This document shows positions 1 through 64,000 of a stretch of 64,000 nt of DNA, one piece after another. Each line of letters starts with the position of its first letter. Within the stretch, counting starts at the first letter, position 1. Below the pieces are notes generated by a model. That model was not told where the DNA came from. It did not search any database and was given only the letters and a program-made list of their open reading frames with translations. The translations under genes were made by a program, and so were the position numbers. The stretch is from contig JAFYLS010000079.1 in the NCBI GenBank assembly GCA_017550035.1, positions 1,925 to 65,924 on the forward strand, given 5' to 3'. Source of the DNA: Clostridia bacterium. Its GTDB lineage: Bacteria; Bacillota; Clostridia; Christensenellales; Aristaeellaceae.

Positions 1-750
1 ATCATCATAGTTTCCTTCCAGTCCTTTACTGCGCGCATACTGGATGGGCGTTGGGATATTATGCTGATTCAGATGCCGAACAATTCCCGTAACTCCCATG
101 CTCTCAGCAGCCAGAGCGAATATCTTCTTAACAATAGCAGCCGCCTCCTGATCCGGAACCAAACGATTGTGATCAAAATCTGCCTTTTTGTAACCAAAGG
201 GGACTTTGGGACCAATGAACATTCCCTGCTGTGCTTTCATATCTAAAGCAACCTCAACTTTCTTTTTTGTATCAAGTGGAATTTGTTCGTTAATCAGGTT
301 CGTGATAGGGATTCGGATCTGCGTTCCATCAGGGAGATTTACGTCTCTCATGCCATCTGTTGTTTCAAACTGATCAGAAACAGATACAAACCGAATTTTC
401 TTTGAAGGGAAATATCGCTCCAGATAGTATCCGACCATGATATGCACACGCCCTAAACGGGAAAAATCTTTGACGACGATGCAGCCAATATGGCCATCTT
501 CAATATGCCGAAGCATTTCTTGAAATGCAGGGCGATTAAAATGGCGGCCGCTGTATCCATCATCAACATAAAAATGCGCAACGGGCGTTTCGTTTTCATC
601 GCTCCACGCAAGAATAACACGCTTCTGGTTTTCGATACGGTTGTCCATATCATCTTTAACAGAGAGCCGCACATAGCCGACCGTTTCCAGAACGTGTAGC
701 GGATAATGCTTGATCTCTGCTGCTACATGTTTTCTACTTTTGCGCGCCAT
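1..750 (-). CDS. large serine recombinase, N-terminal 250 codons (C-terminus runs off the left window edge)
   Basis: Absent from the ORF track because it is open to the edge. Reverse translation from ATG at 750 gives MARKSRKHVAAEIKHYPLHVLETVGYVRLSVKDDMDNRIENQKRVILAWSDENETPVAHFYVDDGYSGRHFNRPAFQEMLRHIEDGHIGCIVVKDFSRLGRVHIM... The YVRLS (catalytic Ser), DDGYSG and VKDFSRLGR blocks are serine-recombinase hallmarks. The frame stays open to nt 1. AGGAGG (rc of 759-764) lies 8 nt upstream of the ATG. Confidence 0.85.
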   Translation of the reverse strand, partial: MARKSRKHVAAEIKHYPLHVLETVGYVRLSVKDDMDNRIENQKRVILAWSDENETPVAHFYVDDGYSGRHFNRPAFQEMLRHIEDGHIGCIVVKDFSRLGRVHIMVGYYLERYFPSKKIRFVSVSDQFETTDGMRDVNLPDGTQIRIPITNLINEQIPLDTKKKVEVALDMKAQQGMFIGPKVPFGYKKADFDHNRLVPDQEAAAIVKKIFALAAESMGVTGIVRHLNQHNIPTPIQYARSKGLEGNYDD

Positions 751-764
751 ACCTTGGGCCTCCT

Positions 765-803
765 GCCGTACTAAGACTGATTGATTCACAGCCTTAGTAC
801 GGC
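765..803. repeat. perfect 11-bp inverted repeat (gccgtactaag / cttagtacggc) with a 17-nt spacer, in the serine-recombinase 5' leader at the junction with the integrase remnant
   Basis: Read directly: 765-775 is the reverse complement of 793-803. Candidate recombinase binding/att half-sites or a leader hairpin. Confidence 0.6.
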
Positions 804-840
804 ACTTTATCTGACATTCCCTCCTTTTCTGTTTGCTTTC

Positions 841-1056
841 CGCTTCCACGAGCTTAGCCATACCTTTGCCACGCGCATCTTTGAAAAGAACCAAAACGCA
901 CGCGTGGTTTCGGAACTGCTTGGCCATAGTTCAACGGACATTACTTGCCGCATCTATATTCATGTGATAGATCGTGTCAAAGCAGAAGCTATGCAAACGC
1001 TGGAAGAGCCAGTGCGAAAGAAAATAGGAAAACGTAGATATCGGTTAGTATCATGA
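841..1056 (+). pseudogene. tyrosine recombinase/integrase C-terminal remnant (about 70 aa, box II region only)
   Basis: The 781-1056 ORF reads ...RFHELSHTFATRIFEKNQNARVVSELLGHSSTDITCRIYIHVIDRV... This matches the H-x-L-R-H-T-F-A-T ... LGHS ... Y-x-H box II/catalytic-Tyr region of phage-type integrases, but with R replaced by S. The ~250 aa that normally precede it are missing. Confidence 0.7.
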
Positions 1057-1084
1057 AAGAGGGGCGTAAGCCCCTCTTTTTGTA
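1056..1084 (+). terminator. rho-independent terminator
   Basis: agagggg-cgtaag-cccctct followed by a T-run (1058-1081). Confidence 0.75.
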
Positions 1085-1239
1085 TTTTGCCATCTGTATT
1101 TCGGTTAATAGCGGTTTTGCGTATCTTTAGGGTTAATCTGTGCTGTCGATAAGAAAAGGACGTCAGGAAAAATACGGGCGGTAAAAAGCATGTTTGTGCA
1201 TTTGCTGTGTGTTTTCTGCACATGTAATGGTTATACGCG

Positions 1240-1268
1240 TTGCTTGATGGCGTAAAAAGGCGTATAAT
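1240..1268 (+). promoter_or_regulatory. sigma-A type promoter of the R-M operon
   Basis: TTGCTT (1240-1245), 17-nt spacer, TATAAT (1263-1268), 45 nt upstream of the hsdM ATG. Confidence 0.55.
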
Positions 1269-1313
1269 GTATATTGGATAGAAATAAATTCGCCCGAGTA
1301 GGAGCGTGTACAT

Positions 1314-2810
1314 ATGATCACCGGAGAACTGAAAAACAGGATCGACAGCATTTGGAATATTTTTTGGACAGGCGGTCTGACGAACCCGCTGGAGGTCATC
1401 GAACAGATGACTTATTTGATGTTCATTCGGGATTTGGACGATACGGATAATATGCGTGCAAAAGAAGCTGCTATGTTGGGCCTGCCGCACAGAAGTATTT
1501 TTGAAGGTGATGTGCTGGTAGGAGAACGTTCCATTGACGGCAGTCAGCTGAAATGGTCTGTGTTCCGCGATTTTCCTGCGGGGAAGATGTACACTGTTAT
1601 GCAGGAGTGGGTGTTCCCTTTTATCAAGAACCTGCATGGCGACAAAAACAGCGCATATTCCAAATATATGGATGATGCCATTTTTAAGCTGCCCACGCCT
1701 TTGATGCTGGACAAAGTTGTGTCCGCAATGGACGAACTGTATCGCATGATGAGCGAGCAGCAGCATAGCGATGTACGCGGCGATGTGTATGAATACCTGC
1801 TGTCCAAACTGGCTCAGTCCGGTGTAAATGGTCAGTTCCGCACGCCCCGCCACATCATCCGCATGATGGTGGATCTGATGCAGCCCCGTCCTGATGATGT
1901 GATCTGCGATCCCGCCTGCGGCACATCCGGCTTTCTGGTGTCTGCCGGTGAATACCTGAAGGAAAACCATAAACAGGATATTTTCTACAACCGCCAGCGC
2001 AAGGATCATTACATGAACGAAATGTTCCACGGCTTTGATATGGATCGTACCATGCTGCGCATCGGTGCCATGAACATGATGACCCACGGCGTGGACAACC
2101 CCACCATTGAATACCGTGACAGCCTCAGCGACCAGAACCCGGACAAGGATCAATATTCCCTCATTTTGGCAAACCCGCCGTTTAAGGGCAGTCTGGATGC
2201 GGACATTGTGTCCACGGATCTTTTGAAAGTGTGCAAGACCAAGAAGACCGAACTGCTCTTCCTGGCCCTGTTCCTGCGCATGCTGCGCGTGGGCGGCCGC
2301 TGTGCCTGCATCGTGCCGGACGGCGTGCTGTTTGGCTCCTCCACGGCGCACAAGGCCATCCGTAAAACGATTATTGAGGAAAACCGGCTGGAGGCTGTTA
2401 TTTCCATGCCCAGCGGCGTGTTCAAGCCCTACGCAGGCGTGTCCACCGGTATCCTGATCTTCACCAAGACGGGTCATGGCGGCACGGACAATGTGTGGTT
2501 CTACGATATGAAGGCGGACGGCTTCTCCCTGGACGATAAGCGCACCGAAGTGAAGGAAAACGATATCCCGGATATCATTGCCCGTTTCCACAACCGTGAA
2601 GCGGAGCATGACCGTGCCCGCACGGACAAGAGCTTCTTTGTGCCCAAGGACGAGATCGTGCAGAACGACTATGACCTGTCCATCAACAAATACAAAAAAA
2701 CGGAATACAAGCCCGTGGAATACGCCCCCACAGCGCAGATTCTGGCCGAATTGAACGCACTGGAAGCCCAGATCCAGCAGGGACTGAAGGAACTGGAGGG
2801 GATGGTGTGA
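1314..2810 (+). CDS. hsdM: Type I restriction-modification system methyltransferase subunit (N6-adenine)
   Basis: 498 aa. AdoMet motif I is CDPACGTSGFLV and catalytic motif IV is LILANPPFKGS. The N-terminal HsdM-N-like helix bundle starts MITGELKNRIDSIWNIFW. Followed directly by hsdS. Confidence 0.93.
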   Translation: MITGELKNRIDSIWNIFWTGGLTNPLEVIEQMTYLMFIRDLDDTDNMRAKEAAMLGLPHRSIFEGDVLVGERSIDGSQLKWSVFRDFPAGKMYTVMQEWVFPFIKNLHGDKNSAYSKYMDDAIFKLPTPLMLDKVVSAMDELYRMMSEQQHSDVRGDVYEYLLSKLAQSGVNGQFRTPRHIIRMMVDLMQPRPDDVICDPACGTSGFLVSAGEYLKENHKQDIFYNRQRKDHYMNEMFHGFDMDRTMLRIGAMNMMTHGVDNPTIEYRDSLSDQNPDKDQYSLILANPPFKGSLDADIVSTDLLKVCKTKKTELLFLALFLRMLRVGGRCACIVPDGVLFGSSTAHKAIRKTIIEENRLEAVISMPSGVFKPYAGVSTGILIFTKTGHGGTDNVWFYDMKADGFSLDDKRTEVKENDIPDIIARFHNREAEHDRARTDKSFFVPKDEIVQNDYDLSINKYKKTEYKPVEYAPTAQILAELNALEAQIQQGLKELEGMV

Positions 2811-3931
2811 TGGCAAGGTTGGGGGAATGTATTTCGCAGGCACACGTTACCCGCTGCAGACAGAACCAATATCCTGTACTTTCGATTACGATGCAGGATG
2901 GCTTGGTTTTACAGTCTGAGAAGTTCAAAAAGAGAATTGCATCTGTTGATACATCTGATTACCTCGTTATTCCCCGTGGTAAACTGGTACAAGGTATCCA
3001 TATTGACGAAGGCAATTTTGACGTACAAAACCTTGTAGACGAAGGCATCGTTAGCCCTGCTTATAAGGTATGGGACATCAATACAAACATTGCTTGGCCT
3101 GAATACTTAGTCATGTATCTGCGTTCGCCTAAGGCAATTGATTACTTCAAAACAAAATTGATTGGCACGGTAAACAGGCGCGGCCGCATGTCACAAACAG
3201 ATTTTTTCAGCATGCAAATTCCACTGCCGTCCATTGAAGAACAAAAAGTTATTGTTGCAAACCTAAAGAAAATAGCAACACTCATTTCCCTCCGTAAGCA
3301 ACAACTGGCAAAACTGGACGAGCTGATCAAATCCCGATTTATCGAACTGTTTGGCGACCCTGTAGCAAGCAAAAACAAGAGGAAATTGTCTGAGATAGGA
3401 AGGGTATTTACAGGAAATACTCCATCAATGAAGGAACCCTCATACTATAAAAGCAATGATATTCCTTTTATCAAACCAAGTGATATGAATGAAAGTGGAG
3501 TAACATACATTGATGGAGTTGAGGCGTATGTTTCGGAAAAAGCCAGACCTGTTGCTCGCATTATTCCTCCACAAGTAGTTCTTGTGACATGTATTGGTAC
3601 AATCGGTAAAATTGGCATAACCGCAAGGGAAAGTTGTTGCAATCAGCAAATTAATTTTATTATGCCCAATGACGGAATCAATTCGGTATATCTTGCACAT
3701 TGCCTGACTTTTTTCAAAAGTACTTTGCAAAATATTGCCAATGCTCCCGTTGTTCCGATAATAAACAAAACACAGTTTTCCGAGTTGGAGATTCCTGTGT
3801 TTGAGGTGGACAAGCAACAGCGGTTTGCAGCTTTCGTCGAACAGACCGACAAATCAAAACTGGCAATCCAGCAGAGCCTTGAAAAACTGGAAACGCTGAA
3901 AAAATCACTGATGCAGAAATACTTTGGATGA
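2807..3931 (+). CDS. hsdS: Type I R-M specificity subunit with two target-recognition domains
   Basis: 374 aa. The central conserved helix is IPLPSIEEQKVIVANLKKIATLISLRKQQLAKLDELIKSRFIELFG and the C-terminal conserved helix is QQRFAAFVEQTDKSKLAIQQSLEKLETLKKSLMQKYFG. The start overlaps the hsdM stop (GTG 2807 or ATG 2810 versus TGA 2808-2810). Confidence 0.9.
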   Translation: MMARLGECISQAHVTRCRQNQYPVLSITMQDGLVLQSEKFKKRIASVDTSDYLVIPRGKLVQGIHIDEGNFDVQNLVDEGIVSPAYKVWDINTNIAWPEYLVMYLRSPKAIDYFKTKLIGTVNRRGRMSQTDFFSMQIPLPSIEEQKVIVANLKKIATLISLRKQQLAKLDELIKSRFIELFGDPVASKNKRKLSEIGRVFTGNTPSMKEPSYYKSNDIPFIKPSDMNESGVTYIDGVEAYVSEKARPVARIIPPQVVLVTCIGTIGKIGITARESCCNQQINFIMPNDGINSVYLAHCLTFFKSTLQNIANAPVVPIINKTQFSELEIPVFEVDKQQRFAAFVEQTDKSKLAIQQSLEKLETLKKSLMQKYFG

Positions 3932-4140
3932 AGGTGGAAGACATGAAAGGATATGATATAAAACCAAGCATCGAACCGCAGGACAACTATCAGAAGGCAT
4001 ATCTGAAACTCAGAGAGTTTATGGATGCGCTGAGGAATCTCACCCCTGCGGAGCGTGAGCGGCTTGCTTATGAGTTTTTTGGAACAAATGCCTTGATGGA
4101 CCTGTGTAGAAATATGGAGCAAAAAGATTCCGGGCATTGA
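3928..4140 (+). CDS. small hypothetical protein (70 aa, or 65 aa from ATG 3943), restriction-linked ORF
   Basis: ATG 3928 overlaps the hsdS stop (ATGA). The alternative ATG 3943 has an AAGGTGGA RBS. Predicted helical and charged, with no family recognised. Its stop overlaps the next ORF. Confidence 0.5.
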   Translation: MKVEDMKGYDIKPSIEPQDNYQKAYLKLREFMDALRNLTPAERERLAYEFFGTNALMDLCRNMEQKDSGH

Positions 4141-4172
4141 ACAGAGGAAAAGAAGGGTGCTGGAGGTACAAA

Positions 4173-5348
4173 ATGTATGTATTCTTGATTGGCAATGGCT
4201 ACGATTTGTATCATGGGTTTCCAACCAGTTACAAGAACTTCCTTAATGTTATTAGTTTTCTTGTGGATTCATTTGAAGACACGATGAAAACTGTTGGCGA
4301 TGTTCTAGGAAATGAAAAACTTTGTGCGACAGACCACGGGATTGCAAGAAGCTATCATCTGCATAAAGAGCATTATGATATGACTGAATTATCACACGAG
4401 CAGATAGCTGAATTGATACTTGCTGCACGTCACAACTGTTGGTTTAGGTATTTATCAGAAATGAATGGCGGCGAATCCGGTTGGATTGATTTTGAAAAAG
4501 AGATTGCACAAGCCATACGTGCATTTGATGATTTGCCAGAGGTTTTATTGAATGCACTTGCATATGATTCGCGCGCGTTTTCTCCGGAAGTATTGCAGGT
4601 CTTAGAGGCTTTTGGTATCTTTGTAGTTCAGCGTAGTCTGGTAAGTGTCGATGAACGTTATTTTTCTAGCAGGATTCCTAAAAGAAAAGCAAAAAGTTTA
4701 GATTTGAAGCGTGTTGAAGAAACAATGCATGCTTCATTGCTAGAATTGGCAAAGATGCTTGAAACGTATTTAGAATGCTTTGTTGAGCAACCGCTTAATA
4801 AGATACTTGCGGATGGGATATATCCTGTGAGTTCTGTTTTAGATGGTGCGACTAACGTTGTTACCTTCAACTATACGCATACATATGAAAAACTTCATTT
4901 AAGAAGAAATTTCGCTGATAATGTGATGCATATACACGGAAGTGTAGGACAAAAGATTGTACTTGGTGTCGACCCAAATGAGTATGATGAAGCAGGAAGT
5001 CTTGATACTACATTTCTTCGCTTTAAGAAGTATTATCAAAGAGTCTTTTATCGAACTGATACTGCCTATATATCGTGGAAAAGGCGTTTGTTACCTCAAA
5101 ATCGAGCGGTGAATGAGGTTATTGTACGTGTTTTGGGACACTCCCTTGATGTAACAGACAAAGATATCATTACTGCTGTATTCGATATGGCAACTCGGGT
5201 TGAAGTTTTCTATCATGATGAGGATGCCGTAAGTAATTACATTACTAATCTGGTAAACATATACGGCAAAACTGGATTTGACGAGTTACGCGAAAGTAAA
5301 AATGTAATGTTCACTGAATATCCGGAATTAAGGTGGGAGAAGAAATGA
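4173..5348 (+). CDS. AbiH-like abortive-infection family protein (391 aa)
   Basis: GGAGG at 4162-4166 then ATG 4173 (the track ORF starts at TTG 4137). MYVFLIGNGYDLYHGFPTSYKNF, VVTFNYTHTYEKL, VMHIHGSV..IVLGVD and VLGHSLDVTDKDI match, from memory, the GNGFDL / FNYT / IHG / GHS..D blocks of Pfam AbiH (PF14253). The stop TGA 5346-5348 overlaps the hsdR ATG. Confidence 0.6.
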   Translation: MYVFLIGNGYDLYHGFPTSYKNFLNVISFLVDSFEDTMKTVGDVLGNEKLCATDHGIARSYHLHKEHYDMTELSHEQIAELILAARHNCWFRYLSEMNGGESGWIDFEKEIAQAIRAFDDLPEVLLNALAYDSRAFSPEVLQVLEAFGIFVVQRSLVSVDERYFSSRIPKRKAKSLDLKRVEETMHASLLELAKMLETYLECFVEQPLNKILADGIYPVSSVLDGATNVVTFNYTHTYEKLHLRRNFADNVMHIHGSVGQKIVLGVDPNEYDEAGSLDTTFLRFKKYYQRVFYRTDTAYISWKRRLLPQNRAVNEVIVRVLGHSLDVTDKDIITAVFDMATRVEVFYHDEDAVSNYITNLVNIYGKTGFDELRESKNVMFTEYPELRWEKK

Positions 5349-8300
5349 TGTCTAACTTTACCTTTCTTCAGTCCGATGCGCGGTTTGCGTCCTTTGCGGA
5401 TGCGGCGGTGTCGGCGGAGAAGATATACCGCATCGATGCGGCGGCCTGTGTGCTGAATTGCAGACGGGCGATGGAGTTTGCCGTCAAATGGATGTATTCC
5501 GTGGACGGCGGGCTTGAAATGCCCTACGATGACGGTTTGAAGGGATTGATGGACGGAGAAGATTTCCGGAACATCGTGGGCATCGATGTGTGGCGCAGGA
5601 TGGACGTAGTGCGCAAGCTGGGCAACCGTGCCGCCCATGACCATGGACAGATTAACAAAGAACGGGCGGCCCTGTGTCTGGAAAACCTGTTTGTGTTTCT
5701 GGATTTTGTGGCCTATTGCTACGGCGAAAACTACGCAGAGCATCATTTTGATGCTGCTTTGCTGGAGGCCGCAGAAGCGCCTGCTGCGTATGTGGTATTG
5801 CCTGATCCTGACACGGAAAAGAAACTGCAGCAGCTGATGCAGGAAAATGCCTCTCTGCGGGATGAACTGACCGCCCGCCGCGAAGCCCAGCAGCAGACCT
5901 ATGTGCCCAAGCCCCTCGAACTGAGCGAATACAAGACACGCAAAATCTATATCGATTCCATGCTGCTGGACGCCGGTTGGGTGGAAGGTAAAGACTGGAT
6001 CAATGAAGTGGAATTGCCCGGCATGCCCAATAAGAGTGAAGTGGGCTATGCGGATTATGTGCTGTATGATGATATGCAGCGTCCTCTGGCAGTCATTGAA
6101 GCCAAACGCACATGTGTAGATGTAAGCAAGGCGCGTCAGCAGGCACAATTGTATGCTGATCTGCTGGAACAAAAGTATCACCGCCGCCCGGTCATCTTTT
6201 TGACCAATGGTTTTGAAACCCGTATTGTGGACGGGCAGTATCCGGAGCGCAAAGTTGCGTGTATCTATTCCAAGCGGGATTTGGAAAAACTGTTCAACCT
6301 GCGTCGTATGCGTACCAGTTTGAAACATGTAACGGTCAATTCTGGTATTGCAGGGCGTTATTATCAGGAAGGGGCTATCAAAGCTGTTTGCGATGCCTTC
6401 GATAGAAAGAACAGGCGCAAGGCGTTGCTGGTCATGGCGACGGGCAGTGGTAAGACGCGTACAGTAATTGCCTTGTGTGATGTGCTGCTGCAGCATGGCT
6501 GGGTGAAGAATATCCTGTTCCTTGCGGATCGCAACAGTCTGGTTACGCAGGCCAAGCGCAGTTTTGTGAACCTGATGCCGGATCTTTCTGTGACCAACCT
6601 GTGCGAAGAAAAAGATAATTTCACTGCGCATTGTGTGTTTTCTACTTATCAGACCATGATGAACTGCATTGACAGCATCAAGGATGAAAAGGGAAAGCTT
6701 TTTACCTGTGGGCATTTTGATCTGGTGATCTGCGATGAAGCACACCGCTCCATCTATAATAAATACAAGGATATCTTTACCTATTTCGATGCACCGCTGG
6801 TGGGTCTGACGGCTACCCCAAAAGATGAAATTGACAAAAATACCTATGAAATCTTTGAACTGGAAAGCGGCGTACCGACCTACGGGTATGAACTGAGCCA
6901 GGCTGTCAAGGACGGCTATCTGGTTGATTATATGTCAGTGGAATCTACGCTGAAGTTCCTGCAGGAAGGCATCGCGTACGATGAACTGACTGACGCAGAA
7001 AAGCAGGAATACGAAGATTATTTCATCGACGAACATGATGATTTGCCTGACCATATTAACTCCTCTGCGCTCAATGACTGGGTTTTTAATGAGGATACCA
7101 TCCGCCAGGTGCTGCATATCCTGATGGAAAAGGGATTGCGCATTGAATACGGCGAGAAACTGGGCAAGACAATCATTTTCGCCAAGAATCATCAGCATGC
7201 GGAAAAGATATTTGAGATTTTTAATCGGGAATATCCGCACCTGAACGGTTATGCCAAAGTGATCGACAACTACCTGAACTACGCACAGAACGCCATTGAT
7301 GAGTTTTCTGTTGCGAATAAGCTCCCGCAGATTGCAATTTCTGTGGATATGCTGGACACCGGTATTGACGTGCCGGAAGTGCTGAACCTTGTGTTTTTTA
7401 AGAAAGTTCGCAGCAAAGCCAAGTTCTGGCAGATGATTGGTCGCGGAACACGATTGTGCGAAGGCCTGCTGGATGGTGAGGATAAGAAATTATTCTACAT
7501 CTTCGATTTCTGTGGGAATTTCGATTTTTTCCGTAATGGCAAGCCCTTCCAAGTGCCTAACACGATTCCGCTTCAAGGGGCCATTTTCTTCCTGAAAGCC
7601 AAGCTTGCATATAAATTGCAGGATATGGATTATCAGACGGAAGAATTAATTCCATTCCGCAAGAATCTGATTCAGGATATGATTGAAAAAGTCAGAGAAC
7701 TGAATAAAGAGAATTTTGCTGTGCATCAGCATCTGAAGTTTGTGGAACTGTATTCGGTGGAGAAAAATTATCAGGCACTGACATACGAGGATACGTTGCT
7801 GATCGGTTCGGAATTGGCACCTTTGATCCAGCCTGATGGGGACCATGCGCAGGCAATGCGCTTTGATGCACTGATGTATGGAATTGAATTAGCATACTTG
7901 ATTGGGAAAAAATATACCCGGGCAAGAAATGATTTGATTCGCAAGGTCAATGGTCTGGCTAAGATTGCCGCCGATTTTCCTGAAATCATGGCTCAGAAGG
8001 AACTGATACATGATGTGCTGCACACGGCCTATGTGGAAAATGCCGGTATTAACGAATTTGAACACATTCGTGAACAGCTGCGAGATTTGATGAAGCTGAT
8101 TCCACGAGAAAAACTTTCGTACACCACGCATTTTGATGACGTACTGCTTTCTGTAGAGTGGAACGAATCAGAACTGGAAAATGATGATTTGAAGAACTAC
8201 AAAGCAAAAGCTGAGTTTTACGTCCGTCAGCATCAGGATCATCTGGTGATTGCTAAACTGAAAAAGAATGTACCTTTGACAACAACGGATGTGAACACAT

Positions 8301-8656
8301 TAGAAGGAATTTTGTGGAGCCAGGTTGGTACGAAAGAAGAATATGAAGCAGAGTATGGTCAGAAGCCATTAGGGGAGTTTGTACGCGAAATTGTAGGTCT
8401 GGACATGAATGCCGCGAAAGAAGCATTTGCACAGTATCTGAATGATGTGAACCTGGACAGCAGACAGATCTATTTTGTCAATCAGATTGTGGAATACATT
8501 GTCCATAACGGTTTGATGAAAGATTTGGCGGTCATGCAGGATGCGCCTTTTACTGATCAGGGAACAGTTGTGGAATTGTTTTCTGAAGACTTACGTATCT
8601 GGGAAAGTATCAGAAATACAATTGCACAAATCAATGCGAATGCAGTGGCACTATAA
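5345..8656 (+). CDS. hsdR: Type I restriction endonuclease subunit R (DEAD/DEAH helicase-nuclease)
   Basis: N-terminal DUF4145-like segment. PD-(D/E)xK nuclease GYADYVLYDD...VIEAKR. Helicase motif I is LLVMATGSGKTRT, motif II is VICDEAHRS and motif VI is QMIGRGTRL. The C-terminal region is EcoEI-R-C-like. ATG 5345 is preceded by AAGGTGGGA. Confidence 0.93.
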   Translation: MMSNFTFLQSDARFASFADAAVSAEKIYRIDAAACVLNCRRAMEFAVKWMYSVDGGLEMPYDDGLKGLMDGEDFRNIVGIDVWRRMDVVRKLGNRAAHDHGQINKERAALCLENLFVFLDFVAYCYGENYAEHHFDAALLEAAEAPAAYVVLPDPDTEKKLQQLMQENASLRDELTARREAQQQTYVPKPLELSEYKTRKIYIDSMLLDAGWVEGKDWINEVELPGMPNKSEVGYADYVLYDDMQRPLAVIEAKRTCVDVSKARQQAQLYADLLEQKYHRRPVIFLTNGFETRIVDGQYPERKVACIYSKRDLEKLFNLRRMRTSLKHVTVNSGIAGRYYQEGAIKAVCDAFDRKNRRKALLVMATGSGKTRTVIALCDVLLQHGWVKNILFLADRNSLVTQAKRSFVNLMPDLSVTNLCEEKDNFTAHCVFSTYQTMMNCIDSIKDEKGKLFTCGHFDLVICDEAHRSIYNKYKDIFTYFDAPLVGLTATPKDEIDKNTYEIFELESGVPTYGYELSQAVKDGYLVDYMSVESTLKFLQEGIAYDELTDAEKQEYEDYFIDEHDDLPDHINSSALNDWVFNEDTIRQVLHILMEKGLRIEYGEKLGKTIIFAKNHQHAEKIFEIFNREYPHLNGYAKVIDNYLNYAQNAIDEFSVANKLPQIAISVDMLDTGIDVPEVLNLVFFKKVRSKAKFWQMIGRGTRLCEGLLDGEDKKLFYIFDFCGNFDFFRNGKPFQVPNTIPLQGAIFFLKAKLAYKLQDMDYQTEELIPFRKNLIQDMIEKVRELNKENFAVHQHLKFVELYSVEKNYQALTYEDTLLIGSELAPLIQPDGDHAQAMRFDALMYGIELAYLIGKKYTRARNDLIRKVNGLAKIAADFPEIMAQKELIHDVLHTAYVENAGINEFEHIREQLRDLMKLIPREKLSYTTHFDDVLLSVEWNESELENDDLKNYKAKAEFYVRQHQDHLVIAKLKKNVPLTTTDVNTLEGILWSQVGTKEEYEAEYGQKPLGEFVREIVGLDMNAAKEAFAQYLNDVNLDSRQIYFVNQIVEYIVHNGLMKDLAVMQDAPFTDQGTVVELFSEDLRIWESIRNTIAQINANAVAL

Positions 8657-8660
8657 AAGT

Positions 8661-8706
8661 AACCGGGAGCGGAGAACTCAGTTCTTTCGCATCCCGGTTT
8701 GTTTTT
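8661..8706. terminator. bidirectional hairpin terminator between convergent hsdR and the xis-like gene
   Basis: aaccggga (8661-8668) pairs with tcccggtt (8692-8699), followed by tgttttt. It overlaps the last codons of the minus-strand ORF. Confidence 0.55.
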
Positions 8707-8887
8707 CGAGCCAATTTTTTATTTCTTCCTGTATGATATAGAATTTTCTCCCGATACGTACGGAAGGAAAATCTTTGCGTTTTACCAGATCATATACTTT
8801 GTGAATGCCGATAGGTGTATTCAAAGTGCGATTGATTTCTTCATAAAACTGGTGCGGGGAAATGAGAGTGACATTATTATTTTGCAT
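8678..8887 (-). CDS. excisionase-family (MerR-like) helix-turn-helix DNA-binding protein
   Basis: 69 aa. ...FYEEINRTLNTPIGIHKVYDLVKRKDFPSVRIGRKFYIIQEEIKNWLEKQ is the typical short Xis/AlpA-type HTH_17 pattern (...fP..riG.r..i....l..Wl). Confidence 0.7.
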   Translation of the reverse strand: MQNNNVTLISPHQFYEEINRTLNTPIGIHKVYDLVKRKDFPSVRIGRKFYIIQEEIKNWLEKQTGMRKN

Positions 8888-9022
8888 AAATATATTTCCT
8901 TTCGGGTTTGGTTTGGGAGATGGAATAATAATTGCTATGCAGGCGTATGAAAAGGCGGAAATGATAGAAGATGTAAACTACCCCGGGGCTTTTCCTGATG
9001 CTTATTGAGGTAATAAAGTCTT

Positions 9023-9709
9023 TCAGAAAGGGAGCTCATTGGGAATGCTTGCAACCCAGATCCTGAATTCTTCGGGACTAATACCATCGAAGAGTTCTGG
9101 GAAGGTAGATGAATTGAGTTCCTCTTCGTTCATGAAATCTTGGGTGGTTAATTTGTCAATTGTGTATCCCGGAAATGCTTTCATCCAAATGTGGTATTCT
9201 CTTTCCGTCATTTGTTCTACTGTTTCAATGAAGCTTATATGAACTTTGCTGAGACAAGGTCTTTCTTCTCCATCTGCATATAGCAGATGATATTTTTGCC
9301 CAAGATCAGCGATCGTTTTTTCTAGACCCCTAATGTGCAGATGAGAAAAATGACAGCGGTCTTTATTATTGCGATGAAAGGGCAACGGCTCTGATAAAGC
9401 GGCGAAGAGCCTGATTTGTTTCCAATTGATAATGATTTTTGACTTGGAATCATTTTTAAGATATCTGATCAGTGTGCGCTGCTCTAGAATCTTTCTGTGC
9501 TCGCTGATTTTATTGGGACGAATGCCTGTGTGTTTGCTGATTTCCAGCAGGGATGGACGAAAACCTGTTGCCTGACTGGCATAATATAAAAAAAGTTTTG
9601 TTGGTACGCCTGATAGTTTTACATTCGTGCAGGCATCAGCTGCCATGGATAAATAAAAATAGGGGCGTTGAATGTGGATGATTTTTGGTGGGGAATGTAT
9701 TGGGCTCAT
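9023..9709 (-). CDS. hypothetical MGE-associated protein with a putative (winged) HTH
   Basis: AAGGAG 5 nt upstream of ATG 9709 (the track ORF starts at 9742). The segment LLEISKHTGIRPNKISEHRKILEQRTLI looks like an HTH. No family recognised. Confidence 0.5.
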   Translation of the reverse strand: MSPIHSPPKIIHIQRPYFYLSMAADACTNVKLSGVPTKLFLYYASQATGFRPSLLEISKHTGIRPNKISEHRKILEQRTLIRYLKNDSKSKIIINWKQIRLFAALSEPLPFHRNNKDRCHFSHLHIRGLEKTIADLGQKYHLLYADGEERPCLSKVHISFIETVEQMTEREYHIWMKAFPGYTIDKLTTQDFMNEEELNSSTFPELFDGISPEEFRIWVASIPNELPF

Positions 9710-10050
9710 AATTTCTCCTTCGGTTTTCCAAAAATAAAACACAACCTCCCGATAAAGGAAGTTGTGCAGCCATTTGGTGTATGTTCATTATATCAGAAAT
9801 GGTTTGTATATGCAAATCAATAGCATTTTTGTGCCGTGAATATGATGCAGAAGCAGATGCAATTTCCCCATTGGGGAAATTATGGGATGAATTTGGAGGA
9901 GAATAGTTTTTGTGTGATTATCATTGAAAACACAGCTGACATTTTTTAAAAAGTGTTTCGGGAGGCTTTTTTGATGACAAGATAAAATGAAGAATGATTA
10001 TTTGCAGCACATTATGAAAAAAGAAGAATGCACCTTGGTGTGCTGAAACT

Positions 10051-10246
10051 GGGGTATATAACTATAACAGCTTGCCAGTATGGTTGTGCTCCGATGCCGC
10101 ACGGGCATTCTGATGGCCAGTACGTGAAGGATAAGGTTACATGTGCGGCGATAGAGGAAATACAAAAATCTGAAACCGGGGTACATAACTATAGTGGCTT
10201 GCTATTTTCGGTGTGCTCTAATGCCGCACGGGCATGTTTTTGCCAG
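10051..10246 (+). repeat. two ~70-nt direct repeats (10051-10120 and 10178-10246, period 127 nt, roughly three-quarters identical), each with a conserved hairpin
   Basis: Copy A: ggggtatataactataacagcttgccagtatggttgtgctccgatgccgcacgggcattctgatggccag. Copy B: ggggtacataactatagtggcttgctattttcggtgtgctctaatgccgcacgggcatgtttttgccag. Both share the atgcc-gcacg-ggcat hairpin (10094-10108 and 10221-10235). Confidence 0.7.
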
Positions 10247-10277
10247 AACAAGCATACGGAATATCCTTGTTTATATT

Positions 10278-10318
10278 GAAAAATAATGGACATCTGCTAT
10301 TCAATGAAGCAAATGTCC
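10278..10318 (-). terminator. terminator of the regulator gene
   Basis: ggacatctgc (10288-10297) pairs with gcaaatgtcc (10309-10318) with one mismatch, followed on the minus strand by cattattttt. Confidence 0.5.
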
Positions 10319-10328
10319 GTAAAAAGAA

Positions 10329-11396
10329 TTATTCTTTGAAGCGGTTCTCCTGAGTGGATTCACGCGTGATAAGTTGGGCGGGAATGTTGATTCGTGTATA
10401 ACCTTCAGTAGCACCGGTCATAAGTTTATCAAGAACACGGGCAGATTCATAACCCAATGCATGGAAATCCTGACGCAAAGTAGTCAGCGTGGGCTGATGA
10501 TAACGATAAGTTTCGCTGTCATCAAAGCCTACTACAGATACGTCTTTAGGTACACTAAATCCGTTATTCTTCAGAGCTTCAACCAGACATGAGGCAGTGT
10601 AATCATTGGCGCATACAATAGCTGTTACTTTATGTTTTCGCACGCTATCAACGCAAGCGTCCAGTTCATTGATGGTATGGGGGGGTAGCATGTGACCACT
10701 CAAACCAAAATCACGCATGGCGTGCACATATCCTTTATAGCGTTCCTTTTCTGAACTGATACTGGGCTGTTCATACAGGAAGCCGATGCGCTGATGCTTG
10801 AGTTGGGTGAGGTGTTCAACTGCTGCATATACGGCATCATGATTGTTACACCCAACATAGTTGATTGGGAAATGCCCCAGATAACGGTCAATGCAAACGA
10901 ATTTTACGCCGGCTTGACTCAGTTTGCGCAGATGTGCTGCTTTTTCCTGATCGTTGGGGGAGTTGATGTACAGTATAAGTCCGCTGTCCTGTTCTTTATG
11001 TCTGCCAGACCGGAGATACTCATCGCAGAAAGCGTAATTCTCCAATGCAAGCAGACACTTCTTGTTTTTGTAGTAACGTTGAATTCCCTGAACAATACGG
11101 CTCAAACTCGTGTCAAGACGAGCTTCAATATCAAAAATCAGATGAATGTGCCGGGATGGTTCTTCAGATTGTTTTTCATCTGCGGAAGAAACATAGGTGC
11201 CTTTTCCTTTGACACGATATACAATGCCTTCGCGCACCATGGTTTCCATGGCTTTTCGTACGGTAATAGAACTGACACCAAATTCGGCCATCAGTTCACT
11301 TTCGGAAGGCAGTTGATCCCGAGGCTTGAGGATTTCTCCTTCGATGCAGTCTTTGATATGATGAACAATTTGCATGTATTTGGGTGCACTGCTCAA
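10329..11396 (-). CDS. AraR-like transcriptional regulator (GntR-type wHTH fused to a LacI/PBP1 sugar-binding domain)
   Basis: APKYMQIVHHIKDCIEGEILKPRDQLPSESELMAEFGVSSITVRKAMETMVREGIVYRVKGKGTYV is a GntR HTH. The C-terminal 270 aa have a LacI-type periplasmic-binding fold (VVGFDDSE...). Likely start is TTG 11396 with AAGGAGG 7 nt upstream (the track ORF extends to 11444). Confidence 0.85.
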   Translation of the reverse strand: MSSAPKYMQIVHHIKDCIEGEILKPRDQLPSESELMAEFGVSSITVRKAMETMVREGIVYRVKGKGTYVSSADEKQSEEPSRHIHLIFDIEARLDTSLSRIVQGIQRYYKNKKCLLALENYAFCDEYLRSGRHKEQDSGLILYINSPNDQEKAAHLRKLSQAGVKFVCIDRYLGHFPINYVGCNNHDAVYAAVEHLTQLKHQRIGFLYEQPSISSEKERYKGYVHAMRDFGLSGHMLPPHTINELDACVDSVRKHKVTAIVCANDYTASCLVEALKNNGFSVPKDVSVVGFDDSETYRYHQPTLTTLRQDFHALGYESARVLDKLMTGATEGYTRINIPAQLITRESTQENRFKE

Positions 11397-11433
11397 AAGA
11401 GGGGCCTCCTTTCGTCCGCATAATGGTAATGAT

Positions 11434-11478
11434 AAAGTATACAAACACTACTATAAAGGGTTTGAACGTTTTCGTCAA
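11434..11478 (-). promoter_or_regulatory. promoter of the regulator gene with an adjacent GTATAC operator
   Basis: On the minus strand: TTGACG (11478-11473), 17 nt, TATAGT (11455-11450), then TTTGTATACTTT (11445-11434) 4 nt downstream. Confidence 0.55.
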
Positions 11479-11498
11479 ACCCTAATATGGAAATTATT

Positions 11499-14051
11499 TC
11501 AAGTTGGAAGCTTCTGAGCCTCTGATTGCTCAATCAGGAGCGTTCGAATAGCAAATGCCGGCATAGAGACTCTGACATAAGGCTGCTCCTGATCTCGCTG
11601 AATGGACAGTGTCTTAATGATACGTCCGTCAAGTTCGGTCAAACAACAATCTGTAACCGTATCAGGAAGATCTATACGTACATCATCTGCTTCAGGGGCA
11701 AACAAACGAAGAAGTATCTGACTCTCAGAAGATGCATACACTGCGCTGCCTTCGCATTTGCCGCTTATATGAATAAGGCTATGCTGACAGGGAGTGCACA
11801 GATTCGAAACGCGCTGAGATGCAGGTATGTGCTGCAACTTCTGGAATTCGTGCCATACATCGCCCTGCTGCCAAGTGCCTGCATGCGGGAGCAGAGTATA
11901 GCAGATATCATGATCGCCTTTGAGTTCTCTGCGCCCCCACCAATAACCGCCGTCCCACCCCCATGCCAGCGTCAACGCAAGCGGATCATTTGTACCGTGT
12001 GAGTAGGAAGTGGTATGATCACACATTAAGCAAAGACCGCGCTCTCCATCGTTCACATCTACCCAGTTCAGCAAAATGTTATGTTTAATCTCATCCCAAC
12101 GCTTGAAATGGGTGTTTTCATGTTTGCTTTCACATACGTCGTAGGCTGCGTCTTTGAAAAGATGTTTTTGCGAAAAAACGGTAGGAAAGTGAGCACAGAG
12201 CTTATAGCGGCTGTCATGATACGACCGATGACGTTCTTCTTTATTATCAGATGGAATGATTTCGTGTGGCTCGCCAATGTATGTTTTCTCCGGAAAATGG
12301 AAAACAACATGCATGGGTATGGCTTTTTCACCTTGAGCAAGGGAAATGTCAAGCGAGAAGGGAACGTTGGAGATCTGTCCGTGAATGCGTATACAGGCTT
12401 TTACAGGGCCATTGGCAATGATTTCAGCCTGTGCAGGATGCTCACAGCTGGAACAGAAGCGTCCTTCTCTAATGAAATAGCCGGTGTATTCATTGAAATA
12501 CTTTTCATCGTTTGCTATGATATCCTTTTTCAATGTTTTATCATATAGCTGTGTAATGACACCGCCGAGACGAAGATCCAGGGTAATGGCGTACAGATCG
12601 GATTCCAGATAAACAAACTCTCGATCCATGCGTACAGATACCGGAGTGGTTTCAAGATTCTTTTCAGCCGTGTATTGGAGACGGAAGTTTTTGAATCCAA
12701 ATGCAGGAAGTGACGCACGGAAACATAGTGTACCTGCATTCATACTGCCGTCAAAATAAGTGCGTTCCGGTATGTACTGGGTAGAGAGTTCTTGATCTCC
12801 GTCAAATACACGGATGGTCTGCGTTCCGGGAAATGATGTTACAGGTACTTCAATGAAACGGCTTTCTTCTCTTGTGAGAGGGTTGAAAACAAAAACACTT
12901 TCTTCGCCGATTCTGTCGGCAACTGGTACAGCAAAGTGGGAAGTAATAGAGATAAGACTGTTTGTCACTACAGGCTCAACAAGGCCGTTTGCGGCATAGA
13001 CCTGTGCAGCGCCTTTGAATGCCCAGTTATCTTCGTATTTCCCCAAAGGAGCACAAATCCAGCCGTCGTGGTGTTGAGCCATCAGTACATGATGCCAGCC
13101 TTCCCGGATGCGTTCTATTCCTTTAACAGGCAATCGAAGGAACTGAGTCATGGCATGGATACGTTCGGCTTTCAGCATGAAGCCTTCGCCTTTACGCACT
13201 TGACGGGCCATAGCAGTCAGCACCTGTTCGCCCCAGGGGAGAGCACAGAGAAAGCTTTCCTGCGTAATCTTGCGAACCTTTGCAGGTGTATTGGCATAAT
13301 GTTCAAAATATTCTTTCCACGTTACGTGAAGAACATGAGGAGGTAGAGAAACTGTTCCGGCTTCTGTCAGTTTGCCAAGACGAGGCAAAGAAGGCCATCC
13401 CAGATCCTGAAAAATCATACCGGTAGGATGACTGATACCTGCATTTATACATTTTTCTGTAAAGGAAAGGGTAGCATCTACACTTTCAGTTTCCCAGGCT
13501 TTCTGCAATTTTTCACATGCGTAGCGTGGAACTGTGGGAATCTGACTGCCGTCAGGCCCTTCCCAGACAAACAACTCATCATCAAACCCTTCACAATAAC
13601 CGCCCCAGGCAGTAGAAGGGTTTTTGAGAGCGGCACGTTTGAACCCGAGCGATAAAAGGATTTGAGGCAGAGAACTGGTCCAGCAGGGCTCCTGTACGGC
13701 GAATGTTGTTAATTCGGCATCAGGGAAATGTTCGCGGAGTTTATCAATGCCCATCAATAAATGGCGGATATTGCTTTCACCGTCTGTCAGATATCCATAA
13801 CACTGACCGTAGCTACCGGATACCAGTTCAAGACGTCCGTCTGCAGACTGAATCATTTTGTTCAGTTCATCATAAGCAGCTGGATCGCGGTGCTGCAACT
13901 CATCAAAAGAAATAGGTTCTACATCAATACAGAGCTTCCATTCGGGGCATTTTTTCAGCATCTCAAGAATATCGCGCCAGCAGCCAAGTGGCATATGACC
14001 GCGTATACCGCCGTGATAACCATCGATGTAGTAAAGCATTTTATCTGTCAC
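11499..14051 (-). CDS. glycoside hydrolase family 38-like protein (putative alpha-mannosidase-type enzyme)
   Basis: About 850 aa. The central HHVLMAQHHDGWICAP resembles the GH38 QHHD motif and the size is GH38-like. The N-terminus (YYIDGYHGGIRGH) lacks the canonical HxHxDxxW. Likely start is GTG 14051 (GGAGG 8 nt upstream). The track ORF to 14180 would overlap the upstream permease. Confidence 0.5.
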   Translation of the reverse strand: MTDKMLYYIDGYHGGIRGHMPLGCWRDILEMLKKCPEWKLCIDVEPISFDELQHRDPAAYDELNKMIQSADGRLELVSGSYGQCYGYLTDGESNIRHLLMGIDKLREHFPDAELTTFAVQEPCWTSSLPQILLSLGFKRAALKNPSTAWGGYCEGFDDELFVWEGPDGSQIPTVPRYACEKLQKAWETESVDATLSFTEKCINAGISHPTGMIFQDLGWPSLPRLGKLTEAGTVSLPPHVLHVTWKEYFEHYANTPAKVRKITQESFLCALPWGEQVLTAMARQVRKGEGFMLKAERIHAMTQFLRLPVKGIERIREGWHHVLMAQHHDGWICAPLGKYEDNWAFKGAAQVYAANGLVEPVVTNSLISITSHFAVPVADRIGEESVFVFNPLTREESRFIEVPVTSFPGTQTIRVFDGDQELSTQYIPERTYFDGSMNAGTLCFRASLPAFGFKNFRLQYTAEKNLETTPVSVRMDREFVYLESDLYAITLDLRLGGVITQLYDKTLKKDIIANDEKYFNEYTGYFIREGRFCSSCEHPAQAEIIANGPVKACIRIHGQISNVPFSLDISLAQGEKAIPMHVVFHFPEKTYIGEPHEIIPSDNKEERHRSYHDSRYKLCAHFPTVFSQKHLFKDAAYDVCESKHENTHFKRWDEIKHNILLNWVDVNDGERGLCLMCDHTTSYSHGTNDPLALTLAWGWDGGYWWGRRELKGDHDICYTLLPHAGTWQQGDVWHEFQKLQHIPASQRVSNLCTPCQHSLIHISGKCEGSAVYASSESQILLRLFAPEADDVRIDLPDTVTDCCLTELDGRIIKTLSIQRDQEQPYVRVSMPAFAIRTLLIEQSEAQKLPT

Positions 14052-14098
14052 TTGAAGTTCCTCCGCTATGATCAGGTAAGGGATTGGCAGATAAGGGA

Positions 14099-15010
14099 TT
14101 AACTTTCGTAGTGGACTTTGGAAGTGCCAAGACGGAAGACTACCAGGGTGAGCGCAAAGGTAACCAGCATCAATACCCAAGCCATGGCAGAGGCATAACC
14201 CATGCGCATATCCTGGAAAGCCCGGCGGTAAAGCATCAGTACATAAAAGGTTGTAGAATGAACGGGACCACCGTCGGTCATGACAAGTGCAGTAGAGAAG
14301 GTCTGCAGGGCACCGATGATGCCAATAATGGTATTATACAGAATGCTGGGAGACAGCAGAGGCAGCGTAATGGAAAAGAACTTTCTGATGGGGCCGGCAC
14401 CGTCTACGTCGGCAGCTTCGTAATAGGAAGTCGGTATTCCTTTCAGGCCAGCCAGATAGATAATCATGGTGCTTCCAGCATTCCAGCAGTTCATAATGAC
14501 AAGCGCAGGTTTTGCCCAGGCGGGATCCATCAGCCAGTTGGGACCTTTAATACCGAACACGCCCAGGAAAGCATTCAATACGCCGTTGCTTTGGAAGATA
14601 AAATACCAAAGCATGGATACGGCAACGATTGATACGACGTTAGGCAAATAATAGACGGTACGCAGCATACGGATGCCACGGATTTTCTGGTTCATCATGA
14701 CAGCAATTGCAATGCCAATGACCAGATTAAGAGGTACGCTCAGCAGCGCAAAAAACAGAGTGTTTTGTGCAGAAATAGGAATCAGGTAGTCAGAAGTAAA
14801 AAGGATTTTGTAGTTGGCCAAGCCAATCCATTTGTAATTCTGTGAAAAGTTATAGTTCGTGAAAGAATAGTAAAGAGAAGAAAGAACGGGATACAGCGTG
14901 AACACTGCAAGACCGATCAGCCAGGGGGATGCAAACAGATAGCCGTACAAGGCCTCCTGACGGCGCATTTTGTTCATGCGATGCGTTTTTTTGCCAGACA
15001 CATGGATCAT
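14099..15010 (-). CDS. CUT1-family sugar ABC transporter permease (MalF-type)
   Basis: 303 aa and multi-TM. The EAA-loop region is YYEAADVDGAGPIRKFFSITLP. AAGGAG lies 8 nt upstream of ATG 15010. Confidence 0.88.
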   Translation of the reverse strand: MIHVSGKKTHRMNKMRRQEALYGYLFASPWLIGLAVFTLYPVLSSLYYSFTNYNFSQNYKWIGLANYKILFTSDYLIPISAQNTLFFALLSVPLNLVIGIAIAVMMNQKIRGIRMLRTVYYLPNVVSIVAVSMLWYFIFQSNGVLNAFLGVFGIKGPNWLMDPAWAKPALVIMNCWNAGSTMIIYLAGLKGIPTSYYEAADVDGAGPIRKFFSITLPLLSPSILYNTIIGIIGALQTFSTALVMTDGGPVHSTTFYVLMLYRRAFQDMRMGYASAMAWVLMLVTFALTLVVFRLGTSKVHYES

Positions 15011-15102
15011 CGTTCATTCTCCTTGCTTTTTGTCGTATCAGTCCCCGGAGGGACCGGAGAGGCAAAATGCCTCTCCGGTTTGGTTTACATGCGGTCAGTA
15101 AA

Positions 15103-16410
15103 TTACAGACCATTCAGCAGACGGTAATTTTCAATTTCCGTCAGCATGTTCTTCTGAGCATCTTCCATGGCCTGCTCAGGAGTCTTAGCGCCCATCAGAG
15201 CATTCTGCCATTCGGGCAGCAGCACGGAGTTGGGCCAAGTGGGCAGTTCGGGGCAGAAGTGATGGATACGGGTGTATTCGCCGCTTTCAGCAAACACCTG
15301 CCATACGGGATCAGCCTGCACAGCAGGATCCTGATAGGCATCCATATTGCAAACATATTCGCTGTTGCCAAGCAGGAACTTGGTGGCGACTTCGGTGCTG
15401 GTCAGGTACTGGCCAAGCAGGAAGGCAGCTTCAGCGCGCTTTTCATCCTTGAAGGTGAATTCGAGAGAATAGCCGGCACCCCAGGAGGCCTTGTTGTTCA
15501 CACCATCGCTGGTGGGAATCAGGGCAACGCCGTAATCCAGTTCGGGGGCATAAGTGGCCAGAGTGGAGCAGAAACCGTTGAACTGCACGCACATGGAAGC
15601 AGTGCCGTTGGTGAAGGGAGAAATGCCGGTGGCCATGGCGGCGTCGAAAAGCTTCTGATAAGCATCGGCACCTACGGCTTCAGTCAGCTTGATCACATAC
15701 TTCAGGGCTTCCACCATCTGAGGCGTGTTGAGAGTGGGGTTGTTTTCGGCATCCCAGTAATCTGCACCGAAAGTCCAGCCCATGGTCCAGGGGGCGATTT
15801 CCCACCAGATGGTGGAGAAGCCGACCTGAGTCACTTCACCATTTTCGTCGGTGATGTTCAGCTTTTCAACATATTCCAGCACTTCTTCCCAGGACTTGGG
15901 AGCCACTTCAGGATCCAGACCGGCAGCGCGGAAATGATCCTTATTGTAGAAGAGCACGCGGGTATCGGTCATATAGGGCATGCCGTAGAGCTTGCCGTCA
16001 TAGGTGCAGATATCCACGGTTGCGGGGAAGTAGCGGGTCATGTCCATGCCGGCATTTTTCACGTACTCGTCCAGACACATGGTCTGATTCTTCATAGCGC
16101 GCTCCTGAACGGTAGCCAGGTCGTACACGAAGATATCAGGGGCAGTGCCGGCAACCAGTGCAGGAACCAGCTTTTCGCCCTGTTCGCCCAGGCCGAGGCC
16201 CAGCTCATTCACCTTGATGTTGGGATACTTTTCCATGAAGTCGGCCAGGACTTCAGTCATGATCTCGGCGCCGGTGCCGGAGGGATAGTGGTGCCAGAAG
16301 TCGATCTCGATCACTTCTTCTTCGGCAAGCGCGGGGCAAGCGGACAGAAGAAGGATGCAGGACAGAGCCAGGCACAGGATACGTTTCCAGAGCTTCTTCA
16401 TGCTGTTCAT
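15103..16410 (-). CDS. extracellular sugar-binding lipoprotein (ABC SBP family 1)
   Basis: The signal peptide with lipobox is LLLSAC. IDFWHHYPSG...PDIFVYD is typical of SBP_bac_1. GGAGG lies 7 nt upstream. Confidence 0.88.
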   Translation of the reverse strand: MNSMKKLWKRILCLALSCILLLSACPALAEEEVIEIDFWHHYPSGTGAEIMTEVLADFMEKYPNIKVNELGLGLGEQGEKLVPALVAGTAPDIFVYDLATVQERAMKNQTMCLDEYVKNAGMDMTRYFPATVDICTYDGKLYGMPYMTDTRVLFYNKDHFRAAGLDPEVAPKSWEEVLEYVEKLNITDENGEVTQVGFSTIWWEIAPWTMGWTFGADYWDAENNPTLNTPQMVEALKYVIKLTEAVGADAYQKLFDAAMATGISPFTNGTASMCVQFNGFCSTLATYAPELDYGVALIPTSDGVNNKASWGAGYSLEFTFKDEKRAEAAFLLGQYLTSTEVATKFLLGNSEYVCNMDAYQDPAVQADPVWQVFAESGEYTRIHHFCPELPTWPNSVLLPEWQNALMGAKTPEQAMEDAQKNMLTEIENYRLLNGL

Positions 16411-16497
16411 TGTGTTACCTCCATTATGATGTAGTAGGATATATCCTCTCGCAGCGGTCTGGCAGCGCTGCGCAGGGTTCTGGGGGAAATAAAAGGA

Positions 16498-17349
16498 TCA
16501 CTCTTTCAATCCGGTCAGTGTAATGCCTTCAATGAAATATCTCTGAAAACTGAAGAACAGCGCCAGGGACGGAAGCGCTACTACTACACTGGCTGCCATT
16601 GTAAGATGCCATTTGCTGTCGCTCTGAATCTGAAAAGTACGAAGACCGTAACTGAGGGTATAACGCATTTTATCATTGATGTAGAGCAGTGGCCCCATAA
16701 AATCGTTCCATGTAAACATGAATGTGAAAATTGCCACTGTAGCAAGCGCCGGCTTACAAAGGGGTAGAATAATTTTCCAGAAGATGCGAAGTTCACCGCA
16801 GCCATCCAATCTTGCGCATTCACTCAGACTGTTGGGGATGGTGCGGAAGAACTGACGGAGCAGGAAGATGTTGGTTGCACTTCCTGCAAAAGCGGGAACT
16901 ATCAAGGGAAGATAACTGTCCAGCCAACCGAAATTCTTGAACAGGATGAACTGGGGTACCATTGTGACCGTGGCCGGCAGCATCATAGTGGCAAGCAAGA
17001 TTTTGAACCAGAATTCTCTGCCTGGCCACCGCAATCTGGCAAACGCATAACCAACCAGCGCCGACGAAAGTACAGTGCCAAGCATGTTCATCATAACCAA
17101 ATAGAGCGTGTTGGCGAGATATCGCAGGAAGGGAAAGTAACTCAGTGCAACGCTGTAGTTCTGCCATTGCAGTTTTTTAGGAATCCAAACCGTAGGTATT
17201 GCAATGATCTCCTGTGGCGTTTTCAAAGAGGTGGACAGCATCCACAGGAAGGGAAAGAGAAAAATGACTGCGCCTGCCAGAAGAATCACAACAATCAGCG
17301 TTTTACCGATGAAATTGCGTGTTTTGCGCAAAGTGCTTTCCTGAGCCAT
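16498..17349 (-). CDS. CUT1-family sugar ABC transporter permease (MalG-type)
   Basis: 283 aa. The EAA loop is LSECARLDGCGELRIFWKIILP. Confidence 0.88.
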   Translation of the reverse strand: MAQESTLRKTRNFIGKTLIVVILLAGAVIFLFPFLWMLSTSLKTPQEIIAIPTVWIPKKLQWQNYSVALSYFPFLRYLANTLYLVMMNMLGTVLSSALVGYAFARLRWPGREFWFKILLATMMLPATVTMVPQFILFKNFGWLDSYLPLIVPAFAGSATNIFLLRQFFRTIPNSLSECARLDGCGELRIFWKIILPLCKPALATVAIFTFMFTWNDFMGPLLYINDKMRYTLSYGLRTFQIQSDSKWHLTMAASVVVALPSLALFFSFQRYFIEGITLTGLKE

Positions 17350-17366
17350 GAGTGTCTGTTTCCTCC

Positions 17367-18680
17367 TTATACTTGTACAGGATCGAGTCCCAGAGAGAAG
17401 AACTGATTGGGATTATTGTAGAACCAATCCAAAGCAATTGCCTTTGCCTGAGAAAGGGTGAGCCAGCCGGTATCACACAATTGTGCCAATGCGTATGCTA
17501 CATTGTCTTTTGTCAGAGACAAATATCCAGCCAGCCATTCGGGATGGGAAGTATCTGCACCAAAGGCCATGATTTTGCTGTGGGGAACGGTCATTACACA
17601 ACGCTTCATCAATTCTATGGTGTAAATGGGATCAATAACCTGTGCCCAGCACAAATCAAGATAAACATTTGGAAAATTTTTACCCAGGAAAAGGTATTCA
17701 TCCATATATGGCCAGTTGGCATGGAGCAAAGAGAAACGCACATCGGTATGCATTTCCAAAGTGGGAACCAGATTGATGGCATTAGCTTTGCGTACATCAT
17801 TACGCGTGGATGCCATATGACCGGTATGAAGCTGAATGGGCAAGTCGTATTCTGCTGCTTTGCGGAGAGCGTGGTGGAAGAGATAGTCTTCAAAAGGACG
17901 TACATCTGCGTCGCTGTAAACAGTTCTCTGGTGGAAAACAAGTTCGTTGAAAGCTTTGTCTGCCTCTGCTTTGGTAGGATGTGTGAAATCCAGTGTCCTG
18001 CGATATGCATTCAAATCCTTCAAACAAACAACGCCATATGCCCTGCAGATATCGAAATAGCGGTCAAAGGCTTTCAGATAATCATCCAGACAGGTAATGG
18101 TACGGCCGAGGATGCTTTGAGCATTCATGAGATGTTCTTTTGTGTGAATGTTACGCCACTGAGACATGTGGAAAGTAAAGCGGCTCAGAGAGGAATGTGG
18201 AATGGAGGCGTTCATGTAATTATCCAGATCACCGCGATCAGCAATCTGGGCCTTGATGTGGCAGTCTTTCATGACCTTGTCATATATGGCGGCGTTGCGT
18301 TGTGAGAATGCATCGGCAAACTGGGAGAAACCATCCCATGTACCAATATCTTTCACACCATAACACAATCTGATTCCTTCCTGGACAGCACGTGCATATG
18401 CGGTGTGACAGGAATCATGCCAATATTTCTGGAAAATGTCGTATCTTTTCTGAAGTGGTAAATCATGCGGAATTGGACGGAAAAAATCAAAATCACCTTT
18501 ACCCGTCACTTTCTCTCCACCAGCTGTATAAAAGTCGCCCAGATAGAAAGTATCCATAATGAAGTCCAGGGGATCATTAGCTGGCATAAATGTAGCAAAA
18601 TGATCATGGGTATCAATGACCGGAATGTTTTCCAGGTATTCACGGATGGTTCGGAAATTCACGCTGTTCAGCTGATACAT
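17367..18680 (-). CDS. amidohydrolase-superfamily (TIM-barrel metal-dependent hydrolase) protein
   Basis: 437 aa. The N-terminal metal-binding signature is PVIDTHDHF, with later HTGH and HANWPY blocks. AGGAGG lies 7 nt upstream. First gene of the operon. Confidence 0.7.
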   Translation of the reverse strand: MYQLNSVNFRTIREYLENIPVIDTHDHFATFMPANDPLDFIMDTFYLGDFYTAGGEKVTGKGDFDFFRPIPHDLPLQKRYDIFQKYWHDSCHTAYARAVQEGIRLCYGVKDIGTWDGFSQFADAFSQRNAAIYDKVMKDCHIKAQIADRGDLDNYMNASIPHSSLSRFTFHMSQWRNIHTKEHLMNAQSILGRTITCLDDYLKAFDRYFDICRAYGVVCLKDLNAYRRTLDFTHPTKAEADKAFNELVFHQRTVYSDADVRPFEDYLFHHALRKAAEYDLPIQLHTGHMASTRNDVRKANAINLVPTLEMHTDVRFSLLHANWPYMDEYLFLGKNFPNVYLDLCWAQVIDPIYTIELMKRCVMTVPHSKIMAFGADTSHPEWLAGYLSLTKDNVAYALAQLCDTGWLTLSQAKAIALDWFYNNPNQFFSLGLDPVQV

Positions 18681-18758
18681 CTTTATCCCTCCTGGTATTT
18701 TGATGGAATCTGCAAAAACTTATTGTAAACATGTGATGAAATACTCGATTTGTTAAGC

Positions 18759-18823
18759 AAAGTATACATTATGGAGTTTTAAATGACGATTAAAGTATAC
18801 AATAATGTAAATATGGATGTCAA
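18759..18823 (-). promoter_or_regulatory. operon promoter with two GTATAC operators
   Basis: On the minus strand: TTGACA (18823-18818), 18 nt, TATACT (18799-18794). ATTGTATACTTT (18803-18792) overlaps the -10 element. AATGTATACTTT (18770-18759) lies downstream. Confidence 0.55.
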
Positions 18824-18883
18824 TACAATTATGAAATTTTTTGCATGGACGCATGAAGAAAACAGGAGTCGTGGGGATAAGCG

Positions 18884-18910
18884 CAAAAAAAGCAGCGTGG
18901 GTCGCTGCTT
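18884..18910 (-). terminator. orphan minus-strand terminator hairpin
   Basis: agcagcg-tgggt-cgctgct, with an A6 run on the plus strand (a T-run on the minus strand). No minus-strand gene upstream of it. Confidence 0.45.
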
Positions 18911-19142
18911 TATTATGAGGATATGACTGGTATGTTGGAAACCGCTTGCTTAAATCTTTCGATAGTAGTATACTTGATAAGGAAAATAGCTTCGTAACTT
19001 ATGCCATGCAAAGAGAACAGAGAGCAGGTAGCGTGATTACAGTGGGCGCCGGCAGGTAAAATGGTTGTCAATTGGCAGTCAGATTATGTGCTAGGAGGGC
19101 TGAATGTGGTATGGAATAAGGGTTTGTATGAGAGATAGGAGT

Positions 19143-19189
19143 GGTCTCCAAAACCTTTGTTCTGGGTTCGAGTCCTAGTGCCCCTGCCA
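19143..19189 (+). tRNA. tRNA-Trp(CCA) 3' fragment (anticodon loop through CCA end); the 5' half is absent
   Basis: GGTCTCCAAAACCTTTGTTCTGGGTTCGAGTCCTAGTGCCCCTGCCA has the CUCCAAA anticodon loop, a CTGGG-TTCGAGT-CCTAG T-arm, acceptor 3' strand TGCCCCT, discriminator G and CCA. The required 5' strand AGGGGCA and a D-arm cannot be found upstream. Confidence 0.7.
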
Positions 19190-19190
19190 C

Positions 19191-19223
19191 ACAGTCGATT
19201 TCGCAAGGAATCGACTGTTTTTG
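19191..19223 (+). terminator. rho-independent terminator directly after the tRNA fragment
   Basis: acagtcgatt-tcgcaagg-aatcgactgt is a perfect 10-bp stem, followed by TTTTT. Confidence 0.85.
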
Positions 19224-19268
19224 TATATTCTTCACGATTGGTGTTATTCTGCAGCAAAGGAGATTTCT

Positions 19269-19868
19269 ATGAAGAATACGATGGATTTTTATGATAAAAC
19301 CGCTGCGGATTGGGCCGAGACAGGCTATAACAATCCTTCCGATGTTCCTTCGATGTTTGATTTCGCCATAGAATATCCTCAAGGCAGCCGCTTTCTGGAT
19401 TTATGCTGCGGCTGCGGGTATGAAACCATGCGTTTGCATGCCCTCGGATACGACGTTGTTGGCATTGATTTCAGCAGCAACAGCATTGCAATTGCCAGGG
19501 AAAAGAATCCTGAAATGATCTTTTATGAAGACAATTTGTTGAATGACTATTCCTACATTGGCAAAGTAGATGCTGTTTTTGTAATTGCCGGTCTTGTACA
19601 CATTGAAGAAAATCAGCTTCCGCAGGCTTTCCGACAAATACATCGCGTTCTGAATCCTGATGGCCGGGCCTTTATTACCGTTTATGAAGGGCATGGTAAA
19701 ATGATCAAGAGAAGCTTGAAAATGATTGATGGTGAAGAGTACGACAGAAACTTTATCGGACACACATTGAATGATCTGATTTGTGCGGCTGAACCATTGT
19801 TTGCTTTTGAACGCGAAGTTGATTATGATGGAACTGAATGGCACAATTATATATTCCGCGCTTTATAA
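19269..19868 (+). CDS. class I SAM-dependent methyltransferase
   Basis: AdoMet motif FLDLCCGCGYETMRLHALGYDVVGIDFS. AAGGAG lies upstream of ATG 19269 (the track ORF starts at 19221). Confidence 0.85.
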   Translation: MKNTMDFYDKTAADWAETGYNNPSDVPSMFDFAIEYPQGSRFLDLCCGCGYETMRLHALGYDVVGIDFSSNSIAIAREKNPEMIFYEDNLLNDYSYIGKVDAVFVIAGLVHIEENQLPQAFRQIHRVLNPDGRAFITVYEGHGKMIKRSLKMIDGEEYDRNFIGHTLNDLICAAEPLFAFEREVDYDGTEWHNYIFRAL

Positions 19869-20116
19869 TGTTCAAACAACTGCCTGCGTAAGAGCGTTTC
19901 CAGAAAAGGAAGGGCTCTTTTTTCGGCTATTACTGCAAGCGGCGTTTGAGATGCATGGCAAATGCAAGGATTTACGATTGATAGCCGGGAATAAAGCACA
20001 TTCCTGACAGTCTCTGGAGCAAGAGGGGGAGTAACTTTCATCGACTTATCGCCGCATAAATGCGTATAAATGCAGGGCGCAATATGGATATGAATAAAAT
20101 ATTCTTAAGGAAAGAA

Positions 20117-20145
20117 TTGAAATTAGCCATGCGCTATGGTAGAAT
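20117..20145 (+). promoter_or_regulatory. candidate deoC promoter
   Basis: TTGAAA (20117-20122), 17 nt, TAGAAT (20140-20145). Confidence 0.45.
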
Positions 20146-20200
20146 AATTTGGAAAAGCGCACATTTTAAGCATAGTACATACAGACAAGGAGAGCACAAC

Positions 20201-20887
20201 ATGAACATCAATGAAATTCTTGCAAAATGCGATCATACTCTGCTGGGTCAGGCCTCTACCTGGGCGGATATCAAAGCGATTTGCGACGACGGCATGAAGT
20301 ACGCCACCGCTTCTGTGTGCATCCCCGCTTCTTTTGTCAAGCAGGCAAAAGAGTATGTGGGCGAAAAGCTGGCGATCTGCACGGTAATTGGTTTCCCCAA
20401 CGGCTATGCAACCACTGCCGCCAAGTGCTTCATGACCAGTGATGCTGTGGACAACGGTGCGGACGAAGTGGATATGGTCATCAATATCGGCTGGGCGAAG
20501 GAAGGCAAGTGGGAAGAAATCACTGCTGAAATTGCCGCTATTAAGAAAGCCTGCAAGGGCAAGCTGCTGAAGGTCATCATTGAAACCTGTCTGCTGACGG
20601 ATGAAGAAAAGATTGCCCTGTGCAAGTGCGTTTCCGATTCTGGTGCCGACTATATCAAGACCTCCACCGGTTTCTCCACTGCCGGCGCTACCTTTGCCGA
20701 TGTGGAACTGTTCGCCAAGCATGTGGCTCCCCATGTGAAGATTAAGGCTGCCGGCGGTATCTCCAGCATTGAAGATGCTGAAAAGTTCATCGAACTGGGC
20801 GCTTCCCGTCTGGGTACCTCCCGTATTGTGAAGATTGCCAAGGCACTGGAAGCCGGCAAGGTAGCTGCCAACGACGGCACCTATTGA
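20201..20887 (+). CDS. deoC: deoxyribose-phosphate aldolase
   Basis: [17 protein letters not shown]..., [33 protein letters not shown] (Schiff-base Lys) and KAAGGI. AAGGAGAG RBS upstream of ATG 20201. Confidence 0.93.
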
Positions 20888-20903
20888 TCTAAGGTTTTTC
20901 CTG

Positions 20904-20935
20904 GGTACGCAGTATATGATGCTGCGTACCTTTTT
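20904..20935 (+). terminator. deoC terminator
   Basis: ggtacgcag-tatatgatg-ctgcgtacc followed by TTTTT. Confidence 0.8.
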
Positions 20936-21072
20936 GATTTGCGCCGGTCGTACAAATGAATACTTCCGGCGGTGTGTAAGTGTCAAAAATAAGGTATGTG
21001 TTGACAAATGTAGATTATTGATATAACATGCTGAAGGCTGCTTGATACAGCCAATGGAGATTATGGAAAGCT

Positions 21073-21873
21073 GTGGAGAAAATGTTGAAAGAATTTTTGG
21101 GAATTGGCGGATATACGCGTGAGGCAGAGGGCTTTATGTCCTGGCAGCACCTGACGTTTGTATCTGCATTGATGCTGTGTATGACCGCTATGGCGGTGCT
21201 TGCTGCCAGAAGTACGCGGGGTCAAGATATGCGTGCCCATAACCGCGTGCTGATGATTGCAGCGATCGTGATGGATTCGGTGGAATTGATCAAGATCACG
21301 CTGATGTGCACGCTGGGCGGTGATCCGATGGCGTGGCTGCATGCGCTGCCGCTGTATCTGTGCAGTATTCAGTTTATTACGCTGCCGCTGGCTGCTTTTG
21401 CACGGGGCAGGGTAAAGGAAGCGGCAATCGATTTTGTCTGTATGTTTGGTTTGCTGGGTGCCGTGCTGGGAACCTATTGCGCAGGCAATAATTATGCCTG
21501 CTATCCTGTGCTCTCGCTGGATAATGTGGTTTCCGGTATTACCCATTCCGCAGCTGGTTTCGCAGCGCTGTATATTATGATGACCGGTATTGCAGGCATG
21601 AAGAAGCGCAATATGTGGATCGCCTACGTGATTATGCTTTTCTTCTGTGTGGCAGCCTACGGCGTCAATATGGTTCTGGATACAAACTACATGTTCCTGA
21701 TGCGGGGCGACGGTACGCCGTACGATATTCTGTATAATCTGGTTTCGGGCAGCCGTGTACTGTATCCGCTTGGTGTTATGGGTCTATTTGCGGTGTATAT
21801 CGCGCTGGCTTACGGTGCAGTGGCTTACATTCGCAGGCATCGAACCTGTTATGTGCATGTAACGGAATGCTGA
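21073..21873 (+). CDS. polytopic integral membrane protein (possibly YwaF/TIGR02206-like)
   Basis: 266 aa with about 7 hydrophobic segments. The family assignment is only a weak recollection and the start codon is uncertain. Confidence 0.55.
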   Translation: MEKMLKEFLGIGGYTREAEGFMSWQHLTFVSALMLCMTAMAVLAARSTRGQDMRAHNRVLMIAAIVMDSVELIKITLMCTLGGDPMAWLHALPLYLCSIQFITLPLAAFARGRVKEAAIDFVCMFGLLGAVLGTYCAGNNYACYPVLSLDNVVSGITHSAAGFAALYIMMTGIAGMKKRNMWIAYVIMLFFCVAAYGVNMVLDTNYMFLMRGDGTPYDILYNLVSGSRVLYPLGVMGLFAVYIALAYGAVAYIRRHRTCYVHVTEC

Positions 21874-21896
21874 CGGATCGAGCGTAAAGTTTAAGT

Positions 21897-21933
21897 AGCG
21901 GCAGGATCGAATATGATCCTGCTGCTTTCTTTT
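21897..21933 (+). terminator. rho-independent terminator
   Basis: agcggcaggatc-gaatat-gatcctgctgct followed by ttctttt. Confidence 0.75.
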
Positions 21934-21980
21934 ATATGAGAGAACCTTGATTGAATCGAGCTGACTTTTGTGCACAAACA

Positions 21981-22009
21981 TTGACTATGGTAAGTAACTG
22001 CGCTATAAT
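21981..22009 (+). promoter_or_regulatory. near-consensus sigma-A promoter for the B12-riboswitch leader
   Basis: TTGACT (21981-21986), 17 nt, TATAAT (22004-22009). Confidence 0.7.
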
Positions 22010-22089
22010 CAATAACGACAAATGAATAGCCGGTGTATCTGCGCAGCGATGCGCGGTGCTGAAACTGTCGGATAAGCAGTCTGCTTTTT

Positions 22090-22255
22090 TCGCAGCACAG
22101 CGCCATAGGAATCGGATGAAAATTCCGGGCTATCCCAGTAACCGTGAAGCCGACGAACGTGCAAGGGCAGTTGCCTGAAACACCACTGCGAAAGCGGGAA
22201 GGTGCACAAGTAGAATGAAGCCAAGCCGGGAGACTTGTTTACACCGTGAAAAAAT
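22090..22255 (+). promoter_or_regulatory. cobalamin (B12) riboswitch aptamer
   Basis: AGGAAUCGGAUGAAAAUUCCGGGC...CCCAGUAACCGUGAA core, ACCACUGCGAAAGCGGGAAGGUG, and B12-box-like AAGCCGGGAGACUUG. Located upstream of a BtuF-like binding protein. Confidence 0.75.
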
Positions 22256-22431
22256 CATTCCCCTGGGGGTGGGCATGCTATTGGGCTGAAGCTTTTTGCG
22301 TACGGCAAAATTTTGCTGCTGCGGAAAAAGCGGCTTGCCTGATTGGTGTTCCTCAGGGAGGGGCACTGTTTTTATTTGCGAAAACATCCTCTCCAGCTGA
22401 TTCATTTGATCTATATTGAGGAGGGACTGTT

Positions 22432-23343
22432 ATGTCCAAAAAGATCGTTTCCCTGTTCCTGGTTCTGCTGATGTGCATCGGCATGTGCAATGCTGCCATT
22501 GCACAAGATGCCGCCGTCTCCGTGACGGATATGTACGGTCGCGAAATCGTGCTGGATGAGCCGGCAAAACGCATCATTGCCATGACGCCGGCAGACTGCG
22601 AAATTCTGTGCGCCATTGGCTGCGAGGATTTACTGGTGGCACGCGGCGAATATTGCGATTATCCGGAAAGCATTCTGGCGCTGCCTTCCCTGACGACCGG
22701 CGGCAATCTGAATGTGGAAGAAATTCTGGCGCTTGAGCCTCAGGTGATCCTCATGGGCGACATGAACCAGAGTGCTGAGCAGGTGCAGCAGCTGGAGGAC
22801 AACGGCGTCAAGGTGGTTGTAAGCCAGAGTACGGATATTGAGGGCGTTTATACCGCGATCCGCATGATCAGTGCGCTGGTTGGAAAAACGGATGCAGGCG
22901 AACAAGTAATTGCTGACATGCAGAATACTTTCACTGCCATTTCCGAACTGTGCGAAAAAAGCGATAAGACCATCTACTTTGAAGTAATGCCGCTGGAATG
23001 GGGTCTCTGGACTGCCGGTGCACAAACCTTCATGCATGAACTGGCGCATGTGTGCGGCATGGAAAATGCTTTTGCCGATCTCATCGACTGGCAGCCTATC
23101 AGCCAGGAGCAGGTGATCGAGCGGGATCCGGACTACATTGTGCTGGTGACCGGGATGGGGGAAACGGCTGCGGATGAAGTGCTTTCCCGCGATGGCTGGG
23201 AAGATATGAAAGCTGTGCAGAATAAGCTGGTTTTCAATGCGGATTCCTATGCTATGACCCGTCCGGGCCCCCGTCTTGCACAAAGTGCCATTGATCTGTA
23301 TGAATTCCTGTATAATACGGAATTTGTTGAAGCGGCGGAATAA
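22432..23343 (+). CDS. cobalamin/siderophore-type ABC substrate-binding lipoprotein (BtuF/FecB-like)
   Basis: The signal peptide has the lipobox-like LMCIGMC. The PBP type 2 pattern includes KRIIAMTPADCEILCAIG and DPDYIVLV. Riboswitch context. Confidence 0.8.
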   Translation: MSKKIVSLFLVLLMCIGMCNAAIAQDAAVSVTDMYGREIVLDEPAKRIIAMTPADCEILCAIGCEDLLVARGEYCDYPESILALPSLTTGGNLNVEEILALEPQVILMGDMNQSAEQVQQLEDNGVKVVVSQSTDIEGVYTAIRMISALVGKTDAGEQVIADMQNTFTAISELCEKSDKTIYFEVMPLEWGLWTAGAQTFMHELAHVCGMENAFADLIDWQPISQEQVIERDPDYIVLVTGMGETAADEVLSRDGWEDMKAVQNKLVFNADSYAMTRPGPRLAQSAIDLYEFLYNTEFVEAAE

Positions 23344-23409
23344 GCATGCTTTGTTCGGGGAGCCTCTTATGGCTCCCCGCTTTCAAAAAACAAGGTGTAG
23401 AATAATCAT

Positions 23410-24441
23410 ATGAAAAAGAAAACGGATCATTTTTCCTGGTGGATGTATGCACTGTATGCACTTATTTTGGCGGCTGTGATGCTGCTGTGCATCTGCGTGG
23501 GCAGCGTGAATATCCCGCTGAAGAATACGCTGACTGTTATGTGGAATACGCTGTGGGGGCTGGAATTGCCGCAGGGTGTTTCAAAAAACATTATTCTCAA
23601 AGTCCGCTTGCCCCGTGTGATGAATGTGGCGCTGGTGGGTGCGTGTCTTTCTCTGTGCGGCGCAGCCATGCAGGGATTGCTCCGCAATCCGCTGGCTGAC
23701 GGCACGACTTTGGGTGTGTCCTCCGGCGCATCGCTGGGGGCTGTGATTGCGCTGGCTTTCGGCGTTGCACTTCCGGGCATGGAGAATGCGGGGACGGTGG
23801 GTATGGCCATTGTGTTTGCCTTCCTTTCTCTGTTGCTGATTTTATCGCTTTCCTATGTGCTGGACCGCTCGATGTCCACCCATTCCATCATTCTGATTGG
23901 CGTTATTTTTTCCATGTTCACATCCAGTGCTATGAACCTTATTATCACCTTTGCGCAGGAACAGGTGAAATCCATTGTGTTCTGGACCATGGGTTCGCTT
24001 TCCGGAACCCATTACAGGCATTCTCTGCTGCTGGCTGCAGGGCTGCTTGTATGCGGCGGCATCATCTTTGGCCATGCGCGGGAACTGAATGCTTTTGCCG
24101 TGGGGGAAGATAATGCCCGTCATATTGGCGTAAATGTAATCAAAGTGAAACTGACCATTCTCATTGCTGTTTCGGTGCTGATTGGCATTTGCGTATCAGT
24201 CAGCGGCACCATTGGTTTTGTGGGACTGGTCATGCCCCATATGACCCGGATGGTAGTGGGGCCGAATCATAAACGGCTGCTGGTTTCTTCCGTGTTTTCG
24301 GGCGCTGTTTTTCTGATGCTGGCCGATCTGGCGGCACGTACATTGCTCAGTCCTGTTGAACTTTCCATTGGCGTTGTAACATCGCTGGTGGGGGCAGTGG
24401 CGTTTATCATTATTTTTTACAGAACACGGAAGGCGGGGTGA
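23410..24441 (+). CDS. FecCD-family ABC permease (BtuC-like)
   Basis: 343 aa with about 9-10 TM segments, plus the characteristic LRNPLADGTTLGVSSGASLGAV and GFVGLVMPHMTR blocks. Confidence 0.9.
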   Translation: MKKKTDHFSWWMYALYALILAAVMLLCICVGSVNIPLKNTLTVMWNTLWGLELPQGVSKNIILKVRLPRVMNVALVGACLSLCGAAMQGLLRNPLADGTTLGVSSGASLGAVIALAFGVALPGMENAGTVGMAIVFAFLSLLLILSLSYVLDRSMSTHSIILIGVIFSMFTSSAMNLIITFAQEQVKSIVFWTMGSLSGTHYRHSLLLAAGLLVCGGIIFGHARELNAFAVGEDNARHIGVNVIKVKLTILIAVSVLIGICVSVSGTIGFVGLVMPHMTRMVVGPNHKRLLVSSVFSGAVFLMLADLAARTLLSPVELSIGVVTSLVGAVAFIIIFYRTRKAG

Positions 24442-25202
24442 AAAGCATGCTGAAGGGTGAACATGTTACCGTGCGCTATGGTGACCATACGGTAGTAAAC
24501 GACCTTTCTTTTCATCTGCGTGAAGGAATGTGGCTGATGCTGGCAGGCCCGAATGGAGCTGGAAAAAGTTCCCTGATTCATGCGGTTTCACAGGGCGTGC
24601 CTTACGGCGGCGTAATCACTTTGGAAGGAAAGGATGTACGCCGGTATAAACCCACACAGCTGGCTCAGAAGATCGGCGTGCTGTCTCAGAAAAACAATGT
24701 GGGGTACGCATTCAGCGTGGAAGAAGTGGTAAGTCTTGGCCGATATGCGCATGCACGCGGTTTTCTTGCGGGAAAGGATGAACAAGGCGACGCGCAGGTA
24801 GAATATGCATTGGAACTGACCGGGCTGACCGGTTTGAGAAAAGCCAATGCATTAAAGCTCTCGGGCGGGGAAATGCAGCGCATGTTTCTGGCACAGGTGT
24901 TTGCTCAGGATCCGTCCATTCTGATTCTGGACGAACCTGCCAACCATCTGGATCTGGTGTATCAGAAGCACATTTTTTCGCTGATCAGCGAATGGCTGAA
25001 GACGCCCGGCCGTGCGGTGCTTTCTGTGGTGCACGATCTGAATCTGGCAAAAAAATACGGTACGCATGCCGTGCTGATGAATAATGGCAGCTGTGTTGCA
25101 CAGGGTGAACTTGCACAGGTGCTGACGCCGCAAAACCTGCAAACGGTGTACAACATGGATGTATACGGCTGGATGCGGGAAATGCTGGCACAGTGGCAGT
25201 GA
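24438..25202 (+). CDS. ABC transporter ATP-binding protein (BtuD/FepC-like)
   Basis: Walker A GPNGAGKSS, signature LSGGEMQR, Walker B ILILDEP. The start overlaps the permease stop. Confidence 0.9.
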   Translation: MKSMLKGEHVTVRYGDHTVVNDLSFHLREGMWLMLAGPNGAGKSSLIHAVSQGVPYGGVITLEGKDVRRYKPTQLAQKIGVLSQKNNVGYAFSVEEVVSLGRYAHARGFLAGKDEQGDAQVEYALELTGLTGLRKANALKLSGGEMQRMFLAQVFAQDPSILILDEPANHLDLVYQKHIFSLISEWLKTPGRAVLSVVHDLNLAKKYGTHAVLMNNGSCVAQGELAQVLTPQNLQTVYNMDVYGWMREMLAQWQ

Positions 25203-25234
25203 GCATGTAGCATTATCTCAGAAGGGAAGATATC

Positions 25235-25831
25235 ATGGAAAAGAAGGTTGTGTATGTCGAACCGGAAGACTATTTTCCCAAAGAAGCGCTTCAGGCGGCT
25301 CAGCAGGATATGATGTTTGAAACGGACAGACTACTTCTGCGCAAAATAGCACAGGTTGATTTTGAAGACTGGTATGCCATTTTGTCCGATGCGGAAACCA
25401 TGAAGCATTATCCTGCTCCTTATGACGCCGACGGCGTACAGCGGTGGATTGACTGGACGCTGAAGAATTATGAACAGTACGGTTTTGGTCTGTGGGCAGT
25501 AATTCTGCAGGAAACAGGCGAGTTCATTGGCGACTGCGGCATTACCATGCAGAACATCCACGGTCAAATGCTGCCGGAAATCGGCTATCATATCAACAAA
25601 AAGCATTGGCGCAAGGGCTATGCCTCGGAAGCGGCGAGAAAGTGCATGGAATATGCCTTTGAAACACTGGGATTTTCTGCGGTGTATTCCTATATGTCGG
25701 CGGATAATGCGGCTTCCTATGGTGTGGCGCTGAAAAACGGCATGCATTTTGTGGAAGAATACACGGACGAGCACCATGACTGCACAAAGGTGTATGCCAT
25801 GAAGCGGGAAGAGTGGAAGTCCGTGCGATAA
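25235..25831 (+). CDS. GNAT-family N-acetyltransferase (RimJ/RimL-like)
   Basis: GDCGI...IGYHINKKHWRKGYASEAARKCMEYAF acetyl-CoA-binding pattern. Confidence 0.8.
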   Translation: MEKKVVYVEPEDYFPKEALQAAQQDMMFETDRLLLRKIAQVDFEDWYAILSDAETMKHYPAPYDADGVQRWIDWTLKNYEQYGFGLWAVILQETGEFIGDCGITMQNIHGQMLPEIGYHINKKHWRKGYASEAARKCMEYAFETLGFSAVYSYMSADNAASYGVALKNGMHFVEEYTDEHHDCTKVYAMKREEWKSVR

Positions 25832-25854
25832 AACAGGCTGCTCTATGAATCTAA

Positions 25855-25884
25855 AACGTCCTGCATTTGCAAGGGCGTTTTTTG
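25855..25884 (+). terminator. rho-independent terminator
   Basis: aacgtcct...agggcgtt stem followed by a T-run. Confidence 0.55.
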
Positions 25885-25998
25885 ATGCCTTTAGGTGTCA
25901 TAATCTGCGTCTTTTCAAGCTGCACATTCTATACTATAATGCAAGCGGATGATCAGTAAATGCTGCGCCGCAAGGCGAATGAAGGAAGGATACATACG

Positions 25999-28110
25999 AT
26001 GAAGTATAATCAGGTTTGGCAGGCACGGGCCATCCGTCCGGACGGCTGCAGTGAGTGGTTCTCTGCGCAGGTGCCCGGCAATGTGCAGTATGATTACGGC
26101 GTGTACATGGGCTGGGGAAATATTCATTACAATGACAACAGCACCCTTTGGCGTGAAACGGAAGACTATACCTGGGAGTACCGAACGGTGCTGAATTACG
26201 CCTGCAAAGAGGGAGAAAAAGCGGTATTCGTCAGCAAAGGCATTGACTACCGCTTTGATATTCTGGTGAATGGCAAAGTCTGCCTTTCCCACGAAGGCAT
26301 GTTCTCGCCTGTAGAAGCAGATCTTTCCGATGCACAGCCCGGCAGTGAACTGGTGGTGCGAATTTATCCCCATCCCAAGCGTGAAGACGCCGATGAAGGC
26401 TGTAATCAGGCAGACCACAGCGCCAAGGCTCCTGTCTGTTACGGTTGGGACTGGCATCCCCGCCTGCTGGTTTCCGGTCTGTGGCAGGAAGCGTATGTAG
26501 AAACCCGGGATGCAGGCTTTATTCGCCGCTGTGAACCCTTCTACACCCTGAATGCAGACCGCACCCATGCTTCTCTCCGTTTTGAAACGGAAGCGGATGC
26601 TGAGGTGGAGATCACCCTTTTTGATCCGGACGGAAAAGAAGTGGGGAAGGGCCATGCCTTTGAAATCGACCATCCCCGTCTTTGGTGGTGCAACGGTCAG
26701 GGCAAGCCTGAACTGTATACCTATACTGCGCGCACCGCTTCTCACGAAGTGAAGGGACATATCGGTTTCCGTACGGTGAAACTGGTCATGAACAAGGGTG
26801 GCTGGGATCCGCTTCCCGGTTTCCCCATGGGCCGCAATGTGGCGCCCATCCAGATTGAACTGAATGGCCGGAATGTGTTTGCCAAGGGCAGCAACTGGGT
26901 CAATCCCGACGTGTTCAACGGCCGTATTGATTACGAACGCTACGAAACGCTGGTCACACTGGCAAAAGACGCCCATATGAACATCTTCCGCTGCTGGGGC
27001 GGCTCCGGCACTCATAAGGAAATGTTCTATGAACTGTGCGACAGACTGGGCATCATGGTATGGGCGGAATTCCCGCTGGCCTGCAACTGCTACCCCGATG
27101 ACCCTCATTATCTGGAGGTTCTTGAACAGGAAGCGGATGCGATCATTCGCATGCTGCGGCCCCATCCTGCCGTTGTGATGTATTGCGGCGGCAACGAACT
27201 GTTCAATAACTGGTCAATGATGACGGATCAGAGCCAGGCGCTGCGCTTGCTGAACAAGAAGTGCTATGATCTGGATAAGGACCGTCCTTATCTGATGACT
27301 TCTCCTGTGCTGGGCATGGGTCACGGCGGCTACACGTTCTGGAACCCCAACACCAATCAGGACGTATTCACCATTTTCCAGAATGCACATTGCACGGCAT
27401 ACACCGAATTCGGCGTACCCAATATGACGGACCTGGAGAATCTGAAAAAGATCATTCCCGAAGATGAACTGTTCCCCATTGAAGCCAAGGGCAGCTGGAA
27501 ACTGCACCACGCCTTTGAAGCGTGGGGAGAACTGGCCTGGCTCTGTCCCGACGGCATGCAGCATTTTTCTCGCGGGAAGCTGGATACTATCGAAAAGATG
27601 ATCGCTCAGAGCAACTGGATGCAGTGCGAAGGCTATAAGGCGATTTTTGAAGAAGCACGCCGTCAGGCACCTTATTGCAGCATGGCCATCAACTGGTGCT
27701 ATTGCGAACCCTGGATTACGGCATCCGGCAACAGCTTGATTACCTATCCTGTGCAGCCCAAGCCTGCCTATTATGCGGTGCAGAATTCTTTGCGCCCTGT
27801 GCTGGCCAGCGCCCGGATTCCCCGCTTTGATTGGAAAAAAGGCGAAGTATTCCATGCGGAGCTTTGGCTGCTGAACGACTCGGTGGAATGCGCCAATCAT
27901 ACGATCAAAGTATCGATCCGTGCAAATGGAGAAGAGTATGAACTGCTTACCTGGGAAACGGGTGAGGTGGCTATGAATACCAACAAGATCGGCCCCACGA
28001 TCAACTGGAAACTGCCTGAATGGGATGCGGACCGATTTACGCTGGTACTGTCCTGCGGTGATGCCAGCAGCGAATATACGCTGTGTTTCCGTCCTGATAA
28101 CGAATGGTAA
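25999..28110 (+). CDS. glycoside hydrolase family 2, beta-mannosidase-like
   Basis: NIFRCWGGSGTHKEMFYELCDRLGIMVWAEFPLAC closely resembles the beta-mannosidase block N.iRvWGGG.YE...FY.lCDelGilVWQDFmFAC. The N-terminal sugar-binding/Ig-like part is VLVNGKVCLSHEGMFSP. AAGGAAGGA RBS upstream of ATG 25999. Confidence 0.78.
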   Translation: MKYNQVWQARAIRPDGCSEWFSAQVPGNVQYDYGVYMGWGNIHYNDNSTLWRETEDYTWEYRTVLNYACKEGEKAVFVSKGIDYRFDILVNGKVCLSHEGMFSPVEADLSDAQPGSELVVRIYPHPKREDADEGCNQADHSAKAPVCYGWDWHPRLLVSGLWQEAYVETRDAGFIRRCEPFYTLNADRTHASLRFETEADAEVEITLFDPDGKEVGKGHAFEIDHPRLWWCNGQGKPELYTYTARTASHEVKGHIGFRTVKLVMNKGGWDPLPGFPMGRNVAPIQIELNGRNVFAKGSNWVNPDVFNGRIDYERYETLVTLAKDAHMNIFRCWGGSGTHKEMFYELCDRLGIMVWAEFPLACNCYPDDPHYLEVLEQEADAIIRMLRPHPAVVMYCGGNELFNNWSMMTDQSQALRLLNKKCYDLDKDRPYLMTSPVLGMGHGGYTFWNPNTNQDVFTIFQNAHCTAYTEFGVPNMTDLENLKKIIPEDELFPIEAKGSWKLHHAFEAWGELAWLCPDGMQHFSRGKLDTIEKMIAQSNWMQCEGYKAIFEEARRQAPYCSMAINWCYCEPWITASGNSLITYPVQPKPAYYAVQNSLRPVLASARIPRFDWKKGEVFHAELWLLNDSVECANHTIKVSIRANGEEYELLTWETGEVAMNTNKIGPTINWKLPEWDADRFTLVLSCGDASSEYTLCFRPDNEW

Positions 28111-28120
28111 AAAGCAAAAG

Positions 28121-28150
28121 ACCGACTTCTTGTACGGAGGCCGGTTTTTT
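28121..28150 (+). terminator. rho-independent terminator
   Basis: accgacttc-tgtac-ggaggccggt imperfect stem followed by T6. Confidence 0.55.
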
Positions 28151-28178
28151 ATATACCTGTGCGTTTGCCTTATGTATC

Positions 28179-28207
28179 TTGAACTTGCGCTGATGCCATG
28201 TTATAAT
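28179..28207 (+). promoter_or_regulatory. near-consensus promoter
   Basis: TTGAAC (28179-28184), 17 nt, TATAAT (28202-28207). Confidence 0.65.
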
Positions 28208-28266
28208 GCAATCAGCAATACAGAAACCGTAGCCTGCCTGTTTTTTGCAGGTCTTTGGAGGATTAT

Positions 28267-30132
28267 ATGGAACGGAAAACGCCCTATTATGCGGGGAACG
28301 ATTTTGCCAATCCGGATTATGCAGACGGCCAGCTGCCGCACATATTGGGGGCAAGCAATTATCAGGTCATGCGCAGCAACCGAACACATCCCGAATGGAG
28401 CGATGGGCTGGGAAATACGTACAACCATGCCCCTATGCTGACCTACTGGCGCGGAAAGTTTTATCTGGAATATCTCAGCAATCCCATTCATGAACATACT
28501 GACGGGGGTTGTTCTTTGCTTGCGGTATCTAAGGATGGCATCCAATGGGAAAAACCGCAGATTTCTTTTCCTGTGATCAAAGCGCCTGCCGGCGTGTACC
28601 GCTGCGCAGATGGGCAGGAAGTGGTGATTCCGGAAGACAGAGATGCTATGATGCATCAGCGCATGGCTTTTTTCCATTCCTCGGATGACCGGCTGCTGGT
28701 AACGGGTTTTTATGGGCATGTTCCGGATTGCTATACCTGTCCGTGGGTCAATTACGGCATGGGGCGTGCGGTGCGGGAAGTGTATGAAAACGGCACGCTG
28801 GGGCCCATCTATTTTTTGCGGATTTTGACGGATTCCGGATGGACGGAAGAGAAGCTTCCTTTCCCGCATTTTACGAAAAGCCCTGACGCAGGCTTTGTAA
28901 AAGCCTGTGAGGAATGTCTTCATGATCGTCTGGTGACGCAGCAATGGGCAGAGGAACACGGAGACCGGGATGAATATGTGCACATCAAACAGGGTGGCGT
29001 ATCTGCTGAAAATGGCGGTATTGCGGCTGGAACGGAAAAACAGAGCAGCTTTTGCTGGTATCATCTGGACGAACAGAATATCGTCGGATTATGGAAAAAC
29101 GGCGTTGCAGGCCGAAGTGAGGATGGGGGAGATACCTGGCAGATTCAAAGAGAACCATCCTTTGCTACCTCAGGTGCCAAATCCTGGGGTCAGAAAACCG
29201 AAGATGGAAGATTTGCCATTGCCTATGTAAACTCCATCGCCAGTGAGCATCGTTATCCCATGTGTGCGGTAACAAGCGATGACGGTATCTGTTTTAACGA
29301 TCTGGGCGTCATTTGCGGCGAGGTACCGCCAAGGCGTTACGAAGGGTTGTTCAAGGATTTCGGTCCTCAGTACCTGCGCGGAATTTGTGAAGGGCATCGG
29401 GAATATCCCACAGGGGCCATGTGGCTGTGCCACAGTATGAATAAAGAGGACATCTGGGTGACCCGTGTGCCGGTGCCTTTGCGGCTTGGCTGCGAAGAGC
29501 ATGCAGATGATACCTTTGCGGATGCGGGTTCTTGGATAAAGAACTGGAATGTCTATTCATCCCGATGGGCGTCGGTGGAAAAGGCTGAAGCGGTGGATGC
29601 AATTCCCTGTATGCGCATCAGTGACCATGATCCGGTGGATTATGCCCGGGCAGAACGCATGTTTAAACCGGAAAAACAACTTCGTGTCGAATGCAGCATA
29701 CTGCCGTGTAAGTGGTATGAAGAAAAATGCTATCTGGAATTGACGGATCATCAGGGACGCACGGCTGTGCGCTTGGCAATTGGCGAGGGGAATGTACTGT
29801 GGGCGCAGACAACCTCTGTGATGATCCCTGCAAAAACGCTGAGCAAGCATCTGGACTGGCTGAATATCGCCATTGAAGCGGATTGTGAAACCTGCCGTTA
29901 TCGGATTACGGTGAACGGTCAGGAAACAGACTGCGGACAATTGACGTTCAGGCAGAAGGTCAATCAGATATCCAGCTTCGTTCTGCGGACAAAGCCTTAC
30001 AGGAGAGCGCCAGGCGTGGATAAGCGGCCGGATACGCCGGATATGCCGGATGTGGATGAACCCTGCCAAACGGAACGTGTGTATATGATTCGAAACGTAA
30101 AAACGACGCCCGGGAGCAGGATTGCCTTGTGA
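28267..30132 (+). CDS. BNR/Asp-box repeat beta-propeller protein (sialidase-fold glycosidase-like), cytoplasmic
   Basis: Asp-boxes SEDGGDTW (exact SxDxGxTW), SKDGIQW and TSDDGICF. No signal peptide. GGAGG lies 5 nt upstream of ATG 28267. Confidence 0.6.
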   Translation: MERKTPYYAGNDFANPDYADGQLPHILGASNYQVMRSNRTHPEWSDGLGNTYNHAPMLTYWRGKFYLEYLSNPIHEHTDGGCSLLAVSKDGIQWEKPQISFPVIKAPAGVYRCADGQEVVIPEDRDAMMHQRMAFFHSSDDRLLVTGFYGHVPDCYTCPWVNYGMGRAVREVYENGTLGPIYFLRILTDSGWTEEKLPFPHFTKSPDAGFVKACEECLHDRLVTQQWAEEHGDRDEYVHIKQGGVSAENGGIAAGTEKQSSFCWYHLDEQNIVGLWKNGVAGRSEDGGDTWQIQREPSFATSGAKSWGQKTEDGRFAIAYVNSIASEHRYPMCAVTSDDGICFNDLGVICGEVPPRRYEGLFKDFGPQYLRGICEGHREYPTGAMWLCHSMNKEDIWVTRVPVPLRLGCEEHADDTFADAGSWIKNWNVYSSRWASVEKAEAVDAIPCMRISDHDPVDYARAERMFKPEKQLRVECSILPCKWYEEKCYLELTDHQGRTAVRLAIGEGNVLWAQTTSVMIPAKTLSKHLDWLNIAIEADCETCRYRITVNGQETDCGQLTFRQKVNQISSFVLRTKPYRRAPGVDKRPDTPDMPDVDEPCQTERVYMIRNVKTTPGSRIAL

Positions 30133-30235
30133 AACGGAATATGGGCGTGTCGGAGGAAAATGGAATAAAATCCGGCATATGTTGAACATAGAAGAATACC
30201 ATGAACCATTTTTACAGATTGCGAGGAATGCTGGT

Positions 30236-30973
30236 ATGCAGGGAGAAAATTATATTTCCATTGTAACGGGATGTATTGAAAAAGCATGGAATACCCAGAA
30301 GGAAACCATGATGCTGTGTGCGGAAAAGATCGCAGAAGCGATTGCCAAAAAGCGCAATGTGTTTGTGTTTGGCTGTTCCCATGCGGGCATCCTGGCAGAA
30401 GAGGTGTTTTACCGCACCGGCGGGCTGGCAGTCATCAATCCCATTTTCTTTCCGGGATTCATGCTCAACACCCGTCCCATCACTTTGACCAGCCAGCTGG
30501 AACGCATAAAAGGGCTGGGCACCACGCTGCTGAAGGAAAATCATGTTTCTTCCGGGGACGTGCTCATCATCCATTCGGTATCGGGGCGAAACACCGTGCC
30601 GGTTGAAATGGCATTGGCAGCAGCCGATATGGGCGTTACGGTGATTGCTGTGACCAATATTGCGTATTCTTCTCACGTTACTTCCCGGCATGAATCCGGA
30701 AAACGGCTGTTTGAGGTATGCCATCATGTGATTGATAACTGCGGCGACGTGGGGGATGCGGCAGTAACTTTGAACGGACTGCCTGAAAAGATCGGTCCTA
30801 CGTCTACCGCTGTCGGAACAGCTCTGCTGAACGCCATGGTCATCGAAGCAGTAGAAAAATTGCTGGAACAGGGAATTGTTCCGCCGGTATTCATGAGCGC
30901 CAATCTGGACGGCGGTGACGAGCACAACAAGAAGATTTTTGAAGAGTATAGGAATAATATTTTCTATATGTAA
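30236..30973 (+). CDS. SIS (sugar isomerase/phosphosugar-binding) domain protein, UPF0309/SIS_2-like
   Basis: NVFVFGCSHAGILAEE and VLIIHSVSGRNTVPVEMA are SIS hallmarks. Paralogous to 31987-32643. The start was chosen by alignment with the paralog (ATG 30179 is also possible). Confidence 0.75.
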   Translation: MQGENYISIVTGCIEKAWNTQKETMMLCAEKIAEAIAKKRNVFVFGCSHAGILAEEVFYRTGGLAVINPIFFPGFMLNTRPITLTSQLERIKGLGTTLLKENHVSSGDVLIIHSVSGRNTVPVEMALAAADMGVTVIAVTNIAYSSHVTSRHESGKRLFEVCHHVIDNCGDVGDAAVTLNGLPEKIGPTSTAVGTALLNAMVIEAVEKLLEQGIVPPVFMSANLDGGDEHNKKIFEEYRNNIFYM

Positions 30974-31002
30974 CATACCAAAGTTGTAAAGGAGCCGTTT
31001 TG

Positions 31003-31968
31003 ATGCGTTATCATCTTGCGGTGGATTCGGGCGGCACCAAAGTGCAGGCTGTATTGTACGATGATGCATTTCATCCGGTTGATCAGTGCCGCGTGGGCAG
31101 CATGCGCCTGTCTGCCATGTCCAGGGAAGCAGCTGAAAGGCATGCGGAGGAACTGCTTGCAAAGCTGCGCATTCCTGAAAGAGAAATGGGCTGCATATGC
31201 GGTATTGTGGAACCTGTTCTGCTGGAAAAAATCCAGCCGTATCTTGCACCCGGTGCTGTTGTTTCTGTTACGGAAGCAGATATGGGATTTGGCGCATGCG
31301 GCGTAACGGGAGACGCCTGCCTGACTGTGGCAGGAACCGGCGCCACCGTTTTTGTGCGCAAAGGAGAGCAGTTGCTTCATGCGGGCGGATACGGTTCTGC
31401 TGTGGCGGACGAAGGCAGCGGATACTGGATCGGTCGTATGGCGCTGGGCGCAGCGATCCATGATTATGAGGGAAGAGGCCCCAAAACACTGCTGACCGAT
31501 CTGTTGGCTGCCCGGATGGGCGGAAACAGAGAAAGCTTCCGGGAACGCGTATTTTCTTACATGTACGGTGAACATAGCGGTGAAGCGCTTTCGCGTGTAG
31601 CGGGGTGTACGCCGCTTGTTTCGAGCGCTGCACTGCAGGGGGATGTTTGCGCACGCAATATCCTCATGGAGGCAGGGATGCTGCTGGCTCAGCAGGCCTG
31701 CGCTATGATCCGAAAATGTGAACTGTCGCCCTATATCCCGGTTGCGCTGTCTGGCAGCGTCTGGCGCAGTCATGAAATATTGAAGCAAACCTTTACCCGT
31801 GTTTTAAGGGAAAACGGCGCGCTGGGGCAGGTCGTTGCACCGCTGTTTGAACCGGTGATGGGCGCAGTGATCGATCATCTGAAACGAATACGCGGCGGAT
31901 TATCCCCGGAAGATATGCAGGAAATTCAGAAACAGTTTAAGGACTATCTGTACCATACCGATAGATGA
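31003..31968 (+). CDS. BadF/BadG/BcrA/BcrD-type ATPase, N-acetylglucosamine-kinase-like sugar kinase
   Basis: YHLAVDSGGTKVQAVL (phosphate-1), TVAGTGATVF, and GGYGSAVADEGSGYWIG (typical GlcNAc-kinase block). AAGGAG lies 8 nt upstream of ATG 31003. Confidence 0.8.
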   Translation: MRYHLAVDSGGTKVQAVLYDDAFHPVDQCRVGSMRLSAMSREAAERHAEELLAKLRIPEREMGCICGIVEPVLLEKIQPYLAPGAVVSVTEADMGFGACGVTGDACLTVAGTGATVFVRKGEQLLHAGGYGSAVADEGSGYWIGRMALGAAIHDYEGRGPKTLLTDLLAARMGGNRESFRERVFSYMYGEHSGEALSRVAGCTPLVSSAALQGDVCARNILMEAGMLLAQQACAMIRKCELSPYIPVALSGSVWRSHEILKQTFTRVLRENGALGQVVAPLFEPVMGAVIDHLKRIRGGLSPEDMQEIQKQFKDYLYHTDR

Positions 31969-31986
31969 AAGGAAGGAGAATATACG

Positions 31987-32643
31987 ATGGAACTGATGAA
32001 AAGATATCAGCAGGCTGTGGAGGAGTTGCTGGAAAAAGTGCGCAATACGCAGACGGAAAATATTGTGAAGGCCGGAAACTTGATTGCCAACAGCGTTGCA
32101 AACGGCGGAAAGATCATTCTGAGCGGCATTTGCCATTCCATTGAAAACGACTTGATTTACCGGGGCGGCGGCCCGATTTTCTACAAGCACTACGAGGAAA
32201 ACGTTCACCGCAATACGCTGAAAAAGGGCGATGTGCTGGTGGTCAGCTCGGTTTCCGGCAGAACCAAGCCGGTGGTTGATCTGGCGTGGGAAATGGTGGA
32301 AAAAGGTGTAAATGTGATCGCCTTTACCAGCATGGAATATGCGGTGCAGGTGGATGCTGTGCATGAGTCCGGAAAAAAGCTGTACGAGTTTGCCACGCTG
32401 ACGCTTGATAACTGTGCTCCGGCGGCAGAAGCTATGCTGGAAGTGGAGGGAATCGAGGCGAGGTTTGCTGCGGCATCCGGTATCGCGTCGGATTATATCA
32501 TGTGGAACGTGACCAGCGTTGCCGTAGAGAAACTGCTGGAAATGGGCATTACTCCCGGTATTCTCAAGAGTGCAAATTTCCCCGGAGGAAACGATTATAA
32601 TAAAACGGTTATTGAACCGAATTTCGAAAAGTACGGATATTGA
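31987..32643 (+). CDS. SIS domain protein (second paralog)
   Basis: GGKIILSGICHS and VLVVSSVSGRTKPVVDLA SIS motifs. Same C-terminal ...GGNDYNK... pattern as the first paralog. Confidence 0.75.
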   Translation: MELMKRYQQAVEELLEKVRNTQTENIVKAGNLIANSVANGGKIILSGICHSIENDLIYRGGGPIFYKHYEENVHRNTLKKGDVLVVSSVSGRTKPVVDLAWEMVEKGVNVIAFTSMEYAVQVDAVHESGKKLYEFATLTLDNCAPAAEAMLEVEGIEARFAAASGIASDYIMWNVTSVAVEKLLEMGITPGILKSANFPGGNDYNKTVIEPNFEKYGY

Positions 32644-32654
32644 TCTGCAAAAGA

Positions 32655-32681
32655 AAAGCGTCTTGAAAAGACGCTTTTTTC
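32655..32681 (+). terminator. rho-independent terminator
   Basis: agcgtct-tgaaa-agacgct followed by T6. Confidence 0.85.
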
Positions 32682-32708
32682 AGTGCGGCATTTATTTCTT
32701 TGTGCAAG

Positions 32709-32749
32709 AATATGCTTGTTATGCATAAATATGCTTATGTGTATGCAAA
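32709..32749 (+). repeat. abutting direct repeats AATATGCTTGTTATGCATAA / AATATGCTTATGTGTATGCAAA in the AT-rich region upstream of the 13-kb operon
   Basis: Read directly. Candidate operator. Confidence 0.5.
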
Positions 32750-33034
32750 GCATGCGCACTTAATTGATGAGAAAAAGGCTGAATAATCCGTGCGCGGCGA
32801 TGAAAAAACAAGAAAAATACAGAATAATTCCGTGTTTTTGTAAAAATTCATAAATATGAAATAAAATAGTGAACGGTAAGAGAAGGACTGCCGTTGACAC
32901 AAAAATGAAAATGGCGTATTCTATATTATAAGAAAAAATGTGGAAGTACGTTATTTTTAGAGCTGTCGAGAGTTATTTGCTCTTTATTTAGCGTATTCAG
33001 GTACCAATATTCAAATACAGAGGGGCGGGATATC

Positions 33035-35929
33035 ATGTTCCAAAAACTCCGTGGCACTCTGATTGGCCTTGCGTGTATTGTACTGGCCATTGTACTGATT
33101 GCAGTACTTGGCGACGGCGTGCAAACCTTCAAAGCCAAATACGAAGACTATGACCTGTCTACGGATGTGACCGGTTTGGGCCGCAGCAACACGTACGACG
33201 GTTATTTGCTTGCGCATAAGGATGTTCCTTCCGGGCAACAGGATGTGCAGGTGGATGTATCTGTATTTGAAGGAGACGGTGAAGCACGCCTTTCCGAAAA
33301 CGGTGAAAACTGCGTGTATACGCCCGACAGTTCCATGGTGACCTGGAAGGTCAATGTGGAAAAGGCCGGCATGTACAACGTTGTGCTGGACTATAAAACG
33401 GTGGAATCCCGTGGTGTGGATATGGAGCGTGCGCTCTACATCAACGGCGAGGTTCCTTTTGCCGGTGCGGCTGATCTGACCTTTAACCGCCTGTGGACGG
33501 ATGCAGGTCCCGTGCGTAAGGACAATCAGGGCAACGACGTGCGTCCCACTCAGACCGAAGTGTTTGACTGGCAGACCGCTTACTGCCAGGATTCCATGGG
33601 CTATGCCGCAAACCCCTATCAGTTTTATTTTGAGGCAGGGGAGAACACCCTGTCCCTGGAAGCTGTGAATGAACCCATGCTGATCCGCGGCATTACGTTA
33701 AAGCCCGTGGTTGGCGATATGACCTATGCAGAATATATGGCGCTGCAGCCTGAGGTCGAAATGACCGAGGAAGCCAAGCAGTGGCAGATGACCGTACAGG
33801 GTGAGGATGCTGTGGTGCGTTCTTCGCCGTCTTTGTATGCCCGTTATGACCGCTCTTCTCCCGATACGTATCCCAACAGTGTGACCAACACCGTGTTCAA
33901 TTACATCGGCGGCGATCCCTGGAATAAGGCCGGTCAGTGGATTGAATGGGAATTCGAAGTGCCGGAAGACGGTTATTATTCCGTGTCCGTAAAAGCCCGT
34001 CAGGCTTATCAGCGCGGCGCCGTATCCAGCCGCAGTTTGTATATTGACGGCGAAATTCCTTTTGAAGAAGTAAAGACCATTGCGTTTGATTATGATACGG
34101 CCTGGAATTTGCTGACTTTGAAGGACGAAAAGGGCGAACCTTACAAGTTCTATCTGGAAAAGGGTGCTCATACCATCCGCCTTCAGGCTACGCTGGGTGC
34201 GATGGGCGGTATTCTCAATCAGCTGGAAGACAGCATTTACCGCCTCAATCTGATCTACCGCCGCATTCTGGTATTGACGGGCGTGAACCCTGACCGTTTC
34301 CGCGACTACAATCTCGCCGGTCAGTTCCCCGAAGTACTGGAAGCTATGGACCTTGAAAGCAAGCGTCTTTACAAGCTGGTGGATGACACCGTTGCCATTA
34401 CCGGTCAGAAGAGCGACCGTGTAGCGGTAGCCCAGACGCTGGCTGTACAGCTTGAAAACTTTGTGGAATACAACGAACGTATTACGCAGCAGTTTGTAAA
34501 CTTCAAGGATAACATTACCAGTCTGGGTACGGCCATGCAGAACATGGCGGAAACCAAGCTGGATGTGGATGCCATCATCATCAGCGGTGAAAAGGCTGAA
34601 CTGCCGAAAGTCCGGGATGGCTTCCTCCGCAAGGCGGTGCACGAGATCAAATCCTGCGTGGCGTCCTACTTTGTGGACTACAACGCACTGGGAGATACCT
34701 ATGATGAAGATGAAGTCAAGGATGACCTGATCGAAGTATGGATCGTGACGGGCCGTGACCAGAGTACCGTGCTCAAGACCATGGTTGACGATACCTTTAC
34801 TCCTGCAACGGGCATTAAGGTAAACGTTAAGCTGGTTGTGGCTGATACGCTTTTGACCGCCGTTGTGGCCGGTAACGGCCCCGACGTGGTACTGTCTCTA
34901 GGTACCTGGTTCCCGGTCAACTATGCTATGCGTAACGCAGCGGAAGATCTGACTCAGTTTGAAGACTTCGAAGAAGTGATAAAACCCTTCTACGAAAGCG
35001 CTTTGACCGCCATGCGCTATGAAGGCGGTGTGTACGGCCTGCCCGAAACCCAGGAATTCTCCGTGCTGTTCTACCGCGAGGATATTCTGGAAGATCTGGG
35101 GCTGACTGCACCTTCTACCTGGGCTGATCTGATCGGCATGCTGCCTACCATTCAGGGTAACAACCTGTCCGTTGGTATTCCTTATCCGGATATCACCACG
35201 GTAGATATGTCCATCCTGAATTCCCTGATCTATCAGAACGGCGGCCGTATTTACGGTGAAGGCAACAAGAAGACCTTGATCGATAATGAAAACGGCGTAA
35301 CGGCCTTCAAACTGTATACCTCTTTGTATAATGACTACGGCCTTCCCACCGTGTTCGACTTTGTCAGCCGTTTCCGTTCCGGCGAAATGCCGCTGGGCCT
35401 GTTCCCCTACAGTACGTACAATACGCTGGTGGTATCTGCCCCCGAAATCCGCAACCTGTGGGATTTCGCCCTGTTCCCCGGCACTGTGCAATCGGATGGG
35501 ACCATCGACCGCAGCGTACATTCTCAGGGTCTGTGCTGCATGATGGTGGCAACGGATGACGAAAACGTCAAAAAGAATGCATGGGAATTCATGAAGTGGT
35601 GGACCAGCGCCGATTCTCAGGTGCGTTTCGGTCGAGAAATTGAAAGTATTCTGGGTTCTTCCGCCCGCTACGCTACCGCTAACTGCGATGCACTGGAACA
35701 GCTGGCCTGGAGCGCTCCGCAGCTGCGCGTGCTGAAAGAACAGCAGAGCTACACGGTAGGCTTCCCGGAAATCGCCGGCGGTTACTCGACCACTCGTCAT
35801 ATGACCAACGCCATTCGCCGCGTCATCAACACCAAGGAAGATGCCCGTGAAACGCTGATGACGTACGCACGAACCATTAATGATGAAATCCGGATCAAAC
35901 GTATGGAATTTGATCTGCCCATTGACTGA
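33035..35929 (+). CDS. membrane-anchored 964-aa fusion: N-terminal TM helix, two CBM-like beta-sandwich modules, C-terminal ABC solute-binding (family 1) domain
   Basis: The TM helix is LIGLACIVLAIVLIAVLG, with no lipobox. A duplicated module carries R.LYI(N/D)GE(V/I)PF and PY.FY.E.G...L. The C-terminal half (IEVWIVTGRDQSTVLKTMVDDTFTPATGIKVNVKLV...GNGPDVVL) is typical of SBP_bac_1. Confidence 0.75.
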   Translation: MFQKLRGTLIGLACIVLAIVLIAVLGDGVQTFKAKYEDYDLSTDVTGLGRSNTYDGYLLAHKDVPSGQQDVQVDVSVFEGDGEARLSENGENCVYTPDSSMVTWKVNVEKAGMYNVVLDYKTVESRGVDMERALYINGEVPFAGAADLTFNRLWTDAGPVRKDNQGNDVRPTQTEVFDWQTAYCQDSMGYAANPYQFYFEAGENTLSLEAVNEPMLIRGITLKPVVGDMTYAEYMALQPEVEMTEEAKQWQMTVQGEDAVVRSSPSLYARYDRSSPDTYPNSVTNTVFNYIGGDPWNKAGQWIEWEFEVPEDGYYSVSVKARQAYQRGAVSSRSLYIDGEIPFEEVKTIAFDYDTAWNLLTLKDEKGEPYKFYLEKGAHTIRLQATLGAMGGILNQLEDSIYRLNLIYRRILVLTGVNPDRFRDYNLAGQFPEVLEAMDLESKRLYKLVDDTVAITGQKSDRVAVAQTLAVQLENFVEYNERITQQFVNFKDNITSLGTAMQNMAETKLDVDAIIISGEKAELPKVRDGFLRKAVHEIKSCVASYFVDYNALGDTYDEDEVKDDLIEVWIVTGRDQSTVLKTMVDDTFTPATGIKVNVKLVVADTLLTAVVAGNGPDVVLSLGTWFPVNYAMRNAAEDLTQFEDFEEVIKPFYESALTAMRYEGGVYGLPETQEFSVLFYREDILEDLGLTAPSTWADLIGMLPTIQGNNLSVGIPYPDITTVDMSILNSLIYQNGGRIYGEGNKKTLIDNENGVTAFKLYTSLYNDYGLPTVFDFVSRFRSGEMPLGLFPYSTYNTLVVSAPEIRNLWDFALFPGTVQSDGTIDRSVHSQGLCCMMVATDDENVKKNAWEFMKWWTSADSQVRFGREIESILGSSARYATANCDALEQLAWSAPQLRVLKEQQSYTVGFPEIAGGYSTTRHMTNAIRRVINTKEDARETLMTYARTINDEIRIKRMEFDLPID

Positions 35930-35953
35930 GAAATGTGAAGGGAGTGAGACTGC

Positions 35954-36892
35954 ATGAAATCTTTGGCCGCAAACTACATAACGATGAAGCGTGAAAGGCT
36001 GCATTATGACTGGGAAAAAGCCAAGCGCATGAAGATGTGCTACCTGTTCCTGCTGCCGTATGCGCTCCTGTTCTTCACGTTCTTCATTCTGCCCATTGCT
36101 TCTTCCATCTACTTCAGCTTCACCAACTACAACATTCTGGAACCTCCGAAGTTCATTGGTCTGCAGAACTACATCAATCTGGTTCTGCAGGATGAAGTAT
36201 TCCTGACGGCTGTGAGAAACACGCTGGTCATCGCTGTCATCACGGGCCCTGTGGGCTATATTCTGTCTTTCCTGTTTGCGTGGTTCATCAATGAACTGCC
36301 CCGCTGGCTGCGTACGTTGGCTGTTGTGGTCTTCTACGCGCCCTCCATCGCGGGCAACGCTTTCTACATTTTCTCCATTATCTTCCGAGGAGATGTGTAC
36401 GGCTACCTGAACTCCATTCTGGTGGAGCTGGCGCTGATTGATGCACCCAAACTGTGGCTGCTGGATCCCAATCTGATGATGCCCGTTATCATCATCGTCA
36501 TTTTGTGGATGAGCATGGGCACCGGCTTCCTTTCCTTTGTTGCCGGCCTGCAGGGTGTGGACCGGAGCATGTATGAAGCCGGCTATGTGGACGGCATCCG
36601 CAACCGCTGGCAGGAACTGTACTACATCACGCTGCCCAGCATGAAGCCCATGCTGCTCTTCGGCGCCGTGATGAGCATCACTTCTGCATTCAACGTGTGC
36701 GATGTTCCCCGTGCGCTGGCCGGTTATCCCAGTACGGACTATGCGGCCCGCACCATCGTTACGCACTTGTTTGACTACGGTTTTTCCCGTTTCGAAATGG
36801 GCTATGCATCGGCCATTGCAACAGTTCTGTTCCTGCTGATGATCCTGTGCAATAAGGCCATTCAATCCATGCTGAGAAAGGTGGGCACTTAA
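35954..36892 (+). CDS. CUT1 ABC permease (MalF-type)
   Basis: 312 aa. The EAA loop is MYEAGYVDGIRNRWQELYYITLP. Confidence 0.88.
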   Translation: MKSLAANYITMKRERLHYDWEKAKRMKMCYLFLLPYALLFFTFFILPIASSIYFSFTNYNILEPPKFIGLQNYINLVLQDEVFLTAVRNTLVIAVITGPVGYILSFLFAWFINELPRWLRTLAVVVFYAPSIAGNAFYIFSIIFRGDVYGYLNSILVELALIDAPKLWLLDPNLMMPVIIIVILWMSMGTGFLSFVAGLQGVDRSMYEAGYVDGIRNRWQELYYITLPSMKPMLLFGAVMSITSAFNVCDVPRALAGYPSTDYAARTIVTHLFDYGFSRFEMGYASAIATVLFLLMILCNKAIQSMLRKVGT

Positions 36893-36894
36893 GT

Positions 36895-38073
36895 ATGAGT
36901 ATGAATCCAACTCCTTATAAGCCTGCCAAGAGAACCCGGGGCGACATTCTGCATGAGCAGATGGTGCTGCGCGGCGAAATCGTGGAAAATAAAGAACCGG
37001 TAAGCCATAAGAAGTTTATCATCATTTCTTCAATCATTATGGCGCTGCTCATTGCAGTAGTAGTGGTTTCCTTCGTGCGTGTGGATGCTGTGGAATCGGC
37101 AGCATTGCAGGGACTGGAACTGCCAAAGGATGCAGCCTATGCTTCCATTTACATGGTGGGCAAGGTGGCAGGTATTGTGATTGGCGCAGGCTATCTGTTC
37201 TTCGCGCTGATTCATGTGCTGGCCCCCAAACGCCGCAAGCCCAACCGCAGCTTCTGGGGCGATCTGGGCATTTACCTGATGCTGGCAATCGTAGCTGTTG
37301 CCATGGCATTTCCGCTGGTTTTCTCCATCGCTTCTTCTCTGAAGCCGCTGGATGAACTGTTCCGCTTCCCGCCCAAGGTGTTTCCGCAGCATGTTACGCT
37401 GGATAACTTCAGCGATTTGTTTGTAACCTTGAGCCAGAGCTATGTGCCCTTCTCCCGTTATCTGGTGAATACCGTATTTATCACCTTTGTGGGTACCTTT
37501 GGGCATCTGTTCATTGCTTCCATGGCGGCATTCGTGCTGGCAAAGTATGATTTCCCCGGCGGAAAAACCTTCTTTAGTATCGTTGTCACGGCTCTGATGT
37601 TCTCCGGTTATGTAACAGGCATTCCCAACTATGTCATCATGAGCAAACTGAAGATGATCGATACCTACTGGGCAGTCATTCTTCCTGCGTTCGCGGCCCC
37701 CATTGGTCTGTTCCTGATGAAGCAGTTTATGGAAGGTCTGCCGGATGCGCTGATTGAAGCGGCTCATCTGGACGGCGCCAGTGAAATGCGTATCTTCTGG
37801 AGCATTGTGATGCCGAATGTGAAGCCTGCGTGGCTGACCATTATCATCTTCTCCGTGCAGAGTCTGTGGAACACTAACGCTGCAACGGTCATTTATTCCG
37901 AAAGCAAAAAAACGCTGGTCTATGCGCTGCAGCAGATTCAGGCGGGCGGCGTCGCCCGTGCCGGTCAGGCTGCGGCGGTCACGGTCATCGTGATGCTGGT
38001 TCCCATTACCATTTTCGTTCTGTCTCAGAGCAACATTCTGGAGACTATGGCCAGTTCCGGTCTGAAGGATTGA
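36895..38073 (+). CDS. CUT1 ABC permease (MalG-type) with an N-terminal extension of about 115 aa
   Basis: The EAA loop is LIEAAHLDGASEMRIFWSIVMP. The extra N-terminal region contains two additional hydrophobic segments. Confidence 0.85.
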   Translation: MSMNPTPYKPAKRTRGDILHEQMVLRGEIVENKEPVSHKKFIIISSIIMALLIAVVVVSFVRVDAVESAALQGLELPKDAAYASIYMVGKVAGIVIGAGYLFFALIHVLAPKRRKPNRSFWGDLGIYLMLAIVAVAMAFPLVFSIASSLKPLDELFRFPPKVFPQHVTLDNFSDLFVTLSQSYVPFSRYLVNTVFITFVGTFGHLFIASMAAFVLAKYDFPGGKTFFSIVVTALMFSGYVTGIPNYVIMSKLKMIDTYWAVILPAFAAPIGLFLMKQFMEGLPDALIEAAHLDGASEMRIFWSIVMPNVKPAWLTIIIFSVQSLWNTNAATVIYSESKKTLVYALQQIQAGGVARAGQAAAVTVIVMLVPITIFVLSQSNILETMASSGLKD

Positions 38074-38117
38074 CGAAAGACAGGGTGGGACACATCAAGA
38101 AAGGTGGGAGGATGACC

Positions 38118-39629
38118 ATGAAAACAGCAATCAGGCTAACTGCATTGGTGCTTATACTTGCGCTGCTGCTGCCTGTGGGAATGGCTTTTGCCAGTACAGA
38201 CGGTCACAACAGCATATATACCTATAACTACGACTATTGGGATGACTACAAGGAAACGCCGGACGCATACCGTGTGGATCAGGTGCTTTACAGCTCCACT
38301 CTGGAACTGGAAACGCCCATGCGCCGTCCTCAGAGCCTGTATGTACGCGATGAGGAAATCTTTGTATGTGATACCGGTAACAACCGTATACTGCAGATCC
38401 ACCGTGATGGAGATGCATATACGCTGGTTCGTATCATTGACAAGATCGCGGGTGCAACGCCTGAAACCTTCAGCGCGCCCAGTGATGTGTTTGTGGATGA
38501 AGACGGTAACTTTTACATTGCCGATACCAACAATAACCGCGTGGTGAAAGCAGATAAAGACCTGAACTTTGTGCTGGCTTTCACGCAGCCTCAGGATGCT
38601 ACGTTTGATCAGAACCTGAGCTTCCTTCCGGATAAAATCGTGGTGGACGTGTCCGGGCGCGTGTATGTGCTGGCAACCAATGTGAACAAGGGTCTTGTGA
38701 AGTTCGAAAATGACGGTACTTTTACCGGCTTCATTGGTGCAAATCCCGTTGTGTATACCATGTGGGATTACATCTGGAAGAACTTTTTCACTACCAAAGC
38801 GCAGCGTGCGCAGCAGGCGTCCTTTGTTCCTACGGAATATGAAAACATCTGCATCGATAACGAAGGTTTCATATATGCCACTAACATCGTGTTCAGCGAA
38901 TATGACTTGATCTGGGATAATGCCAAGCCTATCCGCAAACTGAACAGCATTGGCAATGATATTCTGGTTAAGAATGACTGGTATCCGCCTATCGGCGATT
39001 TGCACTGGGTGGAACAGAGTCAGGAATACGGTCCTTCCAAGTTTGCCGATATTACCGTGTTTGACAATGACATCTATGTTGCCTTTGATAAAACCCGCGG
39101 CAGATTGTTTGGCTACGATCCGCAGGGCATCATGCTGTGGGCATTTGGCACCAAGGGCAACAGCGACGGCGCATTCCTTTCGGCCGCATCCATTGAAAGC
39201 ATGGGTTTTGATCTGTTTGCACTGGACGAAAACGAATGCTCTATCACCGTGTTTACCCCTACCGAATACGGCAGCCTGATCTATCTTGCCAGCGATCAGT
39301 ATCTCCGCGGTGAATATGATGAATCGGCTGATACCTGGCGGGAAGTGCTTCGTCTCAATGCCAACTACAATCTCGCCTTTATTGGCATTGGCCGCGCGCT
39401 GATGCGTCAGGAAAACTACAAAGAGGCGATGGACTATTTCAAAATGGCCTATGACCATGAGAACTACGGCCGTGCATACCGCTATTACCGCAAGGAACTG
39501 GTCGAGGAGAACATTGTGTGGGCAGTAGCTGCAATTGTGATTGTGCTGGTTGTTCCGCTGGTTGTGCTCCAGGTGAAGAAAATGAAGATGGAGGTGGAAG
39601 CGTATGAGCGTCAAAAAGTTATCAAGTAA
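38118..39629 (+). CDS. secreted NHL-repeat beta-propeller protein with a TPR-like segment and a C-terminal TM anchor
   Basis: The signal peptide is MKTAIRLTALVLILALLLPVGMAFAS. NHL-type repeats are VCDTGNNRILQI and IADTNNNRVVKAD. The TPR-like segment is NYKEAMDYFKMAYD. The C-terminal TM is VWAVAAIVIVLVVPLVVL. Confidence 0.7.
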   Translation: MKTAIRLTALVLILALLLPVGMAFASTDGHNSIYTYNYDYWDDYKETPDAYRVDQVLYSSTLELETPMRRPQSLYVRDEEIFVCDTGNNRILQIHRDGDAYTLVRIIDKIAGATPETFSAPSDVFVDEDGNFYIADTNNNRVVKADKDLNFVLAFTQPQDATFDQNLSFLPDKIVVDVSGRVYVLATNVNKGLVKFENDGTFTGFIGANPVVYTMWDYIWKNFFTTKAQRAQQASFVPTEYENICIDNEGFIYATNIVFSEYDLIWDNAKPIRKLNSIGNDILVKNDWYPPIGDLHWVEQSQEYGPSKFADITVFDNDIYVAFDKTRGRLFGYDPQGIMLWAFGTKGNSDGAFLSAASIESMGFDLFALDENECSITVFTPTEYGSLIYLASDQYLRGEYDESADTWREVLRLNANYNLAFIGIGRALMRQENYKEAMDYFKMAYDHENYGRAYRYYRKELVEENIVWAVAAIVIVLVVPLVVLQVKKMKMEVEAYERQKVIK

Positions 39630-40281
39630 AACCAAGACGCCCCATCCTGCGTGGCAGAGATACAAGGATTCAGTCAAATATGCCAAACATGTGATCTTCC
39701 ATCCCTTCGACGGTTTCTGGGACCTTTCCCGTGAGAACCGCGGTTCATTGGCGGCAGCCCATACTTTTCTGGCTCTGTTTTTGATGACCCGCGTACTTAA
39801 ACTGTTGTATACCAATTTCCAGTTCATCAATGCCCCGATTCAGTATATCAACATCTATGAGCAGTGTGCTTCGCTGCTGCTGCCGTTCCTGGTGCTGTGT
39901 CTTGCAAACTGGAGCCTTTCTACATTGTTTGACGGAAAGGGCCGCTTCCTAGATATATATATGGCCATGTGCTATGCACTGGTGCCTTATATCATCATTC
40001 AGCTGCCGCTGATTTTCATCAGCCACATGATTTCTTTTGACGAAGCGTCCTATTACACGGTGCTGATGAGTGCAAGCGTGGTCTGGTCCCTGTTCCTGGT
40101 CTTTGCCGGTCTGATGCAGGTGCATGATTATGGCCCCGGAAAAACTATCATCTTCGTGATTGCCACCGTGTTTGGTGCGCTGGTCATCTTGTTCCTGGTT
40201 CTGGTGTTCTTCAGCCTGCTGAGCGATGCGCTGGGATATTTCGTGTCTCTGTACCGCGAGATTGTTTTCAGGCTTCATTAA
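39604..40281 (+). CDS. Yip1-domain polytopic membrane protein
   Basis: 225 aa and 5 TM segments. The N-terminal HPFDGFWDL... is typical of bacterial YIP1-family proteins. Overlaps the upstream gene by 26 nt. Confidence 0.65.
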   Translation: MSVKKLSSKTKTPHPAWQRYKDSVKYAKHVIFHPFDGFWDLSRENRGSLAAAHTFLALFLMTRVLKLLYTNFQFINAPIQYINIYEQCASLLLPFLVLCLANWSLSTLFDGKGRFLDIYMAMCYALVPYIIIQLPLIFISHMISFDEASYYTVLMSASVVWSLFLVFAGLMQVHDYGPGKTIIFVIATVFGALVILFLVLVFFSLLSDALGYFVSLYREIVFRLH

Positions 40282-40296
40282 GGAGGGGAGAGTAAG

Positions 40297-42870
40297 ATGA
40301 GAAAGAAAAAATCCCTTTTTCGTAAACTGCTTCCCTGGATGATTTCTGCTGCATTGATTGCCGCGCTGGTGATTTTTGTGGGGATTCCGCTGTATGCGCC
40401 TCAGGAAACAGTGAACCTTGCAGAAGCGGAAGTCTTCTATTACGAGGGCGATAAGAAGGCTCTGACCCTGGAAAACGATAAACTGCTGTTTGAAATGGAT
40501 CCCACAACGACCTATTTCAAACTGACGGAAAAGGAATCCGGTCGTGTGTGGCTGTCCAACCCGGAAAATGCAGCCAAGGATAAAGTTGCTGTTTCCGCCA
40601 ATAAGGGCATGCTGCAAAGCACGCTGGCCATGACCTATTCTTCTTCCAATGGTGTAATTGAGTACAACAACTACCAGTATTCCATCGAGAATGGCAACTA
40701 CCGCATTGAGCAGCTGGAAGATGGGATTCGGGTAGAATACGCCATTGGTAAGATTGAGAAGATTTACATGCTGCCTCAGGCTATCACCGTGGAACGCATG
40801 AATCTGTTCGTGGACGCCATGAGCAGCAAAGATGCCAAGAAAGCCAAAACGGTGTATACCCTGATGAAGCCGGATAAGGTGCAGGAACGTGACGACAAGG
40901 ATGAACTGCTTGCGCTGTATCCGGAACTGGCAAATCAGGAACTGTACATTCTCAAGAGCGATACCAAGGAAAGCAACAAGGAAAAGATTGCCGAAAGCTT
41001 TATTGCAGCCGGTTATACACAGGAAGAGTATGATACCGATATGCAGCTGGTAGCGGGCGCTGCCAAAATAGAACAGGCGATCTTCAACGTGACGGTGGAC
41101 TATAAGCTGGATGGGGGAGATCTCATTGTAGAAGTTCCCTATCAGGAAATGCGCTATCCTGCAGATAACCCCATTACACATGTGACGGTGCTGCCTATGT
41201 TCAACGCAGCCGCAACGGACGAAGAAGGTTTCATGTTCGTACCTGAAGGCGGCGGCGCCATCATCCGTTACAACAATGGCAAACTGTCTCAGAACAGTTA
41301 TTTCGCCAATATGTATGGATGGGACTGGGGTTCTGAACGAACCGAAGTGGTGCATGAAACCAAGAACGTTTTCCCTGTTTTCGGCATGAGCCGTGCGGAT
41401 GGATCCTTTATCTGCATTGTGGAAGGCGCTCAGTCCTATGCAGGCGTGATGGCGGATATTTCCATGCGCTACAACAGTTATAACTGGGCATGCGTGAAAT
41501 ACAATGTCATTCACAGTGACCGTTATAATGTTTCTGCCAAAACGGAACGTCTGCTCTACATGTTTGAAAAGGAAATGCCGGATGTAACCATTGCACAGCG
41601 CTACCGCTTCCTGGACAGCAATGATTATGTAGGCATGGCCGCTGCGTATGGTGAATACCTTCGTGAAACGCATCCTGAACTTGTGCTGAATGGCGCTGCA
41701 GAAGAAGTTCCCGTTTCTGTGGAGCTGGTGGGCGCTATTGACAAGACGGTTGTCAAGTTCGGTCTTCCTGTGGATTCCGTGGTTCCTGTGACAACTTTTG
41801 AAGATGCGCAGGTTATTCTGGATGATCTCAAGGATCATGGTGTACGCAACCTGAATGTCCGATTCAGCGGATGGATGAACGGCGGCGTTAGCCAGAAGGT
41901 TCTGAGCAATGTGAAAGTGCAGCGTCAGTTGGGCGGCATGGCGGATATGAAAAAGCTGATTGCCTATGCCAAGGAAGAAAACATTCCACTGTACTTTGAT
42001 GGGATTAGCTGCTTTGCCTACCGCAGCGGTATTCTGCAGGGCTTCCTGCCTTACCGCGATGCAGCAAGACTGACTACCCGCGAACAGATTAAGCTCTATC
42101 CCTATTCTGCAGTAACCTTCATTCCTGCGGAATACATGGATGCGTATTATCTGGTGCAGCCGGGTTACGCGCATGAAAAAGCTGCAAATCTTCTTGAGGC
42201 ACTGGATGAAACGGACGCCTATGGCGTTGCATTCCGCGATATCGGCAGTGTTCTCAGCGCGGATTACAACCCCAAAAAGACTGTGACCCGCGAAGAAGTG
42301 AAAGCGATGAATCTGGAAACCGTTGCGAAGGCCCATGAAAACGGCCAGAAGGTGATGGTGAAGGAAGGTTTCGATTTCGTACTGCCTTATGCGGATCTGA
42401 TTACGGACATGGATCTGGATGGAACCAACTACTCTATCCTGGATGAAACCGTGCCCTTCTATCAGATTGCCATGCACGGCATGGTGGATTACACGGGCGC
42501 TGCCATCAACCTGGCTCCTGACTGGCTGGAAGAAGTGCTGCGCTGTGCCGAATACGGCGCCGGTCTCAACTTCACGTTCATGCAGGAAGATGGCAAGATC
42601 GTTCAGGAAACCGATTATTCCGGACTTTTCGGTGCGGAATATGAAGGCTGGAAGGAAAAGGCACTGGATATTATCCGGAAATATCAGGATGATATGCAGG
42701 GTCTGAATCAACTGAGAATTGTTGGCCATGAACAGCCGGCACACCGTGTTACCGTGACCGAATACGAAAACGGCACCCGGGTGTATGTGAACTACAGCAA
42801 TGCGGACTATACGGAAGGTGAAATCACCGTTCCTGCCCGCAGCTACATCGTCGCAGGGAGGGATCAGTAA
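40297..42870 (+). CDS. 857-aa N-terminally TM-anchored extracellular protein, DUF5696-like (putative novel glycan-active enzyme)
   Basis: The TM helix is LLPWMISAALIAALVIFVGIPL. No CAZy catalytic motif was recognised by eye. The DUF5696 assignment is from memory of the gene neighbourhood (Yip1 + DUF5696 next to ABC permeases in Firmicutes). Confidence 0.5.
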   Translation: MRKKKSLFRKLLPWMISAALIAALVIFVGIPLYAPQETVNLAEAEVFYYEGDKKALTLENDKLLFEMDPTTTYFKLTEKESGRVWLSNPENAAKDKVAVSANKGMLQSTLAMTYSSSNGVIEYNNYQYSIENGNYRIEQLEDGIRVEYAIGKIEKIYMLPQAITVERMNLFVDAMSSKDAKKAKTVYTLMKPDKVQERDDKDELLALYPELANQELYILKSDTKESNKEKIAESFIAAGYTQEEYDTDMQLVAGAAKIEQAIFNVTVDYKLDGGDLIVEVPYQEMRYPADNPITHVTVLPMFNAAATDEEGFMFVPEGGGAIIRYNNGKLSQNSYFANMYGWDWGSERTEVVHETKNVFPVFGMSRADGSFICIVEGAQSYAGVMADISMRYNSYNWACVKYNVIHSDRYNVSAKTERLLYMFEKEMPDVTIAQRYRFLDSNDYVGMAAAYGEYLRETHPELVLNGAAEEVPVSVELVGAIDKTVVKFGLPVDSVVPVTTFEDAQVILDDLKDHGVRNLNVRFSGWMNGGVSQKVLSNVKVQRQLGGMADMKKLIAYAKEENIPLYFDGISCFAYRSGILQGFLPYRDAARLTTREQIKLYPYSAVTFIPAEYMDAYYLVQPGYAHEKAANLLEALDETDAYGVAFRDIGSVLSADYNPKKTVTREEVKAMNLETVAKAHENGQKVMVKEGFDFVLPYADLITDMDLDGTNYSILDETVPFYQIAMHGMVDYTGAAINLAPDWLEEVLRCAEYGAGLNFTFMQEDGKIVQETDYSGLFGAEYEGWKEKALDIIRKYQDDMQGLNQLRIVGHEQPAHRVTVTEYENGTRVYVNYSNADYTEGEITVPARSYIVAGRDQ

Positions 42871-43856
42871 TGGCAAAACAGAAAAGCTTGAATCCCCGCC
42901 GTGAACGCTGGGGGCTGAAGGAATCTGTGCTGACCTTCATTCCCGGCAACGCGACCTACCGTACCATGCGCGCGCGCAATGCGCGTCAGGGCGTACTGTT
43001 CATCCTGCCGCTCATCATCGGTTTCCTGGTCTTTATGGCCAAGCCGCTGGTGGAATCGCTGCTGATGAGTATGAGCAACGTGCAGATCAAGATGGGTGAG
43101 GGGTATACCCGCACCTTTACCGGTATTCTGAATTATGAATACGCGCTGACGGTAGATCCCTACTTTAACCAGCGTCTGGTGGAAGAAATCGGACGAATGG
43201 GTTTGAATGCCATTGCCACGCTGGTTATGTCCTTCGTGGTTGCTGTAATCCTCAATCAGGAATTTAAGGGCCGCGCCCTGGCACGCGCCATCTTCTTCCT
43301 GCCCGTGATTCTTTCTTCCGGCGTTCTGCCCGGCATAGAATCCCAGAATGAGTTCTATAATATGATGCAGGGTATCTCCGACGAGATCGCCAATCAGTCC
43401 GGTGTGAACCTGTCTGCGTCCCTGCAGCAACTGCTTCAGGTATCCGGTATGGGCAGCGGTGTGTTTGATATCCTGTTTGACATGATCGATTCTATTTACG
43501 ATATCGTCATGGCCAGCGGTATTCAAATCATCGTGTTCCTCAGCGGTCTGCAGAGCATTTCTCCTTCCCTGTATGAAGCGGCGGATATCGAAGGCTGCAC
43601 CGCTTGGGAATCCTTCTGGAAAATCACGTTCCCCATCGTCAGCCCGCTGCTCTTGGTCAACTGCATATACACCATTATCGACTTCTTTATGAAGAACGAT
43701 AACAAGGTGATGGAACGAATCAATGAAGTGATGTACAGCCAGTTCCGCTTTGGCGAAAGTGCCGCCATGAGCTGGATTTACTTTGGTGTTGCTCTGGCGT
43801 TCATCGGCATTGGCTCCTTCATCATTACCAGGGGGGTGCAATATTATGAAGACTAA
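42870..43856 (+). CDS. CUT1 ABC permease (MalF-type), second importer
   Basis: The EAA loop is LYEAADIEGCTAWESFWKITFP. The ATG overlaps the upstream TAA (TAATG). Confidence 0.88.
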   Translation: MAKQKSLNPRRERWGLKESVLTFIPGNATYRTMRARNARQGVLFILPLIIGFLVFMAKPLVESLLMSMSNVQIKMGEGYTRTFTGILNYEYALTVDPYFNQRLVEEIGRMGLNAIATLVMSFVVAVILNQEFKGRALARAIFFLPVILSSGVLPGIESQNEFYNMMQGISDEIANQSGVNLSASLQQLLQVSGMGSGVFDILFDMIDSIYDIVMASGIQIIVFLSGLQSISPSLYEAADIEGCTAWESFWKITFPIVSPLLLVNCIYTIIDFFMKNDNKVMERINEVMYSQFRFGESAAMSWIYFGVALAFIGIGSFIITRGVQYYED

Positions 43857-44853
43857 TACTGCACACACTGTGAAGCACAGAGATTTCTGGGAGGCCAACC
43901 GCCAGTCGGGCGGTTACCTGCTGAAAGCCAGAATAGGGAAGGCGGCTGTGTCCATCGGCCGTGCGCTGCTGTTGTTTGGTTTGTGCTTCATGATCATTCA
44001 GCCTATGCTGACCCGTTTCGGAACCAGTCTGATGGCGGAAAACGACCTGTACGATTCTACGATCGTGCTGGTTCCCCGCAATCCTACGCTGGATAACTAC
44101 CGAATCGTAGGTATCTTGACCGGTATGCCCAAGTCCATGCTGAACACCCTGTGGACGTCGCTGATGGTATCCGTGCTGCAGGTGTGTTCCTGCACATTGG
44201 TGGCGTATGGTTTTGCCCGCTTCAACTTCCCGTTGAAGAAAATGTGGTTTGCCTGCGTGATCGCATTGATCATCATCCCGCCGCAGACCATTGCCACTTC
44301 GCTGTACATGTTCTTTGCCAACTTTGATATACTGGGTATATTCAAAGCGCTGACCGGTAAAAAACTGGCACTGCACGGCTCCATCTGGCCTTACGCCATG
44401 ATGAGCTTGACCTGCATGGGTCTCAAGAACGGTCTGTATATCTTCATGCTGCGTCAGTACTTCATGGGTATTCCCAAGTCGCTGGAAGAAGCTGCCTACG
44501 TGGACGGCTGCAGCACCATGCATACCTTCGTGAAGATCATGCTGCCGGACGCTGTGCCCACCATTACCAGCTGCTTCCTGTTCTCCTTTGTGTGGCAGTG
44601 GACCGACCTGTTCTACAGCCGTAACTTCCTCAGCGGTTACGGCGTGTATTCCGTGCAGCTGTCCTCCATCGTTTCCCGAATGAACCGTTTCTTCTCTGCA
44701 GATGCCAATACGCCCGTTATTACGCCTGTCGGACGTCAGCAACAGCTGATTTCCATCGGCGTACTGATTTGCTGTATTCCGCTGATCATTCTGTATCTGT
44801 TTGCACAGAAGACCTTTGTAAAGAGCATCGTCATGTCCGGTTCCAAAGAATAA
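43846..44853 (+). CDS. CUT1 ABC permease (MalG-type), second importer
   Basis: The EAA loop is LEEAAYVDGCSTMHTFVKIMLP. ATG 43846 overlaps the upstream gene by 11 nt. Confidence 0.85.
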   Translation: MKTNTAHTVKHRDFWEANRQSGGYLLKARIGKAAVSIGRALLLFGLCFMIIQPMLTRFGTSLMAENDLYDSTIVLVPRNPTLDNYRIVGILTGMPKSMLNTLWTSLMVSVLQVCSCTLVAYGFARFNFPLKKMWFACVIALIIIPPQTIATSLYMFFANFDILGIFKALTGKKLALHGSIWPYAMMSLTCMGLKNGLYIFMLRQYFMGIPKSLEEAAYVDGCSTMHTFVKIMLPDAVPTITSCFLFSFVWQWTDLFYSRNFLSGYGVYSVQLSSIVSRMNRFFSADANTPVITPVGRQQQLISIGVLICCIPLIILYLFAQKTFVKSIVMSGSKE

Positions 44854-44866
44854 TTGGAATTTGTAC

Positions 44867-44895
44867 TTGCATCTTTATTCAGGGTGTGGTATAAT
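44867..44895 (+). promoter_or_regulatory. internal extended -10 promoter for the second SBP gene
   Basis: TTGCAT (44867-44872), 17 nt, TGgTATAAT (44887-44895). Confidence 0.6.
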
Positions 44896-44994
44896 CTGGG
44901 TAACGTCAATTGTATCCCATCGAATCTGTATGTGCTTCCCGCTCGTTCCTATGGGGAAGTGCATGTGGAAATATATTTTCAGGAGGAACCCGTA

Positions 44995-46356
44995 ATGAAG
45001 AAAATGGTTGCTCTGCTGCTGGCCCTCATGATGGTTGTGGCCTGCATGCCCGCTCTGGCTGAATGGCCTGAAGGCTATCCCGAAGTCGTTGAAGGTATCG
45101 ACTTTGGCGGTCAGACCATCTACATCTATGACTACTGGACCGCTGATGACACCCGCAAGGATGATCCCAGCGAAGAAGAACAGGCCCAGTACGACTACCG
45201 TGACTGGATCATGGAAACCTACAACTGCGAAATCCGTCAGATCCAGAAGGGCGACTGGACTACCAACGTTCAGGAACTGACCAATTTCTGCACCAGCCCC
45301 GATGGCACCCTGTGCCTGTACATCCTGCCTCCGGACTTCGTCGGCACCCCCATGGGTAACGACCTGTTCGCTGCCTGGGAATCCGAAAACATCGATTTCG
45401 AAGATGACAAGTGGAACGACTCCACCATCAACTTCATGACCAAGGGCGGCAAGGTGTACGGTGTTGCTACCGGCAACTCCGAACCCCGTCAGTGCCTGTT
45501 CTTCAACAAGCGCGTGCTGGAAGAAGCCGGTATCGATTGGGAAACCATCTATGACATGCAGGCTGATGGCACTTGGACCTGGGAAGCTTTCGAAGAAATG
45601 CTGATCCAGATCACCAAGGATACCGATAACGACGGCGTTATCGACATCTACGGTATGACCGGTAACAACTCCGATATGTTCATGATGGGCGTTGTGTCCA
45701 ACGGCGGCGAATTCTTCCGCTTCAATGACGAAGGCAAGCTGGAAATCGCTGTGAACAGTGACGCTGCTCTCGAAGGCCTGGCCTGGACCAAGGACGTGTT
45801 CGCAAAGTACTTCTATCAGCAGCCCGCTGACGGCTCCTGGGACTACTTCAAGGCTGCCTGGCTGCAGGGCTTCTGCGGCTTCTACATGTATCAGACCTAC
45901 GGCGGCTTCAACGACAACAGCGAACTCGCTCCCATGGAAGACGAATGGGGCTGCGTTGCATTCCCCAAGGGCCCCAAGGGCGACAAGTATGTGTCCATCG
46001 TGTCTGACAACGTGACCGTTATCCCCAACGTTTACGAAGCTGACGTGGCTGCTGACCTGGCTTACATCTATGACCTGTGGTCCAACGCCACTCCCGGTTA
46101 TGACGATGAATTCGCTTGGATTGGCAACAAGTACAACTTCACCGATGACCGCGCTGTGGACGAGACCTACGCCATGCTGCGTGAACCCGAACACTGCGTT
46201 GCCAACGCCGCTCTGTATATCGGTTCTGTGAACGACGTGCTGGGCAGCCCCCTGCTGTGGCAGCTGGCTGGCGGCACCCCCGCTGAACTGGTTGAAGCTG
46301 CTACCCCCGCCTGGCAGGCTCTGTGCGATGCCTTCAACGGTGTGGCTGCTGAATAA
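44995..46356 (+). CDS. extracellular sugar-binding lipoprotein (ABC SBP family 1)
   Basis: The signal peptide with lipobox is MMVVAC. AGGAGG lies upstream of ATG 44995. Very strong preference for C/T-ending optimal codons by eye. Confidence 0.85.
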   Translation: MKKMVALLLALMMVVACMPALAEWPEGYPEVVEGIDFGGQTIYIYDYWTADDTRKDDPSEEEQAQYDYRDWIMETYNCEIRQIQKGDWTTNVQELTNFCTSPDGTLCLYILPPDFVGTPMGNDLFAAWESENIDFEDDKWNDSTINFMTKGGKVYGVATGNSEPRQCLFFNKRVLEEAGIDWETIYDMQADGTWTWEAFEEMLIQITKDTDNDGVIDIYGMTGNNSDMFMMGVVSNGGEFFRFNDEGKLEIAVNSDAALEGLAWTKDVFAKYFYQQPADGSWDYFKAAWLQGFCGFYMYQTYGGFNDNSELAPMEDEWGCVAFPKGPKGDKYVSIVSDNVTVIPNVYEADVAADLAYIYDLWSNATPGYDDEFAWIGNKYNFTDDRAVDETYAMLREPEHCVANAALYIGSVNDVLGSPLLWQLAGGTPAELVEAATPAWQALCDAFNGVAAE

Positions 46357-46371
46357 TCTCGCTTAAATTGC

Positions 46372-46404
46372 GGACCGCTGCACGAAAGTGCAGCGGTCCT
46401 TTTA
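46372..46404 (+). terminator. rho-independent terminator
   Basis: ggaccgctgcac-gaaa-gtgcagcggtcc is a 12-bp perfect stem with a GNRA loop, followed by TTTT. Confidence 0.9.
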
Positions 46405-46463
46405 TGTCCTTCTTGTAGATACTCATAAAACGGGATATGACAGCCTTTATCGCTGTTATAAGG

Positions 46464-46497
46464 AACCGGCAGCACCACGATGGTACTGCCGGTTTTG
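46464..46497 (+). terminator. second plus-strand hairpin with a T-run, 60 nt after the first
   Basis: aaccggcag (46464-46472) pairs with ctgccggtt (46486-46494), followed by a T-run. Confidence 0.45.
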
Positions 46498-46520
46498 AAA
46501 TAGCGGAAGAAAAAACGTAT

Positions 46521-47252
46521 TCAAAAAATGGGCGTAAGTGATATGTGACTTTGAATACTGTATATGCAGTGGGCTAAAGATTGATCAATATAGTTAAAAT
46601 ACTCATCCTTTGAAATAAGCATACCGGAAAATGGCATATCACTTGATGGAGCAGGGACTTTCACCATCACCTTCAGCTTGCGCGATATGGCACCCGGTGG
46701 GAGAAAAGGTACATAATCAGGAAAGGAATCAATAAAAGGCAATAATGTGAGAAAAGGTGAATCGGGATATTTCTCCAGCAGCTCTTTCTCAAACAGATCC
46801 ATATCGTTTTTTCTGCACTGAAAAGGGATGATCTGCTTGGCATTTTTCCATGAAGGACTGATGTGATCAATTTCTTTGCGAAGAACCGGATCGGTAGACA
46901 TTCGAGACCACATGGCATGTGTGCGCTGCGGGTCATCGCAGATAAGGTGCTGAAAAGCGGCATCGACAATCAAATGTGCATAATAACCCCACCAGAACGA
47001 AGCTTCCTCCTTGGATAGAATGGTGCGCTGAGAAAGAAAATGGTCCAGAAACCATTGGCAATCGGAAAGAGACTTACGCTTACGCTGCATAAAATGAGTT
47101 ACTTCTCTGGGCGGAATAAATGCAGTCCAATCATCGTTTTCCAGATTGCAGTCCGGTGCAACAGAGCCAACGCAGAACTCCTTCGTGCAAAGATAGGGAA
47201 GCTCTTCAAGAATGCGCTGGGCTATGAACTGGTGTGTAATCCAGTTGGCCAT
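46521..47252 (-). CDS. hypothetical protein (weak resemblance to the zinc-dependent phospholipase C-like metal-binding N-terminus)
   Basis: 243 aa. MANWITHQFIA... has a W-x-T-H start, and HLIVDAAF is also present. Family not established. Confidence 0.5.
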   Translation of the reverse strand: MANWITHQFIAQRILEELPYLCTKEFCVGSVAPDCNLENDDWTAFIPPREVTHFMQRKRKSLSDCQWFLDHFLSQRTILSKEEASFWWGYYAHLIVDAAFQHLICDDPQRTHAMWSRMSTDPVLRKEIDHISPSWKNAKQIIPFQCRKNDMDLFEKELLEKYPDSPFLTLLPFIDSFPDYVPFLPPGAISRKLKVMVKVPAPSSDMPFSGMLISKDEYFNYIDQSLAHCIYSIQSHISLTPIF

Positions 47253-47269
47253 GATACTTCTCCTTTGCT

Positions 47270-47297
47270 AAAAACCCCCGGCAGGAGTGCCGGGGGA
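47270..47297 (-). terminator. terminator of the GH10 gene
   Basis: cccccggca-ggag-tgccggggg, with a T-run on the minus strand. Confidence 0.8.
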
Positions 47298-47309
47298 AAT
47301 TGTTACCGA

Positions 47310-48515
47310 TTACTTTTTCAGCACTTCCATAACCTTGTACAAAACATCCTTATCTTCCAGCTTTTCGTTGAACAGACCGCAGTACGGGCTGTTGAGGCTG
47401 TAAGTATAGGTGCCGGGTTTATCGTTGGGATTGTCGGTAAGCCCCCAGATGGCCACACAATTCAGGGGATTGTTGCCATTTTCATCCCCCAGAGAAACGA
47501 ATGCTTTGAAAAGGTTGGTATAGAATTCGGTATGCTCTTCCGTATATGCAAGATCAAAGTTTCGTACGGCCATTTCGGTAATCTGCACTTCAAAACCGGC
47601 ATTGGCATAATTGAGGATTGCATTCTTGATCATACCGACGTGGGCAGGTTCCAGACAGCCGGTCTGCGTCCCGTAGCCGCCAATGTAGCCCTGCATGCCA
47701 ACGCCGTCCATCAGTTTGCGGTAGTTGCCATTTTCATCCTTGGCAAAGGTGTTCACGCTGTTGCCGAGCGCCAGAATGGCTTCGGCTTTATCGGTGAAAT
47801 AGGCGTTATAATCGTTGTAGTAAAGCTTGATATCTGCGCCCAGCGTTTCCACCGCATTGCGGGCGTAAAGGAAGGAAAGCGCCACATAATCATCGCCCAT
47901 ATACTTCTGGAACAAGTTGTCCCCTCCGTTGCGTTTGGTGCGCAGATGCCGGGGATCATTGGGTGCAAATTCGGTAATATTGTCGCCAACTGCTTCGTTT
48001 ACCACATCCCAGCAATAGACAACGCCGGGGAATTTTTCCTCAAAATGGGTGATAACCTGGGTAATGTAGTATTCTGTGCGGGCTTTGATAGTTTCCGCAT
48101 CAGCGTAGGGCTTGTTATTGCTGTATTCTTCGCGGAAGAACCAGTCGCACATATAAGCGTCCCAAACCAGCACATGTCCGCGCACCTGAAGACCGTTTGC
48201 CTTTGCCCAGCCGACCATGGCATCAGCAGCGGTGTAGTTGATTGCCGGCATACCGTCTTTGGAACGTTTGCTGCCCGCCTGGTCCAGCATGGAATAGGCC
48301 TTCATTTCATTGGTCATGGTCACGCTGTTGAAATGCTTTTTCAGCAGATTCAGATACTTGGTATCGCGCAGTTGATAATAACTCATGGCAGCGCCCATTT
48401 TGAAACCATGGGGTGCAGCCAGTTTATGAAGCACATCTTCTTCCTGAGAAAGAGCAGGGGAGCAGAAAGCGAGCAGAATGGAAAGAATCAGGAAAGCGCT
48501 CAGAATGATCCGCAT
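47310..48515 (-). CDS. glycoside hydrolase family 10 endo-beta-1,4-xylanase, secreted
   Basis: The signal peptide is MRIILSAFLILSILLAFCSPALS. GHVLVW, WDVVNEAV (acid/base Glu) and VQITEMAV (nucleophile Glu). AGAGG lies 7 nt upstream of ATG 48515. The 641-aa track ORF is an artefactual upstream extension. Confidence 0.88.
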   Translation of the reverse strand: MRIILSAFLILSILLAFCSPALSQEEDVLHKLAAPHGFKMGAAMSYYQLRDTKYLNLLKKHFNSVTMTNEMKAYSMLDQAGSKRSKDGMPAINYTAADAMVGWAKANGLQVRGHVLVWDAYMCDWFFREEYSNNKPYADAETIKARTEYYITQVITHFEEKFPGVVYCWDVVNEAVGDNITEFAPNDPRHLRTKRNGGDNLFQKYMGDDYVALSFLYARNAVETLGADIKLYYNDYNAYFTDKAEAILALGNSVNTFAKDENGNYRKLMDGVGMQGYIGGYGTQTGCLEPAHVGMIKNAILNYANAGFEVQITEMAVRNFDLAYTEEHTEFYTNLFKAFVSLGDENGNNPLNCVAIWGLTDNPNDKPGTYTYSLNSPYCGLFNEKLEDKDVLYKVMEVLKK

Positions 48516-48677
48516 ATAAATACCTCTTTCTATATGAATTTTCTTCGAAAATATTTTACCATATCCATAAGGGAAATACCATAACTTTTCGTGTGGATCA
48601 TAAATAATGATTGACAAAATATTTGAATTATGGCAACATGAAATAAAAGAAACTGCATAATTTCGGAGGGGTCTGAC

Positions 48678-49901
48678 ATGAAGAAAAAATGTGCCGTGTG
48701 GCTGATGCTGTTTGTGCTGCTGTGCACAACAGTTCCTGTGACGAGCTTTGCGGCGGAAGGAGAGATCAAGATGCCCAATATGCCTTATATCAAACAGTAT
48801 GCACTGCCTGAAAACGAAGCCATGGAATTCCTCAAGAAGATGGGTGTTGGCTGGAATCTGGGCAATACCTTTGATGCGACTGATGATCATTTCAAAGGGG
48901 ATGACTTGGATATTGAGAAGGCCTGGGTGGGAATAAAAACCAAAGAAGACATGATTGTGGCGGTGAAGGAAGCGGGCTTCAATACTTTGCGGTTGCCTGT
49001 GTCCTGGCATAACCATGTGGATGCAGACTTTAATATTAATGAGCCCTGGCTGAACCGTGTGCAGGAAGTTGTAGACTGGGCTATGGACTGCGGTTTGTAT
49101 GTGATTCTCAATACGCATCATGACGTATACGAGAAGTATTATTATCCCGACAGCGAACATTACGAAACTTCTTCGCGCTATATTGGCCGCATTTGGGAGC
49201 AGCTCAGTGAGCGTTTTAAGGATTACGATGAGCATCTGATTTTTGAATCCATGAACGAACCGCGCTTGAAGGGCACGGAAGATGAATGGGTGTTCAATAC
49301 CGGTAAGGCAACTTGTCAGGATGCTGCAGAATGCATCAACAAATTGAACCAGCTCTTTGTGGATACGGTACGCTCAAGCGGCGGAAACAATAAGGATCGT
49401 TACCTGATGGTTCCCGGATATTGCGCCAGCGCGGATGGCGGCACTTCGGAATTGTTCAAATTACCGGCGGATACGGCAGATAACCGCATCATTGTTTCCA
49501 TTCATGCGTATACGCCTTATCCTTTTGCGTTGCAGTCCATGACCGAAGGCGGAACGGATACCTTTGCGCTGACGGATATTGGGCAGACTTCCGAAATCAC
49601 CCGTTTTATGAACAAACTGTACAATACCTATATTGCCAACGGTATTCCTGTGGTGATTGGTGAATTCGGCGCCCGAAACAAGAACGAAAACCTTCAGTCC
49701 CGTGTGACTTTCAGTGCGTTCTATGCGGCGAATGCTGCCGCACGCAACATTCCCTGTGTGTGGTGGGATAACAGCGCACATAAGGGCAGCGGCGAATTGT
49801 TTGGACTGCTGAACCGCAGAAATTGCGAATGGAGATTCCCTGAGATTGTAAACGCACTGGTAACTTACAGCGGATATGACAAGATTCCGCCTAAAGAATA
49901 A
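48678..49901 (+). CDS. glycoside hydrolase family 5 (cellulase/endoglucanase-type), secreted
   Basis: Signal peptide present. WNLGNTFDA, LRLPVSW, ILNTHHD, FESMNEPR (acid/base) and VIGEFGA (nucleophile). Confidence 0.88.
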   Translation: MKKKCAVWLMLFVLLCTTVPVTSFAAEGEIKMPNMPYIKQYALPENEAMEFLKKMGVGWNLGNTFDATDDHFKGDDLDIEKAWVGIKTKEDMIVAVKEAGFNTLRLPVSWHNHVDADFNINEPWLNRVQEVVDWAMDCGLYVILNTHHDVYEKYYYPDSEHYETSSRYIGRIWEQLSERFKDYDEHLIFESMNEPRLKGTEDEWVFNTGKATCQDAAECINKLNQLFVDTVRSSGGNNKDRYLMVPGYCASADGGTSELFKLPADTADNRIIVSIHAYTPYPFALQSMTEGGTDTFALTDIGQTSEITRFMNKLYNTYIANGIPVVIGEFGARNKNENLQSRVTFSAFYAANAAARNIPCVWWDNSAHKGSGELFGLLNRRNCEWRFPEIVNALVTYSGYDKIPPKE

Positions 49902-49908
49902 AGACGGA

Positions 49909-49940
49909 AAAAGACTTCCTGTTTTCAGGAAGTCTTTTTG
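49909..49940 (+). terminator. rho-independent terminator
   Basis: aagacttcctg-tttt-caggaagtctt followed by a T-run. Confidence 0.9.
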
Positions 49941-50027
49941 TATATTTTAGCTGCTGCATTGCGTTATATGCAAAAATGATGTATAATGATTGCATAAGTA
50001 AACATGACATTTACGGAGGAAACGGAT

Positions 50028-51251
50028 ATGCAGAAAACCAGACTTCGCAAATATGCAAAGCTCATTGCAAAAATGGGCGCCAATCCCCAGAAGGGGCAGG
50101 ATGTGATTTTGAACTGCGGCATTGAGCAGCCTGAATTTGTGGGCATGGTGGTGGAAGAACTCTACAAGCTGGGCGCCCGCAAGGTGCACATCAAGTGGAA
50201 CGAAATGACCATGCAGAAATACCACGTGAAATATCAGAGCCTGAAAACGCTGAGTACAGTGGATAGCTACGAAGAAGCCGAACTCAAGTTCAGCGCAGAT
50301 GTACTGCCTGCCCGTGTGATGCTGGGTTCTCCCAATCCTGACGGGCTCAAGGGCGTGAACGTGGCCAAGATGAGCAAGAGCCAGCAGGCCAAGTTCCCCA
50401 TTATCAAGCCTTATCGTGATGCGATTGACGGTACTACCCAGTGGACGATTGCTGCTGTACCCGGTAAAGCCTGGGCCAAGAAAGTATTTCCCAATGAACG
50501 CAGCAGCAAGGCCATGGAAATGCTGTGGGAAGCTATTTTGGCTGCCGCGCGTGTGGATGAAGATCCTATTGCTGCCTGGGAAGCGCACAATGCGGATATT
50601 CAGCGCCGCTGCGAATACCTGACTGGTCTGAATATCGAAACGCTGGAATACAAATCTTCCAATGGTACCGATCTGCGTGTGGGTATGATGAAGGATCATC
50701 AGTTTGCAGGCGCTGTAGAAGTGACGAAATCCGGCGTTGCCTTTAATCCCAATATTCCGACCGAAGAAGCGTTTGTAACGCCCATGCGCGGTGTAGCAGA
50801 CGGTATTGTGTATGCCAGCAAGCCTCTTTCCTATCAGGGTGCGTTGATTGAAGATTTCTGGTTCCGCTTTGAAGACGGCAAGGTGGTGGAAGCTCATGCC
50901 GAAAAGAATGACGAGCGTCTGCAGAAGATGATCACCATGGATGAAGGTGCTGCGTATTTGGGAGAATGCGCCTTGGTGCCCTTTGACAGTCCCATCAATA
51001 AGACCGGGCTTCTGTTCTACAACACCCTGTTTGATGAAAATGCCTGCTGCCACTTTGCTCTGGGCCGCGGCTTTGCCGAATGCGTGAAGGGACACCATGA
51101 AAAGTCCCGTGAAGAAATCAAGGCAGCCGGTGTCAATGAATCCATGATTCATGTGGACTTCATGATCGGCACTGCGGATCTTTCCATCGTAGCACACTGC
51201 GCAGATGGCAAGAAAGTGCAGATTTTTGAAAACGGTACCTGGGCATTCTAA
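50028..51251 (+). CDS. M29-family aminopeptidase (PepS/AmpS-like)
   Basis: LRKYAKLIAKMGANPQKGQDVIL at the N-terminus and FDENACCHFALG near the C-terminus are typical of aminopeptidase T/S. GGAGG lies upstream of ATG 50028. Confidence 0.8.
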   Translation: MQKTRLRKYAKLIAKMGANPQKGQDVILNCGIEQPEFVGMVVEELYKLGARKVHIKWNEMTMQKYHVKYQSLKTLSTVDSYEEAELKFSADVLPARVMLGSPNPDGLKGVNVAKMSKSQQAKFPIIKPYRDAIDGTTQWTIAAVPGKAWAKKVFPNERSSKAMEMLWEAILAAARVDEDPIAAWEAHNADIQRRCEYLTGLNIETLEYKSSNGTDLRVGMMKDHQFAGAVEVTKSGVAFNPNIPTEEAFVTPMRGVADGIVYASKPLSYQGALIEDFWFRFEDGKVVEAHAEKNDERLQKMITMDEGAAYLGECALVPFDSPINKTGLLFYNTLFDENACCHFALGRGFAECVKGHHEKSREEIKAAGVNESMIHVDFMIGTADLSIVAHCADGKKVQIFENGTWAF

Positions 51252-51268
51252 TTGTAAAATGCAACATT

Positions 51269-51299
51269 AAAAGACGATGGCATTGCCATCGTCTTTTCT
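51269..51299. terminator. bidirectional terminator between convergent genes
   Basis: aagacgatggc-att-gccatcgtctt, flanked by A- and T-runs. Confidence 0.85.
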
Positions 51300-51300
51300 G

Positions 51301-52752
51301 TTATCTATGTTGTTTCCAATACAGCGTAATGGAGGGATCAAACACGTCCTCTCCGCTATGAATGATTTTTGCAAACTGTCCGGAACCGGTGGGGGAAAGG
51401 AATTGCCCGTCAAAAGGCGGCAGGGCGAACTGCTGAAAAGATTCTTGAAGTTCCCGCATCAATGCTTCTTGAATTTCCTGATATGCTGCATCCCTGAAAA
51501 GGTTCCTGGTTTCATCGGGATCATTCTTCAGGTCATACAGCTGGTGAGAACCTGTCAGCGGTTCCCAAACCAGTTTATAGCGGCTGTTTCGCACCATGCG
51601 CACAGGGCCATATTCATCCATGATACACAATGTGCGTTCCTTTTGCGGTAATTCCTGCTGCAGTTCATCCAGAAAGCTGATGCCCGGCAGCGTTGTAATG
51701 GGTTCCAACTCCAGATATGCCCGAAGCGTGGGCAGAATATCATAATGGCTGTACAGATTGGTGATTTCAGCGCCCTGGCGCATCCATTTTGGACCCCACA
51801 TAATGAAAGGAACTTTCACGGAAGAATCGTACATATTCATGGGCCAGGTACCGTTTCCTTTTCCCCAAACGCCGTGCTGCCCAAGGTTCATACCGTTGTC
51901 ACCGGAAAAGATCACGATTGTGTCATCGCAAAGATTATTCCGCTGCAATGCATCAAAAATCTTGCCTACACCTTCATCTACAGCAGTGATGGCGGCATAG
52001 TAGCCTTTCAAAAGATAGCGCCGCTTTTCTTCAGTGTCGCCGATTTCCATATTGCCTACCTGATGGGGGTGAATGGGGTGCAGCGGATGGCTTGCAAAAT
52101 CACAGTTATCGTACAGCTTCAGCAAGTCTTCCCGGTGTTCTTCATGTCCCCAGGGTGTATGGGGTGCGGTGTAGTGCAGAGCCAGAAAGAAGGGGGAATC
52201 CGGGGCGGAATCGATGTACTCTACGGCACGGTTTGTGAAGTAATCGGTTATATACTCCAGACAGAATTGCGGCTTTCCGCCTATGCAGATATCGGCATGC
52301 TTATAGTGGGCGCCGCCGCGGAGCAGCACATTCCAGGTATCAAATCCGGGGCGGGGACGCATGCTGTCGCCCATATGCCATTTGCCGATAAAACCCATTT
52401 TGTAGCCGCTTTCATGCAGCGCATCAAATACGTTGGGCATGCCTGCAAGATAATTAATAGCGTCTTTTTCGTCGCGAAAAAGCTGCTGCATATCAGCAGG
52501 AAGTAAAGCGTGATCCACATTACCGGAAGAAAGCCAGTCATGTACGCCATGAGCAGAGGGAATACGACCGGTTACGATAGAACAGCGGGCGGGGGAACAA
52601 ACGGGAGAAGCGCAGAAAAAGTTAGTAAAGCGAACACCTTCATCCACCATACGGTTCAGATTAGGCGTAATCAGTTCAGGGGTATCTTTTCCTAATGCCC
52701 ACGCGCCCTGATCGTCCGTCAGAATAAACACAATATTCGGCTTTTTACTCAT
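51301..52752 (-). CDS. Cys-type sulfatase (arylsulfatase family), cytoplasmic
   Basis: PNIVFILTDDQG and the formylglycine motif CSPARCSIVTGR (C-x-P-x-R). No signal peptide. Confidence 0.9.
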   Translation of the reverse strand: MSKKPNIVFILTDDQGAWALGKDTPELITPNLNRMVDEGVRFTNFFCASPVCSPARCSIVTGRIPSAHGVHDWLSSGNVDHALLPADMQQLFRDEKDAINYLAGMPNVFDALHESGYKMGFIGKWHMGDSMRPRPGFDTWNVLLRGGAHYKHADICIGGKPQFCLEYITDYFTNRAVEYIDSAPDSPFFLALHYTAPHTPWGHEEHREDLLKLYDNCDFASHPLHPIHPHQVGNMEIGDTEEKRRYLLKGYYAAITAVDEGVGKIFDALQRNNLCDDTIVIFSGDNGMNLGQHGVWGKGNGTWPMNMYDSSVKVPFIMWGPKWMRQGAEITNLYSHYDILPTLRAYLELEPITTLPGISFLDELQQELPQKERTLCIMDEYGPVRMVRNSRYKLVWEPLTGSHQLYDLKNDPDETRNLFRDAAYQEIQEALMRELQESFQQFALPPFDGQFLSPTGSGQFAKIIHSGEDVFDPSITLYWKQHR

Positions 52753-52829
52753 GGAAAAGCCTCCTTATATCAAAACAAAGTTGATGCTGGTAAAACTATA
52801 GCATGCCCAAATGAGGATGTCAATGAAAG

Positions 52830-52860
52830 CTAAAAGCGCAGCCTGTGCAGGACTGCGCTT
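52830..52860 (-). terminator. terminator of the 519-aa gene
   Basis: aagcgcag...ctgcgctt hairpin with TTTT on the minus strand. Confidence 0.6.
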
Positions 52861-52864
52861 CCTT

Positions 52865-54424
52865 TTACTTTTTATATACTTGATCGGAATTTCCAAAGCC
52901 AATGATACTGGTTACGCTTCTGGCCTGATTGTTATCCTTGTCCAGGAATTCTCCCATGAACATCAGAGCAATCGTACCGCCGCCATCCAGATTGATGGCT
53001 TCCACAGCGCCTTTTTCTTGCATTTTTTCGGCCAGCCAGGGGAGATATACGCCCTTGGAATCATCTGTTCTGCCTGTGACCGTGAGAATGATATAGCGAT
53101 GCGGTTCCAGCATGCCGATGGCGCAGCGGGGTTCGCGAAAACGGTAATAGTTATCTTCATCCATATGGGTGCCCAATTTTCCGTCGCGTACCAGAATGGG
53201 GCCGAAAGCAAATGTATCCGTTACGCCCATGCGGAGGTATTCTTCTGCGGTGTGTTCATCGCTGAGAAAGGTTTTCATACTGCCGTCTTTGAACACGGCC
53301 AGCACTTCCAGATTGGGAAAACGAGCTGTGTGAGCGGGGAAGGTATCGTCGCGGATAATTTCGCCGTTGCGGATGATAACGCCTACCGTTTGCTTGCTCA
53401 GCCATCGATTGCCAAAGAAATCGTCTGTGATTCCAAGCACCACATGATTGTCCCAGGCAATATCAAGCGGATTCATGTAGCGGCGTCCGGGCGTTTTGCT
53501 GGGGGAAAGGTAGGAAGTAAGCGGTGCTTTTTCGGAAGTGTGAACCTCTGTTTCAAACCATACCAGACGGTTTGCTTTATCGGTGTACCGACGAATTTCC
53601 ACAGAGAGTGAATCGGAATAATAGAGCCAAAGACCGTCTTTTTCATCAGCATGAACCCATTCCTGGGTACCTTCCGGCAAAAAGCCATTTTCGGTAAGCG
53701 GAGGGATTTCAGGCGTGGAAACGGGTGCGATAGGAGTGGGAATGGCGGTGGGAACGGCAGTGGGCTTGGGTGCATCTTTAGTAGGTACTGCCATGCCGGA
53801 AAATACCAGTGCCTGCAAACAGGCATCGGCAATGCCGGTTGCTTCAAGCCCGCAGGCTGCCTGCAGCTGCATCACGCGCTCTGCCATCAGCGCATTATAT
53901 TGATCGGTCAGATCCAGCGACTTGAAGTAGCCAAGGTAGTACATAGCCTTTTTCAGGGATAATACCTCTTTGCTGATATCGCCTTCCTGCAGCGTGCCGT
54001 ATTGCTGCGCAAGAACGCTCAAGTCAGGGGTGGCAGTAGGCACAGGAGAAGGCGCTGGTGTTGCAGTAGGTGAAGGCGTTGGTGTCTCCGGAGGAATTTC
54101 GGTAGGCGCAGGTGCACCTTCCGTGGGAAGCGCTTTGCCGGAAAACACCAATTCCTGCAAGGCTGCGTCGGCTTTGCCGGTTTCTTCCAAGCCGTTTGTG
54201 CGCTGCAGATTTTTAACGCGTTCGGTCATTACATGGTTATAGCTTTCCGATACATTCAGAGAAGTAAAATAACCAAGATAGTACATGGCTTCCTTGAGTG
54301 CTTTTACATCAGCGCCCGAATCACCTTCAGAAAGATCGCGGAACGCCAGCGCATCAGGCGCAAATAACAAAGAAAACAAAAGAAGCAATACCAGAAAAAG
54401 GGGAAGAATACGTTTGAAAATCAT
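52865..54424 (-). CDS. secreted protein with two peptidoglycan-binding (PG_binding_1) domains, Pro/Thr linkers and a C-terminal phosphodiester glycosidase (NAGPA/DUF2233) domain
   Basis: The duplicated modules are GD.G..V..LK.AMYYLGYF.SL...YN..M.ERV..LQ...GLE.TG.AD and AINLDGGGT lies near the C-terminus. Signal peptide present. Confidence 0.7.
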   Translation of the reverse strand: MIFKRILPLFLVLLLLFSLLFAPDALAFRDLSEGDSGADVKALKEAMYYLGYFTSLNVSESYNHVMTERVKNLQRTNGLEETGKADAALQELVFSGKALPTEGAPAPTEIPPETPTPSPTATPAPSPVPTATPDLSVLAQQYGTLQEGDISKEVLSLKKAMYYLGYFKSLDLTDQYNALMAERVMQLQAACGLEATGIADACLQALVFSGMAVPTKDAPKPTAVPTAIPTPIAPVSTPEIPPLTENGFLPEGTQEWVHADEKDGLWLYYSDSLSVEIRRYTDKANRLVWFETEVHTSEKAPLTSYLSPSKTPGRRYMNPLDIAWDNHVVLGITDDFFGNRWLSKQTVGVIIRNGEIIRDDTFPAHTARFPNLEVLAVFKDGSMKTFLSDEHTAEEYLRMGVTDTFAFGPILVRDGKLGTHMDEDNYYRFREPRCAIGMLEPHRYIILTVTGRTDDSKGVYLPWLAEKMQEKGAVEAINLDGGGTIALMFMGEFLDKDNNQARSVTSIIGFGNSDQVYKK

Positions 54425-54460
54425 AAGTTATCTGTCTCAGTACTTTCTGTGTTGTTCTCA

Positions 54461-54496
54461 ATATAAACAGCTTCCCGGAACTTCTTCCGGGAAGCT
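54461..54496 (-). terminator. potD terminator
   Basis: agcttcccggaa-cttc-ttccgggaagct, a 12-bp perfect stem. Confidence 0.75.
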
Positions 54497-54507
54497 ATTG
54501 CGCCAGA

Positions 54508-55542
54508 TCAGGAACCCTTGATCTGACCCCAGAGGGTGTTGTAGACGTTGATGAAATCGCCCACATCATGGAAATATTCGCAGCGATTGGTGATTTCTTC
54601 GCTGGGATTGAGTACTACGTTCTGCATATATTCATCACCCATCAATGCAATGGCGCCCAGGTTGGGAGAAGAATAACGGATATAATCGCAGTTCATTTTG
54701 GCAATTTCGGGGCGGGTGAGGAAGTCGATCAGGGTGTGTGCATTTTCCCCGTTCTGGGCAGTGGAAGAAATAACCATGGGATCCACCCAGATGTTGCTGC
54801 CTTCAGAAGGAACTACAAACTTCAAATCAGCGTTGCGGTCAATAGCATACTGTGCATCGCCGGACCACATAAGCGCCATGGCAGCTTCGCCCAGCACCAT
54901 CTTATCCTTGGTTTCATCCACCTGATAGGCTTTTACGATGCCATCCTGCTTCTGCTTGATAAGCAGATCGCGGGCGGCGGAGAGTTCGGCAGGAACACGG
55001 GTATTCAGGGAATAGCCCAGATATTTCAGCGCGGCGCCCAGCGTATCACGATAGGAGTCCATCATGAAAACCTGACCAGCATATTTGCTGTCAAACATGG
55101 AGGCCCAGGAGGTGATGTCTTCCTCCACCATGGTGGAGTTGTACAGAATACCCACAGTGCCCCACATATAAGGTACGCTGTATTCGTTGGTGGGGTCATA
55201 ATCAGGATTCAGCAATCGGGGATCGATCTCGCTGTGGTTGGTGATCTTGCTCATATCAATGGGCTGGATCAGGTTTTCGGCGATCATGCGTTCCACGCAG
55301 TAATCAGAGGGGAAGATCACGTCAAAAGCACCGGGATTGGCGCGCAGCTGCACCATCATATCCTCATTGGTGGTAAAGTTGATATAATTGACTTTGATGC
55401 CTGTTTCCTGTTCAAACATTTCAAGCACCTGTTCGTCAATGTAGTCTTCCCAGTTATATACGTTTACTTCTTCCTGTGCCAGAGCGACGGGAAAGAGGGA
55501 TACCAGCAGTACGATGGAGAGAATGAAAGCCAGCTTTTTCAT
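54508..55542 (-). CDS. potD: spermidine/putrescine ABC transporter substrate-binding protein
   Basis: Signal peptide present. VNVYNWEDYIDE is the typical PotD start. Operon context with potABC. Confidence 0.88.
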   Translation of the reverse strand: MKKLAFILSIVLLVSLFPVALAQEEVNVYNWEDYIDEQVLEMFEQETGIKVNYINFTTNEDMMVQLRANPGAFDVIFPSDYCVERMIAENLIQPIDMSKITNHSEIDPRLLNPDYDPTNEYSVPYMWGTVGILYNSTMVEEDITSWASMFDSKYAGQVFMMDSYRDTLGAALKYLGYSLNTRVPAELSAARDLLIKQKQDGIVKAYQVDETKDKMVLGEAAMALMWSGDAQYAIDRNADLKFVVPSEGSNIWVDPMVISSTAQNGENAHTLIDFLTRPEIAKMNCDYIRYSSPNLGAIALMGDEYMQNVVLNPSEEITNRCEYFHDVGDFINVYNTLWGQIKGS

Positions 55543-55593
55543 GATGATCTTGCCTCCTTTAATTTGTTATTTTGAAGCGTTTGGCTTCGGATT

Positions 55594-56364
55594 TCAGGCT
55601 TGAGGTTCTTTGGTGCGCCGGTTCACAATCAGCAGCAGCACCAGCAGCAAAATGAACATCAGCGCACTCAGTGCGTTCATGGTGGGTTTGATGCCGCGTC
55701 TTGCTTCGGAATAAATCAGCGTGGACAGATTCTGCACCAAGGGGCTGGTGGTGAAGTAACTGACGGTAAAATCGTCCAGCGACAGCGTGAAAGCCATCAG
55801 CGCACCGGTGATGATACCGGGTTTGATTTCGGGCAGAATTACATGGAACAGGGCATATACGGGGGTGGCGCCCAAATCCAGCGCGGCTTCGTAAGCATGG
55901 GAGTTCATCTGCTTCAATTTGGGCATCACGGACAGGATTACATAGGGGGTATTGAAAGTGATGTGTGCCAGCAGCATGGTCCAGTATCCGCGCTGTACCT
56001 TGGTGAAGATAAACAGTAGCATCAGGGAGATACCGGTAACAATGTCCGGCATGGTCATGGGCAGGTTAGTCAGTGTCATCATGAAAGCCTGAGGGCGCTT
56101 TTTCATGGCGTGGATGCCGATGGCAGCCAGTGAGCCCAGGATGGTTGAGAAGAAAGCGGCCAGTATGGCGATAGAGACGGTGACATACAGGGCGTCCATG
56201 ATGTTCTTATTGCGGAACAGTTCGCCATACCAGCGGAGGGAAAAACCTTCCCATACGGCGCGGCTGGAACCGGCATTAAAAGACTGAATAACCAGTACCA
56301 CGATGGGCAGATAGAGGAATGCCAGAATCAGAGCAAGGTAGGAGCGTTTCAATACTTTCATCAT
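55594..56364 (-). CDS. potC: spermidine/putrescine ABC transporter permease
   Basis: 256 aa and 6 TM segments. The EAA loop is AYEAALDLGATPVYALFHVILP. Confidence 0.88.
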   Translation of the reverse strand: MMKVLKRSYLALILAFLYLPIVVLVIQSFNAGSSRAVWEGFSLRWYGELFRNKNIMDALYVTVSIAILAAFFSTILGSLAAIGIHAMKKRPQAFMMTLTNLPMTMPDIVTGISLMLLFIFTKVQRGYWTMLLAHITFNTPYVILSVMPKLKQMNSHAYEAALDLGATPVYALFHVILPEIKPGIITGALMAFTLSLDDFTVSYFTTSPLVQNLSTLIYSEARRGIKPTMNALSALMFILLLVLLLIVNRRTKEPQA

Positions 56365-57350
56365 AACATGCTGCCTCCTTCACCATCGGGGTCTACTTTG
56401 CGGAGCAGACCAAGGCTCAGCAGAATGAGCACCATCATAATGAGAGACAGGGCACTGCCCAGATTCCAGTTATTGGCAGTCAGGAAAGTTCGTTCAATCA
56501 AGTCGCCGAACATTTCGGTGTTGCCGCCGCCCAGCATACGGGGGATAAAGAAGGTGGTTACAGCAGGCATGAACACCATGGTGATGCCGCTGACTACGCC
56601 GGGCAGAGACAGGGGGAAGGTGACCTTCCAGAAGGTAAGCCACCTATTGGCGCCCAGGTCCATGCTGGCTTCGAACAGCTTTACATCCTGCTTGGCCAGC
56701 GCATTGTAGATGGGGAACACCATGAAGGGCAGGAAGTTGTATACCATACCCAGCTGCACAGCATTGCTGTTGTACATCAGCTGTACGCGTTCAAAGCCAA
56801 GCCAGATCAGCAGTTTGTTGATCAGACCGTTATCCTCCAGCAGCGTCATCCAGGCGATGGTTCGGAGAATGAAGTTCATCCACATGGGAATGATGAAAAG
56901 GACAACCAGTGTAGCGCCCAGCTTGAACTGACGGTCCGCCATGATGGCTGCGGCAGGGTAACCCAGCAGCAGACAGATCAACGTGCAGAGGAAGGCCATC
57001 CACAGGGAGTACACCAGCGTATCCAGGTTCACCGTACCGCGGCCGCCGCCCATTTCTGCCGGGTCAAAACCCATTTCGATGAGCTGCTTGTTCATGGTAT
57101 GGTTGGAATCCCAGAAGGTGACAAAGTTGTCGAAGGTGAATTTGCCGTTTGCGTCGGTAAAGGCGTAATAGGCAATCAGAATAATAGGAAGAACGGTAAA
57201 GATAATCATCCACAGGGTGTAGGGAGAGGCAAACAGGGAACGGCTCATGCCCTTATGCCTGCGGATATAGAGAACCAGCAGGGCGATGAAGGCGATAAAG
57301 CCCAGCGCCATCAGCCAGGTGCCCCATACGGGCATTTTCAGATCCAGCAC
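56361..57350 (-). CDS. potB: spermidine/putrescine ABC transporter permease
   Basis: The EAA loop is LFEASMDLGANRWLTFWKVTFP. Overlaps potC by 4 nt. GTG start at 57350. Confidence 0.85.
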   Translation of the reverse strand: MLDLKMPVWGTWLMALGFIAFIALLVLYIRRHKGMSRSLFASPYTLWMIIFTVLPIILIAYYAFTDANGKFTFDNFVTFWDSNHTMNKQLIEMGFDPAEMGGGRGTVNLDTLVYSLWMAFLCTLICLLLGYPAAAIMADRQFKLGATLVVLFIIPMWMNFILRTIAWMTLLEDNGLINKLLIWLGFERVQLMYNSNAVQLGMVYNFLPFMVFPIYNALAKQDVKLFEASMDLGANRWLTFWKVTFPLSLPGVVSGITMVFMPAVTTFFIPRMLGGGNTEMFGDLIERTFLTANNWNLGSALSLIMMVLILLSLGLLRKVDPDGEGGSML

Positions 57351-57357
57351 GGCTTTG

Positions 57358-58407
57358 TTACGCCTCCTTCATGGGATGCATGATATGAATGTTGAAGGGA
57401 ACAACATTCAGGCCCACACGGGAGCCTTCGGGCTGCATGGTGGTGGAATGAACTTTCCACACGCAGTTGCCGGTATCGATCATCATTTCGTAATGCACGC
57501 CCTTGAAAAGTACGCTGCGGATTACGCCGGTTACCTGACCGATATCTTCGCCCACCAGCATCACGTCTTCAGGACGGACTACAACGTCCACAGGAGCATT
57601 CTCGCCAAAACCGGAGTCCACGCATACAAACTGCTGTCCGCAGAATTCTACCAGTTCGTCCCGCACCATGGTGCCCTTGAAAATATTGCTTTCGCCGATA
57701 AAATTGGCAACAAAAGCATTCTTGGGTTCATCGTAAATGGTTTTAGGCGTACCGATCTGCTGAATGTGACCGCCGTGCATGACCACGATGGTATCGGACA
57801 TGGTGAGCGCTTCTTCCTGGTCGTGCGTTACATAAATAAAGGTAATGCCCAGACGCTGCTGCATGGATTTGAGTTCCAACTGCATTTCCTTGCGCAGTTT
57901 CAAATCCAGTGCGCCCAGAGGTTCATCCAGAAGCAGCACTTCAGGTTCGTTGACCAGAGCGCGGGCAATGGCAATGCGCTGCTGCTGGCCGCCGGAAAGG
58001 GAATCTACGCTGCGTTTGCCGTAGCCGGAAAGATTGACCAGGTCCAGCATTTTGTCTACGCGCTTGTTGATCTCCTGTTTGGGCATTTTTTTGATTTTCA
58101 GACCAAATGCAATGTTATCCCGCACATTCAGATGGGGAAACAGAGCATATTTCTGGAAAACGGTGTTTACCCGGCGCTTGTACGGGGGCACATCGTTGAT
58201 TTCTTTGCCGTCAAAAATAACTTTGCCGGTATCTGCCGTTTCAAAACCGCCGATAATACGCAGTGTGGTGGTTTTGCCGCAGCCGGAAGGACCCAGCAGG
58301 GTCAGAAATTCATTTTTGCGAATATAAAGATTGATATTATCCAGAACGGTATTACCGTCAAACTCCTTGGAGATGTTCTCCAGGGTAATCAAACGCTGCT
58401 CTTCCAT
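57358..58407 (-). CDS. potA: spermidine/putrescine ABC transporter ATP-binding protein
   Basis: Walker [10 protein letters not shown], signature LSGGQQQR, Walker B LLLDEP. C-terminal TOBE-like domain. Confidence 0.92.
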
Positions 58408-58453
58408 CTTCCTCAACCTTCCGTAAAAGCATATTCAACAAAGTCTGCTGTGA

Positions 58454-58996
58454 TCAGAATGTGGGCGGGTTGCTGACCCAGATAAAAGTGGCAGGGCGCT
58501 TCCCGGTGTTTTCGATCATGTGGGATGCGGCAGGGTGAATGCAGAAGCTTTCGCCCGTGCGCACCTTATAACGCTTTGTACCTACGTGCAGCAGAATAGA
58601 GCCGGAGAGTACGTAGCCGAATTCCTCGCCTTCGTGGGGCGGCATTTCCTGCGTCTGTCCGCCGGCATCCAGTGAAACCAGAATGGGTTCCATGCTGTTT
58701 TTCTGTGCACTTGGAATGAGCCAGGTGATGGTGCCGCGCAGTGTTTCCTCATCTTCCTTGACAAACATATCGCTTTCGGAGAAAACGATTTTTTCGTCGT
58801 GCTTATCGGAGAAGAATTCCTGCAGATTGCTGCCCAGACACTCCAGCATATCCGTAAGCGTTGCAATGGAGGGGGAGGCCAGATCGCGTTCTACCTGAGA
58901 GATAAAACCTTTGCTCAGTTCACAGCGGTCTGCCATCTCTTCCTGGGTCAGGTTGCGCTGAAGACGTAACTGCCTCAGCTTTTCGCCGATATCCAT
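58454..58996 (-). CDS. XRE-family HTH + cupin domain transcriptional regulator (PuuR-like)
   Basis: MDIGEKLRQLRLQRNLTQEEMADRCELSKGFISQVERD is the HTH_3 domain. The C-terminal cupin region includes HEGEEFGYVLSG and ESFCIHP. Confidence 0.85.
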   Translation of the reverse strand: MDIGEKLRQLRLQRNLTQEEMADRCELSKGFISQVERDLASPSIATLTDMLECLGSNLQEFFSDKHDEKIVFSESDMFVKEDEETLRGTITWLIPSAQKNSMEPILVSLDAGGQTQEMPPHEGEEFGYVLSGSILLHVGTKRYKVRTGESFCIHPAASHMIENTGKRPATFIWVSNPPTF

Positions 58997-59021
58997 GCCC
59001 GTTTCACGCTCCTTGCCTGCG

Positions 59022-59116
59022 TTTACTTTCACTAAACTTTCTGTCGCACTTTGACGTTTAGATTTACTAAACACAAAAGCAAGAAACATTAAACCACAAC
59101 AGGGGGGTGATGTCAA
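59022..59116 (-). promoter_or_regulatory. promoter of the regulator-pot operon with palindromic operator candidates
   Basis: On the minus strand: TTGACA (59116-59111), 17 nt, TTTAAT (59093-59088). Downstream are TTTAGTAAATCTAAA (59071-59057, a 5-bp-arm palindrome) and the related TTTAGTGAAAGTAAA (59036-59022). Confidence 0.5.
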
Positions 59117-59256
59117 TATATAAACGCAGTTTACAGCATGGAATTACAAACTTTTTTTGCTTTTTTTGCATTTTTGAAATATAGAGACGATTTTTGTGTA
59201 TGAAATACAGGGAATCCGTCATTTTTTGATGCATCGGAAGATGCTGCAATTCGCTC

Positions 59257-59285
59257 TTGCACGGCGGATGGAGATATGATATACT
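59257..59285 (+). promoter_or_regulatory. ctsR operon promoter
   Basis: TTGCAC (59257-59262), 17 nt, TATACT (59280-59285). Confidence 0.6.
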
Positions 59286-59292
59286 GCTTATA

Positions 59293-59309
59293 GGTCAAAG
59301 TAAGTCAGA
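59293..59309 (+). promoter_or_regulatory. CtsR operator (heptad direct repeat)
   Basis: GGTCAAAGTAAGTCAGA compared with the consensus A/GGTCAAAnAnA/GGTCAAA. It lies immediately downstream of the -10 element. Confidence 0.75.
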
Positions 59310-59338
59310 AATGAGAACTTTGATACAAGGAGGTTCCC

Positions 59339-59806
59339 GTGAGACTGAGTGATACGATTGAAGCTTTTATCAAGACGCTGATACAGGAAGAAGACCAGAG
59401 CTGCGAACTGAAGCGCAATGAACTGGCCGAATACTTCCACTGTGCGCCTTCACAGATCAATTATGTGCTTTCCACCCGTTTTACACCCGATCATGGCTAT
59501 ATCATCAGCAGCCAGCGAGGCGGCGGCGGATGCATCCGCATTGTACGTATTCGGGAAACGGCAAGAGACCGGCTTACATATCTTGTCAATGAGAGAATCG
59601 GTGAAAGTATTGATGAAACCAGCGCGCAGATTCTGTGCAGCCAGTTGGCTGAAAGCCAGTTCATACCGCTGGAAGAAGCAAAACTTATGGCATCTGCGGT
59701 CAGCCGTCAGGCCCTGTCGCTGCCTGTGCCGGAAGAAATCAAAAATATGATGCGTGCCCGGATATTGAGAAGTATGCTGACTGTTATTGCTCAGCGCGAA
59801 AAATAA
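59339..59806 (+). CDS. ctsR: class III stress-gene repressor CtsR
   Basis: MRLSDTIEAFIKTLI...RNELAEYFHCAPSQINYVLSTRFTPDHGYIISSQRGGGGCIRIVRI includes the glycine-rich loop. GTG start after GGAGG. Confidence 0.92.
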   Translation: MRLSDTIEAFIKTLIQEEDQSCELKRNELAEYFHCAPSQINYVLSTRFTPDHGYIISSQRGGGGCIRIVRIRETARDRLTYLVNERIGESIDETSAQILCSQLAESQFIPLEEAKLMASAVSRQALSLPVPEEIKNMMRARILRSMLTVIAQREK

Positions 59807-59833
59807 GCTGATTCAGCTGATGTGGAGGAAGCC

Positions 59834-60379
59834 ATGCTTTGCGAAGAATGTAATGTGCGCCCTGCAGAAGTAACGATTACGACTGTGATTGGCGGCGAAA
59901 AAACGGTGCGTCATCTGTGCCGGGACTGTATGAAAAAATATCAGAACGGGGATATTTCTTCCCTGATGGCGGCGATTTTATCTTCCATGACGCCCCGCAA
60001 AACGGAAAATGCGGAAACGGATGCTGTTTGTCCCAACTGCGGCATGCATATTTCCCAGTTCCGCAAAAGCGGTGTGCTGGGCTGTGCAGAGTGCTATCAG
60101 GCGTTCAAGGAAGAACTGCGTCCGCTGTTCACCCGCATTCAGGGCAGAACGCAGCACGCGGGACGCCGGCCTCCTGCCAGCCCTGAAGAACAGGAACGCA
60201 TCCGCAAAATGGAAGAACTGAGAAAGAAACTGGAAGATGCTGTTCAGGCCGAAGAATATGAGATGGCTGCCCGCTTCCGGGATGAACTTAAGGAACTGCA
60301 GCAGAGCAAAGTGCAGGAAGCAGAGCCAGGTTCTGCCGCCATTAAAGACGTACAGAAGGAGGAAGGGAAAGATGCATAA
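59834..60379 (+). CDS. mcsA: McsA (UvrB/UvrC-motif zinc-finger activator of McsB)
   Basis: CxxC pairs are MLCEECN...CRDC and CPNCG...CAECY. The UVR motif is EEYEMAARFRDELKEL. Confidence 0.85.
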   Translation: MLCEECNVRPAEVTITTVIGGEKTVRHLCRDCMKKYQNGDISSLMAAILSSMTPRKTENAETDAVCPNCGMHISQFRKSGVLGCAECYQAFKEELRPLFTRIQGRTQHAGRRPPASPEEQERIRKMEELRKKLEDAVQAEEYEMAARFRDELKELQQSKVQEAEPGSAAIKDVQKEEGKDA

Positions 60380-61370
60380 TGAACATCCCATCATTCTTTC
60401 GTCCCGGGTGCGTCTTGCGCGAAATTTGCAGGATATACCGTTCAGAACCCGTATGACGCCGGAACAGGCGGACAATTGCATAGAGCGGGTACTGGCCGTT
60501 TTGCGGGATGAAACGGATATTTACCACTATTATCCCATGCGCGGCATCAAAGAAAACCTGCGTCAAAAAATGGTAGAGAGCCATCAGATCAGCCCGGACC
60601 TGTTCAAAAATGATGATCTGGGTGCGGCGCTGGTGAGAAATGATGAAAAAGTGGTGCTGATGGTAAATGAAGAAGACCATCTGCGCATACAGGGGTTTGG
60701 GCCGGGTTTGGATCTTCCCGCTGCAGCGCAGGCTGCCTATGAAACGGAAGATGCTCTGCAGCGCAAACTGAATTTTGCGTTTGATGAACAGTGGGGGTAC
60801 CTGACAGCCTGTCCTACCAACACCGGAACGGGTATGAGGGCCAGCGTTATGCTGCATCTGCCTATGCTGGCATTGCTTAAGCAGATGGGCAAAGTGACTC
60901 AACTGGCAGCCAAAGTGGGCCTTACCATTCGCGGTATCTACGGCGAAGGCAGCGAAGCGCTGGGGCATGTATATCAATTGAGCAATCAGGTAACACTGGG
61001 ACGAACGGAAAATGAAATTATTGAAGCGGTGACCGCTGTTGCCGGGCAGATCGAAAGCATGGAAAAGAACTGCCGCGAAAAGGCATGGGAGAAAGATCCT
61101 TTGTCCTTTGAAGATCAGCTGGAGCGCTCCATGGGGCTGATGTGCTTTGCCAGAAAAATGGCGGTAAAAGAGTTTTTTGTGCACTGGAGCAATCTGCGAG
61201 TAGCATCTGCGATGGGTAAAACGGGCGTGCCCCTTTCCGTGTGTGATATGCTGCTGAAAAAGGCACAGCGTGCACATCTCTTGGCGGAAGCCGGGAAAGA
61301 ACTTTCTGAAAAGGAAATTGATGCCCGCAGAAGCGATATGCTGCGGAGCACACTGAGTATCTATCATTGA
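60372..61370 (+). CDS. mcsB: protein arginine kinase McsB
   Basis: SSRVRLARNL and CPTNTGTGMRASVMLHLP are the phosphagen-kinase signature. Overlaps mcsA by 8 nt. Confidence 0.9.
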   Translation: MHNEHPIILSSRVRLARNLQDIPFRTRMTPEQADNCIERVLAVLRDETDIYHYYPMRGIKENLRQKMVESHQISPDLFKNDDLGAALVRNDEKVVLMVNEEDHLRIQGFGPGLDLPAAAQAAYETEDALQRKLNFAFDEQWGYLTACPTNTGTGMRASVMLHLPMLALLKQMGKVTQLAAKVGLTIRGIYGEGSEALGHVYQLSNQVTLGRTENEIIEAVTAVAGQIESMEKNCREKAWEKDPLSFEDQLERSMGLMCFARKMAVKEFFVHWSNLRVASAMGKTGVPLSVCDMLLKKAQRAHLLAEAGKELSEKEIDARRSDMLRSTLSIYH

Positions 61371-61384
61371 TCGGAGGAAACGGT

Positions 61385-63835
61385 ATGCCTTTATTTGGCA
61401 AGTTTAATGAAAGCGCCCAGCGGGTGATTGCAGCAGCACAGAAGAGTGCACTCCAGTTGGGGCACCACTATATTGGCAGCGAACACTTTTTGATTGGTCT
61501 TGTAAAAGAAGCACGCTCGGAAGCACCTGCGCTGCCCGAAACGGCGAATGAGGCAGCTGTGCTGGATGCGGTGCGGAAAATTGCTGCACAGAATGATCAG
61601 AAAGTTGAAAAGGCGGATTTTACGCCTCGCGTGAAAAAGATTCTGGAAACCAGTATTGTAAAATCTCAGCAATTGGGACATCCGTATGTGACGGCGTCTC
61701 ATTTATGGCTGGCGCTGCTTCTGGAACGCGAAAGCGTAGCCGTCCGCATTCTGGAAACCCTGGGCTGCGATGTGGAACAGGTGCGGAAAAGTGTGTCTGA
61801 TAAAATGGGCAGCCATCAGAACAATGGTGAAAATGGGGAAGGGGAACAGGAATCCTTCCTGAAAAAGTACGGTCGTGATCTCAATCAGGCTGCAGAACAG
61901 GGCGAATTGGATCCTGTCATCGGCCGCAAGGATGAGATTGAACGCATCGTGCAGATTTTGTCCCGAAGAACCAAGAACAACCCTGTGCTGATCGGTGAAC
62001 CGGGCGTAGGCAAAAGTGCTGTGGCAGAAGGCTTGGCGCAGCGCATTGTACAAGGCCTGGTGCCGGAAACGCTGATTGGCAAGAAATTGGTTTCTTTGGA
62101 TATGGGCAGCATGGTGGCTGGCAGTAAATACCGGGGCGAATTCGAGGAGCGTCTTAAAAACACGCTGGACGAAGTGCGCCGTAAGAAGGATGTTATCCTT
62201 TTTATTGACGAATTGCAGAATATTATCGGCGCAGGCAAGGCCGAAGGCAGTATGGATGCTGCCAATATTCTCAAACCGGCTCTTGCCAGAGGCGAGATTC
62301 AGTGCGTGGGCGCTACTACGCTGGATGAATACCGCAAGCATATTGAAAAAGACGCTGCACTTGCGCGCCGTTTCCAACCGGTCACGGTGAATGAACCCAG
62401 TGAAGAAGAAACGGTAGCCATCATGCAGGGCCTAAGGGATAAGTACGAAGCCCACCACCGCGTTCGCATTACCGATGAAGCTCTGAAGGCTGCCGTGCGC
62501 CTTTCCAACCGGTATATTCCTGACCGTTTTCAGCCTGATAAGGCGATTGATTTGATGGACGAAGCGGCCTCCCGCGTACGTATTCAGAGCTATACCGCAC
62601 CGCCGGATGTGAAGCAGCAGGAAAAACAACTGGAAAAGGTGCGCCGCGAAAAACAGGAAGCGATTGACCGTCAGGATTATGAAAAGGCCGCGGCTCTCCG
62701 CGATCAGGAACATCATCTGCGCGGCGTGATTGACGCCAAGTGTGCAGCATGGGAAGAGAAAAAAGCATCCGCCAAGGATACTGTGGGCGAAGAAGAAATT
62801 GCTCAGGTGGTGGCAGGCTGGACCGGTATTCCCGTGCGCAAGATGACAGAAAGCGAAAGCACACGTCTGCTTAAGCTGGAGGAAACGTTGCATCAGCGCG
62901 TGGTAGGACAGGAAGAAGCTGTATCTGCCGTCAGCCGTGCCATTCGCAGAGCACGGGCAGGTTTGCAGGATCCCAAACGCCCCATCGGCAGCTTCATTTT
63001 CCTAGGACCTACAGGTGTGGGTAAAACCGAATTGTGCCGCGCCCTTGGCGAAGCCATGTTCGGGGATGAAAATGCCGTTATTCGCCTGGATATGAGCGAA
63101 TACATGGAAAAACATACGGTTTCCCGTATGGTGGGCTCTCCCCCCGGGTATGTGGGGTTTGAGGAAGGCGGACAATTGACCGAAGCGGTGCGCAGAAAGC
63201 CCTACAGCGTAGTGCTATTTGATGAGATTGAAAAAGCGCATCCGGATGTATTCAATATGCTGCTTCAGATTCTGGAAGACGGAAGATTGACTGACAGCAT
63301 GGGCCGCACCGTCAATTTCCGGAATTGCGTGATCGTTATGACCAGCAATGCCGGGGCACAGACCATCAGCCGCAGCATGGGCTTTGGCGGCGGTTCTCAG
63401 ATGCTGGATCACGAAAGAATGCGGGAACGCATCATGACGGAAATCAAGAATGTGTTCCGTCCGGAATTCCTGAACCGCGTGGATGAGATTATTGTATTCC
63501 ACAAGCTGAATGAAACGGATATTTTGTCCATTTCCCGTTTGATGCTTGGTCAGGTGGCAAAGCGCCTCGCGGAAAGAGATATCCATCTTGCTTACGATGA
63601 TGAAGTGATAGCCCATCTTTCGCGGGAAGGGTATGATGAACAGCTGGGCGCCCGCCCCTTGCGCCGTGTGATTCAACGCACTGTGGAAGACCAGCTCAGC
63701 GAACAGCTTCTGATGGGCAGCGTATCTCTTGGAGATACCGTGCGCATTCGTGTGGAGAATGATAAGCTTGCCTATGAGCGCGAAACCGAAAAAACAATGA
63801 AAAATATGCTGGAAAACAATGAAGCGAAGGCTTGA
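61385..63835 (+). CDS. clpC: ATP-dependent Clp protease ATP-binding subunit ClpC
   Basis: Clp-N repeats. Walker A motifs are GEPGVGKSA and GPTGVGKTE. The UVR linker is QDYEKAAALRDQE. Two AAA+ modules. GGAGG lies 7 nt upstream of ATG 61385. Confidence 0.95.
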   Translation: MPLFGKFNESAQRVIAAAQKSALQLGHHYIGSEHFLIGLVKEARSEAPALPETANEAAVLDAVRKIAAQNDQKVEKADFTPRVKKILETSIVKSQQLGHPYVTASHLWLALLLERESVAVRILETLGCDVEQVRKSVSDKMGSHQNNGENGEGEQESFLKKYGRDLNQAAEQGELDPVIGRKDEIERIVQILSRRTKNNPVLIGEPGVGKSAVAEGLAQRIVQGLVPETLIGKKLVSLDMGSMVAGSKYRGEFEERLKNTLDEVRRKKDVILFIDELQNIIGAGKAEGSMDAANILKPALARGEIQCVGATTLDEYRKHIEKDAALARRFQPVTVNEPSEEETVAIMQGLRDKYEAHHRVRITDEALKAAVRLSNRYIPDRFQPDKAIDLMDEAASRVRIQSYTAPPDVKQQEKQLEKVRREKQEAIDRQDYEKAAALRDQEHHLRGVIDAKCAAWEEKKASAKDTVGEEEIAQVVAGWTGIPVRKMTESESTRLLKLEETLHQRVVGQEEAVSAVSRAIRRARAGLQDPKRPIGSFIFLGPTGVGKTELCRALGEAMFGDENAVIRLDMSEYMEKHTVSRMVGSPPGYVGFEEGGQLTEAVRRKPYSVVLFDEIEKAHPDVFNMLLQILEDGRLTDSMGRTVNFRNCVIVMTSNAGAQTISRSMGFGGGSQMLDHERMRERIMTEIKNVFRPEFLNRVDEIIVFHKLNETDILSISRLMLGQVAKRLAERDIHLAYDDEVIAHLSREGYDEQLGARPLRRVIQRTVEDQLSEQLLMGSVSLGDTVRIRVENDKLAYERETEKTMKNMLENNEAKA

Positions 63836-63860
63836 CAAACTTGCTTTTCGGCCCTATAAT
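63832..63860 (+). promoter_or_regulatory. consensus sigma-A promoter overlapping the clpC stop codon
   Basis: TTGACA (63832-63837), 17 nt, TATAAT (63855-63860). The clpC TGA is 63833-63835. Confidence 0.7.
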
Positions 63861-63878
63861 ATTCCGGCAACTGAATAC

Positions 63879-63976
63879 CTTATCAAGAGCGGCGGAGGGA
63901 CTGGCCCGATGATGCCCGGCAACCGGCAGCAATGCATGGTGCCAAATCCAGCAGCGCACATGCGCTGACAGATAAG
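63879..63976 (+). promoter_or_regulatory. SAM-I (S-box) riboswitch aptamer; the expression platform and regulated gene lie beyond the window
   Basis: CTTATCAAGAGCGGCGGAGGGACTGGCCCGATGATGCCCGGCAACC...GGTGCCAAATCCAGCAG...GATAAG matches the S-box consensus, with P1 formed by cttatc/gataag. Confidence 0.88.
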
Positions 63977-64000
63977 GCGTGAAACGTACAGAACACCCAT

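Follow-up and report, generated by a model that had tools for sequence, protein, structure and literature searches.

Type I restriction-modification (R-M) loci that carry a defence gene between hsdS and hsdR have already been described, and AbiH is already known as a single-gene abortive infection system. The window analysed here, a stretch of 64,000 nucleotides from a contig of a Clostridia bacterium, brings the two together: a gene for a 391-aa AbiH protein and a small open reading frame separate hsdS from hsdR in a Type I R-M locus. This raises the question of whether the AbiH protein is controlled by the R-M enzyme, depends on the small protein encoded next to it, or is expressed and inherited together with the restriction genes while acting on its own.

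Organization and boundaries of the R-M locus

The unit consists of five genes on the same strand, hsdM, hsdS, the small open reading frame, abiH and hsdR, with spacings from -4 to +32 nt; a strong terminator lies on each side. The features are as follows:

859..1056, + strand: 3' remnant of a tyrosine-recombinase (integrase) gene; sister assemblies have an intact gene ending here
1055..1080, + strand: intrinsic terminator closing the upstream gene and delimiting the R-M unit on the left; GC-rich stem of 11 bp with a downstream T-run
1240..1268, + strand: candidate sigma-70-type promoter of the operon, TTGCTT-17 nt-TATAAT, from direct reading of the sequence
1314..2810, + strand: hsdM, Type I methyltransferase subunit, 498 aa; Pfam HsdM_N and N6_Mtase (E=1e-65), PADLOC MTase_I (E=2e-183)
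2810..3931, + strand: hsdS, specificity subunit, 373 aa; Pfam Methylase_S in two stretches (E=2e-25), PADLOC Specificity_I
3815..3936, + strand: conserved 3' end of hsdS and likely homology arm on the left side of the slot; 78-87% nucleotide identity to loci L027, L035, L091, L098 and L101
3943..4140, + strand: orf65 (termed orf70 in the initial annotation), small three-helix protein of an unannotated family in post-hsdS position; homologues, ribosome-binding site and gene calls
4173..5348, + strand: abiH, abortive-infection effector, 391 aa, predicted sirtuin-like (SIR2-type) fold; Pfam PF14253, PADLOC AbiH
5345..8656, + strand: hsdR, restriction/translocase subunit, 1103 aa; Pfam DUF4145, HSDR_N, ResIII, Helicase_C and EcoEI_R_C, PADLOC REase_I (E=3e-150)
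8661..8707, + strand: intrinsic terminator after hsdR, right edge of the unit; stem 8661-8699, followed by UUUGUUUUU
8678..8887, - strand: excisionase-type HTH_17 gene, 69 aa; Pfam HTH_17 in sister loci, NCBIfam excisionase domain (E=3.5e-5)

HsdM, HsdS and HsdR with their characteristic domains are all encoded in this one locus, which identifies it as a Type I R-M system. HsdM shares 55-82% and HsdR 35-79% sequence identity with the corresponding subunits of sister loci, and the N-terminal DUF4145 domain of HsdR comprises residues 23-114. The best NCBIfam matches of HsdR are the generic Type I endonuclease PRK11448 (E=9e-88) and, next to it, the EcoAI family (E=1e-72), both under their cut-offs; because the EcoAI-family match lies under the equivalog cut-off, the assignment of the operon as EcoAI/EcoEI-like, and thus Type IB-like, is only approximate.

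The initial annotation had taken the five genes for what appears to be one translationally coupled unit, and by their tight same-strand packing between two strong terminators they look like one operon. Direct reading of the sequence confirms that the stop codon of hsdM (TGA 2808-2810) overlaps the start of hsdS (ATG 2810 or GTG 2807), that the stop codon of the small open reading frame (TGA 4138-4140) is followed, within a spacer of 32 nt, by GGAGG (4162-4166) and the abiH start codon (ATG 4173), and that abiH and hsdR overlap by 4 nt in the ATGA at 5345-5348. The remaining junction, an ATGA at 3928-3931, is present as well, but it is probably no working stop/start junction: all homologues of the small protein begin at residue 6 of the 70-aa version that had been annotated from position 3928, a ribosome-binding site (AAGGTGG) is found at 3931-3937, and public gene calls give a protein of 65 aa. 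The start codon is therefore most likely ATG 3943, 11 nt past the stop codon of hsdS, and the gene is referred to as orf65 below. A scan of the five-gene unit found no internal terminator, as had been claimed; the only hairpin that was flagged (4054-4072) is no more stable than shuffled sequence (z=-0.07).

On the left side, the unit is bounded by the terminator at 1055-1080 (-19.7 kcal/mol, z=-4.96), which none of 200 shuffled sequences equals in folding, and on the right side by the terminator with the stem 8661-8699 (-23.1 kcal/mol, z=-4.79). The candidate promoter at 1240-1268 is missing from the list of the promoter scan because its -35 hexamer matches the consensus in only three of six positions, which is under the threshold of the scan for this element, and the number of promoter-like sites in the region is at chance level (16 found, 15.6 expected). 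Two other loci, L027 and L110, have comparable promoter boxes about as far from the start of hsdM. Two sister assemblies (L001 and L002) possess an intact Phage_integrase gene of 410 aa, which ends at the site of the 859..1056 remnant; similarity of the window to these assemblies begins only at position 859, and frame 1 upstream of it is rich in stop codons. Together with the excisionase-type gene downstream of hsdR, the integrase remnant marks the locus as belonging to an integrative island.

The AbiH protein and its predicted fold

The initial annotation had assigned the 391-aa protein to the AbiH family on the basis of four motif blocks, and HMM searches support this assignment. Residues 3-341 match positions 1-250 of the 260-position Pfam model PF14253 with 117.1 bits (E=2e-33; cut-off 30.9), and the PADLOC AbiH model gives a modest match (E=3.3e-12). 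By Pfam and PADLOC, AbiH is the only domain of the protein; neither an ABC-ATPase nor a HEPN anticodon nuclease was detected. Among 4,788 candidates scored, 416 homologues were found at E<=0.001, and all 120 matches listed contain PF14253; the protein of the window belongs to a subclade from gut and rumen Clostridia. In an alignment of 35 sequences, the motif blocks coincide with invariant columns (G7, N8, G9 and D11; N233; H253, H255 and G256; G322-D326), all of which are intact in the window protein.

The AlphaFold2 model of the window protein (pLDDT 88.6, pTM 0.90) was compared with the PDB using Foldseek, and the best matches are the SIR2 protein of SIR2-HerA/Nezha, followed by DSR2 and Hst2. 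These matches are weak (E>=0.013, TM about 0.26-0.31) and methyltransferases are interleaved among them, while a search by sequence profile found no relative in the PDB. In the model, strand 2-6 is followed by the GNG motif, 228-231 by FNYT, 251-253 by HIHG and 317-321 by GHSLD. These motifs would be the counterparts of the sirtuin motifs (catalytic Asn and His, glycine-rich and G-x-S-L loops); so read, the invariant motifs of the predicted fold come in sirtuin order. Published assignments likewise place AbiH in the SIR2-like ('SIRim') fold group. A literature search retrieved no report of NADase activity or ADP-ribosyl transfer for any AbiH protein. We infer that the chemistry of the window protein may be NAD-directed.

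AbiH of Lactococcus lactis and the homologues tested in Streptococcus thermophilus and Vibrio belong to the same Pfam family; they are single polypeptides of approximately 350-400 aa with the same GNGxD, N, HxHG and GHSLD motifs, and are mostly encoded by lone genes on mobile elements or in defence islands. The Vibrio and S. thermophilus proteins protect as single genes. While the tested genes were assayed alone, the AbiH gene of the window is embedded in a Type I operon, matches the PADLOC model only modestly and belongs to the Clostridia subclade.

The hsdS-hsdR interval and the small protein Orf65

Comparison with sister loci reveals sharp borders on both sides of the interval between hsdS and hsdR. 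The two target-recognition domains of hsdS are variable, and nucleotide similarity is restricted to the central part (3281-3360) and the C-terminal part (3815-3936) of the gene. Similarity to sister loci stops near 3936 (3953 in L101), is absent across 3937-5343, and resumes at 5344 with the 5' part of hsdR, which is conserved and probably forms the right homology arm; immediately past the left arm, none of the five loci that share it has any similarity to the window. The GC content drops from approximately 54% to approximately 40% across hsdS-orf65-abiH. In related loci, the same interval is occupied by genes for Dodola DolA/DolB (L096), an EEP-family protein together with a 182-aa protein (L103-107), DUF4062 proteins (L101, L111-115) or a Schlafen-AlbA_2/HATPase_c_4 protein (L110), and in L099 and L100 by orf65 alone. 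Some loci contain what look like scars: a 41-codon fragment of the hsdS 3' end directly upstream of AbiH in L050, a duplicated hsdS tail in L091, a 27-codon fragment of the hsdR 5' end between two copies of orf65 in L089 and L090, and, in L029, a remainder of the hsdR 3' end next to an AbiH gene that is disrupted. These observations suggest that cassettes are exchanged between related loci by homologous recombination at the hsdS and hsdR arms. The hsdS-hsdR site has been published as a hotspot for defence cargo, with DarTG2, TgvAB and a systematic embedding survey as examples.

In the window, orf65 is located at the head of this slot. The initial annotation had found no recognizable family for the small protein, which holds for curated libraries; a real, uncurated family does exist: it comprises at least 58 clusters, whose members measure 58-82 aa and in most cases 63-66 aa. 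Pairs of family members with unsaturated synonymous sites have dN/dS values of 0.06-0.37, and orf65 is under purifying selection. The AlphaFold2 model consists of three helices (pLDDT 74) and resembles no recognizable DNA-binding fold or other fold; searches of curated families, solved structures and viral structures yielded no match, and a profile comparison with HsdS was insignificant (probability 0.6%), although a subset of the family ends in the HsdS tail motif MQxYFG. In 11 of 12 distinct contexts, family members are encoded within or beside the same kind of EcoAI/EcoEI-like Type I locus, just downstream of hsdS, the exception being one context away from any R-M locus (L092-95). Either no cargo separates them from hsdR, or they precede genes of the Dodola, EEP nuclease, DUF4062 or Schlafen-like type; the loci that carry them ride on mobile elements, namely Rep3/MobC plasmid-like contigs, contigs with relaxase genes and integrase/excisionase islands.

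This distribution speaks against the two-gene module of small protein and AbiH that had been proposed, with Orf65 as the small obligate partner. Such a partner could act as antitoxin, sensor or chaperone, with the pair moving and working together; the two genes are neighbours within one low-GC insert, for which sister loci show no nucleotide similarity, and small open reading frames of other kinds precede some embedded AbiH genes, for instance a 44-aa frame in L039 whose stop codon lies immediately before the AbiH start codon. However, a profile HMM built from 50 family members found no orf65 homologue in the 80 other AbiH loci, tblastn agrees, and no AbiH other than that of the window was seen in the orf65 contexts examined (11 architectures). 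The relatives of orf65 accompany either no cargo or Dodola, EEP, DUF4062 and Schlafen-like cargo, four loci with embedded AbiH (L016, L030, L035 and L049) have no open reading frame between hsdS and AbiH, and experiments characterize AbiH as a one-gene system. Nor is any other gene conserved as a partner of AbiH across the clade, as judged from 78 loci. Among the 80 other loci, AbiH thus recurs between hsdS and hsdR, but in none of them with orf65 alongside; the module reading is already contradicted by the distribution, an obligate partnership is hardly credible, and a toxin-antitoxin-like pair was rejected for the same want of conserved co-occurrence. By its genomic contexts, Orf65 instead is a conserved, unannotated component of R-M loci that is not specific to AbiH.

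Orf65 might be a dedicated accessory of this Type I family, which regulates the genes downstream of hsdS including hsdR, for instance to postpone restriction when the locus has entered a new host, or which serves as an adaptor between the Hsd enzyme and whatever effector is in the slot, AbiH being one of several interchangeable outputs. In favour of such a role, the post-hsdS position is kept across 11 architectures despite changing cargo, the gene is under purifying selection, the loci are carried by mobile elements, some members end in the HsdS tail motif, and RptR is a known example of a small regulator in Type I R-M defence islands. Nevertheless, we consider this role distinctly unlikely: orf65 is absent from all nine sister loci with embedded AbiH and is therefore dispensable for both the R-M enzyme and AbiH, one context is away from R-M genes, and neither the fold model nor the HsdS profile comparison gave a match. 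A wider version, in which the family of 63-66 aa proteins couples Hsd to whichever suicide effector occupies the slot, or, once the locus has been acquired horizontally, controls how the slot and hsdR are expressed, with orf65-AbiH as one output of a modular guard platform, seems quite improbable.

AbiH and restriction-modification: coupling or co-inheritance

The initial annotation had placed abiH in the slot of prrC, and the gene does occupy the position between hsdS and hsdR. As in the EcoprrI locus of Escherichia coli, a candidate suicide effector gene is co-oriented and apparently co-transcribed with its R-M neighbours. The nesting is no singular event: in a comparison set of 80 other AbiH loci, counted at species level, the order hsdS-AbiH-hsdR with the same R-M family is found in nine (L016, L018, L023, L027, L030, L035, L039, L049 and L050). 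A Type I neighbour of any kind is present in about 14 of the 80 (within 3 kb in 13), and 22 have an R-M gene within 3 kb (21 on the same strand), including other Type I, MmeI-type IIG and Type III genes, whereas the ring from 3 to 10 kb, with twice the DNA, adds only one further locus. In five genomes, an AbiH gene of the clade shares an operon with an MmeI-type single-chain enzyme, and in two with a Type III-like Mod gene. This proximity is tighter than ordinary defence-island clustering and might point to a functional tie, but some of the queries came from the neighbouring genes, which biases the test.

A PrrC-style guard would keep AbiH latent by contact with HsdMSR, and a phage anti-restriction protein that disables the enzyme would free it, leading to NAD+ depletion and cell death. 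Apart from the shared slot and the 4-nt overlap onto hsdR, the recurrence in nine other genomes and the strongly enriched same-strand adjacency to R-M genes (with the biased query set) would fit such a guard, and guardians of R-M are known from PrrC and PARIS. Makarova, Anantharaman, Aravind and Koonin (2012) described AbiH as predicted Sir2-superfamily enzymes linked to Type I R-M and proposed the analogy to PrrC in their immunity-suicide coupling hypothesis; the claim that such an arrangement is uncharacterized thus stands for experiments, but not for the genomic link. Their observation is a general one, which does not cover this locus family, the anatomy of the slot or orf65, and the window is an instance of it. 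In the nine embedded loci, AbiH is at or close to the end of the cargo, 0-346 nt from hsdR, which would also suit stoichiometric co-production with HsdR and counts against independence.

PrrC itself differs in several respects. It is an anticodon nuclease with ABC-ATPase and HEPN domains, both of which are absent from the window AbiH with its predicted sirtuin-like chemistry, and it is guarded by a Type IC enzyme, whereas the R-M family of the window is EcoAI/EcoEI-like. Embedding in Type I loci is near-exclusive for PrrC but facultative for AbiH, with the hsdS-AbiH-hsdR order in nine of 80 loci, a few more genes beside other Type I enzymes, and association in approximately one locus in six to one in four overall. 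The closest relative of the window AbiH (44% identity) is solitary and located in a defence island beside AbiEii, and the embedded copies (8 of the 50 loci whose flanks extend 3 kb or more in each direction) are scattered in the neighbour-joining tree and form no clade. Furthermore, a single docking surface for Type I, MmeI-type and Type III-like enzymes is unlikely, the slot accepts unrelated cargos, and AbiH homologues defend singly in hosts that have no cognate R-M partner. Taken together, the comparative data lean against a dedicated PrrC-like coupling, and we regard the guard as unlikely.

The best reading, which we hold to be reasonably probable, is a slot for defence cargo in which AbiH is an independent, co-transcribed second layer. 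The conserved ends of hsdS and hsdR would serve as homology arms for the swapping of cassettes between related loci, and in this genome the slot would hold two unrelated items, orf65 and abiH. A promoter that precedes hsdM probably drives abiH together with the R-M genes, and translation of AbiH would come just before that of HsdR. Like its solitary relatives, it would sense a phage cue by itself; once activated, the protein with its sirtuin-like NAD-binding core may consume NAD+ or ADP-ribosylate a target, so that the infected cell stops and phages that escape restriction meet a second defence. Nesting in the operon would then provide co-expression and co-transfer rather than control by the R-M enzyme. 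The independence from the Hsd complex is inferred from the comparative data and the single-gene homologues. In a study of RptR, DarTG2 of EPEC occupies the same slot in the same orientation, as do TgvAB of the Vibrio cholerae island VPI-2, the rlo genes of Campylobacter and the varied cargo of a 'guilt-by-embedding' catalogue; where tested, embedded cargo works independently of HsdR, and the site has been proposed as a recombination hotspot. The present locus differs from these cases in its cargo, AbiH, in its R-M family from Clostridia, and in orf65: this locus family often has the conserved small gene as the first in the slot, a feature of which those studies make no mention.

The locus is a clear and well-bounded case of an hsdS-hsdR junction that gathers second-line defence genes, and it teaches that an apparent orphan partner of AbiH is a conserved, unannotated part of the R-M loci themselves. 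If embedded AbiH proteins were gated by R-M, which is the less likely outcome on present evidence, they would be the first sirtuin-type guardians of restriction. One R-M family of gut and rumen Clostridia carries AbiH, Dodola, EEP-family, DUF4062 or Schlafen-like genes as alternative cargos in the same slot and therefore offers a natural test bed for whether embedded effectors are co-inherited with restriction or guarded by it.

Organisation of the restriction-modification operon

Positions 1314-8656 of the window are occupied by five ORFs, all of which lie on the same strand when read from the sequence. The junctions and coordinates given in the initial annotation, including the hsdM/hsdS overlap, the GGAGG motif in front of position 4173 and the ATGA joining the last two ORFs, are real, apart from the start of the small ORF.

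Features of the operon
1055-1080: strong terminator upstream of the unit (z near -5)
1314-2810, + strand: hsdM, with HsdM_N plus N6_Mtase
2810-3931, + strand: hsdS, with two Methylase_S stretches; start ATG and hsdM stop share one base
3943-4140, + strand: small ORF of 65 aa (orf65)
4173-5348, + strand: abiH, the 391-aa ORF, with GGAGG at 4162-4166 upstream
5345-8656, + strand: hsdR, joined to abiH by ATGA at 5345-5348, with DUF4145, HSDR_N, ResIII, Helicase_C and EcoEI_R_C
8661-8699: strong terminator just 3' of hsdR (z near -5)

Pfam, PADLOC and NCBIfam searches identify a complete Type I restriction-modification (R-M) system; among named models, HsdR matches a generic Type I endonuclease model best and the EcoAI family next, with both scores under the cut-off. 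HsdR residues 23-114 (window 5411-5686) form an N-terminal DUF4145 domain. In the orf65-containing loci for which the start of HsdR was scanned, L103-109 and L111-115, this domain is present as well. The literature of 2012 lists DUF4145 among domains that are associated with abortive infection and fused to subunits of Type I restriction enzymes.

The earlier proposal that the five genes form a single operon is well supported by their tight packing and by the flanking terminators, and the sole hairpin flagged by the scan inside the unit, at 4054-4072 within orf65, was rejected as a terminator since it folds no better than shuffled sequences. The reading falls short of proof, because the proposed promoter TTGCTT-17-TATAAT, which is found in the sequence at 1240-1268, lies below the scan threshold and promoter-like matches across the region occur at chance level. 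The regions upstream of hsdM could not be aligned across loci.

The DNA stems from an uncultured Clostridia bacterium, and several public assemblies hold near-identical copies with about 99.9% nucleotide identity across 13-14 kb and 100% identical AbiH. The match to two of these sister assemblies (L001 and L002) starts only at position 859. Both encode a complete 410-aa integrase, the end of which corresponds to window position 1056. Of this gene, just the final 200 nt or so survive in the window; window 1-858, compared with L001 5829-6686, is unrelated sequence in which the integrase frame is full of stop codons. The break at 859 reflects a rearrangement between strains or else a join made during assembly. 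Downstream of the unit, a 239-aa ORF (9023-9742, - strand) without a family in Pfam or NCBIfam adjoins an excisionase-like gene; the sister assemblies share this ORF, which is called there as a 228-aa gene.

AbiH and its restriction-modification neighbours

The initial assignment of the 391-aa protein to AbiH is confirmed by a Pfam score of 117 bits (cut-off 30.9), and its four motif blocks are all present and fall on invariant columns of a 35-sequence alignment. This alignment and a confident AlphaFold2 model (pLDDT 88.6, pTM 0.90) place GNG, N233, HxH255G and GHSLD on strand-loop positions, in the order expected for sirtuins. The best structural matches in the PDB are SIR2 of SIR2-HerA/Nezha, then DSR2 and yeast Hst2; these are weak (E of at least 0.013, TM about 0.3) and interleaved with methyltransferases, and a sequence profile search of the PDB revealed no relative. 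Published analyses by HHpred, AlphaFold and phylogeny assign AbiH to the immune sirtuins and suggest NAD+ depletion; no report of such an activity was found for any AbiH in the literature searched. AbiH functions on its own, as a one-gene system, in both Streptococcus thermophilus and Vibrio, and phage inhibitors of AbiH are known in Vibrio.

A scan of one genome per species yielded 80 AbiH loci (26-39% identity). The PrrC-style position between hsdS and hsdR that had been noticed in the window recurs in nine of them, which have the order hsdM-hsdS-...-AbiH-hsdR and the same R-M family (L016, L018, L023, L027, L030, L035, L039, L049 and L050). Furthermore, AbiH precedes an EcoR124-type HsdR in L045, follows hsdM-hsdS in L026 and hsdR-hsdM-hsdS in L058, and adjoins, in disrupted form, an hsdR 3' remnant in L029. 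Other R-M enzymes are found as well: MmeI-type Type IIG enzymes precede AbiH in five loci (L011, L032, L033, L037 and L038), a IIG-like methyltransferase does so in one, and Type III-like Mod genes adjoin AbiH in two (L041 and L065). An R-M gene lies within 3 kb of AbiH in 22 of the 80 loci, on the same strand in 21; R-M genes found solely in the 3-10 kb ring add one locus, a ring that holds twice as much DNA and is under-sampled for other R-M families because some query proteins came from adjacent genes. AbiH of this clade appears to associate with R-M enzymes generally, beyond Type I. The closest relative of the window's AbiH (44% identity) is encoded alone, next to AbiEii and DUF2971, and embedded copies are interleaved with solitary ones in a neighbour-joining tree.

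Several details of these loci are worth recording. The embedded arrangement is decaying in L029 (10001-11426), where AbiH is split into ORFs of 85 and 313 aa and a 50-aa piece of the hsdR C-terminus remains downstream. The five MmeI-type enzymes are full-length, lie on the same strand and end 5-290 nt before AbiH (around position 10001). The hsdS-to-AbiH interval of the embedded loci is empty or contains unrelated ORFs, several of which resemble membrane proteins. Small hydrophobic ORFs resembling membrane proteins appear repeatedly, either in the hsdM-hsdS interval or in the stretch from hsdS to the cargo (L016 393-812; L018 7982-8446 and 9564-9968; L027 3492-4121; L096 2901-3314); the one in L096 has a weak PADLOC match to a SLATT-type protein (E=7e-5).

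A small protein family at the head of the slot

The small ORF had been annotated as a 70-aa protein starting at 3928 and without recognisable family. A word-indexed single-sequence search, which matched only the query itself, suggested an orphan; this was overturned by HMMER, run exhaustively against 1.84 billion representatives, which recovered five small relatives of 64-73 aa, each starting at query residue 6, and by a profile search that yielded 58 clusters with lengths of 58-82 aa, most of them 63-66 aa. Because of the family alignment, an AAGGTGG ribosome-binding site at 3931-3937 and public gene calls of 65 aa, the real start is most likely ATG 3943. Pairwise dN/dS values of 0.06-0.37, where synonymous sites are unsaturated, show that orf65 codes for a protein, so the ORF stands as a real gene with a corrected start. 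That it lacks a recognised family holds for the curated libraries: sequence searches of Pfam, PHROGs, NCBIfam, PADLOC and the PDB (by profile) and Foldseek searches of the PDB and BFVD gave nothing significant, and 21 weak SbsC_C matches were taken as helical noise. The AlphaFold2 model comprises three helices (pLDDT 74), and the family carries the motifs E(L/F)FG and, at the C-terminus, MQxYFG.

Gene orders recovered for the orf65 family (twelve distinct architectures)
Window: hsdS-orf65-abiH-hsdR
L099/L100: hsdS-orf65-hsdR, nothing more; HsdR 72-79% identical to that of the window
L108/L109: hsdS-orf63-77 aa-hsdR
L103-107: hsdS-orf64-EEP-family 265 aa-182 aa-hsdR; Rep3/MobC element, many samples
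L110: hsdS-orf64-Schlafen-AlbA_2/HATPase_c_4 467 aa-hsdR; sole locus from the metagenome scan with an orf65 subfamily alignment
L111-115: hsdS shufflon-orf63-196 aa-DUF4062-hsdR
L096/L097: hsdS-137 aa-orf66-DolA-DolB (Dodola)-hsdR
L101/L102: hsdS-DUF4062-orf65-...-hsdR
L091 and L098: short contigs; hsdS tail, then orf65
L089/L090: two orf65 copies around a 27-codon hsdR 5' fragment
L092-95: HTH_17-HTH_17-orf64-Schlafen-AlbA_2; mobilisable element, the only non-R-M context

From these architectures it follows that orf65 belongs to this R-M locus family; its usual place is directly after hsdS, and the content downstream is interchangeable. We found no earlier description of the family or of its constant position at the start of the slot.

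The Dodola system in L096 (3521-5439) is complete (DolA E=2e-50, DolB E=2e-102) and lies in a sister Type I locus, flanked by orf66 and hsdR. Schlafen-AlbA_2 is found directly 3' of an orf65 homologue both in the mobilisable element outside R-M (L092 6001-7021) and within the hsdS-hsdR slot (L110 3255-4899), and is the only cargo type accompanying orf65 outside R-M. Upstream of the cargo slot, in L111 (3003-6860) and L112 (2814-6671), a tyrosine recombinase is surrounded by several hsdS genes or pieces of them, an arrangement that is a phase-variable hsdS shufflon. The C-terminus of many family members reads MQ(Q/K)YFG, which is the invariant tail of HsdS, and in L091 (603-647) and L108 (7148-7192) the final 24 nt or so of the orf65 homologue resemble the hsdS 3' end at the nucleotide level. 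The HsdS-like tail might represent a recombination junction or mimicry. A whole-protein relationship, with orf65 imitating or descending from the conserved helices of HsdS, was rejected after hhalign comparison of the family with 12 HsdS sequences (probability 0.6%, E=0.095).

Proposed cassette exchange and the probable role of AbiH

The GC content is about 54% in hsdM and 5' hsdR versus about 40% over hsdS-orf65-abiH. Nucleotide similarity to sister loci is confined to four stretches, namely hsdM, the centre (3281-3360) and 3' end (3815-3936) of hsdS, and hsdR from 5344, and window 3937-5343 has no nucleotide match in these loci. Traces of exchange-like junctions are present elsewhere: a 41-codon hsdS tail lies directly 5' of AbiH in L050, the last eight codons of the orf65 variant in L091 are hsdS tail at the nucleotide level, and tandem orf65 copies that are 60% identical enclose the 27-codon hsdR 5' fragment in L089 (92-683) and L090, apparently a scar left by recombination at the slot's right arm. 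We infer that cassettes may be exchanged by homologous recombination, with the conserved hsdS 3' and hsdR 5' ends serving as arms.

The placement of AbiH is already known in kind, because Makarova and colleagues (2012) linked Sir2-type AbiH to Type I R-M and drew the PrrC analogy, Payne and colleagues systematically catalogued defence genes embedded in Type I loci, and DarTG2 and TgvAB are tested cargo between hsdS and hsdR, the same site as that of the window's AbiH. The RptR study described this site as a potential recombination hotspot.

The initial annotation regarded the small ORF and AbiH as a two-gene module with an obligate small partner. The distribution of orf65 contradicts such a pairing and makes it highly improbable: an HMM of the family found no copy in any of the 80 AbiH loci, and among the orf65 architectures recovered, AbiH accompanies orf65 only in the window. 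An AbiH-associated accessory gene, DS-37, has been reported; judged by distribution, orf65 is unlikely to be DS-37. That orf65 regulates the slot, or serves it as an adaptor, is a doubtful option. A PrrC-like guard, in which AbiH would be coupled to the R-M enzyme, would fit the tight, same-strand arrangement of AbiH and R-M genes and the overlap of abiH with hsdR; however, the linkage is facultative, embedded AbiH copies are polyphyletic and the same AbiH clade is paired with unrelated R-M architectures, which makes this mechanism less likely and, for the window, rather improbable. AbiH is probably a sirtuin-like abortive-infection effector that acts autonomously and occupies the slot as cargo. 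As such, it would be transcribed and transferred together with the restriction enzyme and would act against phages that escape restriction.

Follow-up and report, generated by a model that had tools for sequence, protein, structure and literature searches.

Polysaccharide utilization loci of Gram-positive bacteria (gpPULs), as in Roseburia, Eubacterium, Butyrivibrio, and Ruminococcus, combine surface-attached glycan-binding and glycan-degrading proteins with CUT1 ABC importers, the ATPase of which is often encoded elsewhere. The gene block described here resembles them in its surface glycan proteins and CUT1 importers, and in many genomes AraC, LacI, or two-component regulators adjoin it. It lies in a window of 64,000 nucleotides (the whole stretch of DNA analyzed) from a Clostridia bacterium. 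As it unites two sugar importers with a membrane-anchored, enzyme-like DUF5696 protein in an order conserved among distantly related Gram-positive bacteria, this cassette probably represents a hitherto undescribed machinery by which complex carbohydrates are harvested. Specifically, we lean toward a Gram-positive surface system for glycan capture, trimming, and import.

Gene content and boundaries of the block

The block occupies positions 33035–46356 of the + strand, on which all features given below are located. According to the open reading frame list, the gene calls on two ENA contigs, and our own count, it comprises nine genes (g1–g9); both contigs carry the window's own genes in identical form, and their independent gene calls agree on nine. 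The gaps from g1 to g9 measure 24, 2, 44, −26, 15, −1, −11, and 141 nt. All nine genes start with ATG, each preceded by a GGAGG-like SD site, and start and stop codons overlap at g4/g5, g6/g7, and g7/g8.

Terminator-like hairpins bracket the block at both ends. The upstream hairpin (32653–32680, a U run behind a 12-bp stem) ends the preceding SIS/BadF operon and delimits the unit on the left; its ΔG is −20.3 kcal/mol (z −4.3), and none of 200 shuffled sequences folded as well. The best sigma-70-like promoter candidate (32894–32922, TTGACA-17-TATTCT), a consensus match only, agrees at 10 of 12 positions and is situated in the 390-nt intergenic region 5′ of g1. No Rfam element was found in the g1 leader. 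The unit is closed by an intrinsic terminator at 46372–46399 (12-bp stem with nine GC pairs, T run; ΔG −27 kcal/mol, z −6.4). Judging solely from spacing, SD sites, and terminators, the nine genes would be co-transcribed. A candidate internal promoter for g9 with an extended −10 element (44867–44895, TTGCAT-17-TGgTATAAT) was read by eye in the 141-nt gap behind g8; the promoter scan missed it because the −35 element matches at just three of six positions.

The first gene, g1 (33035–35929), encodes 964 aa with an N-terminal transmembrane segment (residues 7–25, the sole one there by hydropathy), a pair of beta-sandwiches of the CBM6/35 fold, a helical bundle, and a solute-binding domain of the CUT1 type. 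Pfam places SBP_bac_1 at residues 580–862 and gives sub-threshold matches to CBM_35 and Golvesin_C. The beta-sandwiches form a tandem of homologous modules (internal repeat E 1e-11; AF2 pLDDT 84.5), which in isolation match CBM35 and CBM6 at TM 0.6–0.73 in Foldseek. Nearest to the solute-binding domain is Lin1841 (E 3.6e-16), and the Paenibacillus and Butyrivibrio counterparts of g1 are 30–41% identical over the full length. The second solute-binding protein, g9 (44995–46356, 453 aa, SBP_bac_1 by Pfam), carries a lipoprotein-type signal with the lipobox VVAC and distantly matches the arabino-oligosaccharide-binding protein AbnE (E 3.5e-9). Its homologs occur in other cassettes, in some of them relocated upstream of g1.

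All four ABC importer permeases contain BPD_transp_1 (Pfam) and an EAA-type loop. Pair 1 consists of the MalF/UgpA-like g2 (35954–36892; UgpA/GlcT-like by NCBIfam; loop YEAGYVDG...LP) and the MalG/UgpE-like g3 (36895–38073; BPD_transp_1 at 209–382; UgpE-like by NCBIfam, E 5.9e-29; loop IEAAHLDG), the latter with an N-terminal extension of ~110 aa and, by hydropathy, extra transmembrane segments at 41–59 and 85–109. Pair 2 is formed by the MalF/UgpA-like g7 (42870–43856; loop YEAADIEG), the start of which shares 1 nt with the stop of g6, and the MalG-like g8 (43846–44853; E 6.9e-18; loop EEAAYVDG), which overlaps g7 by 11 nt. Paralogy is weak between g7 and g2 (E 1e-11) and also detectable between g8 and g3 (E 2.5e-15).

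Between pair 1 and g6, g4 (38118–39629) encodes a secreted protein with a signal peptide, an NHL beta-propeller and a TPR region (both Pfam), and a C-terminal membrane anchor (468–486 by hydropathy); its PDB matches are PknD sensor-derived Pizza propellers and TPR proteins. The Yip1-family polytopic membrane protein g5 (39604–40281; Pfam E 1.5e-15; transmembrane segments by hydropathy) starts 26 nt within g4. NHL and Yip1 form one fused protein in four other loci, and in the Paenibacillus alignment the transmembrane segment of g4 runs on into the Yip1 domain.

The preliminary description had located the block correctly in coordinates and strand; its count of ten genes has to be lowered to nine. 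Its spacing of at most 44 nt up to 44853 and its overlaps of 1, 11, and 26 nt were exact on recount, its domain order agrees with Pfam for all nine proteins, and the surface anchoring it proposed is reflected in hydropathy-predicted anchors of g1, g4, g6, and g9. As it also stated, neither an ABC ATPase nor a regulator is encoded inside the block. Among the scanned window ORFs, ABC ATPases belong only to a polyamine-type system; a probable iron-siderophore ATPase lies outside the scan.

Conservation and genomic neighborhoods

Gene order is identical in 25/25 distinct related loci, within the reach of the respective contig. These loci derive from 14 GTDB genomes, Butyrivibrio fibrisolvens, Paenibacillus cellulosilyticus, and nine metagenomic places; they span two classes of Bacillota, with DUF5696 identities down to 27%. 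Since the nine genes keep the same order across related loci, the arrangement is not a product of chance. Conservation across Clostridia and Paenibacillus had been predicted, with co-conservation as a proviso, and the block is indeed strictly co-conserved.

This bears on the view that two independent, ordinary sugar ABC operons merely stand beside three unrelated hypothetical genes, without functional coupling. Each half alone does resemble a standard CUT1 system of one solute-binding protein plus two permeases, and the candidate promoter ahead of g9 would suit such a division. Nevertheless, this view is hardly tenable, as it is contradicted by the invariant order over such sequence distances, by the three overlaps of start and stop codons, by the existence of NHL-Yip1 fusions, and by the cassette context of all sampled DUF5696 genes.

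Among the 14 GTDB genomes, g6 (40–62% identity) and g9 (34–60%) diverge fastest, and g1–g3 keep 60–87%. This divergence pattern in the sequences fits a role of g6 and g9 as specificity modules on a conserved platform. The neighbors of the cassette are variable and rich in GH10, GH5, GH120, GH27, GH95, GH29, GH98, and GH2; as these enzymes vary by locus, no single substrate can be named from the flanks. A MalK-type ATPase gene is located immediately upstream of the Paenibacillus cassette, and in Butyrivibrio the start of g1 is overlapped by a GH43 gene whose product most resembles exo-beta-1,3-galactanases.

At three loci the flanks contain envelope or housekeeping genes (MurB, WhiA, RapZ). Such neighbors would fit a locus without nutritional purpose that remodels, recycles, or senses surface or extracellular polysaccharide of the cell itself, with the PknD-like NHL/TPR module as the sensor. 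Indeed, the NHL propeller resembles the PknD sensor-domain lineage most, a dedicated regulator is absent from the window block, and for a catabolic locus the order of the genes is unusually rigid. We consider this explanation quite improbable, however, because the permeases belong to the type-I importer TMDs and show affinities to MalF/MalG/UgpAE, because the CBM6/35-fold modules, the MalK ATPase in cis, and the translationally coupled GH43 argue for the use of exogenous carbohydrate, and because AraC, LacI, or HK/RR regulator genes and plant-glycan glycoside hydrolases are frequent in the flanks.

The DUF5696 protein

The gene g6 (40297–42870) encodes a DUF5696 ectodomain (Pfam E 1.5e-191) behind an N-terminal membrane anchor (a single transmembrane segment by hydropathy), with a GH129/GH101-like three-domain fold, and is annotated here as a putative alpha-glycosidase. 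Its AF2 model reached a pLDDT of 69 and a pTM of 0.69, with pLDDT <50 in loops 316–357, 380–428, 571–620, and 649–664, the expected surroundings of the active site. The best Foldseek matches were the 3,6-anhydro-D-galactosidase ZgGH129/DagB (5opq, E 3.6e-25; also 8rzk) and NagBb, an alpha-N-acetylgalactosaminidase of GH129 (5wzn, ~1e-19), ahead of GH101 (~1e-12) and then GH36, GH31, and GH97. A profile of the DUF5696 family retrieved GH129-type chains only from the PDB, in three collinear segments (E 1.9e-12 for ZgGH129/DagB, and 5.7e-8).

DUF5696 thus looks like a remote relative of the GH129/GH101 alpha-glycosidases, which are retaining enzymes, as far as a model and a profile can tell. It is a large unstudied family, no mention of which was found in the literature searched, and both its fold and a weak signal in its sequence suggest enzymes that cleave sugars; g6 would accordingly act as a hydrolase. 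The earlier statement that no CAZy signature is recognizable has to be amended to a remote GH129-like one for DUF5696. The attached proviso, that the proteins should not belong to a characterized CAZy family of known substrate, agrees with an identity of 12–15% to GH129 enzymes and with a separate Pfam family.

The established catalytic residues are not clearly retained in DUF5696. D648, aligned to the GH129 nucleophile (DagB D486, NagBb D435), is Asp in just 43% of the family, and the DUF5696 position adjacent to or aligned with DagB E517 is not conserved across it. Without a confident mapping of the GH129 residues, DUF5696 could be a dead GH-fold protein, a pseudo-glycosidase that binds glycan or serves as a scaffold, so that the cassette would only take up oligosaccharides freed by other secreted enzymes. 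Genuine glycosidase genes nearly always adjoin the cassette, which is in line with this idea, as is the fact that binding modules are already supplied by g1. We regard uptake alone as rather unlikely. Over 138 members with 27–61% identity, eight polar residues, including four acidic ones (D343, D656, D716, E752, R665, N738, H811, and N832), are 93–100% conserved, and all are present in g6, which is typical of an active site and not of a scaffold. Moreover, divergence of catalytic residues has a precedent in the clan, because the catalytic sets of DagB and NagBb differ within the same fold (PMC5698469).

Proposed function and comparison with known systems

Each element of the hedged initial reading, that is, capture, processing, and two uptake routes, gained positive evidence. 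Capture is backed by the tandem CBM6/35-fold modules of g1, with their repeat, confident model, and Foldseek matches; processing by the predicted fold and profile-level homology of g6; and the uptake routes by two complete permease pairs, EAA loops in 4/4 permeases, and two solute-binding proteins. In the mechanism we propose, the two modules of g1 would hold a glycan at the cell surface on a helical stalk, probably a plant-derived complex heteroglycan or large oligosaccharide. The g6 ectodomain may then cleave or remove an alpha-linked sugar, and the products would pass via the solute-binding domain of g1 and via g9 to the two permease pairs and into the cell. Both importers could be driven by one shared ATPase of the MsmX/MalK type, the gene of which lies elsewhere. 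Enzyme and transporters might be held together by the NHL-Yip1 module as a platform in the membrane or a second site of binding, and a physical assembly of the cassette proteins is presumed accordingly in this scheme. The cassette would be a constant core, tuned to different glycans by variable flanking glycosidases and regulators.

In DUF5696, as in the GH129 and GH129-like enzymes, a central (beta/alpha)8 barrel stands between an N-terminal and a C-terminal beta-sandwich. DUF5696 differs in a helical insertion of ~100 residues (~165–250) in the N-terminal domain, in its N-terminal membrane anchor, and in catalytic residues that are not demonstrably equivalent. The GH101 endo-alpha-N-acetylgalactosaminidases (EngBF, SpGH101), which work with the GNB/LNB ABC importer of bifidobacteria, are comparable in that an enzyme of the same structural clan is anchored at the surface and feeds an ABC importer. 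However, GH101 enzymes are much larger, LPXTG- or cell-wall-anchored, and not encoded between permease genes, and their substrate is mucin core 1, to which nothing in the cassette flanks points.

In Bacillus YknWXYZ (PMC4887032), a Yip1-family membrane protein is likewise encoded with and works with an ABC transporter, but YknYZ is a MacB-type exporter that protects against a peptide toxin, whereas the cassette encodes binding-protein-dependent importers and its Yip1 domain is tethered to an NHL propeller. The Sus-like systems of Bacteroidota (SusCD 'utilisomes') similarly place a conserved binding and transport core with surface glycan proteins and an enzyme amid variable CAZymes and regulators. 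Their components are unrelated, and the cassette has no TonB-dependent transporter, SusD, or outer membrane.

Compared to gpPULs, the only enzyme candidate of the cassette comes from an uncharacterized family, and the window block contains no regulator. Furthermore, the CBMs are carried by a solute-binding protein and not by an enzyme, an NHL-Yip1 membrane module is present, and the cassette is a fixed nine-gene core with two permease pairs and an identical order across classes.

Organization and boundaries of the nine-gene block

The ORF list of the window contained nine genes, all on the + strand, between positions 33035 and 46356 (g1–g9). Ten had been counted in the preliminary description; the same nine as in the ORF list were called independently on two contigs of metagenomic origin with an identical DUF5696 gene. 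Every one of them has an ATG start codon preceded by a ribosome-binding site of the GGAGG type. The intergene spacings from g1 to g9 were 24, 2, 44, −26, 15, −1, −11, and 141 nt, up to g8 an exact match to the earlier reading of gaps of at most 44 nt and overlaps of 1, 11, and 26 nt.

Upstream of the block, the preceding SIS/BadF operon ends in a terminator-like hairpin (32653–32680, + strand) with a 12-bp stem followed by a U run (dG −20.3 kcal/mol, z −4.3). The intergenic region upstream of g1 comprises 390 nt and contains a promoter-like site, TTGACA-17-TATTCT (32894–32922, + strand). A strong terminator closes the unit (46372–46399, + strand; dG −27 kcal/mol, z −6.4). We infer that the nine genes are co-transcribed. 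The 141-nt gap between g8 and g9 holds the motif TTGCAT-17-TGgTATAAT, which could be an internal promoter. A hairpin with a 16-bp stem and a 13-nt loop (44925–44970, + strand) lies 3' of this candidate and could set the expression ratio of the solute-binding protein (SBP) to the permeases; the gap as a whole folds no better than shuffled sequences (z −0.99). An Rfam search of 32000–47500 at E ≤ 0.1 returned no riboswitch, leader RNA, or other family match.

Recent horizontal transfer of the block was rejected, as its GC content (0.49–0.53) is in line with that of the surroundings. Long ORFs on the − strand lie opposite almost all genes of the block (34898–36910, 38136–39830, 39949–42876, 42864–43898, 43825–44742, and 44875–46194), the longest (39949–42876) encoding 975 aa. 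They arise because TTA, CTA, and TCA are nearly absent from the sense genes (9/4,378 codons), which leaves one antisense frame almost free of stops, and were rejected as genes.

Conservation and genomic surroundings

Fourteen GTDB genomes were recovered with the DUF5696 gene g6 (40–62% identity), all of them MAGs of uncultured Clostridia, Oscillospiraceae, or 'Faecalibacterium'. The gene order was identical in all 14 loci as far as each contig extends; of the loci long enough to include g9, only L001 gave no match to it at E ≤ 1e-10. The same order was found on plasmid pNP243 of Butyrivibrio fibrisolvens D1 (DUF5696 orthologue WP_073386913, identity 28%), on a plasmid of Paenibacillus cellulosilyticus KACC 14175 (class Bacilli; WP_110042929, 27%), and in nine further metagenomic places, seven of which had been picked from distant 50%-identity cluster representatives (27–36% identity). 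This gives 25 distinct related loci, with B. fibrisolvens D1 and P. cellulosilyticus KACC 14175 as the two cultured carriers. Among the DUF5696 genes examined, none lay outside the cassette context. In the close clade, identities were highest for g1–g3 (60–87%) and lowest for g6 (40–62%) and g9 (34–60%). Homologues of g9 are usually present in the other cassettes, sometimes moved upstream of g1. The cassette is conserved as one unit, is widespread, and keeps a rigid order across Clostridia and Bacilli; these data effectively exclude that the nine genes are adjacent by coincidence.

Two loci carry additional genes. In L021 (GCA_052835465.1), an AP_endonuc_2 gene encoding a xylose-isomerase-like TIM barrel (14569–15330) stands between permease pair 2 and the second SBP. 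Past the Paenibacillus cassette (positions 15787–25010 of that locus), four LLM-class flavin-dependent oxidoreductases, an NADPH-dependent oxidoreductase, and two more SBPs are encoded, which are unusual partners for a sugar locus.

The flanks of the cassette vary between loci and mostly consist of glycan genes and sugar regulators. Those of the window and of a Christensenellaceae locus (L019) contain a GH10 and a GH5 closest to GH5_4-type endoglucanases/lichenases, joined in the Christensenellaceae locus by a GH120. In Butyrivibrio, a GH43 closest to exo-beta-1,3-galactanases overlaps the start of g1, and a histidine kinase and a response regulator lie upstream. Across the flanks of 11 MAG loci, member ORFs belonged to GH27 (4), AraC (4), GH10 (3), GH43 (2), and GH2 (at least 1). 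Single loci added GH95 (L023), GH29 (L024), GH95 with LacI (L025), an AraC-type regulator (L022), LacI (L026), a sulfatase with a pectate-lyase-like gene and a histidine kinase/response regulator pair (L027), and two GH98 with L-arabinose isomerase (AraA), AraC, and a histidine kinase (L028). By analogy with polysaccharide utilization loci (PULs), the cassette and its flanks resemble an unchanging core to which differing accessory enzymes are added. A cassette devoted to sensing or to self-glycans is an alternative that, given flanks made up mostly of glycan genes, we consider improbable. The neighbors are too varied for a substrate call, which was rejected; complex heteroxylan, arabinogalactan, and xyloglucan-type glycans are possible substrates.

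In the window, the block is followed at 46521–49901 by a Zn-dependent phospholipase-C-like gene (− strand), the GH10 gene (− strand), and the divergent GH5 gene (+ strand). The GH10 domain spans approximately 47325–48428, and the gene probably begins inside the 641-aa ORF; the GH5 is closest to GH5_4-type beta-1,3-1,4-glucanase/endoglucanase. The pair is also found 3' of the cassette in the Christensenellaceae contig. Further downstream (51301–54424, − strand), a sulfatase (51301–52752), a gene type shared with the L027 flank, adjoins an NAGPA-type phosphodiester glycosidase with peptidoglycan-binding domains (52865–54424).

A separate operon upstream of the block (25960–32643, + strand) looks like a module for the release and catabolism of keto-deoxy or amino sugars. 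Its products are a GH2, a BT_1020-like beta-propeller (GH143-type) that bears a sialidase-like CBM, a pair of SIS-domain paralogues (E 6.5e-35 between the two), and a sugar kinase of the BadF type. None of its genes tested (GH2, GH143-like, SIS, and BadF) accompanies the cassette in the 14 GTDB loci. A second sugar cluster, mostly on the − strand (11499–18680), comprises a GH38-like alpha-mannosidase (11499–14180), an SBP (15103–16410), two BPD_transp_1 permeases, and an amidohydrolase-like gene. At the start of the window (1314–8656, + strand), a type I restriction-modification system was found (HsdM, 1314–2810; HsdS, 2807–3931; HsdR, 5333–8656), with an N-terminal DUF4145 on HsdR and an AbiH abortive-infection gene (4137–5348) between HsdS and HsdR.

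Proteins encoded by the cassette

Pfam and NCBIfam agreed with the domain list of the preliminary description, and hydropathy with the topologies given below. The block combines a Pfam DUF5696 member with components of CUT1-type importers. MalF/UgpA-like and MalG/UgpE-like permeases form pair 1 (g2, 312 aa; g3, 392 aa) and pair 2 (g7, 328 aa; g8, 335 aa), so that each pair consists of two distinct permeases. All four carry BPD_transp_1, and the EAA coupling loop was read in each translation; both channels should therefore be driven by an ABC ATPase. SBP domains were assigned by Pfam to g1 (SBP_bac_1 and SBP_bac_8) and to g9 (SBP_bac_1), a lipoprotein-type SBP of 453 aa. They are cluster-type extracellular SBPs whose closest solved relatives are the sugar binders Lin1841, MalE, and AbnE.

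The block has no gene for a MalK/MsmX-type ATPase. Of the window ORFs scanned, the sole TOBE-bearing ABC_tran/MalK-like one (57358–58416) belongs to a polyamine-type operon. In Paenibacillus, a MalK-type ATPase stands immediately upstream of the cassette. Bacillota usually share one MsmX/MsmK ATPase between loci.

The first protein, g1 (964 aa), consists of an N-terminal TM segment, a long unknown region, and a CUT1-type solute-binding domain. Within the long region, the segments at residues ~60–225 and ~250–390 share homology (E 1e-11 by BLASTP). In an AlphaFold2 model of residues 29–562, built with 21 homologues (mean pLDDT 84.5, pTM 0.81), a pair of beta-sandwiches precedes a helical bundle. 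Foldseek matched the sandwiches with probability 1.0 to CBM35 (2vzp, 2w1w) and CBM6 (2cdp, 5fui), with TM scores of 0.6–0.73 on the target, an isolated module. The Pfam CBM_35 scores of 21.5–23.7 bits lie below the cut-off of 28, so the modeled sandwiches are assigned to CBM35/CBM6 by fold and not by family membership. In the database, the N-terminal region of g1 was found only joined to an SBP domain; matches without this domain were mostly shorter sequences on short contigs.

A signal peptide, an NHL beta-propeller, TPR repeats, and a C-terminal TM segment were recognized in g4 (503 aa), which is followed by the Yip1 polytopic membrane protein g5 (225 aa). In four related loci, NHL and Yip1 form a single fused protein. 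In the Paenibacillus alignment, the C-terminal TM segment of g4 leads straight into the Yip1 membrane domain.

With an N-terminal TM segment ahead of the ectodomain (residues ~35–857) and a full-length DUF5696 domain (PF18952; E 1.5e-191; 638.5 bits at a cut-off of 25.6; model positions 2–612 of 612), g6 (857 aa; 40297–42870, + strand) belongs to a family of 4,767 clusters at 50% identity (E ≤ 1e-3). Pfam reported DUF5696 alone at E ≤ 10. The literature searched contained no mention of DUF5696, PF18952, IPR043751, or the gene combination of the cassette. Two giant proteins occur among the 50%-identity representatives (P0243, 2,431 aa; P0246, 1,622 aa), which may be fusions or mis-calls; no Pfam domain besides DUF5696 was found in either, and they were rejected as informative fusions.

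A single-sequence search with g6 gave a weak match to ZgGH129 (DagB), confined to the N-terminal part. The AlphaFold2 model of g6 (pLDDT 69, pTM 0.69, several loops modeled poorly) contains an N-terminal beta-sandwich, a (beta/alpha)8 barrel, and a C-terminal beta-sandwich, which is the three-domain arrangement of GH129. DagB itself is built from a beta-sandwich, a TIM barrel, and a beta-sandwich (PMC5698469). Foldseek matched the model to DagB (5opq, E 3.6e-25) and to NagBb, an alpha-N-acetylgalactosaminidase of GH129 (5wzn, about 1e-19), with TM scores of 0.56–0.64 on the target; GH101 came next (about 1e-12), and GH36, GH31, GH97, and GH13 ranked lower. A profile of 121 diverse DUF5696 members, searched against the whole PDB, matched DagB (E 1.9e-12), NagBb (E 5.7e-8), and no other protein; three collinear segments aligned, covering the N-terminal domain, barrel strands 1–3, and the C-terminal domain. 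DUF5696 appears to be a remote relative of the GH129/GH101 glycosidases, the identity of g6 to GH129 enzymes being 12–15%.

The catalytic residues of GH129 were not transferred to g6. The best candidate equivalent of DagB D486 and NagBb D435 is D648, at the end of modeled strand 4, a column that holds Asp in 60 of 138 DUF5696 members (43%); D656, eight residues further on, is conserved in 96% of the same members. For the second carboxylate (NagBb E478, DagB E517), no counterpart was found in g6: a weak HMM alignment places DagB E517-H518 over K689-E690, and column 690 is Gly in 77/138 and Glu in 6/138 members. As the implied equivalents D648 and K689/E690 are not conserved in the family, and the segment of strands 4–6 aligns with GH129 below significance, no catalytic residues were assigned in g6. 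Membership in GH129 is not demonstrable, with a matching fold and catalytic residues that do not map cleanly.

In place of the second GH129 carboxylate, DUF5696 conserves the carboxylates D343, D716, and E752. They belong to a polar set (D343, D656, D716, E752, R665, N738, H811, and N832) that is 93–100% conserved at pairwise identities of 27–61% and complete in the g6 of the window. We infer from this conservation that the set forms a putative active site. The lack of transferable GH129 residues would also fit a non-catalytic, GH-fold binder in a system for uptake alone; with the polar set so strictly kept, this alternative appears unlikely.

Proposed role and comparison with known systems

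With the gene count corrected to nine, the initial reading of the block as a system for capture, processing, and uptake is supported. On balance, we slightly favor a system at the cell surface for the capture, trimming, and import of complex heteroglycans, probably of plant origin. The CBM-fold modules of g1 would bind the glycan, and g6, by analogy with its structural clan, would cleave an alpha-linked residue. The products would be passed by the SBP domain of g1 and by g9 to the two permease pairs, with uptake powered by a shared MsmX/MalK-type ATPase, and g4 and g5 may serve as a membrane platform.

A bolder version, which we put forward tentatively and regard as rather doubtful, is that all nine proteins together build a single machine embedded in the membrane, functionally the Gram-positive counterpart of the SusCD 'utilisome' of Bacteroidota. 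The CBM-bearing SBP and the NHL-Yip1 platform would then hold DUF5696 over two ABC translocons, DUF5696 would be the founder of a new GH family using a D343/D656/D716/E752 constellation unlike that of GH129/GH101, and the cassette would be the hallmark of a large, unrecognized class of Bacillota glycan loci (about 4,800 DUF5696 clusters at 50% identity).

Gram-positive glycan foraging in gut, rumen, and soil is much less mapped than the Sus paradigm of Bacteroidota, in part for want of a hallmark gene set. Were DUF5696 catalytically active, a new family of glycoside hydrolases within the GH129/GH101 clan would start with it. Should the components work in concert, one class of Gram-positive PULs would gain a simple marker in genome sequences, and the cassette would be a first example of a CBM/SBP fusion and of a propeller tethered by Yip1 that work alongside ABC importers.

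No SusC (TonB-dependent transporter) or SusD domains were found in the block or its flanks, as a Sus-like PUL of Bacteroidota would contain, and McsB/ClpC and lipoprotein signals in the window are consistent with a Gram-positive host. As a working definition, a Gram-positive PUL combines a degrading enzyme, a transporter, and a regulator in one locus. The block supplies the carbohydrate transporter; inside it, the GH-fold DUF5696 protein is the only enzyme candidate, the bona fide GH10 and GH5 just downstream and GH2 upstream being separate transcription units. No transcriptional regulator was found in window positions 25960–51251; in many related loci, AraC, LacI, or histidine kinase/response regulator genes adjoin the cassette. 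The cassette bears a functional likeness to Gram-positive PULs and is similar to Bacteroidota Sus systems by analogy. Five features set it apart: its rigid nine-gene core, its two permease pairs, the CBM-SBP fusion, the module of NHL and Yip1, and the origin of its enzyme candidate in an uncharacterized family.

Follow-up and report, generated by a model that had tools for sequence, protein, structure and literature searches.

A conserved NHL-propeller, Yip1 and DUF5696 gene triad as a candidate accessory module of Firmicute carbohydrate ABC importers

Related systems

The characterised proteins closest to the DUF5696 protein described here are the GH129 relatives NagBb of Bifidobacterium bifidum, an alpha-N-acetylgalactosaminidase, and DagB (ZGAL_3152) of Zobellia galactanivorans, an alpha-1,3-(3,6-anhydro)-D-galactosidase; GH101 is more distant. 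DagB consists of an N-terminal beta-sandwich, a central TIM barrel and a C-terminal beta-sandwich, and at 16% identity it has been proposed to lie outside GH129 (PMC5698469). The catalytic residues of NagBb and DagB differ, and both enzymes are active (PMC5698469).

A precedent for the Yip1 component comes from Bacillus, in which the Yip1-family protein YknW modulates the assembly of the ABC transporter YknXYZ (PMC4887032). The earlier note on this DNA had held bacterial Yip1 proteins to be without known function, which is inaccurate in light of that study. Like the four-component YknWXYZ system, the locus described here encodes a bacterial Yip1-family protein together with ABC transporter genes. 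However, YknYZ is a MacB-type exporter, partnered by a membrane-fusion protein, that gives protection from a peptide toxin, whereas the transporters here are binding-protein-dependent sugar importers, and Yip1 is linked, in some cases by fusion, to a large ectodomain of NHL-TPR type.

In its transport components the locus resembles Gram-positive polysaccharide-utilisation loci with CUT1 importers of the MalEFG/MsmEFGK type, which combine family-1 binding proteins and MalF/MalG-like permease pairs with an ATPase (either shared or locus-encoded), nearby glycoside hydrolases, and LacI, AraC or two-component regulators. It departs from them in having two permease pairs per operon, an obligatory NHL-Yip1-DUF5696 triad between the pairs, and a membrane-anchored binding protein of ~960-1100 aa with tandem CBM-like repeats. 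The Sus-like systems of Bacteroidetes offer a functional analogy only: they too encode together a dedicated transporter, proteins that capture at the surface and an enzyme tethered there, but their components are non-homologous, their envelope is different, and energy is coupled through TonB rather than ATP.

Operon organisation and transport components

The triad occupies positions 38118-42870 of the window (the whole 64,000-nucleotide stretch of DNA that was analysed), entirely on the + strand, and forms the middle of a nine-gene operon (33035-46356) whose other products are two solute-binding proteins and four ABC permeases in two CUT1-type pairs. The features are as follows.

32894 to 32922, + strand: promoter-like site (TTGACA, 17-nt spacer, TATTCT) in the 390-bp gap 5' of the operon
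33035 to 35929, + strand: giant membrane-anchored solute-binding protein, 964 aa (SBP_bac_1, E 2e-23)
35954 to 36892, + strand: ABC permease A1, MalF/UgpA-like, CUT1 type (BPD_transp_1, E 7e-13)
36895 to 38073, + strand: ABC permease A2, MalG/UgpE-like (BPD_transp_1, E 1e-12; UgpE-like, E 6e-29)
38118 to 39629, + strand: NHL protein, 503 aa, with a predicted six-bladed beta-propeller, TPR-like helices and a C-terminal TM helix
39604 to 40281, + strand: Yip1-domain polytopic membrane protein, 225 aa, starting within the NHL gene
40297 to 42870, + strand: DUF5696 protein, 857 aa, with an N-terminal TM anchor and a predicted GH129-like ectodomain
42870 to 43856, + strand: ABC permease B1, divergent MalF-like (BPD_transp_1, E 9e-8), its start overlapping the DUF5696 stop
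43846 (approximate start) to 44853, + strand: ABC permease B2, MalG-like (BPD_transp_1, E 3e-15)
44995 to 46356, + strand: second solute-binding protein, probable lipoprotein (MKKMVALLLALMMVVAC...) (SBP_bac_1, E 1e-6)
46372 to 46399, + strand: end of the operon, a strong hairpin resembling an intrinsic terminator, with 9 G-C pairs in its 12-bp stem and a run of T after it

The arrangement described in the earlier note, three consecutive overlapping or near-overlapping genes between two permease pairs, was found at these positions. The NHL gene starts with an ATG 6 nt 3' of GGAGG and overlaps the Yip1 gene by 26 nt, so that the Yip1 Shine-Dalgarno sequence GGAGGTGG lies inside the 3' end of the NHL coding sequence; a gap of 15 nt separates Yip1 from DUF5696, and the DUF5696 stop and the start of permease B1 share one nucleotide (TAATG). 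These overlapping and abutting genes, together with the terminator and the promoter-like site, point to a single operon in which the triad genes are, as far as sequence can tell, co-transcribed and translationally coupled. The promoter-like site is a consensus match only, and such sites are no commoner in the region than in shuffled sequence. None of the three triad proteins matched the anti-phage defence models of PADLOC.

The transporters were assigned to the CUT1 importers by four BPD_transp_1 proteins with EAA-type loops, two SBP_bac_1 proteins, and UgpA-, UgpE-, MalF- and MalG-like matches. Permease A1 has NCBIfam GlcT and UgpA-like matches under the equivalog cutoffs and an EAA-type loop visible in the translation, while A2 carries an N-terminal extension of ~120 aa with additional hydrophobic segments by hydropathy. 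The likely ATG start of B2, which would overlap B1 by 11 nt, was chosen from the translation and from a similar ~11-nt overlap in related loci. The 964-aa binding protein begins with a TM helix (7-25), followed by two tandem CBM-like repeats (internal repeat E 6e-11; CBM_35 and Golvesin_C matches below threshold), a match-free region and a family-1 binding-protein domain at ~560-870; its best solved relative is the oligosaccharide-binding protein Lin1841 (E 4e-16). The second binding protein is closest, among solved structures, to the arabino-oligosaccharide-binding protein 6rjy (E 3.5e-9). The operon contains no MalK/MsmX-type ATPase, and a crude motif scan of the window revealed only a PotA-like ATPase and one other. 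In Firmicutes it is usual for the ATPase to be encoded elsewhere and shared between importers. In the related locus of Paenibacillus, the first operon gene encodes a MalK-type ATPase (ABC_tran+OB_MalK+TOBE_2).

The NHL and Yip1 proteins

The NHL protein matches Pfam NHL (E 3.6e-12, 46.1 bits vs a cutoff of 20), and its TPR_2, TPR_16 and TPR_1 matches fall below threshold (E 2e-5 to 1.5e-4; TPR_2 24.8 bits vs 27, TPR_16 24.7 vs 32.7) and are seen again in homologues. By crude hydropathy, residues 9-27 form a signal or TM segment at the N-terminus and residues 468-486 a TM helix at the C-terminus. In the AlphaFold2 model (pLDDT 74.5), a propeller of six four-stranded blades spans residues 53-383, helices pair into hairpins over 385-446, and the chain ends in a long helix. 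Pfam, hydropathy and the model thus bear out the domains that had been read from the translation, namely a secreted propeller, a TPR-like segment (below threshold, as above) and a C-terminal anchor, and we infer a type I membrane protein whose ectodomain would lie outside. The nearest folds found by Foldseek, at E 1e-15 to 1e-10, were the Pizza6 designs and the NHL domains of TRIM71, Thin, Lin41 and TRIM2; NHL domains were matched at E 4e-15 with TM-scores of 0.75-0.77 on target. These are generic NHL domains, and the search gave no enzyme-specific match.

The Yip1 protein has a full-length Pfam match well above threshold (PF04893, E 1.5e-15, 57.9 bits vs a cutoff of 28.6, model positions 1-171/173) and 4-5 hydrophobic segments by crude hydropathy, which fits the polytopic (~5 TM) Yip1 topology and the membrane protein that the earlier note had recognised. 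Residues kept across distant clades include P34, G37, W103, G111, G113, P128, E147, H174, E219 and R223. NHL and Yip1 are one fused protein in 43 metagenome loci, in the looked-up locus L086 and in Paenibacillus cellulosilyticus; in L086 the fused protein retains the TM helix and a basic linker, and it runs collinear with the separate NHL and Yip1 proteins of the window. Because such single-polypeptide fusions occur in many lineages, they are strong evidence that NHL and Yip1 work together physically.

It might be proposed that the triad is a sensor or regulator, in which the NHL-TPR ectodomain senses a glycan or cell-envelope cue and Yip1 modulates permease activity or assembly. In other bacterial proteins, such as PknD, an NHL propeller is the extracellular domain that binds a ligand, and the Pizza6 designs, among the nearest folds, derive from PknD. 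YknW likewise modulates transporter assembly while itself transporting nothing, and the membrane part of Yip1 contains conserved charged residues (E147, H174, E219, R223). However, the triad has no domain for signalling output, and many loci are accompanied by separate regulators of LacI or AraC type or by a kinase paired with an AraC-type response regulator. A sensory role would also leave unexplained why an enzyme-like DUF5696 partner is obligatory, and we consider it decidedly improbable.

The DUF5696 protein

The similarity of the 857-aa protein to DUF5696, suspected in the earlier note, is beyond doubt (PF18952, E 1.5e-191, 638.5 bits vs a cutoff of 25.6, model 2-612/612, residues 243-850). 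A literature search turned up no paper mentioning DUF5696 or PF18952, in agreement with the note's remark that it knew of no functional study. Crude hydropathy places a single N-terminal TM helix at 12-30. The AlphaFold2 model (pLDDT 78, pTM 0.78) shows an N-terminal beta-sandwich, a (beta/alpha)8 barrel and a C-terminal beta-sandwich, which is the three-domain fold of GH129, NagBb and DagB. The best Foldseek matches were to these enzymes (5opq, E 2.8e-31; 5wzr, E 3e-24; top matches 5opq, 8rzk and 5wz* at 3e-31 to 5e-22; TM-score 0.65-0.67 on target), with weaker matches to GH101 (~1e-14) and to GH36, GH31 and GH13 (~1e-10 to 1e-8). When compared with PDB sequences, the family profile reached E 2e-12 for ZgGH129/DagB and 2.5e-6 for NagBb, and profile matches to GH129 were collinear at the N-terminus, the barrel start, the 'G...PY.D' segment and the C-terminus. 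A single-sequence search reached GH129 relatives at E 5e-4 over 54 residues only. From profile and model together, the protein is best described as a remote homologue of GH129 and GH129-like glycosidases with a predicted GH129/GH101-type fold. Membership in GH129 was also considered, and the sequence similarity was found to be remote rather than family-level. Identity in the structural alignments is 12-14% (13-14% to GH129), and compared with GH129 the DUF5696 protein has ~200 residues more and is anchored in the membrane at its N-terminus. It is also accompanied by NHL, Yip1 and permease partners, which characterised GH129 enzymes are not known to have.

The position of the active site was approached through 294 DUF5696 sequences, in which the conserved polar residues are D/E317, D343, E376, D656, R665, D716, N738, E752 and H811. 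D656 fits by its spacing the aligned 'G...PY.D' segment that holds the GH129 catalytic Asp (NagBb D435, DagB D486) and is a sequence-based candidate; it is kept in 93% of members, with Asn in its place in 19. Only 60% keep D648, which lies where strand 4 ends. The GH129 acid/base (NagBb E478, DagB E517) is not kept: DagB E517 aligns with K689/E690, a position that across the family is mostly Gly, Lys, Asp or Asn, usually Gly. D716 is altered in ~25 and E752 in ~13 of the 294, and ~18% of members do not have one of D656, D716 and E752. Of the structure prediction and active-site search proposed earlier, the first yielded a glycosidase fold; in the second, neither conservation nor the GH129 alignment assigns a single catalytic pair. 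A glycosidase role is predicted from the fold.

With no assignable catalytic pair and candidate acids missing in ~18% of sequences, some or all members might bind glycans and not cleave them. The same complex would then contain a non-enzymatic, glycosidase-derived protein for glycan binding or gating, holding polysaccharide at the transporter in the manner of the surface glycan-binding proteins of Bacteroidetes. The poor conservation of the GH129 and DagB acid/base positions fits such a role, as do the changes at D656 (D656N), D716 and E752 in loci that are otherwise intact. It also fits that the least variable polar positions are Arg665 and Asn738, residues of a kind typical in ligand binding. 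On the other hand, ~82% of members retain D656, D716 and E752 along with D/E317, D343 and E376, and catalytic residues differ even between the active enzymes NagBb and DagB (PMC5698469), so that we regard a purely binding role as unlikely and an enzyme as the preferred reading.

Conservation of gene order

The order NHL-Yip1-DUF5696-permease-permease was found in essentially all of ~165 evaluable loci, down to 27% identity. The listing of DUF5696 family clusters covered the best 150 of about 4,800, and remoter members might lack the partners. The same nine-gene order is present in 80 species genomes of Christensenellales-like Clostridia. The triad is intact as a unit in 76/76 evaluable genome loci and in all seven looked-up loci, six of which, at 27-44% identity, share the order, one with a DUF5696 protein of 2431 aa. 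In a set of 79 metagenome loci from one distant clade, NHL and Yip1 lie upstream of DUF5696 in 61 of the 64 evaluable loci by script (63 by eye). Directly 3' of DUF5696, two permeases follow in all 66 metagenome loci evaluable for this side and in all of the looked-up loci (7/7); among genome loci the script counted 68/69 and inspection by eye 69/69. The giant binding protein is less constant, being upstream in 68/69 genome loci and 22/47 distant loci. Conservation of the triad as a unit is thus far beyond chance, always with ABC permeases in the evaluated loci, and its carriers are fibre-degrading Firmicutes. The occurrence of Yip1 and DUF5696 genes beside sugar permeases in other Firmicutes, mentioned in the earlier note, was borne out in Butyrivibrio and Paenibacillus, of which B. 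fibrisolvens (D1) and P. cellulosilyticus are cultured examples.

Polysaccharide-utilisation operons often gather unrelated helper genes, and the three proteins could be independent accessories whose order is conserved with no joint function. This is very unlikely, as the order is unchanged from 27% to 90% identity in Clostridia and Bacilli while the remainder of the operon is rearranged, NHL-Yip1 fusions recur, and the genes appear translationally coupled.

A proposed capture-and-trim complex

What is new here is the likeness of DUF5696 to GH129, the family-wide gene order, the NHL-Yip1 fusions and the varied glycan-degrading neighbours. On balance, we favour the view that the triad forms the core of an accessory module conserved among the carbohydrate ABC importers of Firmicutes, probably a membrane-embedded complex for glycan capture and trimming. 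In this model the NHL propeller and the DUF5696 domain would face outward, each held at the membrane by a single TM helix. The Yip1 domain, joined to the NHL protein covalently or non-covalently, would be an intramembrane scaffold docking both ectodomains beside the downstream permease pair, a role suggested by the precedent of YknW as an assembly factor for YknXYZ (PMC4887032). DUF5696 would trim or cleave captured glycan at the cell surface, and the products would pass to the two binding proteins and on to the two importers, powered by a MalK/MsmX-type ATPase presumably encoded elsewhere in the source genome. That the triad is a "machine", i.e., a physical complex with the permeases, is something we infer. 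A bolder proposal joins the downstream permease pair, DUF5696 and NHL-Yip1 in a single stable supercomplex. It would constitute a new class of ABC importer whose integral subunits include a propeller 'receptor' and a surface enzyme that cleaves glycans and belongs to a new glycoside hydrolase family. We consider this doubtful; if true, polymer cleavage and uptake would be mechanically coupled at the Gram-positive membrane.

Genes flanking the loci encode GH10, GH5, GH26+CBM35, GH130, GH43+CBM6, GH39, GH3, GH18 and GH95 proteins and sulfatases. These surroundings point to plant and other complex glycans, and part of this context may be a mere reflection of CAZyme-rich genomes; because the flanking enzymes vary widely among loci, no substrate can be deduced from them. 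The catabolic nature of these neighbours also bears on a last alternative, that the module serves to export or assemble an extracellular glycan, DUF5696 being a transglycosylase. The wider alpha-glycosidase superfamily does include transglycosylases, in GH13 and GH31, but the permeases, with their EAA loops, belong to the importers that depend on binding proteins, the operon encodes two solute-binding proteins, and the Paenibacillus ATPase is of the MalK type; such a function seems extremely improbable. In the cultured Butyrivibrio fibrisolvens D1, the genes upstream of the locus encode a sensor kinase, an AraC-type response regulator and a GH43 protein.

Organization of the operon and coupling of its genes

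The window carries nine closely packed genes on the + strand (33035–46356), assigned through Pfam and NCBIfam. As a sugar ABC importer locus it is of a known general kind; it bears an uncharacterised and deeply conserved accessory triad, formed by the NHL, Yip1, and DUF5696 (PF18952) genes (38118–42870).

Genes of the operon in order, 33035–46356, all on the + strand
SBPbig, 964 aa: C-terminal family-1 solute-binding domain and a single N-terminal transmembrane helix
A1 and A2: binding-protein-dependent permeases
NHL-repeat protein: start at 38118
Yip1-domain protein
DUF5696 protein: 857 aa, E = 1.5e-191
B1 and B2: further permease pair
Second solute-binding protein: lipoprotein-like signal

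A 390-bp gap 5' of the operon holds a promoter-like site, and the last stop codon is followed, after 16 nt, by a strong hairpin with a T run behind it. The NHL gene is preceded by GGAGG 6 nt before its start, and the Yip1 gene, whose Shine-Dalgarno sequence falls within NHL coding sequence, starts 26 nt ahead of the NHL stop codon. A 15-nt gap then leads from the NHL/Yip1 side to DUF5696, which is preceded by AGGAGG and whose stop codon shares its last base with the start of permease B1. Read from sequence, these junctions point to translational coupling. A programmed frameshift fusing NHL and Yip1 in the window was considered, as the 26-nt overlap contains CAAAAAG, and was rejected. Across about 100 loci it is the Shine-Dalgarno sequence (GGAGGTGG) that the overlap keeps, while a slippery run is not conserved, so the coupling is ordinary translational coupling.

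Conservation of the module

The triad, put forward in the earlier note as a candidate membrane-associated machine, proved to be conserved as a unit in neighborhood scans of genomes, individually looked-up loci, and metagenomes. Scanning species genomes gave 80 loci (51–70% identity) in Clostridia/Christensenellales MAGs from ruminant, horse, and human guts, and the nine genes occur in unchanged order in every one with enough flanking sequence. Gene order was also the same in looked-up distant loci (27–44% identity, plus one with a 2431-aa DUF5696 protein). In one distant locus, L086, the NHL, TPR, and Yip1 parts form one 712-aa protein, and a metagenome scan seeded with the clade of this locus yielded 79 loci. 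NHL and Yip1 lie directly 5' of DUF5696 in 61 of the 64 evaluable metagenome loci by script (63 by eye) and are fused in 43 loci; two permeases follow DUF5696 in all 66 loci assessed (66/66), while SBPbig and its permease pair are upstream in only 22 of 47 and downstream in some. With NHL-Yip1 and B1/B2 constant and the position of SBPbig variable, the invariant core is [NHL-TPR-TM(-)Yip1]-DUF5696-permease B1-permease B2. Beside this conserved order and the fusion, the alternative that the triad genes have independent functions is given lower weight.

At 50% identity, the DUF5696 family falls into 4,767 clusters with E <= 1e-3, of which 2,538 have E <= 1e-30. The module is hosted by fibre-degrading Firmicutes (among them Christensenellales, Lachnospiraceae such as Butyrivibrio, and Paenibacillus) of the rumen, gut, soil, and digesters. 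Only two records of a plasmid collection contain the family. Butyrivibrio fibrisolvens D1 plasmid pNP243 has a full module preceded by a sensor kinase, an AraC-type response regulator, and a GH43 gene. The Paenibacillus cellulosilyticus KACC 14175 plasmid has a module whose fused NHL-Yip1 gene is annotated 'YIP1 family protein', in an operon that begins with a gene for a MalK-type ATPase. Presence of the module in two cultured strains makes experiments feasible.

Two loci, L089 and L107, lie <= ~20 kb apart on a single metagenome contig (FZPS01000177.1), so that some genomes hold tandem paralogous modules. Much longer DUF5696 proteins of 2431, 1622, and 1008 aa also occur (at L088, 10001–17296, and as P0126 and P0124), and Pfam gave no informative domain in their extra regions.

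Fold and candidate catalytic residues of DUF5696

A PDB sequence search with a single DUF5696 sequence gave just a weak N-terminal match to DagB, the GH129-like enzyme of Zobellia galactanivorans (5opq, 8rzg, 8rzk). A profile from 49 close homologues matched DagB at E = 4e-9 through four stretches in the same order in both proteins, and one from 60 diverse members (26–47% identity) matched DagB at 2e-12 and NagBb, the Bifidobacterium bifidum GH129 alpha-N-acetylgalactosaminidase, at 2.5e-6. The AlphaFold2 model (pLDDT 78, pTM 0.78, three low-confidence loops) likewise placed DagB first among PDB structures (E = 2.8e-31, TM-score 0.65 on the target) and NagBb next (3e-24, 0.67 on the target), followed by GH101 endo-alpha-N-acetylgalactosaminidases (~1e-14) and then GH36, GH31, and GH13 enzymes (~1e-10 to 1e-8). 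The glycosidase fold and homology of DUF5696 are thus firm, and it is likely, though not certain, that the protein is an active enzyme.

In DagB, a TIM barrel sits between an N-terminal beta-sandwich and a C-terminal Ig-like domain, and three residues are essential: Asp202 (from the other monomer), Asp486, and Glu517. Of these, NagBb shares only Asp486 (PMC5698469). Invariant in the clade of the window protein are FRD648, where strand 4 ends, and K689-E690-G-x-D693, which follows strand 5. The segment 'KEGFDFVLPYAD' of DUF5696 aligns to 'EHGQEQWIPYFD' of DagB, so that DagB Glu517 faces K689/E690. D648 (FRDIG) and E690/D693 (KEGFD) were considered as a catalytic pair and rejected, since their conservation is limited to this clade and is not family-wide. 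Across 294 sequences the conserved polar positions are D/E317 (98%, motif VP[DE]GxG), D343 (97%), E376 (92%), D656 (93%), R665 (99%), D716 (92%), N738 (99.7%), E752 (95%), and H811 (95%). On spacing relative to the aligned segment, the best counterpart of DagB Asp486 would be D656, which is replaced by Asn in 19 of the 294 sequences. One of D656, D716, and E752 is missing in about 18% of members, and the alignment shows these substitutions to be genuine. Structure prediction and an active-site search, as proposed for the 857-aa protein in the earlier note, yielded a glycosidase fold and did not single out a catalytic pair. That DUF5696 is non-catalytic is given lower weight; it is probably a new glycoside hydrolase family and, if active, would define one with GH129 and GH101 as relatives.

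The NHL and Yip1 proteins and a proposed role for the triad

Gene calls, domains, and hydropathy agree in every particular with the initial description of the triad as a secreted NHL propeller with a TPR-like segment and C-terminal anchor, a five-TM Yip1 protein, and an 857-aa protein with an N-terminal anchor. Crude hydropathy places a signal or TM segment at 9–27 of the NHL protein and a TM helix at 468–486 with a basic tail after it; by the same measure DUF5696 and SBPbig have one TM helix each (12–30 and 7–25), and the Yip1 protein is polytopic. The NHL model (pLDDT 74.5) shows a six-bladed propeller (53–383), TPR-like hairpins (385–446), and a long helix containing the TM segment. Foldseek matched it to generic NHL propellers only (TRIM71, Thin, Lin41, TRIM2, and Pizza6 designs); virginiamycin B lyase was among the matches at 8e-10, and there was no sign of a particular catalytic activity. 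In the fused L086 protein, the TM helix and a basic linker still precede the Yip1 domain, so that it is collinear with the two window proteins; a cytoplasmic NHL C-terminal tail and a cytoplasmic Yip1 N-terminus both fit this geometry. Many positions of both proteins are kept across distant clades, including the charged Yip1 residues E147, H174, E219, and R223. The statement that bacterial Yip1 proteins are functionally unknown was inaccurate, given that YknW, a Yip1-family protein of Bacillus, reportedly modulates how the YknXYZ ABC transporter is assembled (PMC4887032).

A glycan capture-and-trim assembly on the outward side of the cell membrane, attached to two CUT1 importers, is the model that assumes least. 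DUF5696 would be the processing enzyme, or possibly just a binding protein; the NHL-TPR ectodomain would bind a ligand or a partner, and Yip1 would serve as an intramembrane scaffold. Gene order, the tie to permeases, the NHL-Yip1 fusion, and the fold are established by the data, whereas a physical complex, enzymatic activity, and a substrate are inferred. The alternative that the module serves export carries lower weight. Should the triad dock on the permeases as the capture-and-trim model supposes, it would show Gram-positive coupling of surface glycan processing to ABC import, and scaffolding of ABC transporters by bacterial Yip1 proteins would have a second, independent case. Such coupling is far better understood in the Sus systems of Bacteroidetes than in Firmicutes. 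None of the three core proteins has a described function in a sugar-importer setting; searches of the literature open without subscription found no paper mentioning DUF5696 or PF18952, or tying Yip1 and NHL proteins to sugar importers.

Genomic context

The binding domain of SBPbig, which also has two tandem CBM-like repeats (its CBM35 match is below threshold), is closest to the Listeria oligosaccharide-binding protein Lin1841, and the second binding protein to an arabino-oligosaccharide-binding protein. Three genes lie downstream of the terminator.

Genes downstream of the operon
46521–47252, - strand: Zn-dependent phospholipase-C-like protein
47310–49235 (ORF), - strand: GH10 xylanase-like gene
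48678–49901, + strand: GH5 gene

The GH10 domain is confined to the C-terminal 370 aa of its ORF, which makes an internal start probable. GH10 and GH5 genes also lie 3' of the module in about 15 related genomes. Across loci, flanking families include GH10, GH5, GH26+CBM35, GH130, DUF1861, GH43+CBM6, GH39, GH3, GH18, GH95, GHL6, and sulfatases. The context is consistently one of glycan catabolism and does not point to one substrate; reading the substrate from it was rejected, because the flanking xylan, mannan, chitin, and sulfated-glycan enzymes vary by locus, and none is assigned. Flanking regulators are of the LacI and AraC types; that the triad itself is a sensor or regulator is given lower weight. 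Defence-system models had no matches to the triad proteins.

A separate gene group lies upstream of the operon and looks like an amino-sugar or sugar-phosphate processing cluster.

Genes within 28255–32643, + strand
625-aa protein with a BT_1020-like beta-propeller and a sialidase-like CBM
SIS-domain protein
BadF/BadG-type (N-acetylglucosamine-kinase-like) ATPase
Second SIS-domain protein

Searches with the operon proteins (phmmer) also found a second, unrelated sugar ABC cluster of two permeases and a binding protein at 14099–17349 (- strand). ABC ATPase-like ORFs with Walker A and LSGG motifs lie at ~58293 (- strand, PotA-like) and ~24546 (+ strand); neither looks like the MalK/MsmX-type ATPase that these sugar importers would need.

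At some distant loci, the position of the second binding protein is taken by large proteins of 1282 (L086, 13656–17504), 651 (L083, 14575–16530), and 635 aa (L124, 16071–17978) without a significant Pfam match, the 651-aa protein having a sub-threshold GH66 match only. On a Lachnospiraceae-like contig (L081, 18219–22592), YknX-like membrane-fusion proteins and a MacB/FtsX-type permease lie just 3' of the module, probably by coincidence, though worth noting given the YknW precedent. On the P. cellulosilyticus plasmid (L169, 15787–25010), four LLM-class flavin-dependent oxidoreductases, an NADPH-dependent oxidoreductase, and two more binding proteins come after the module, unusual company for a sugar importer.
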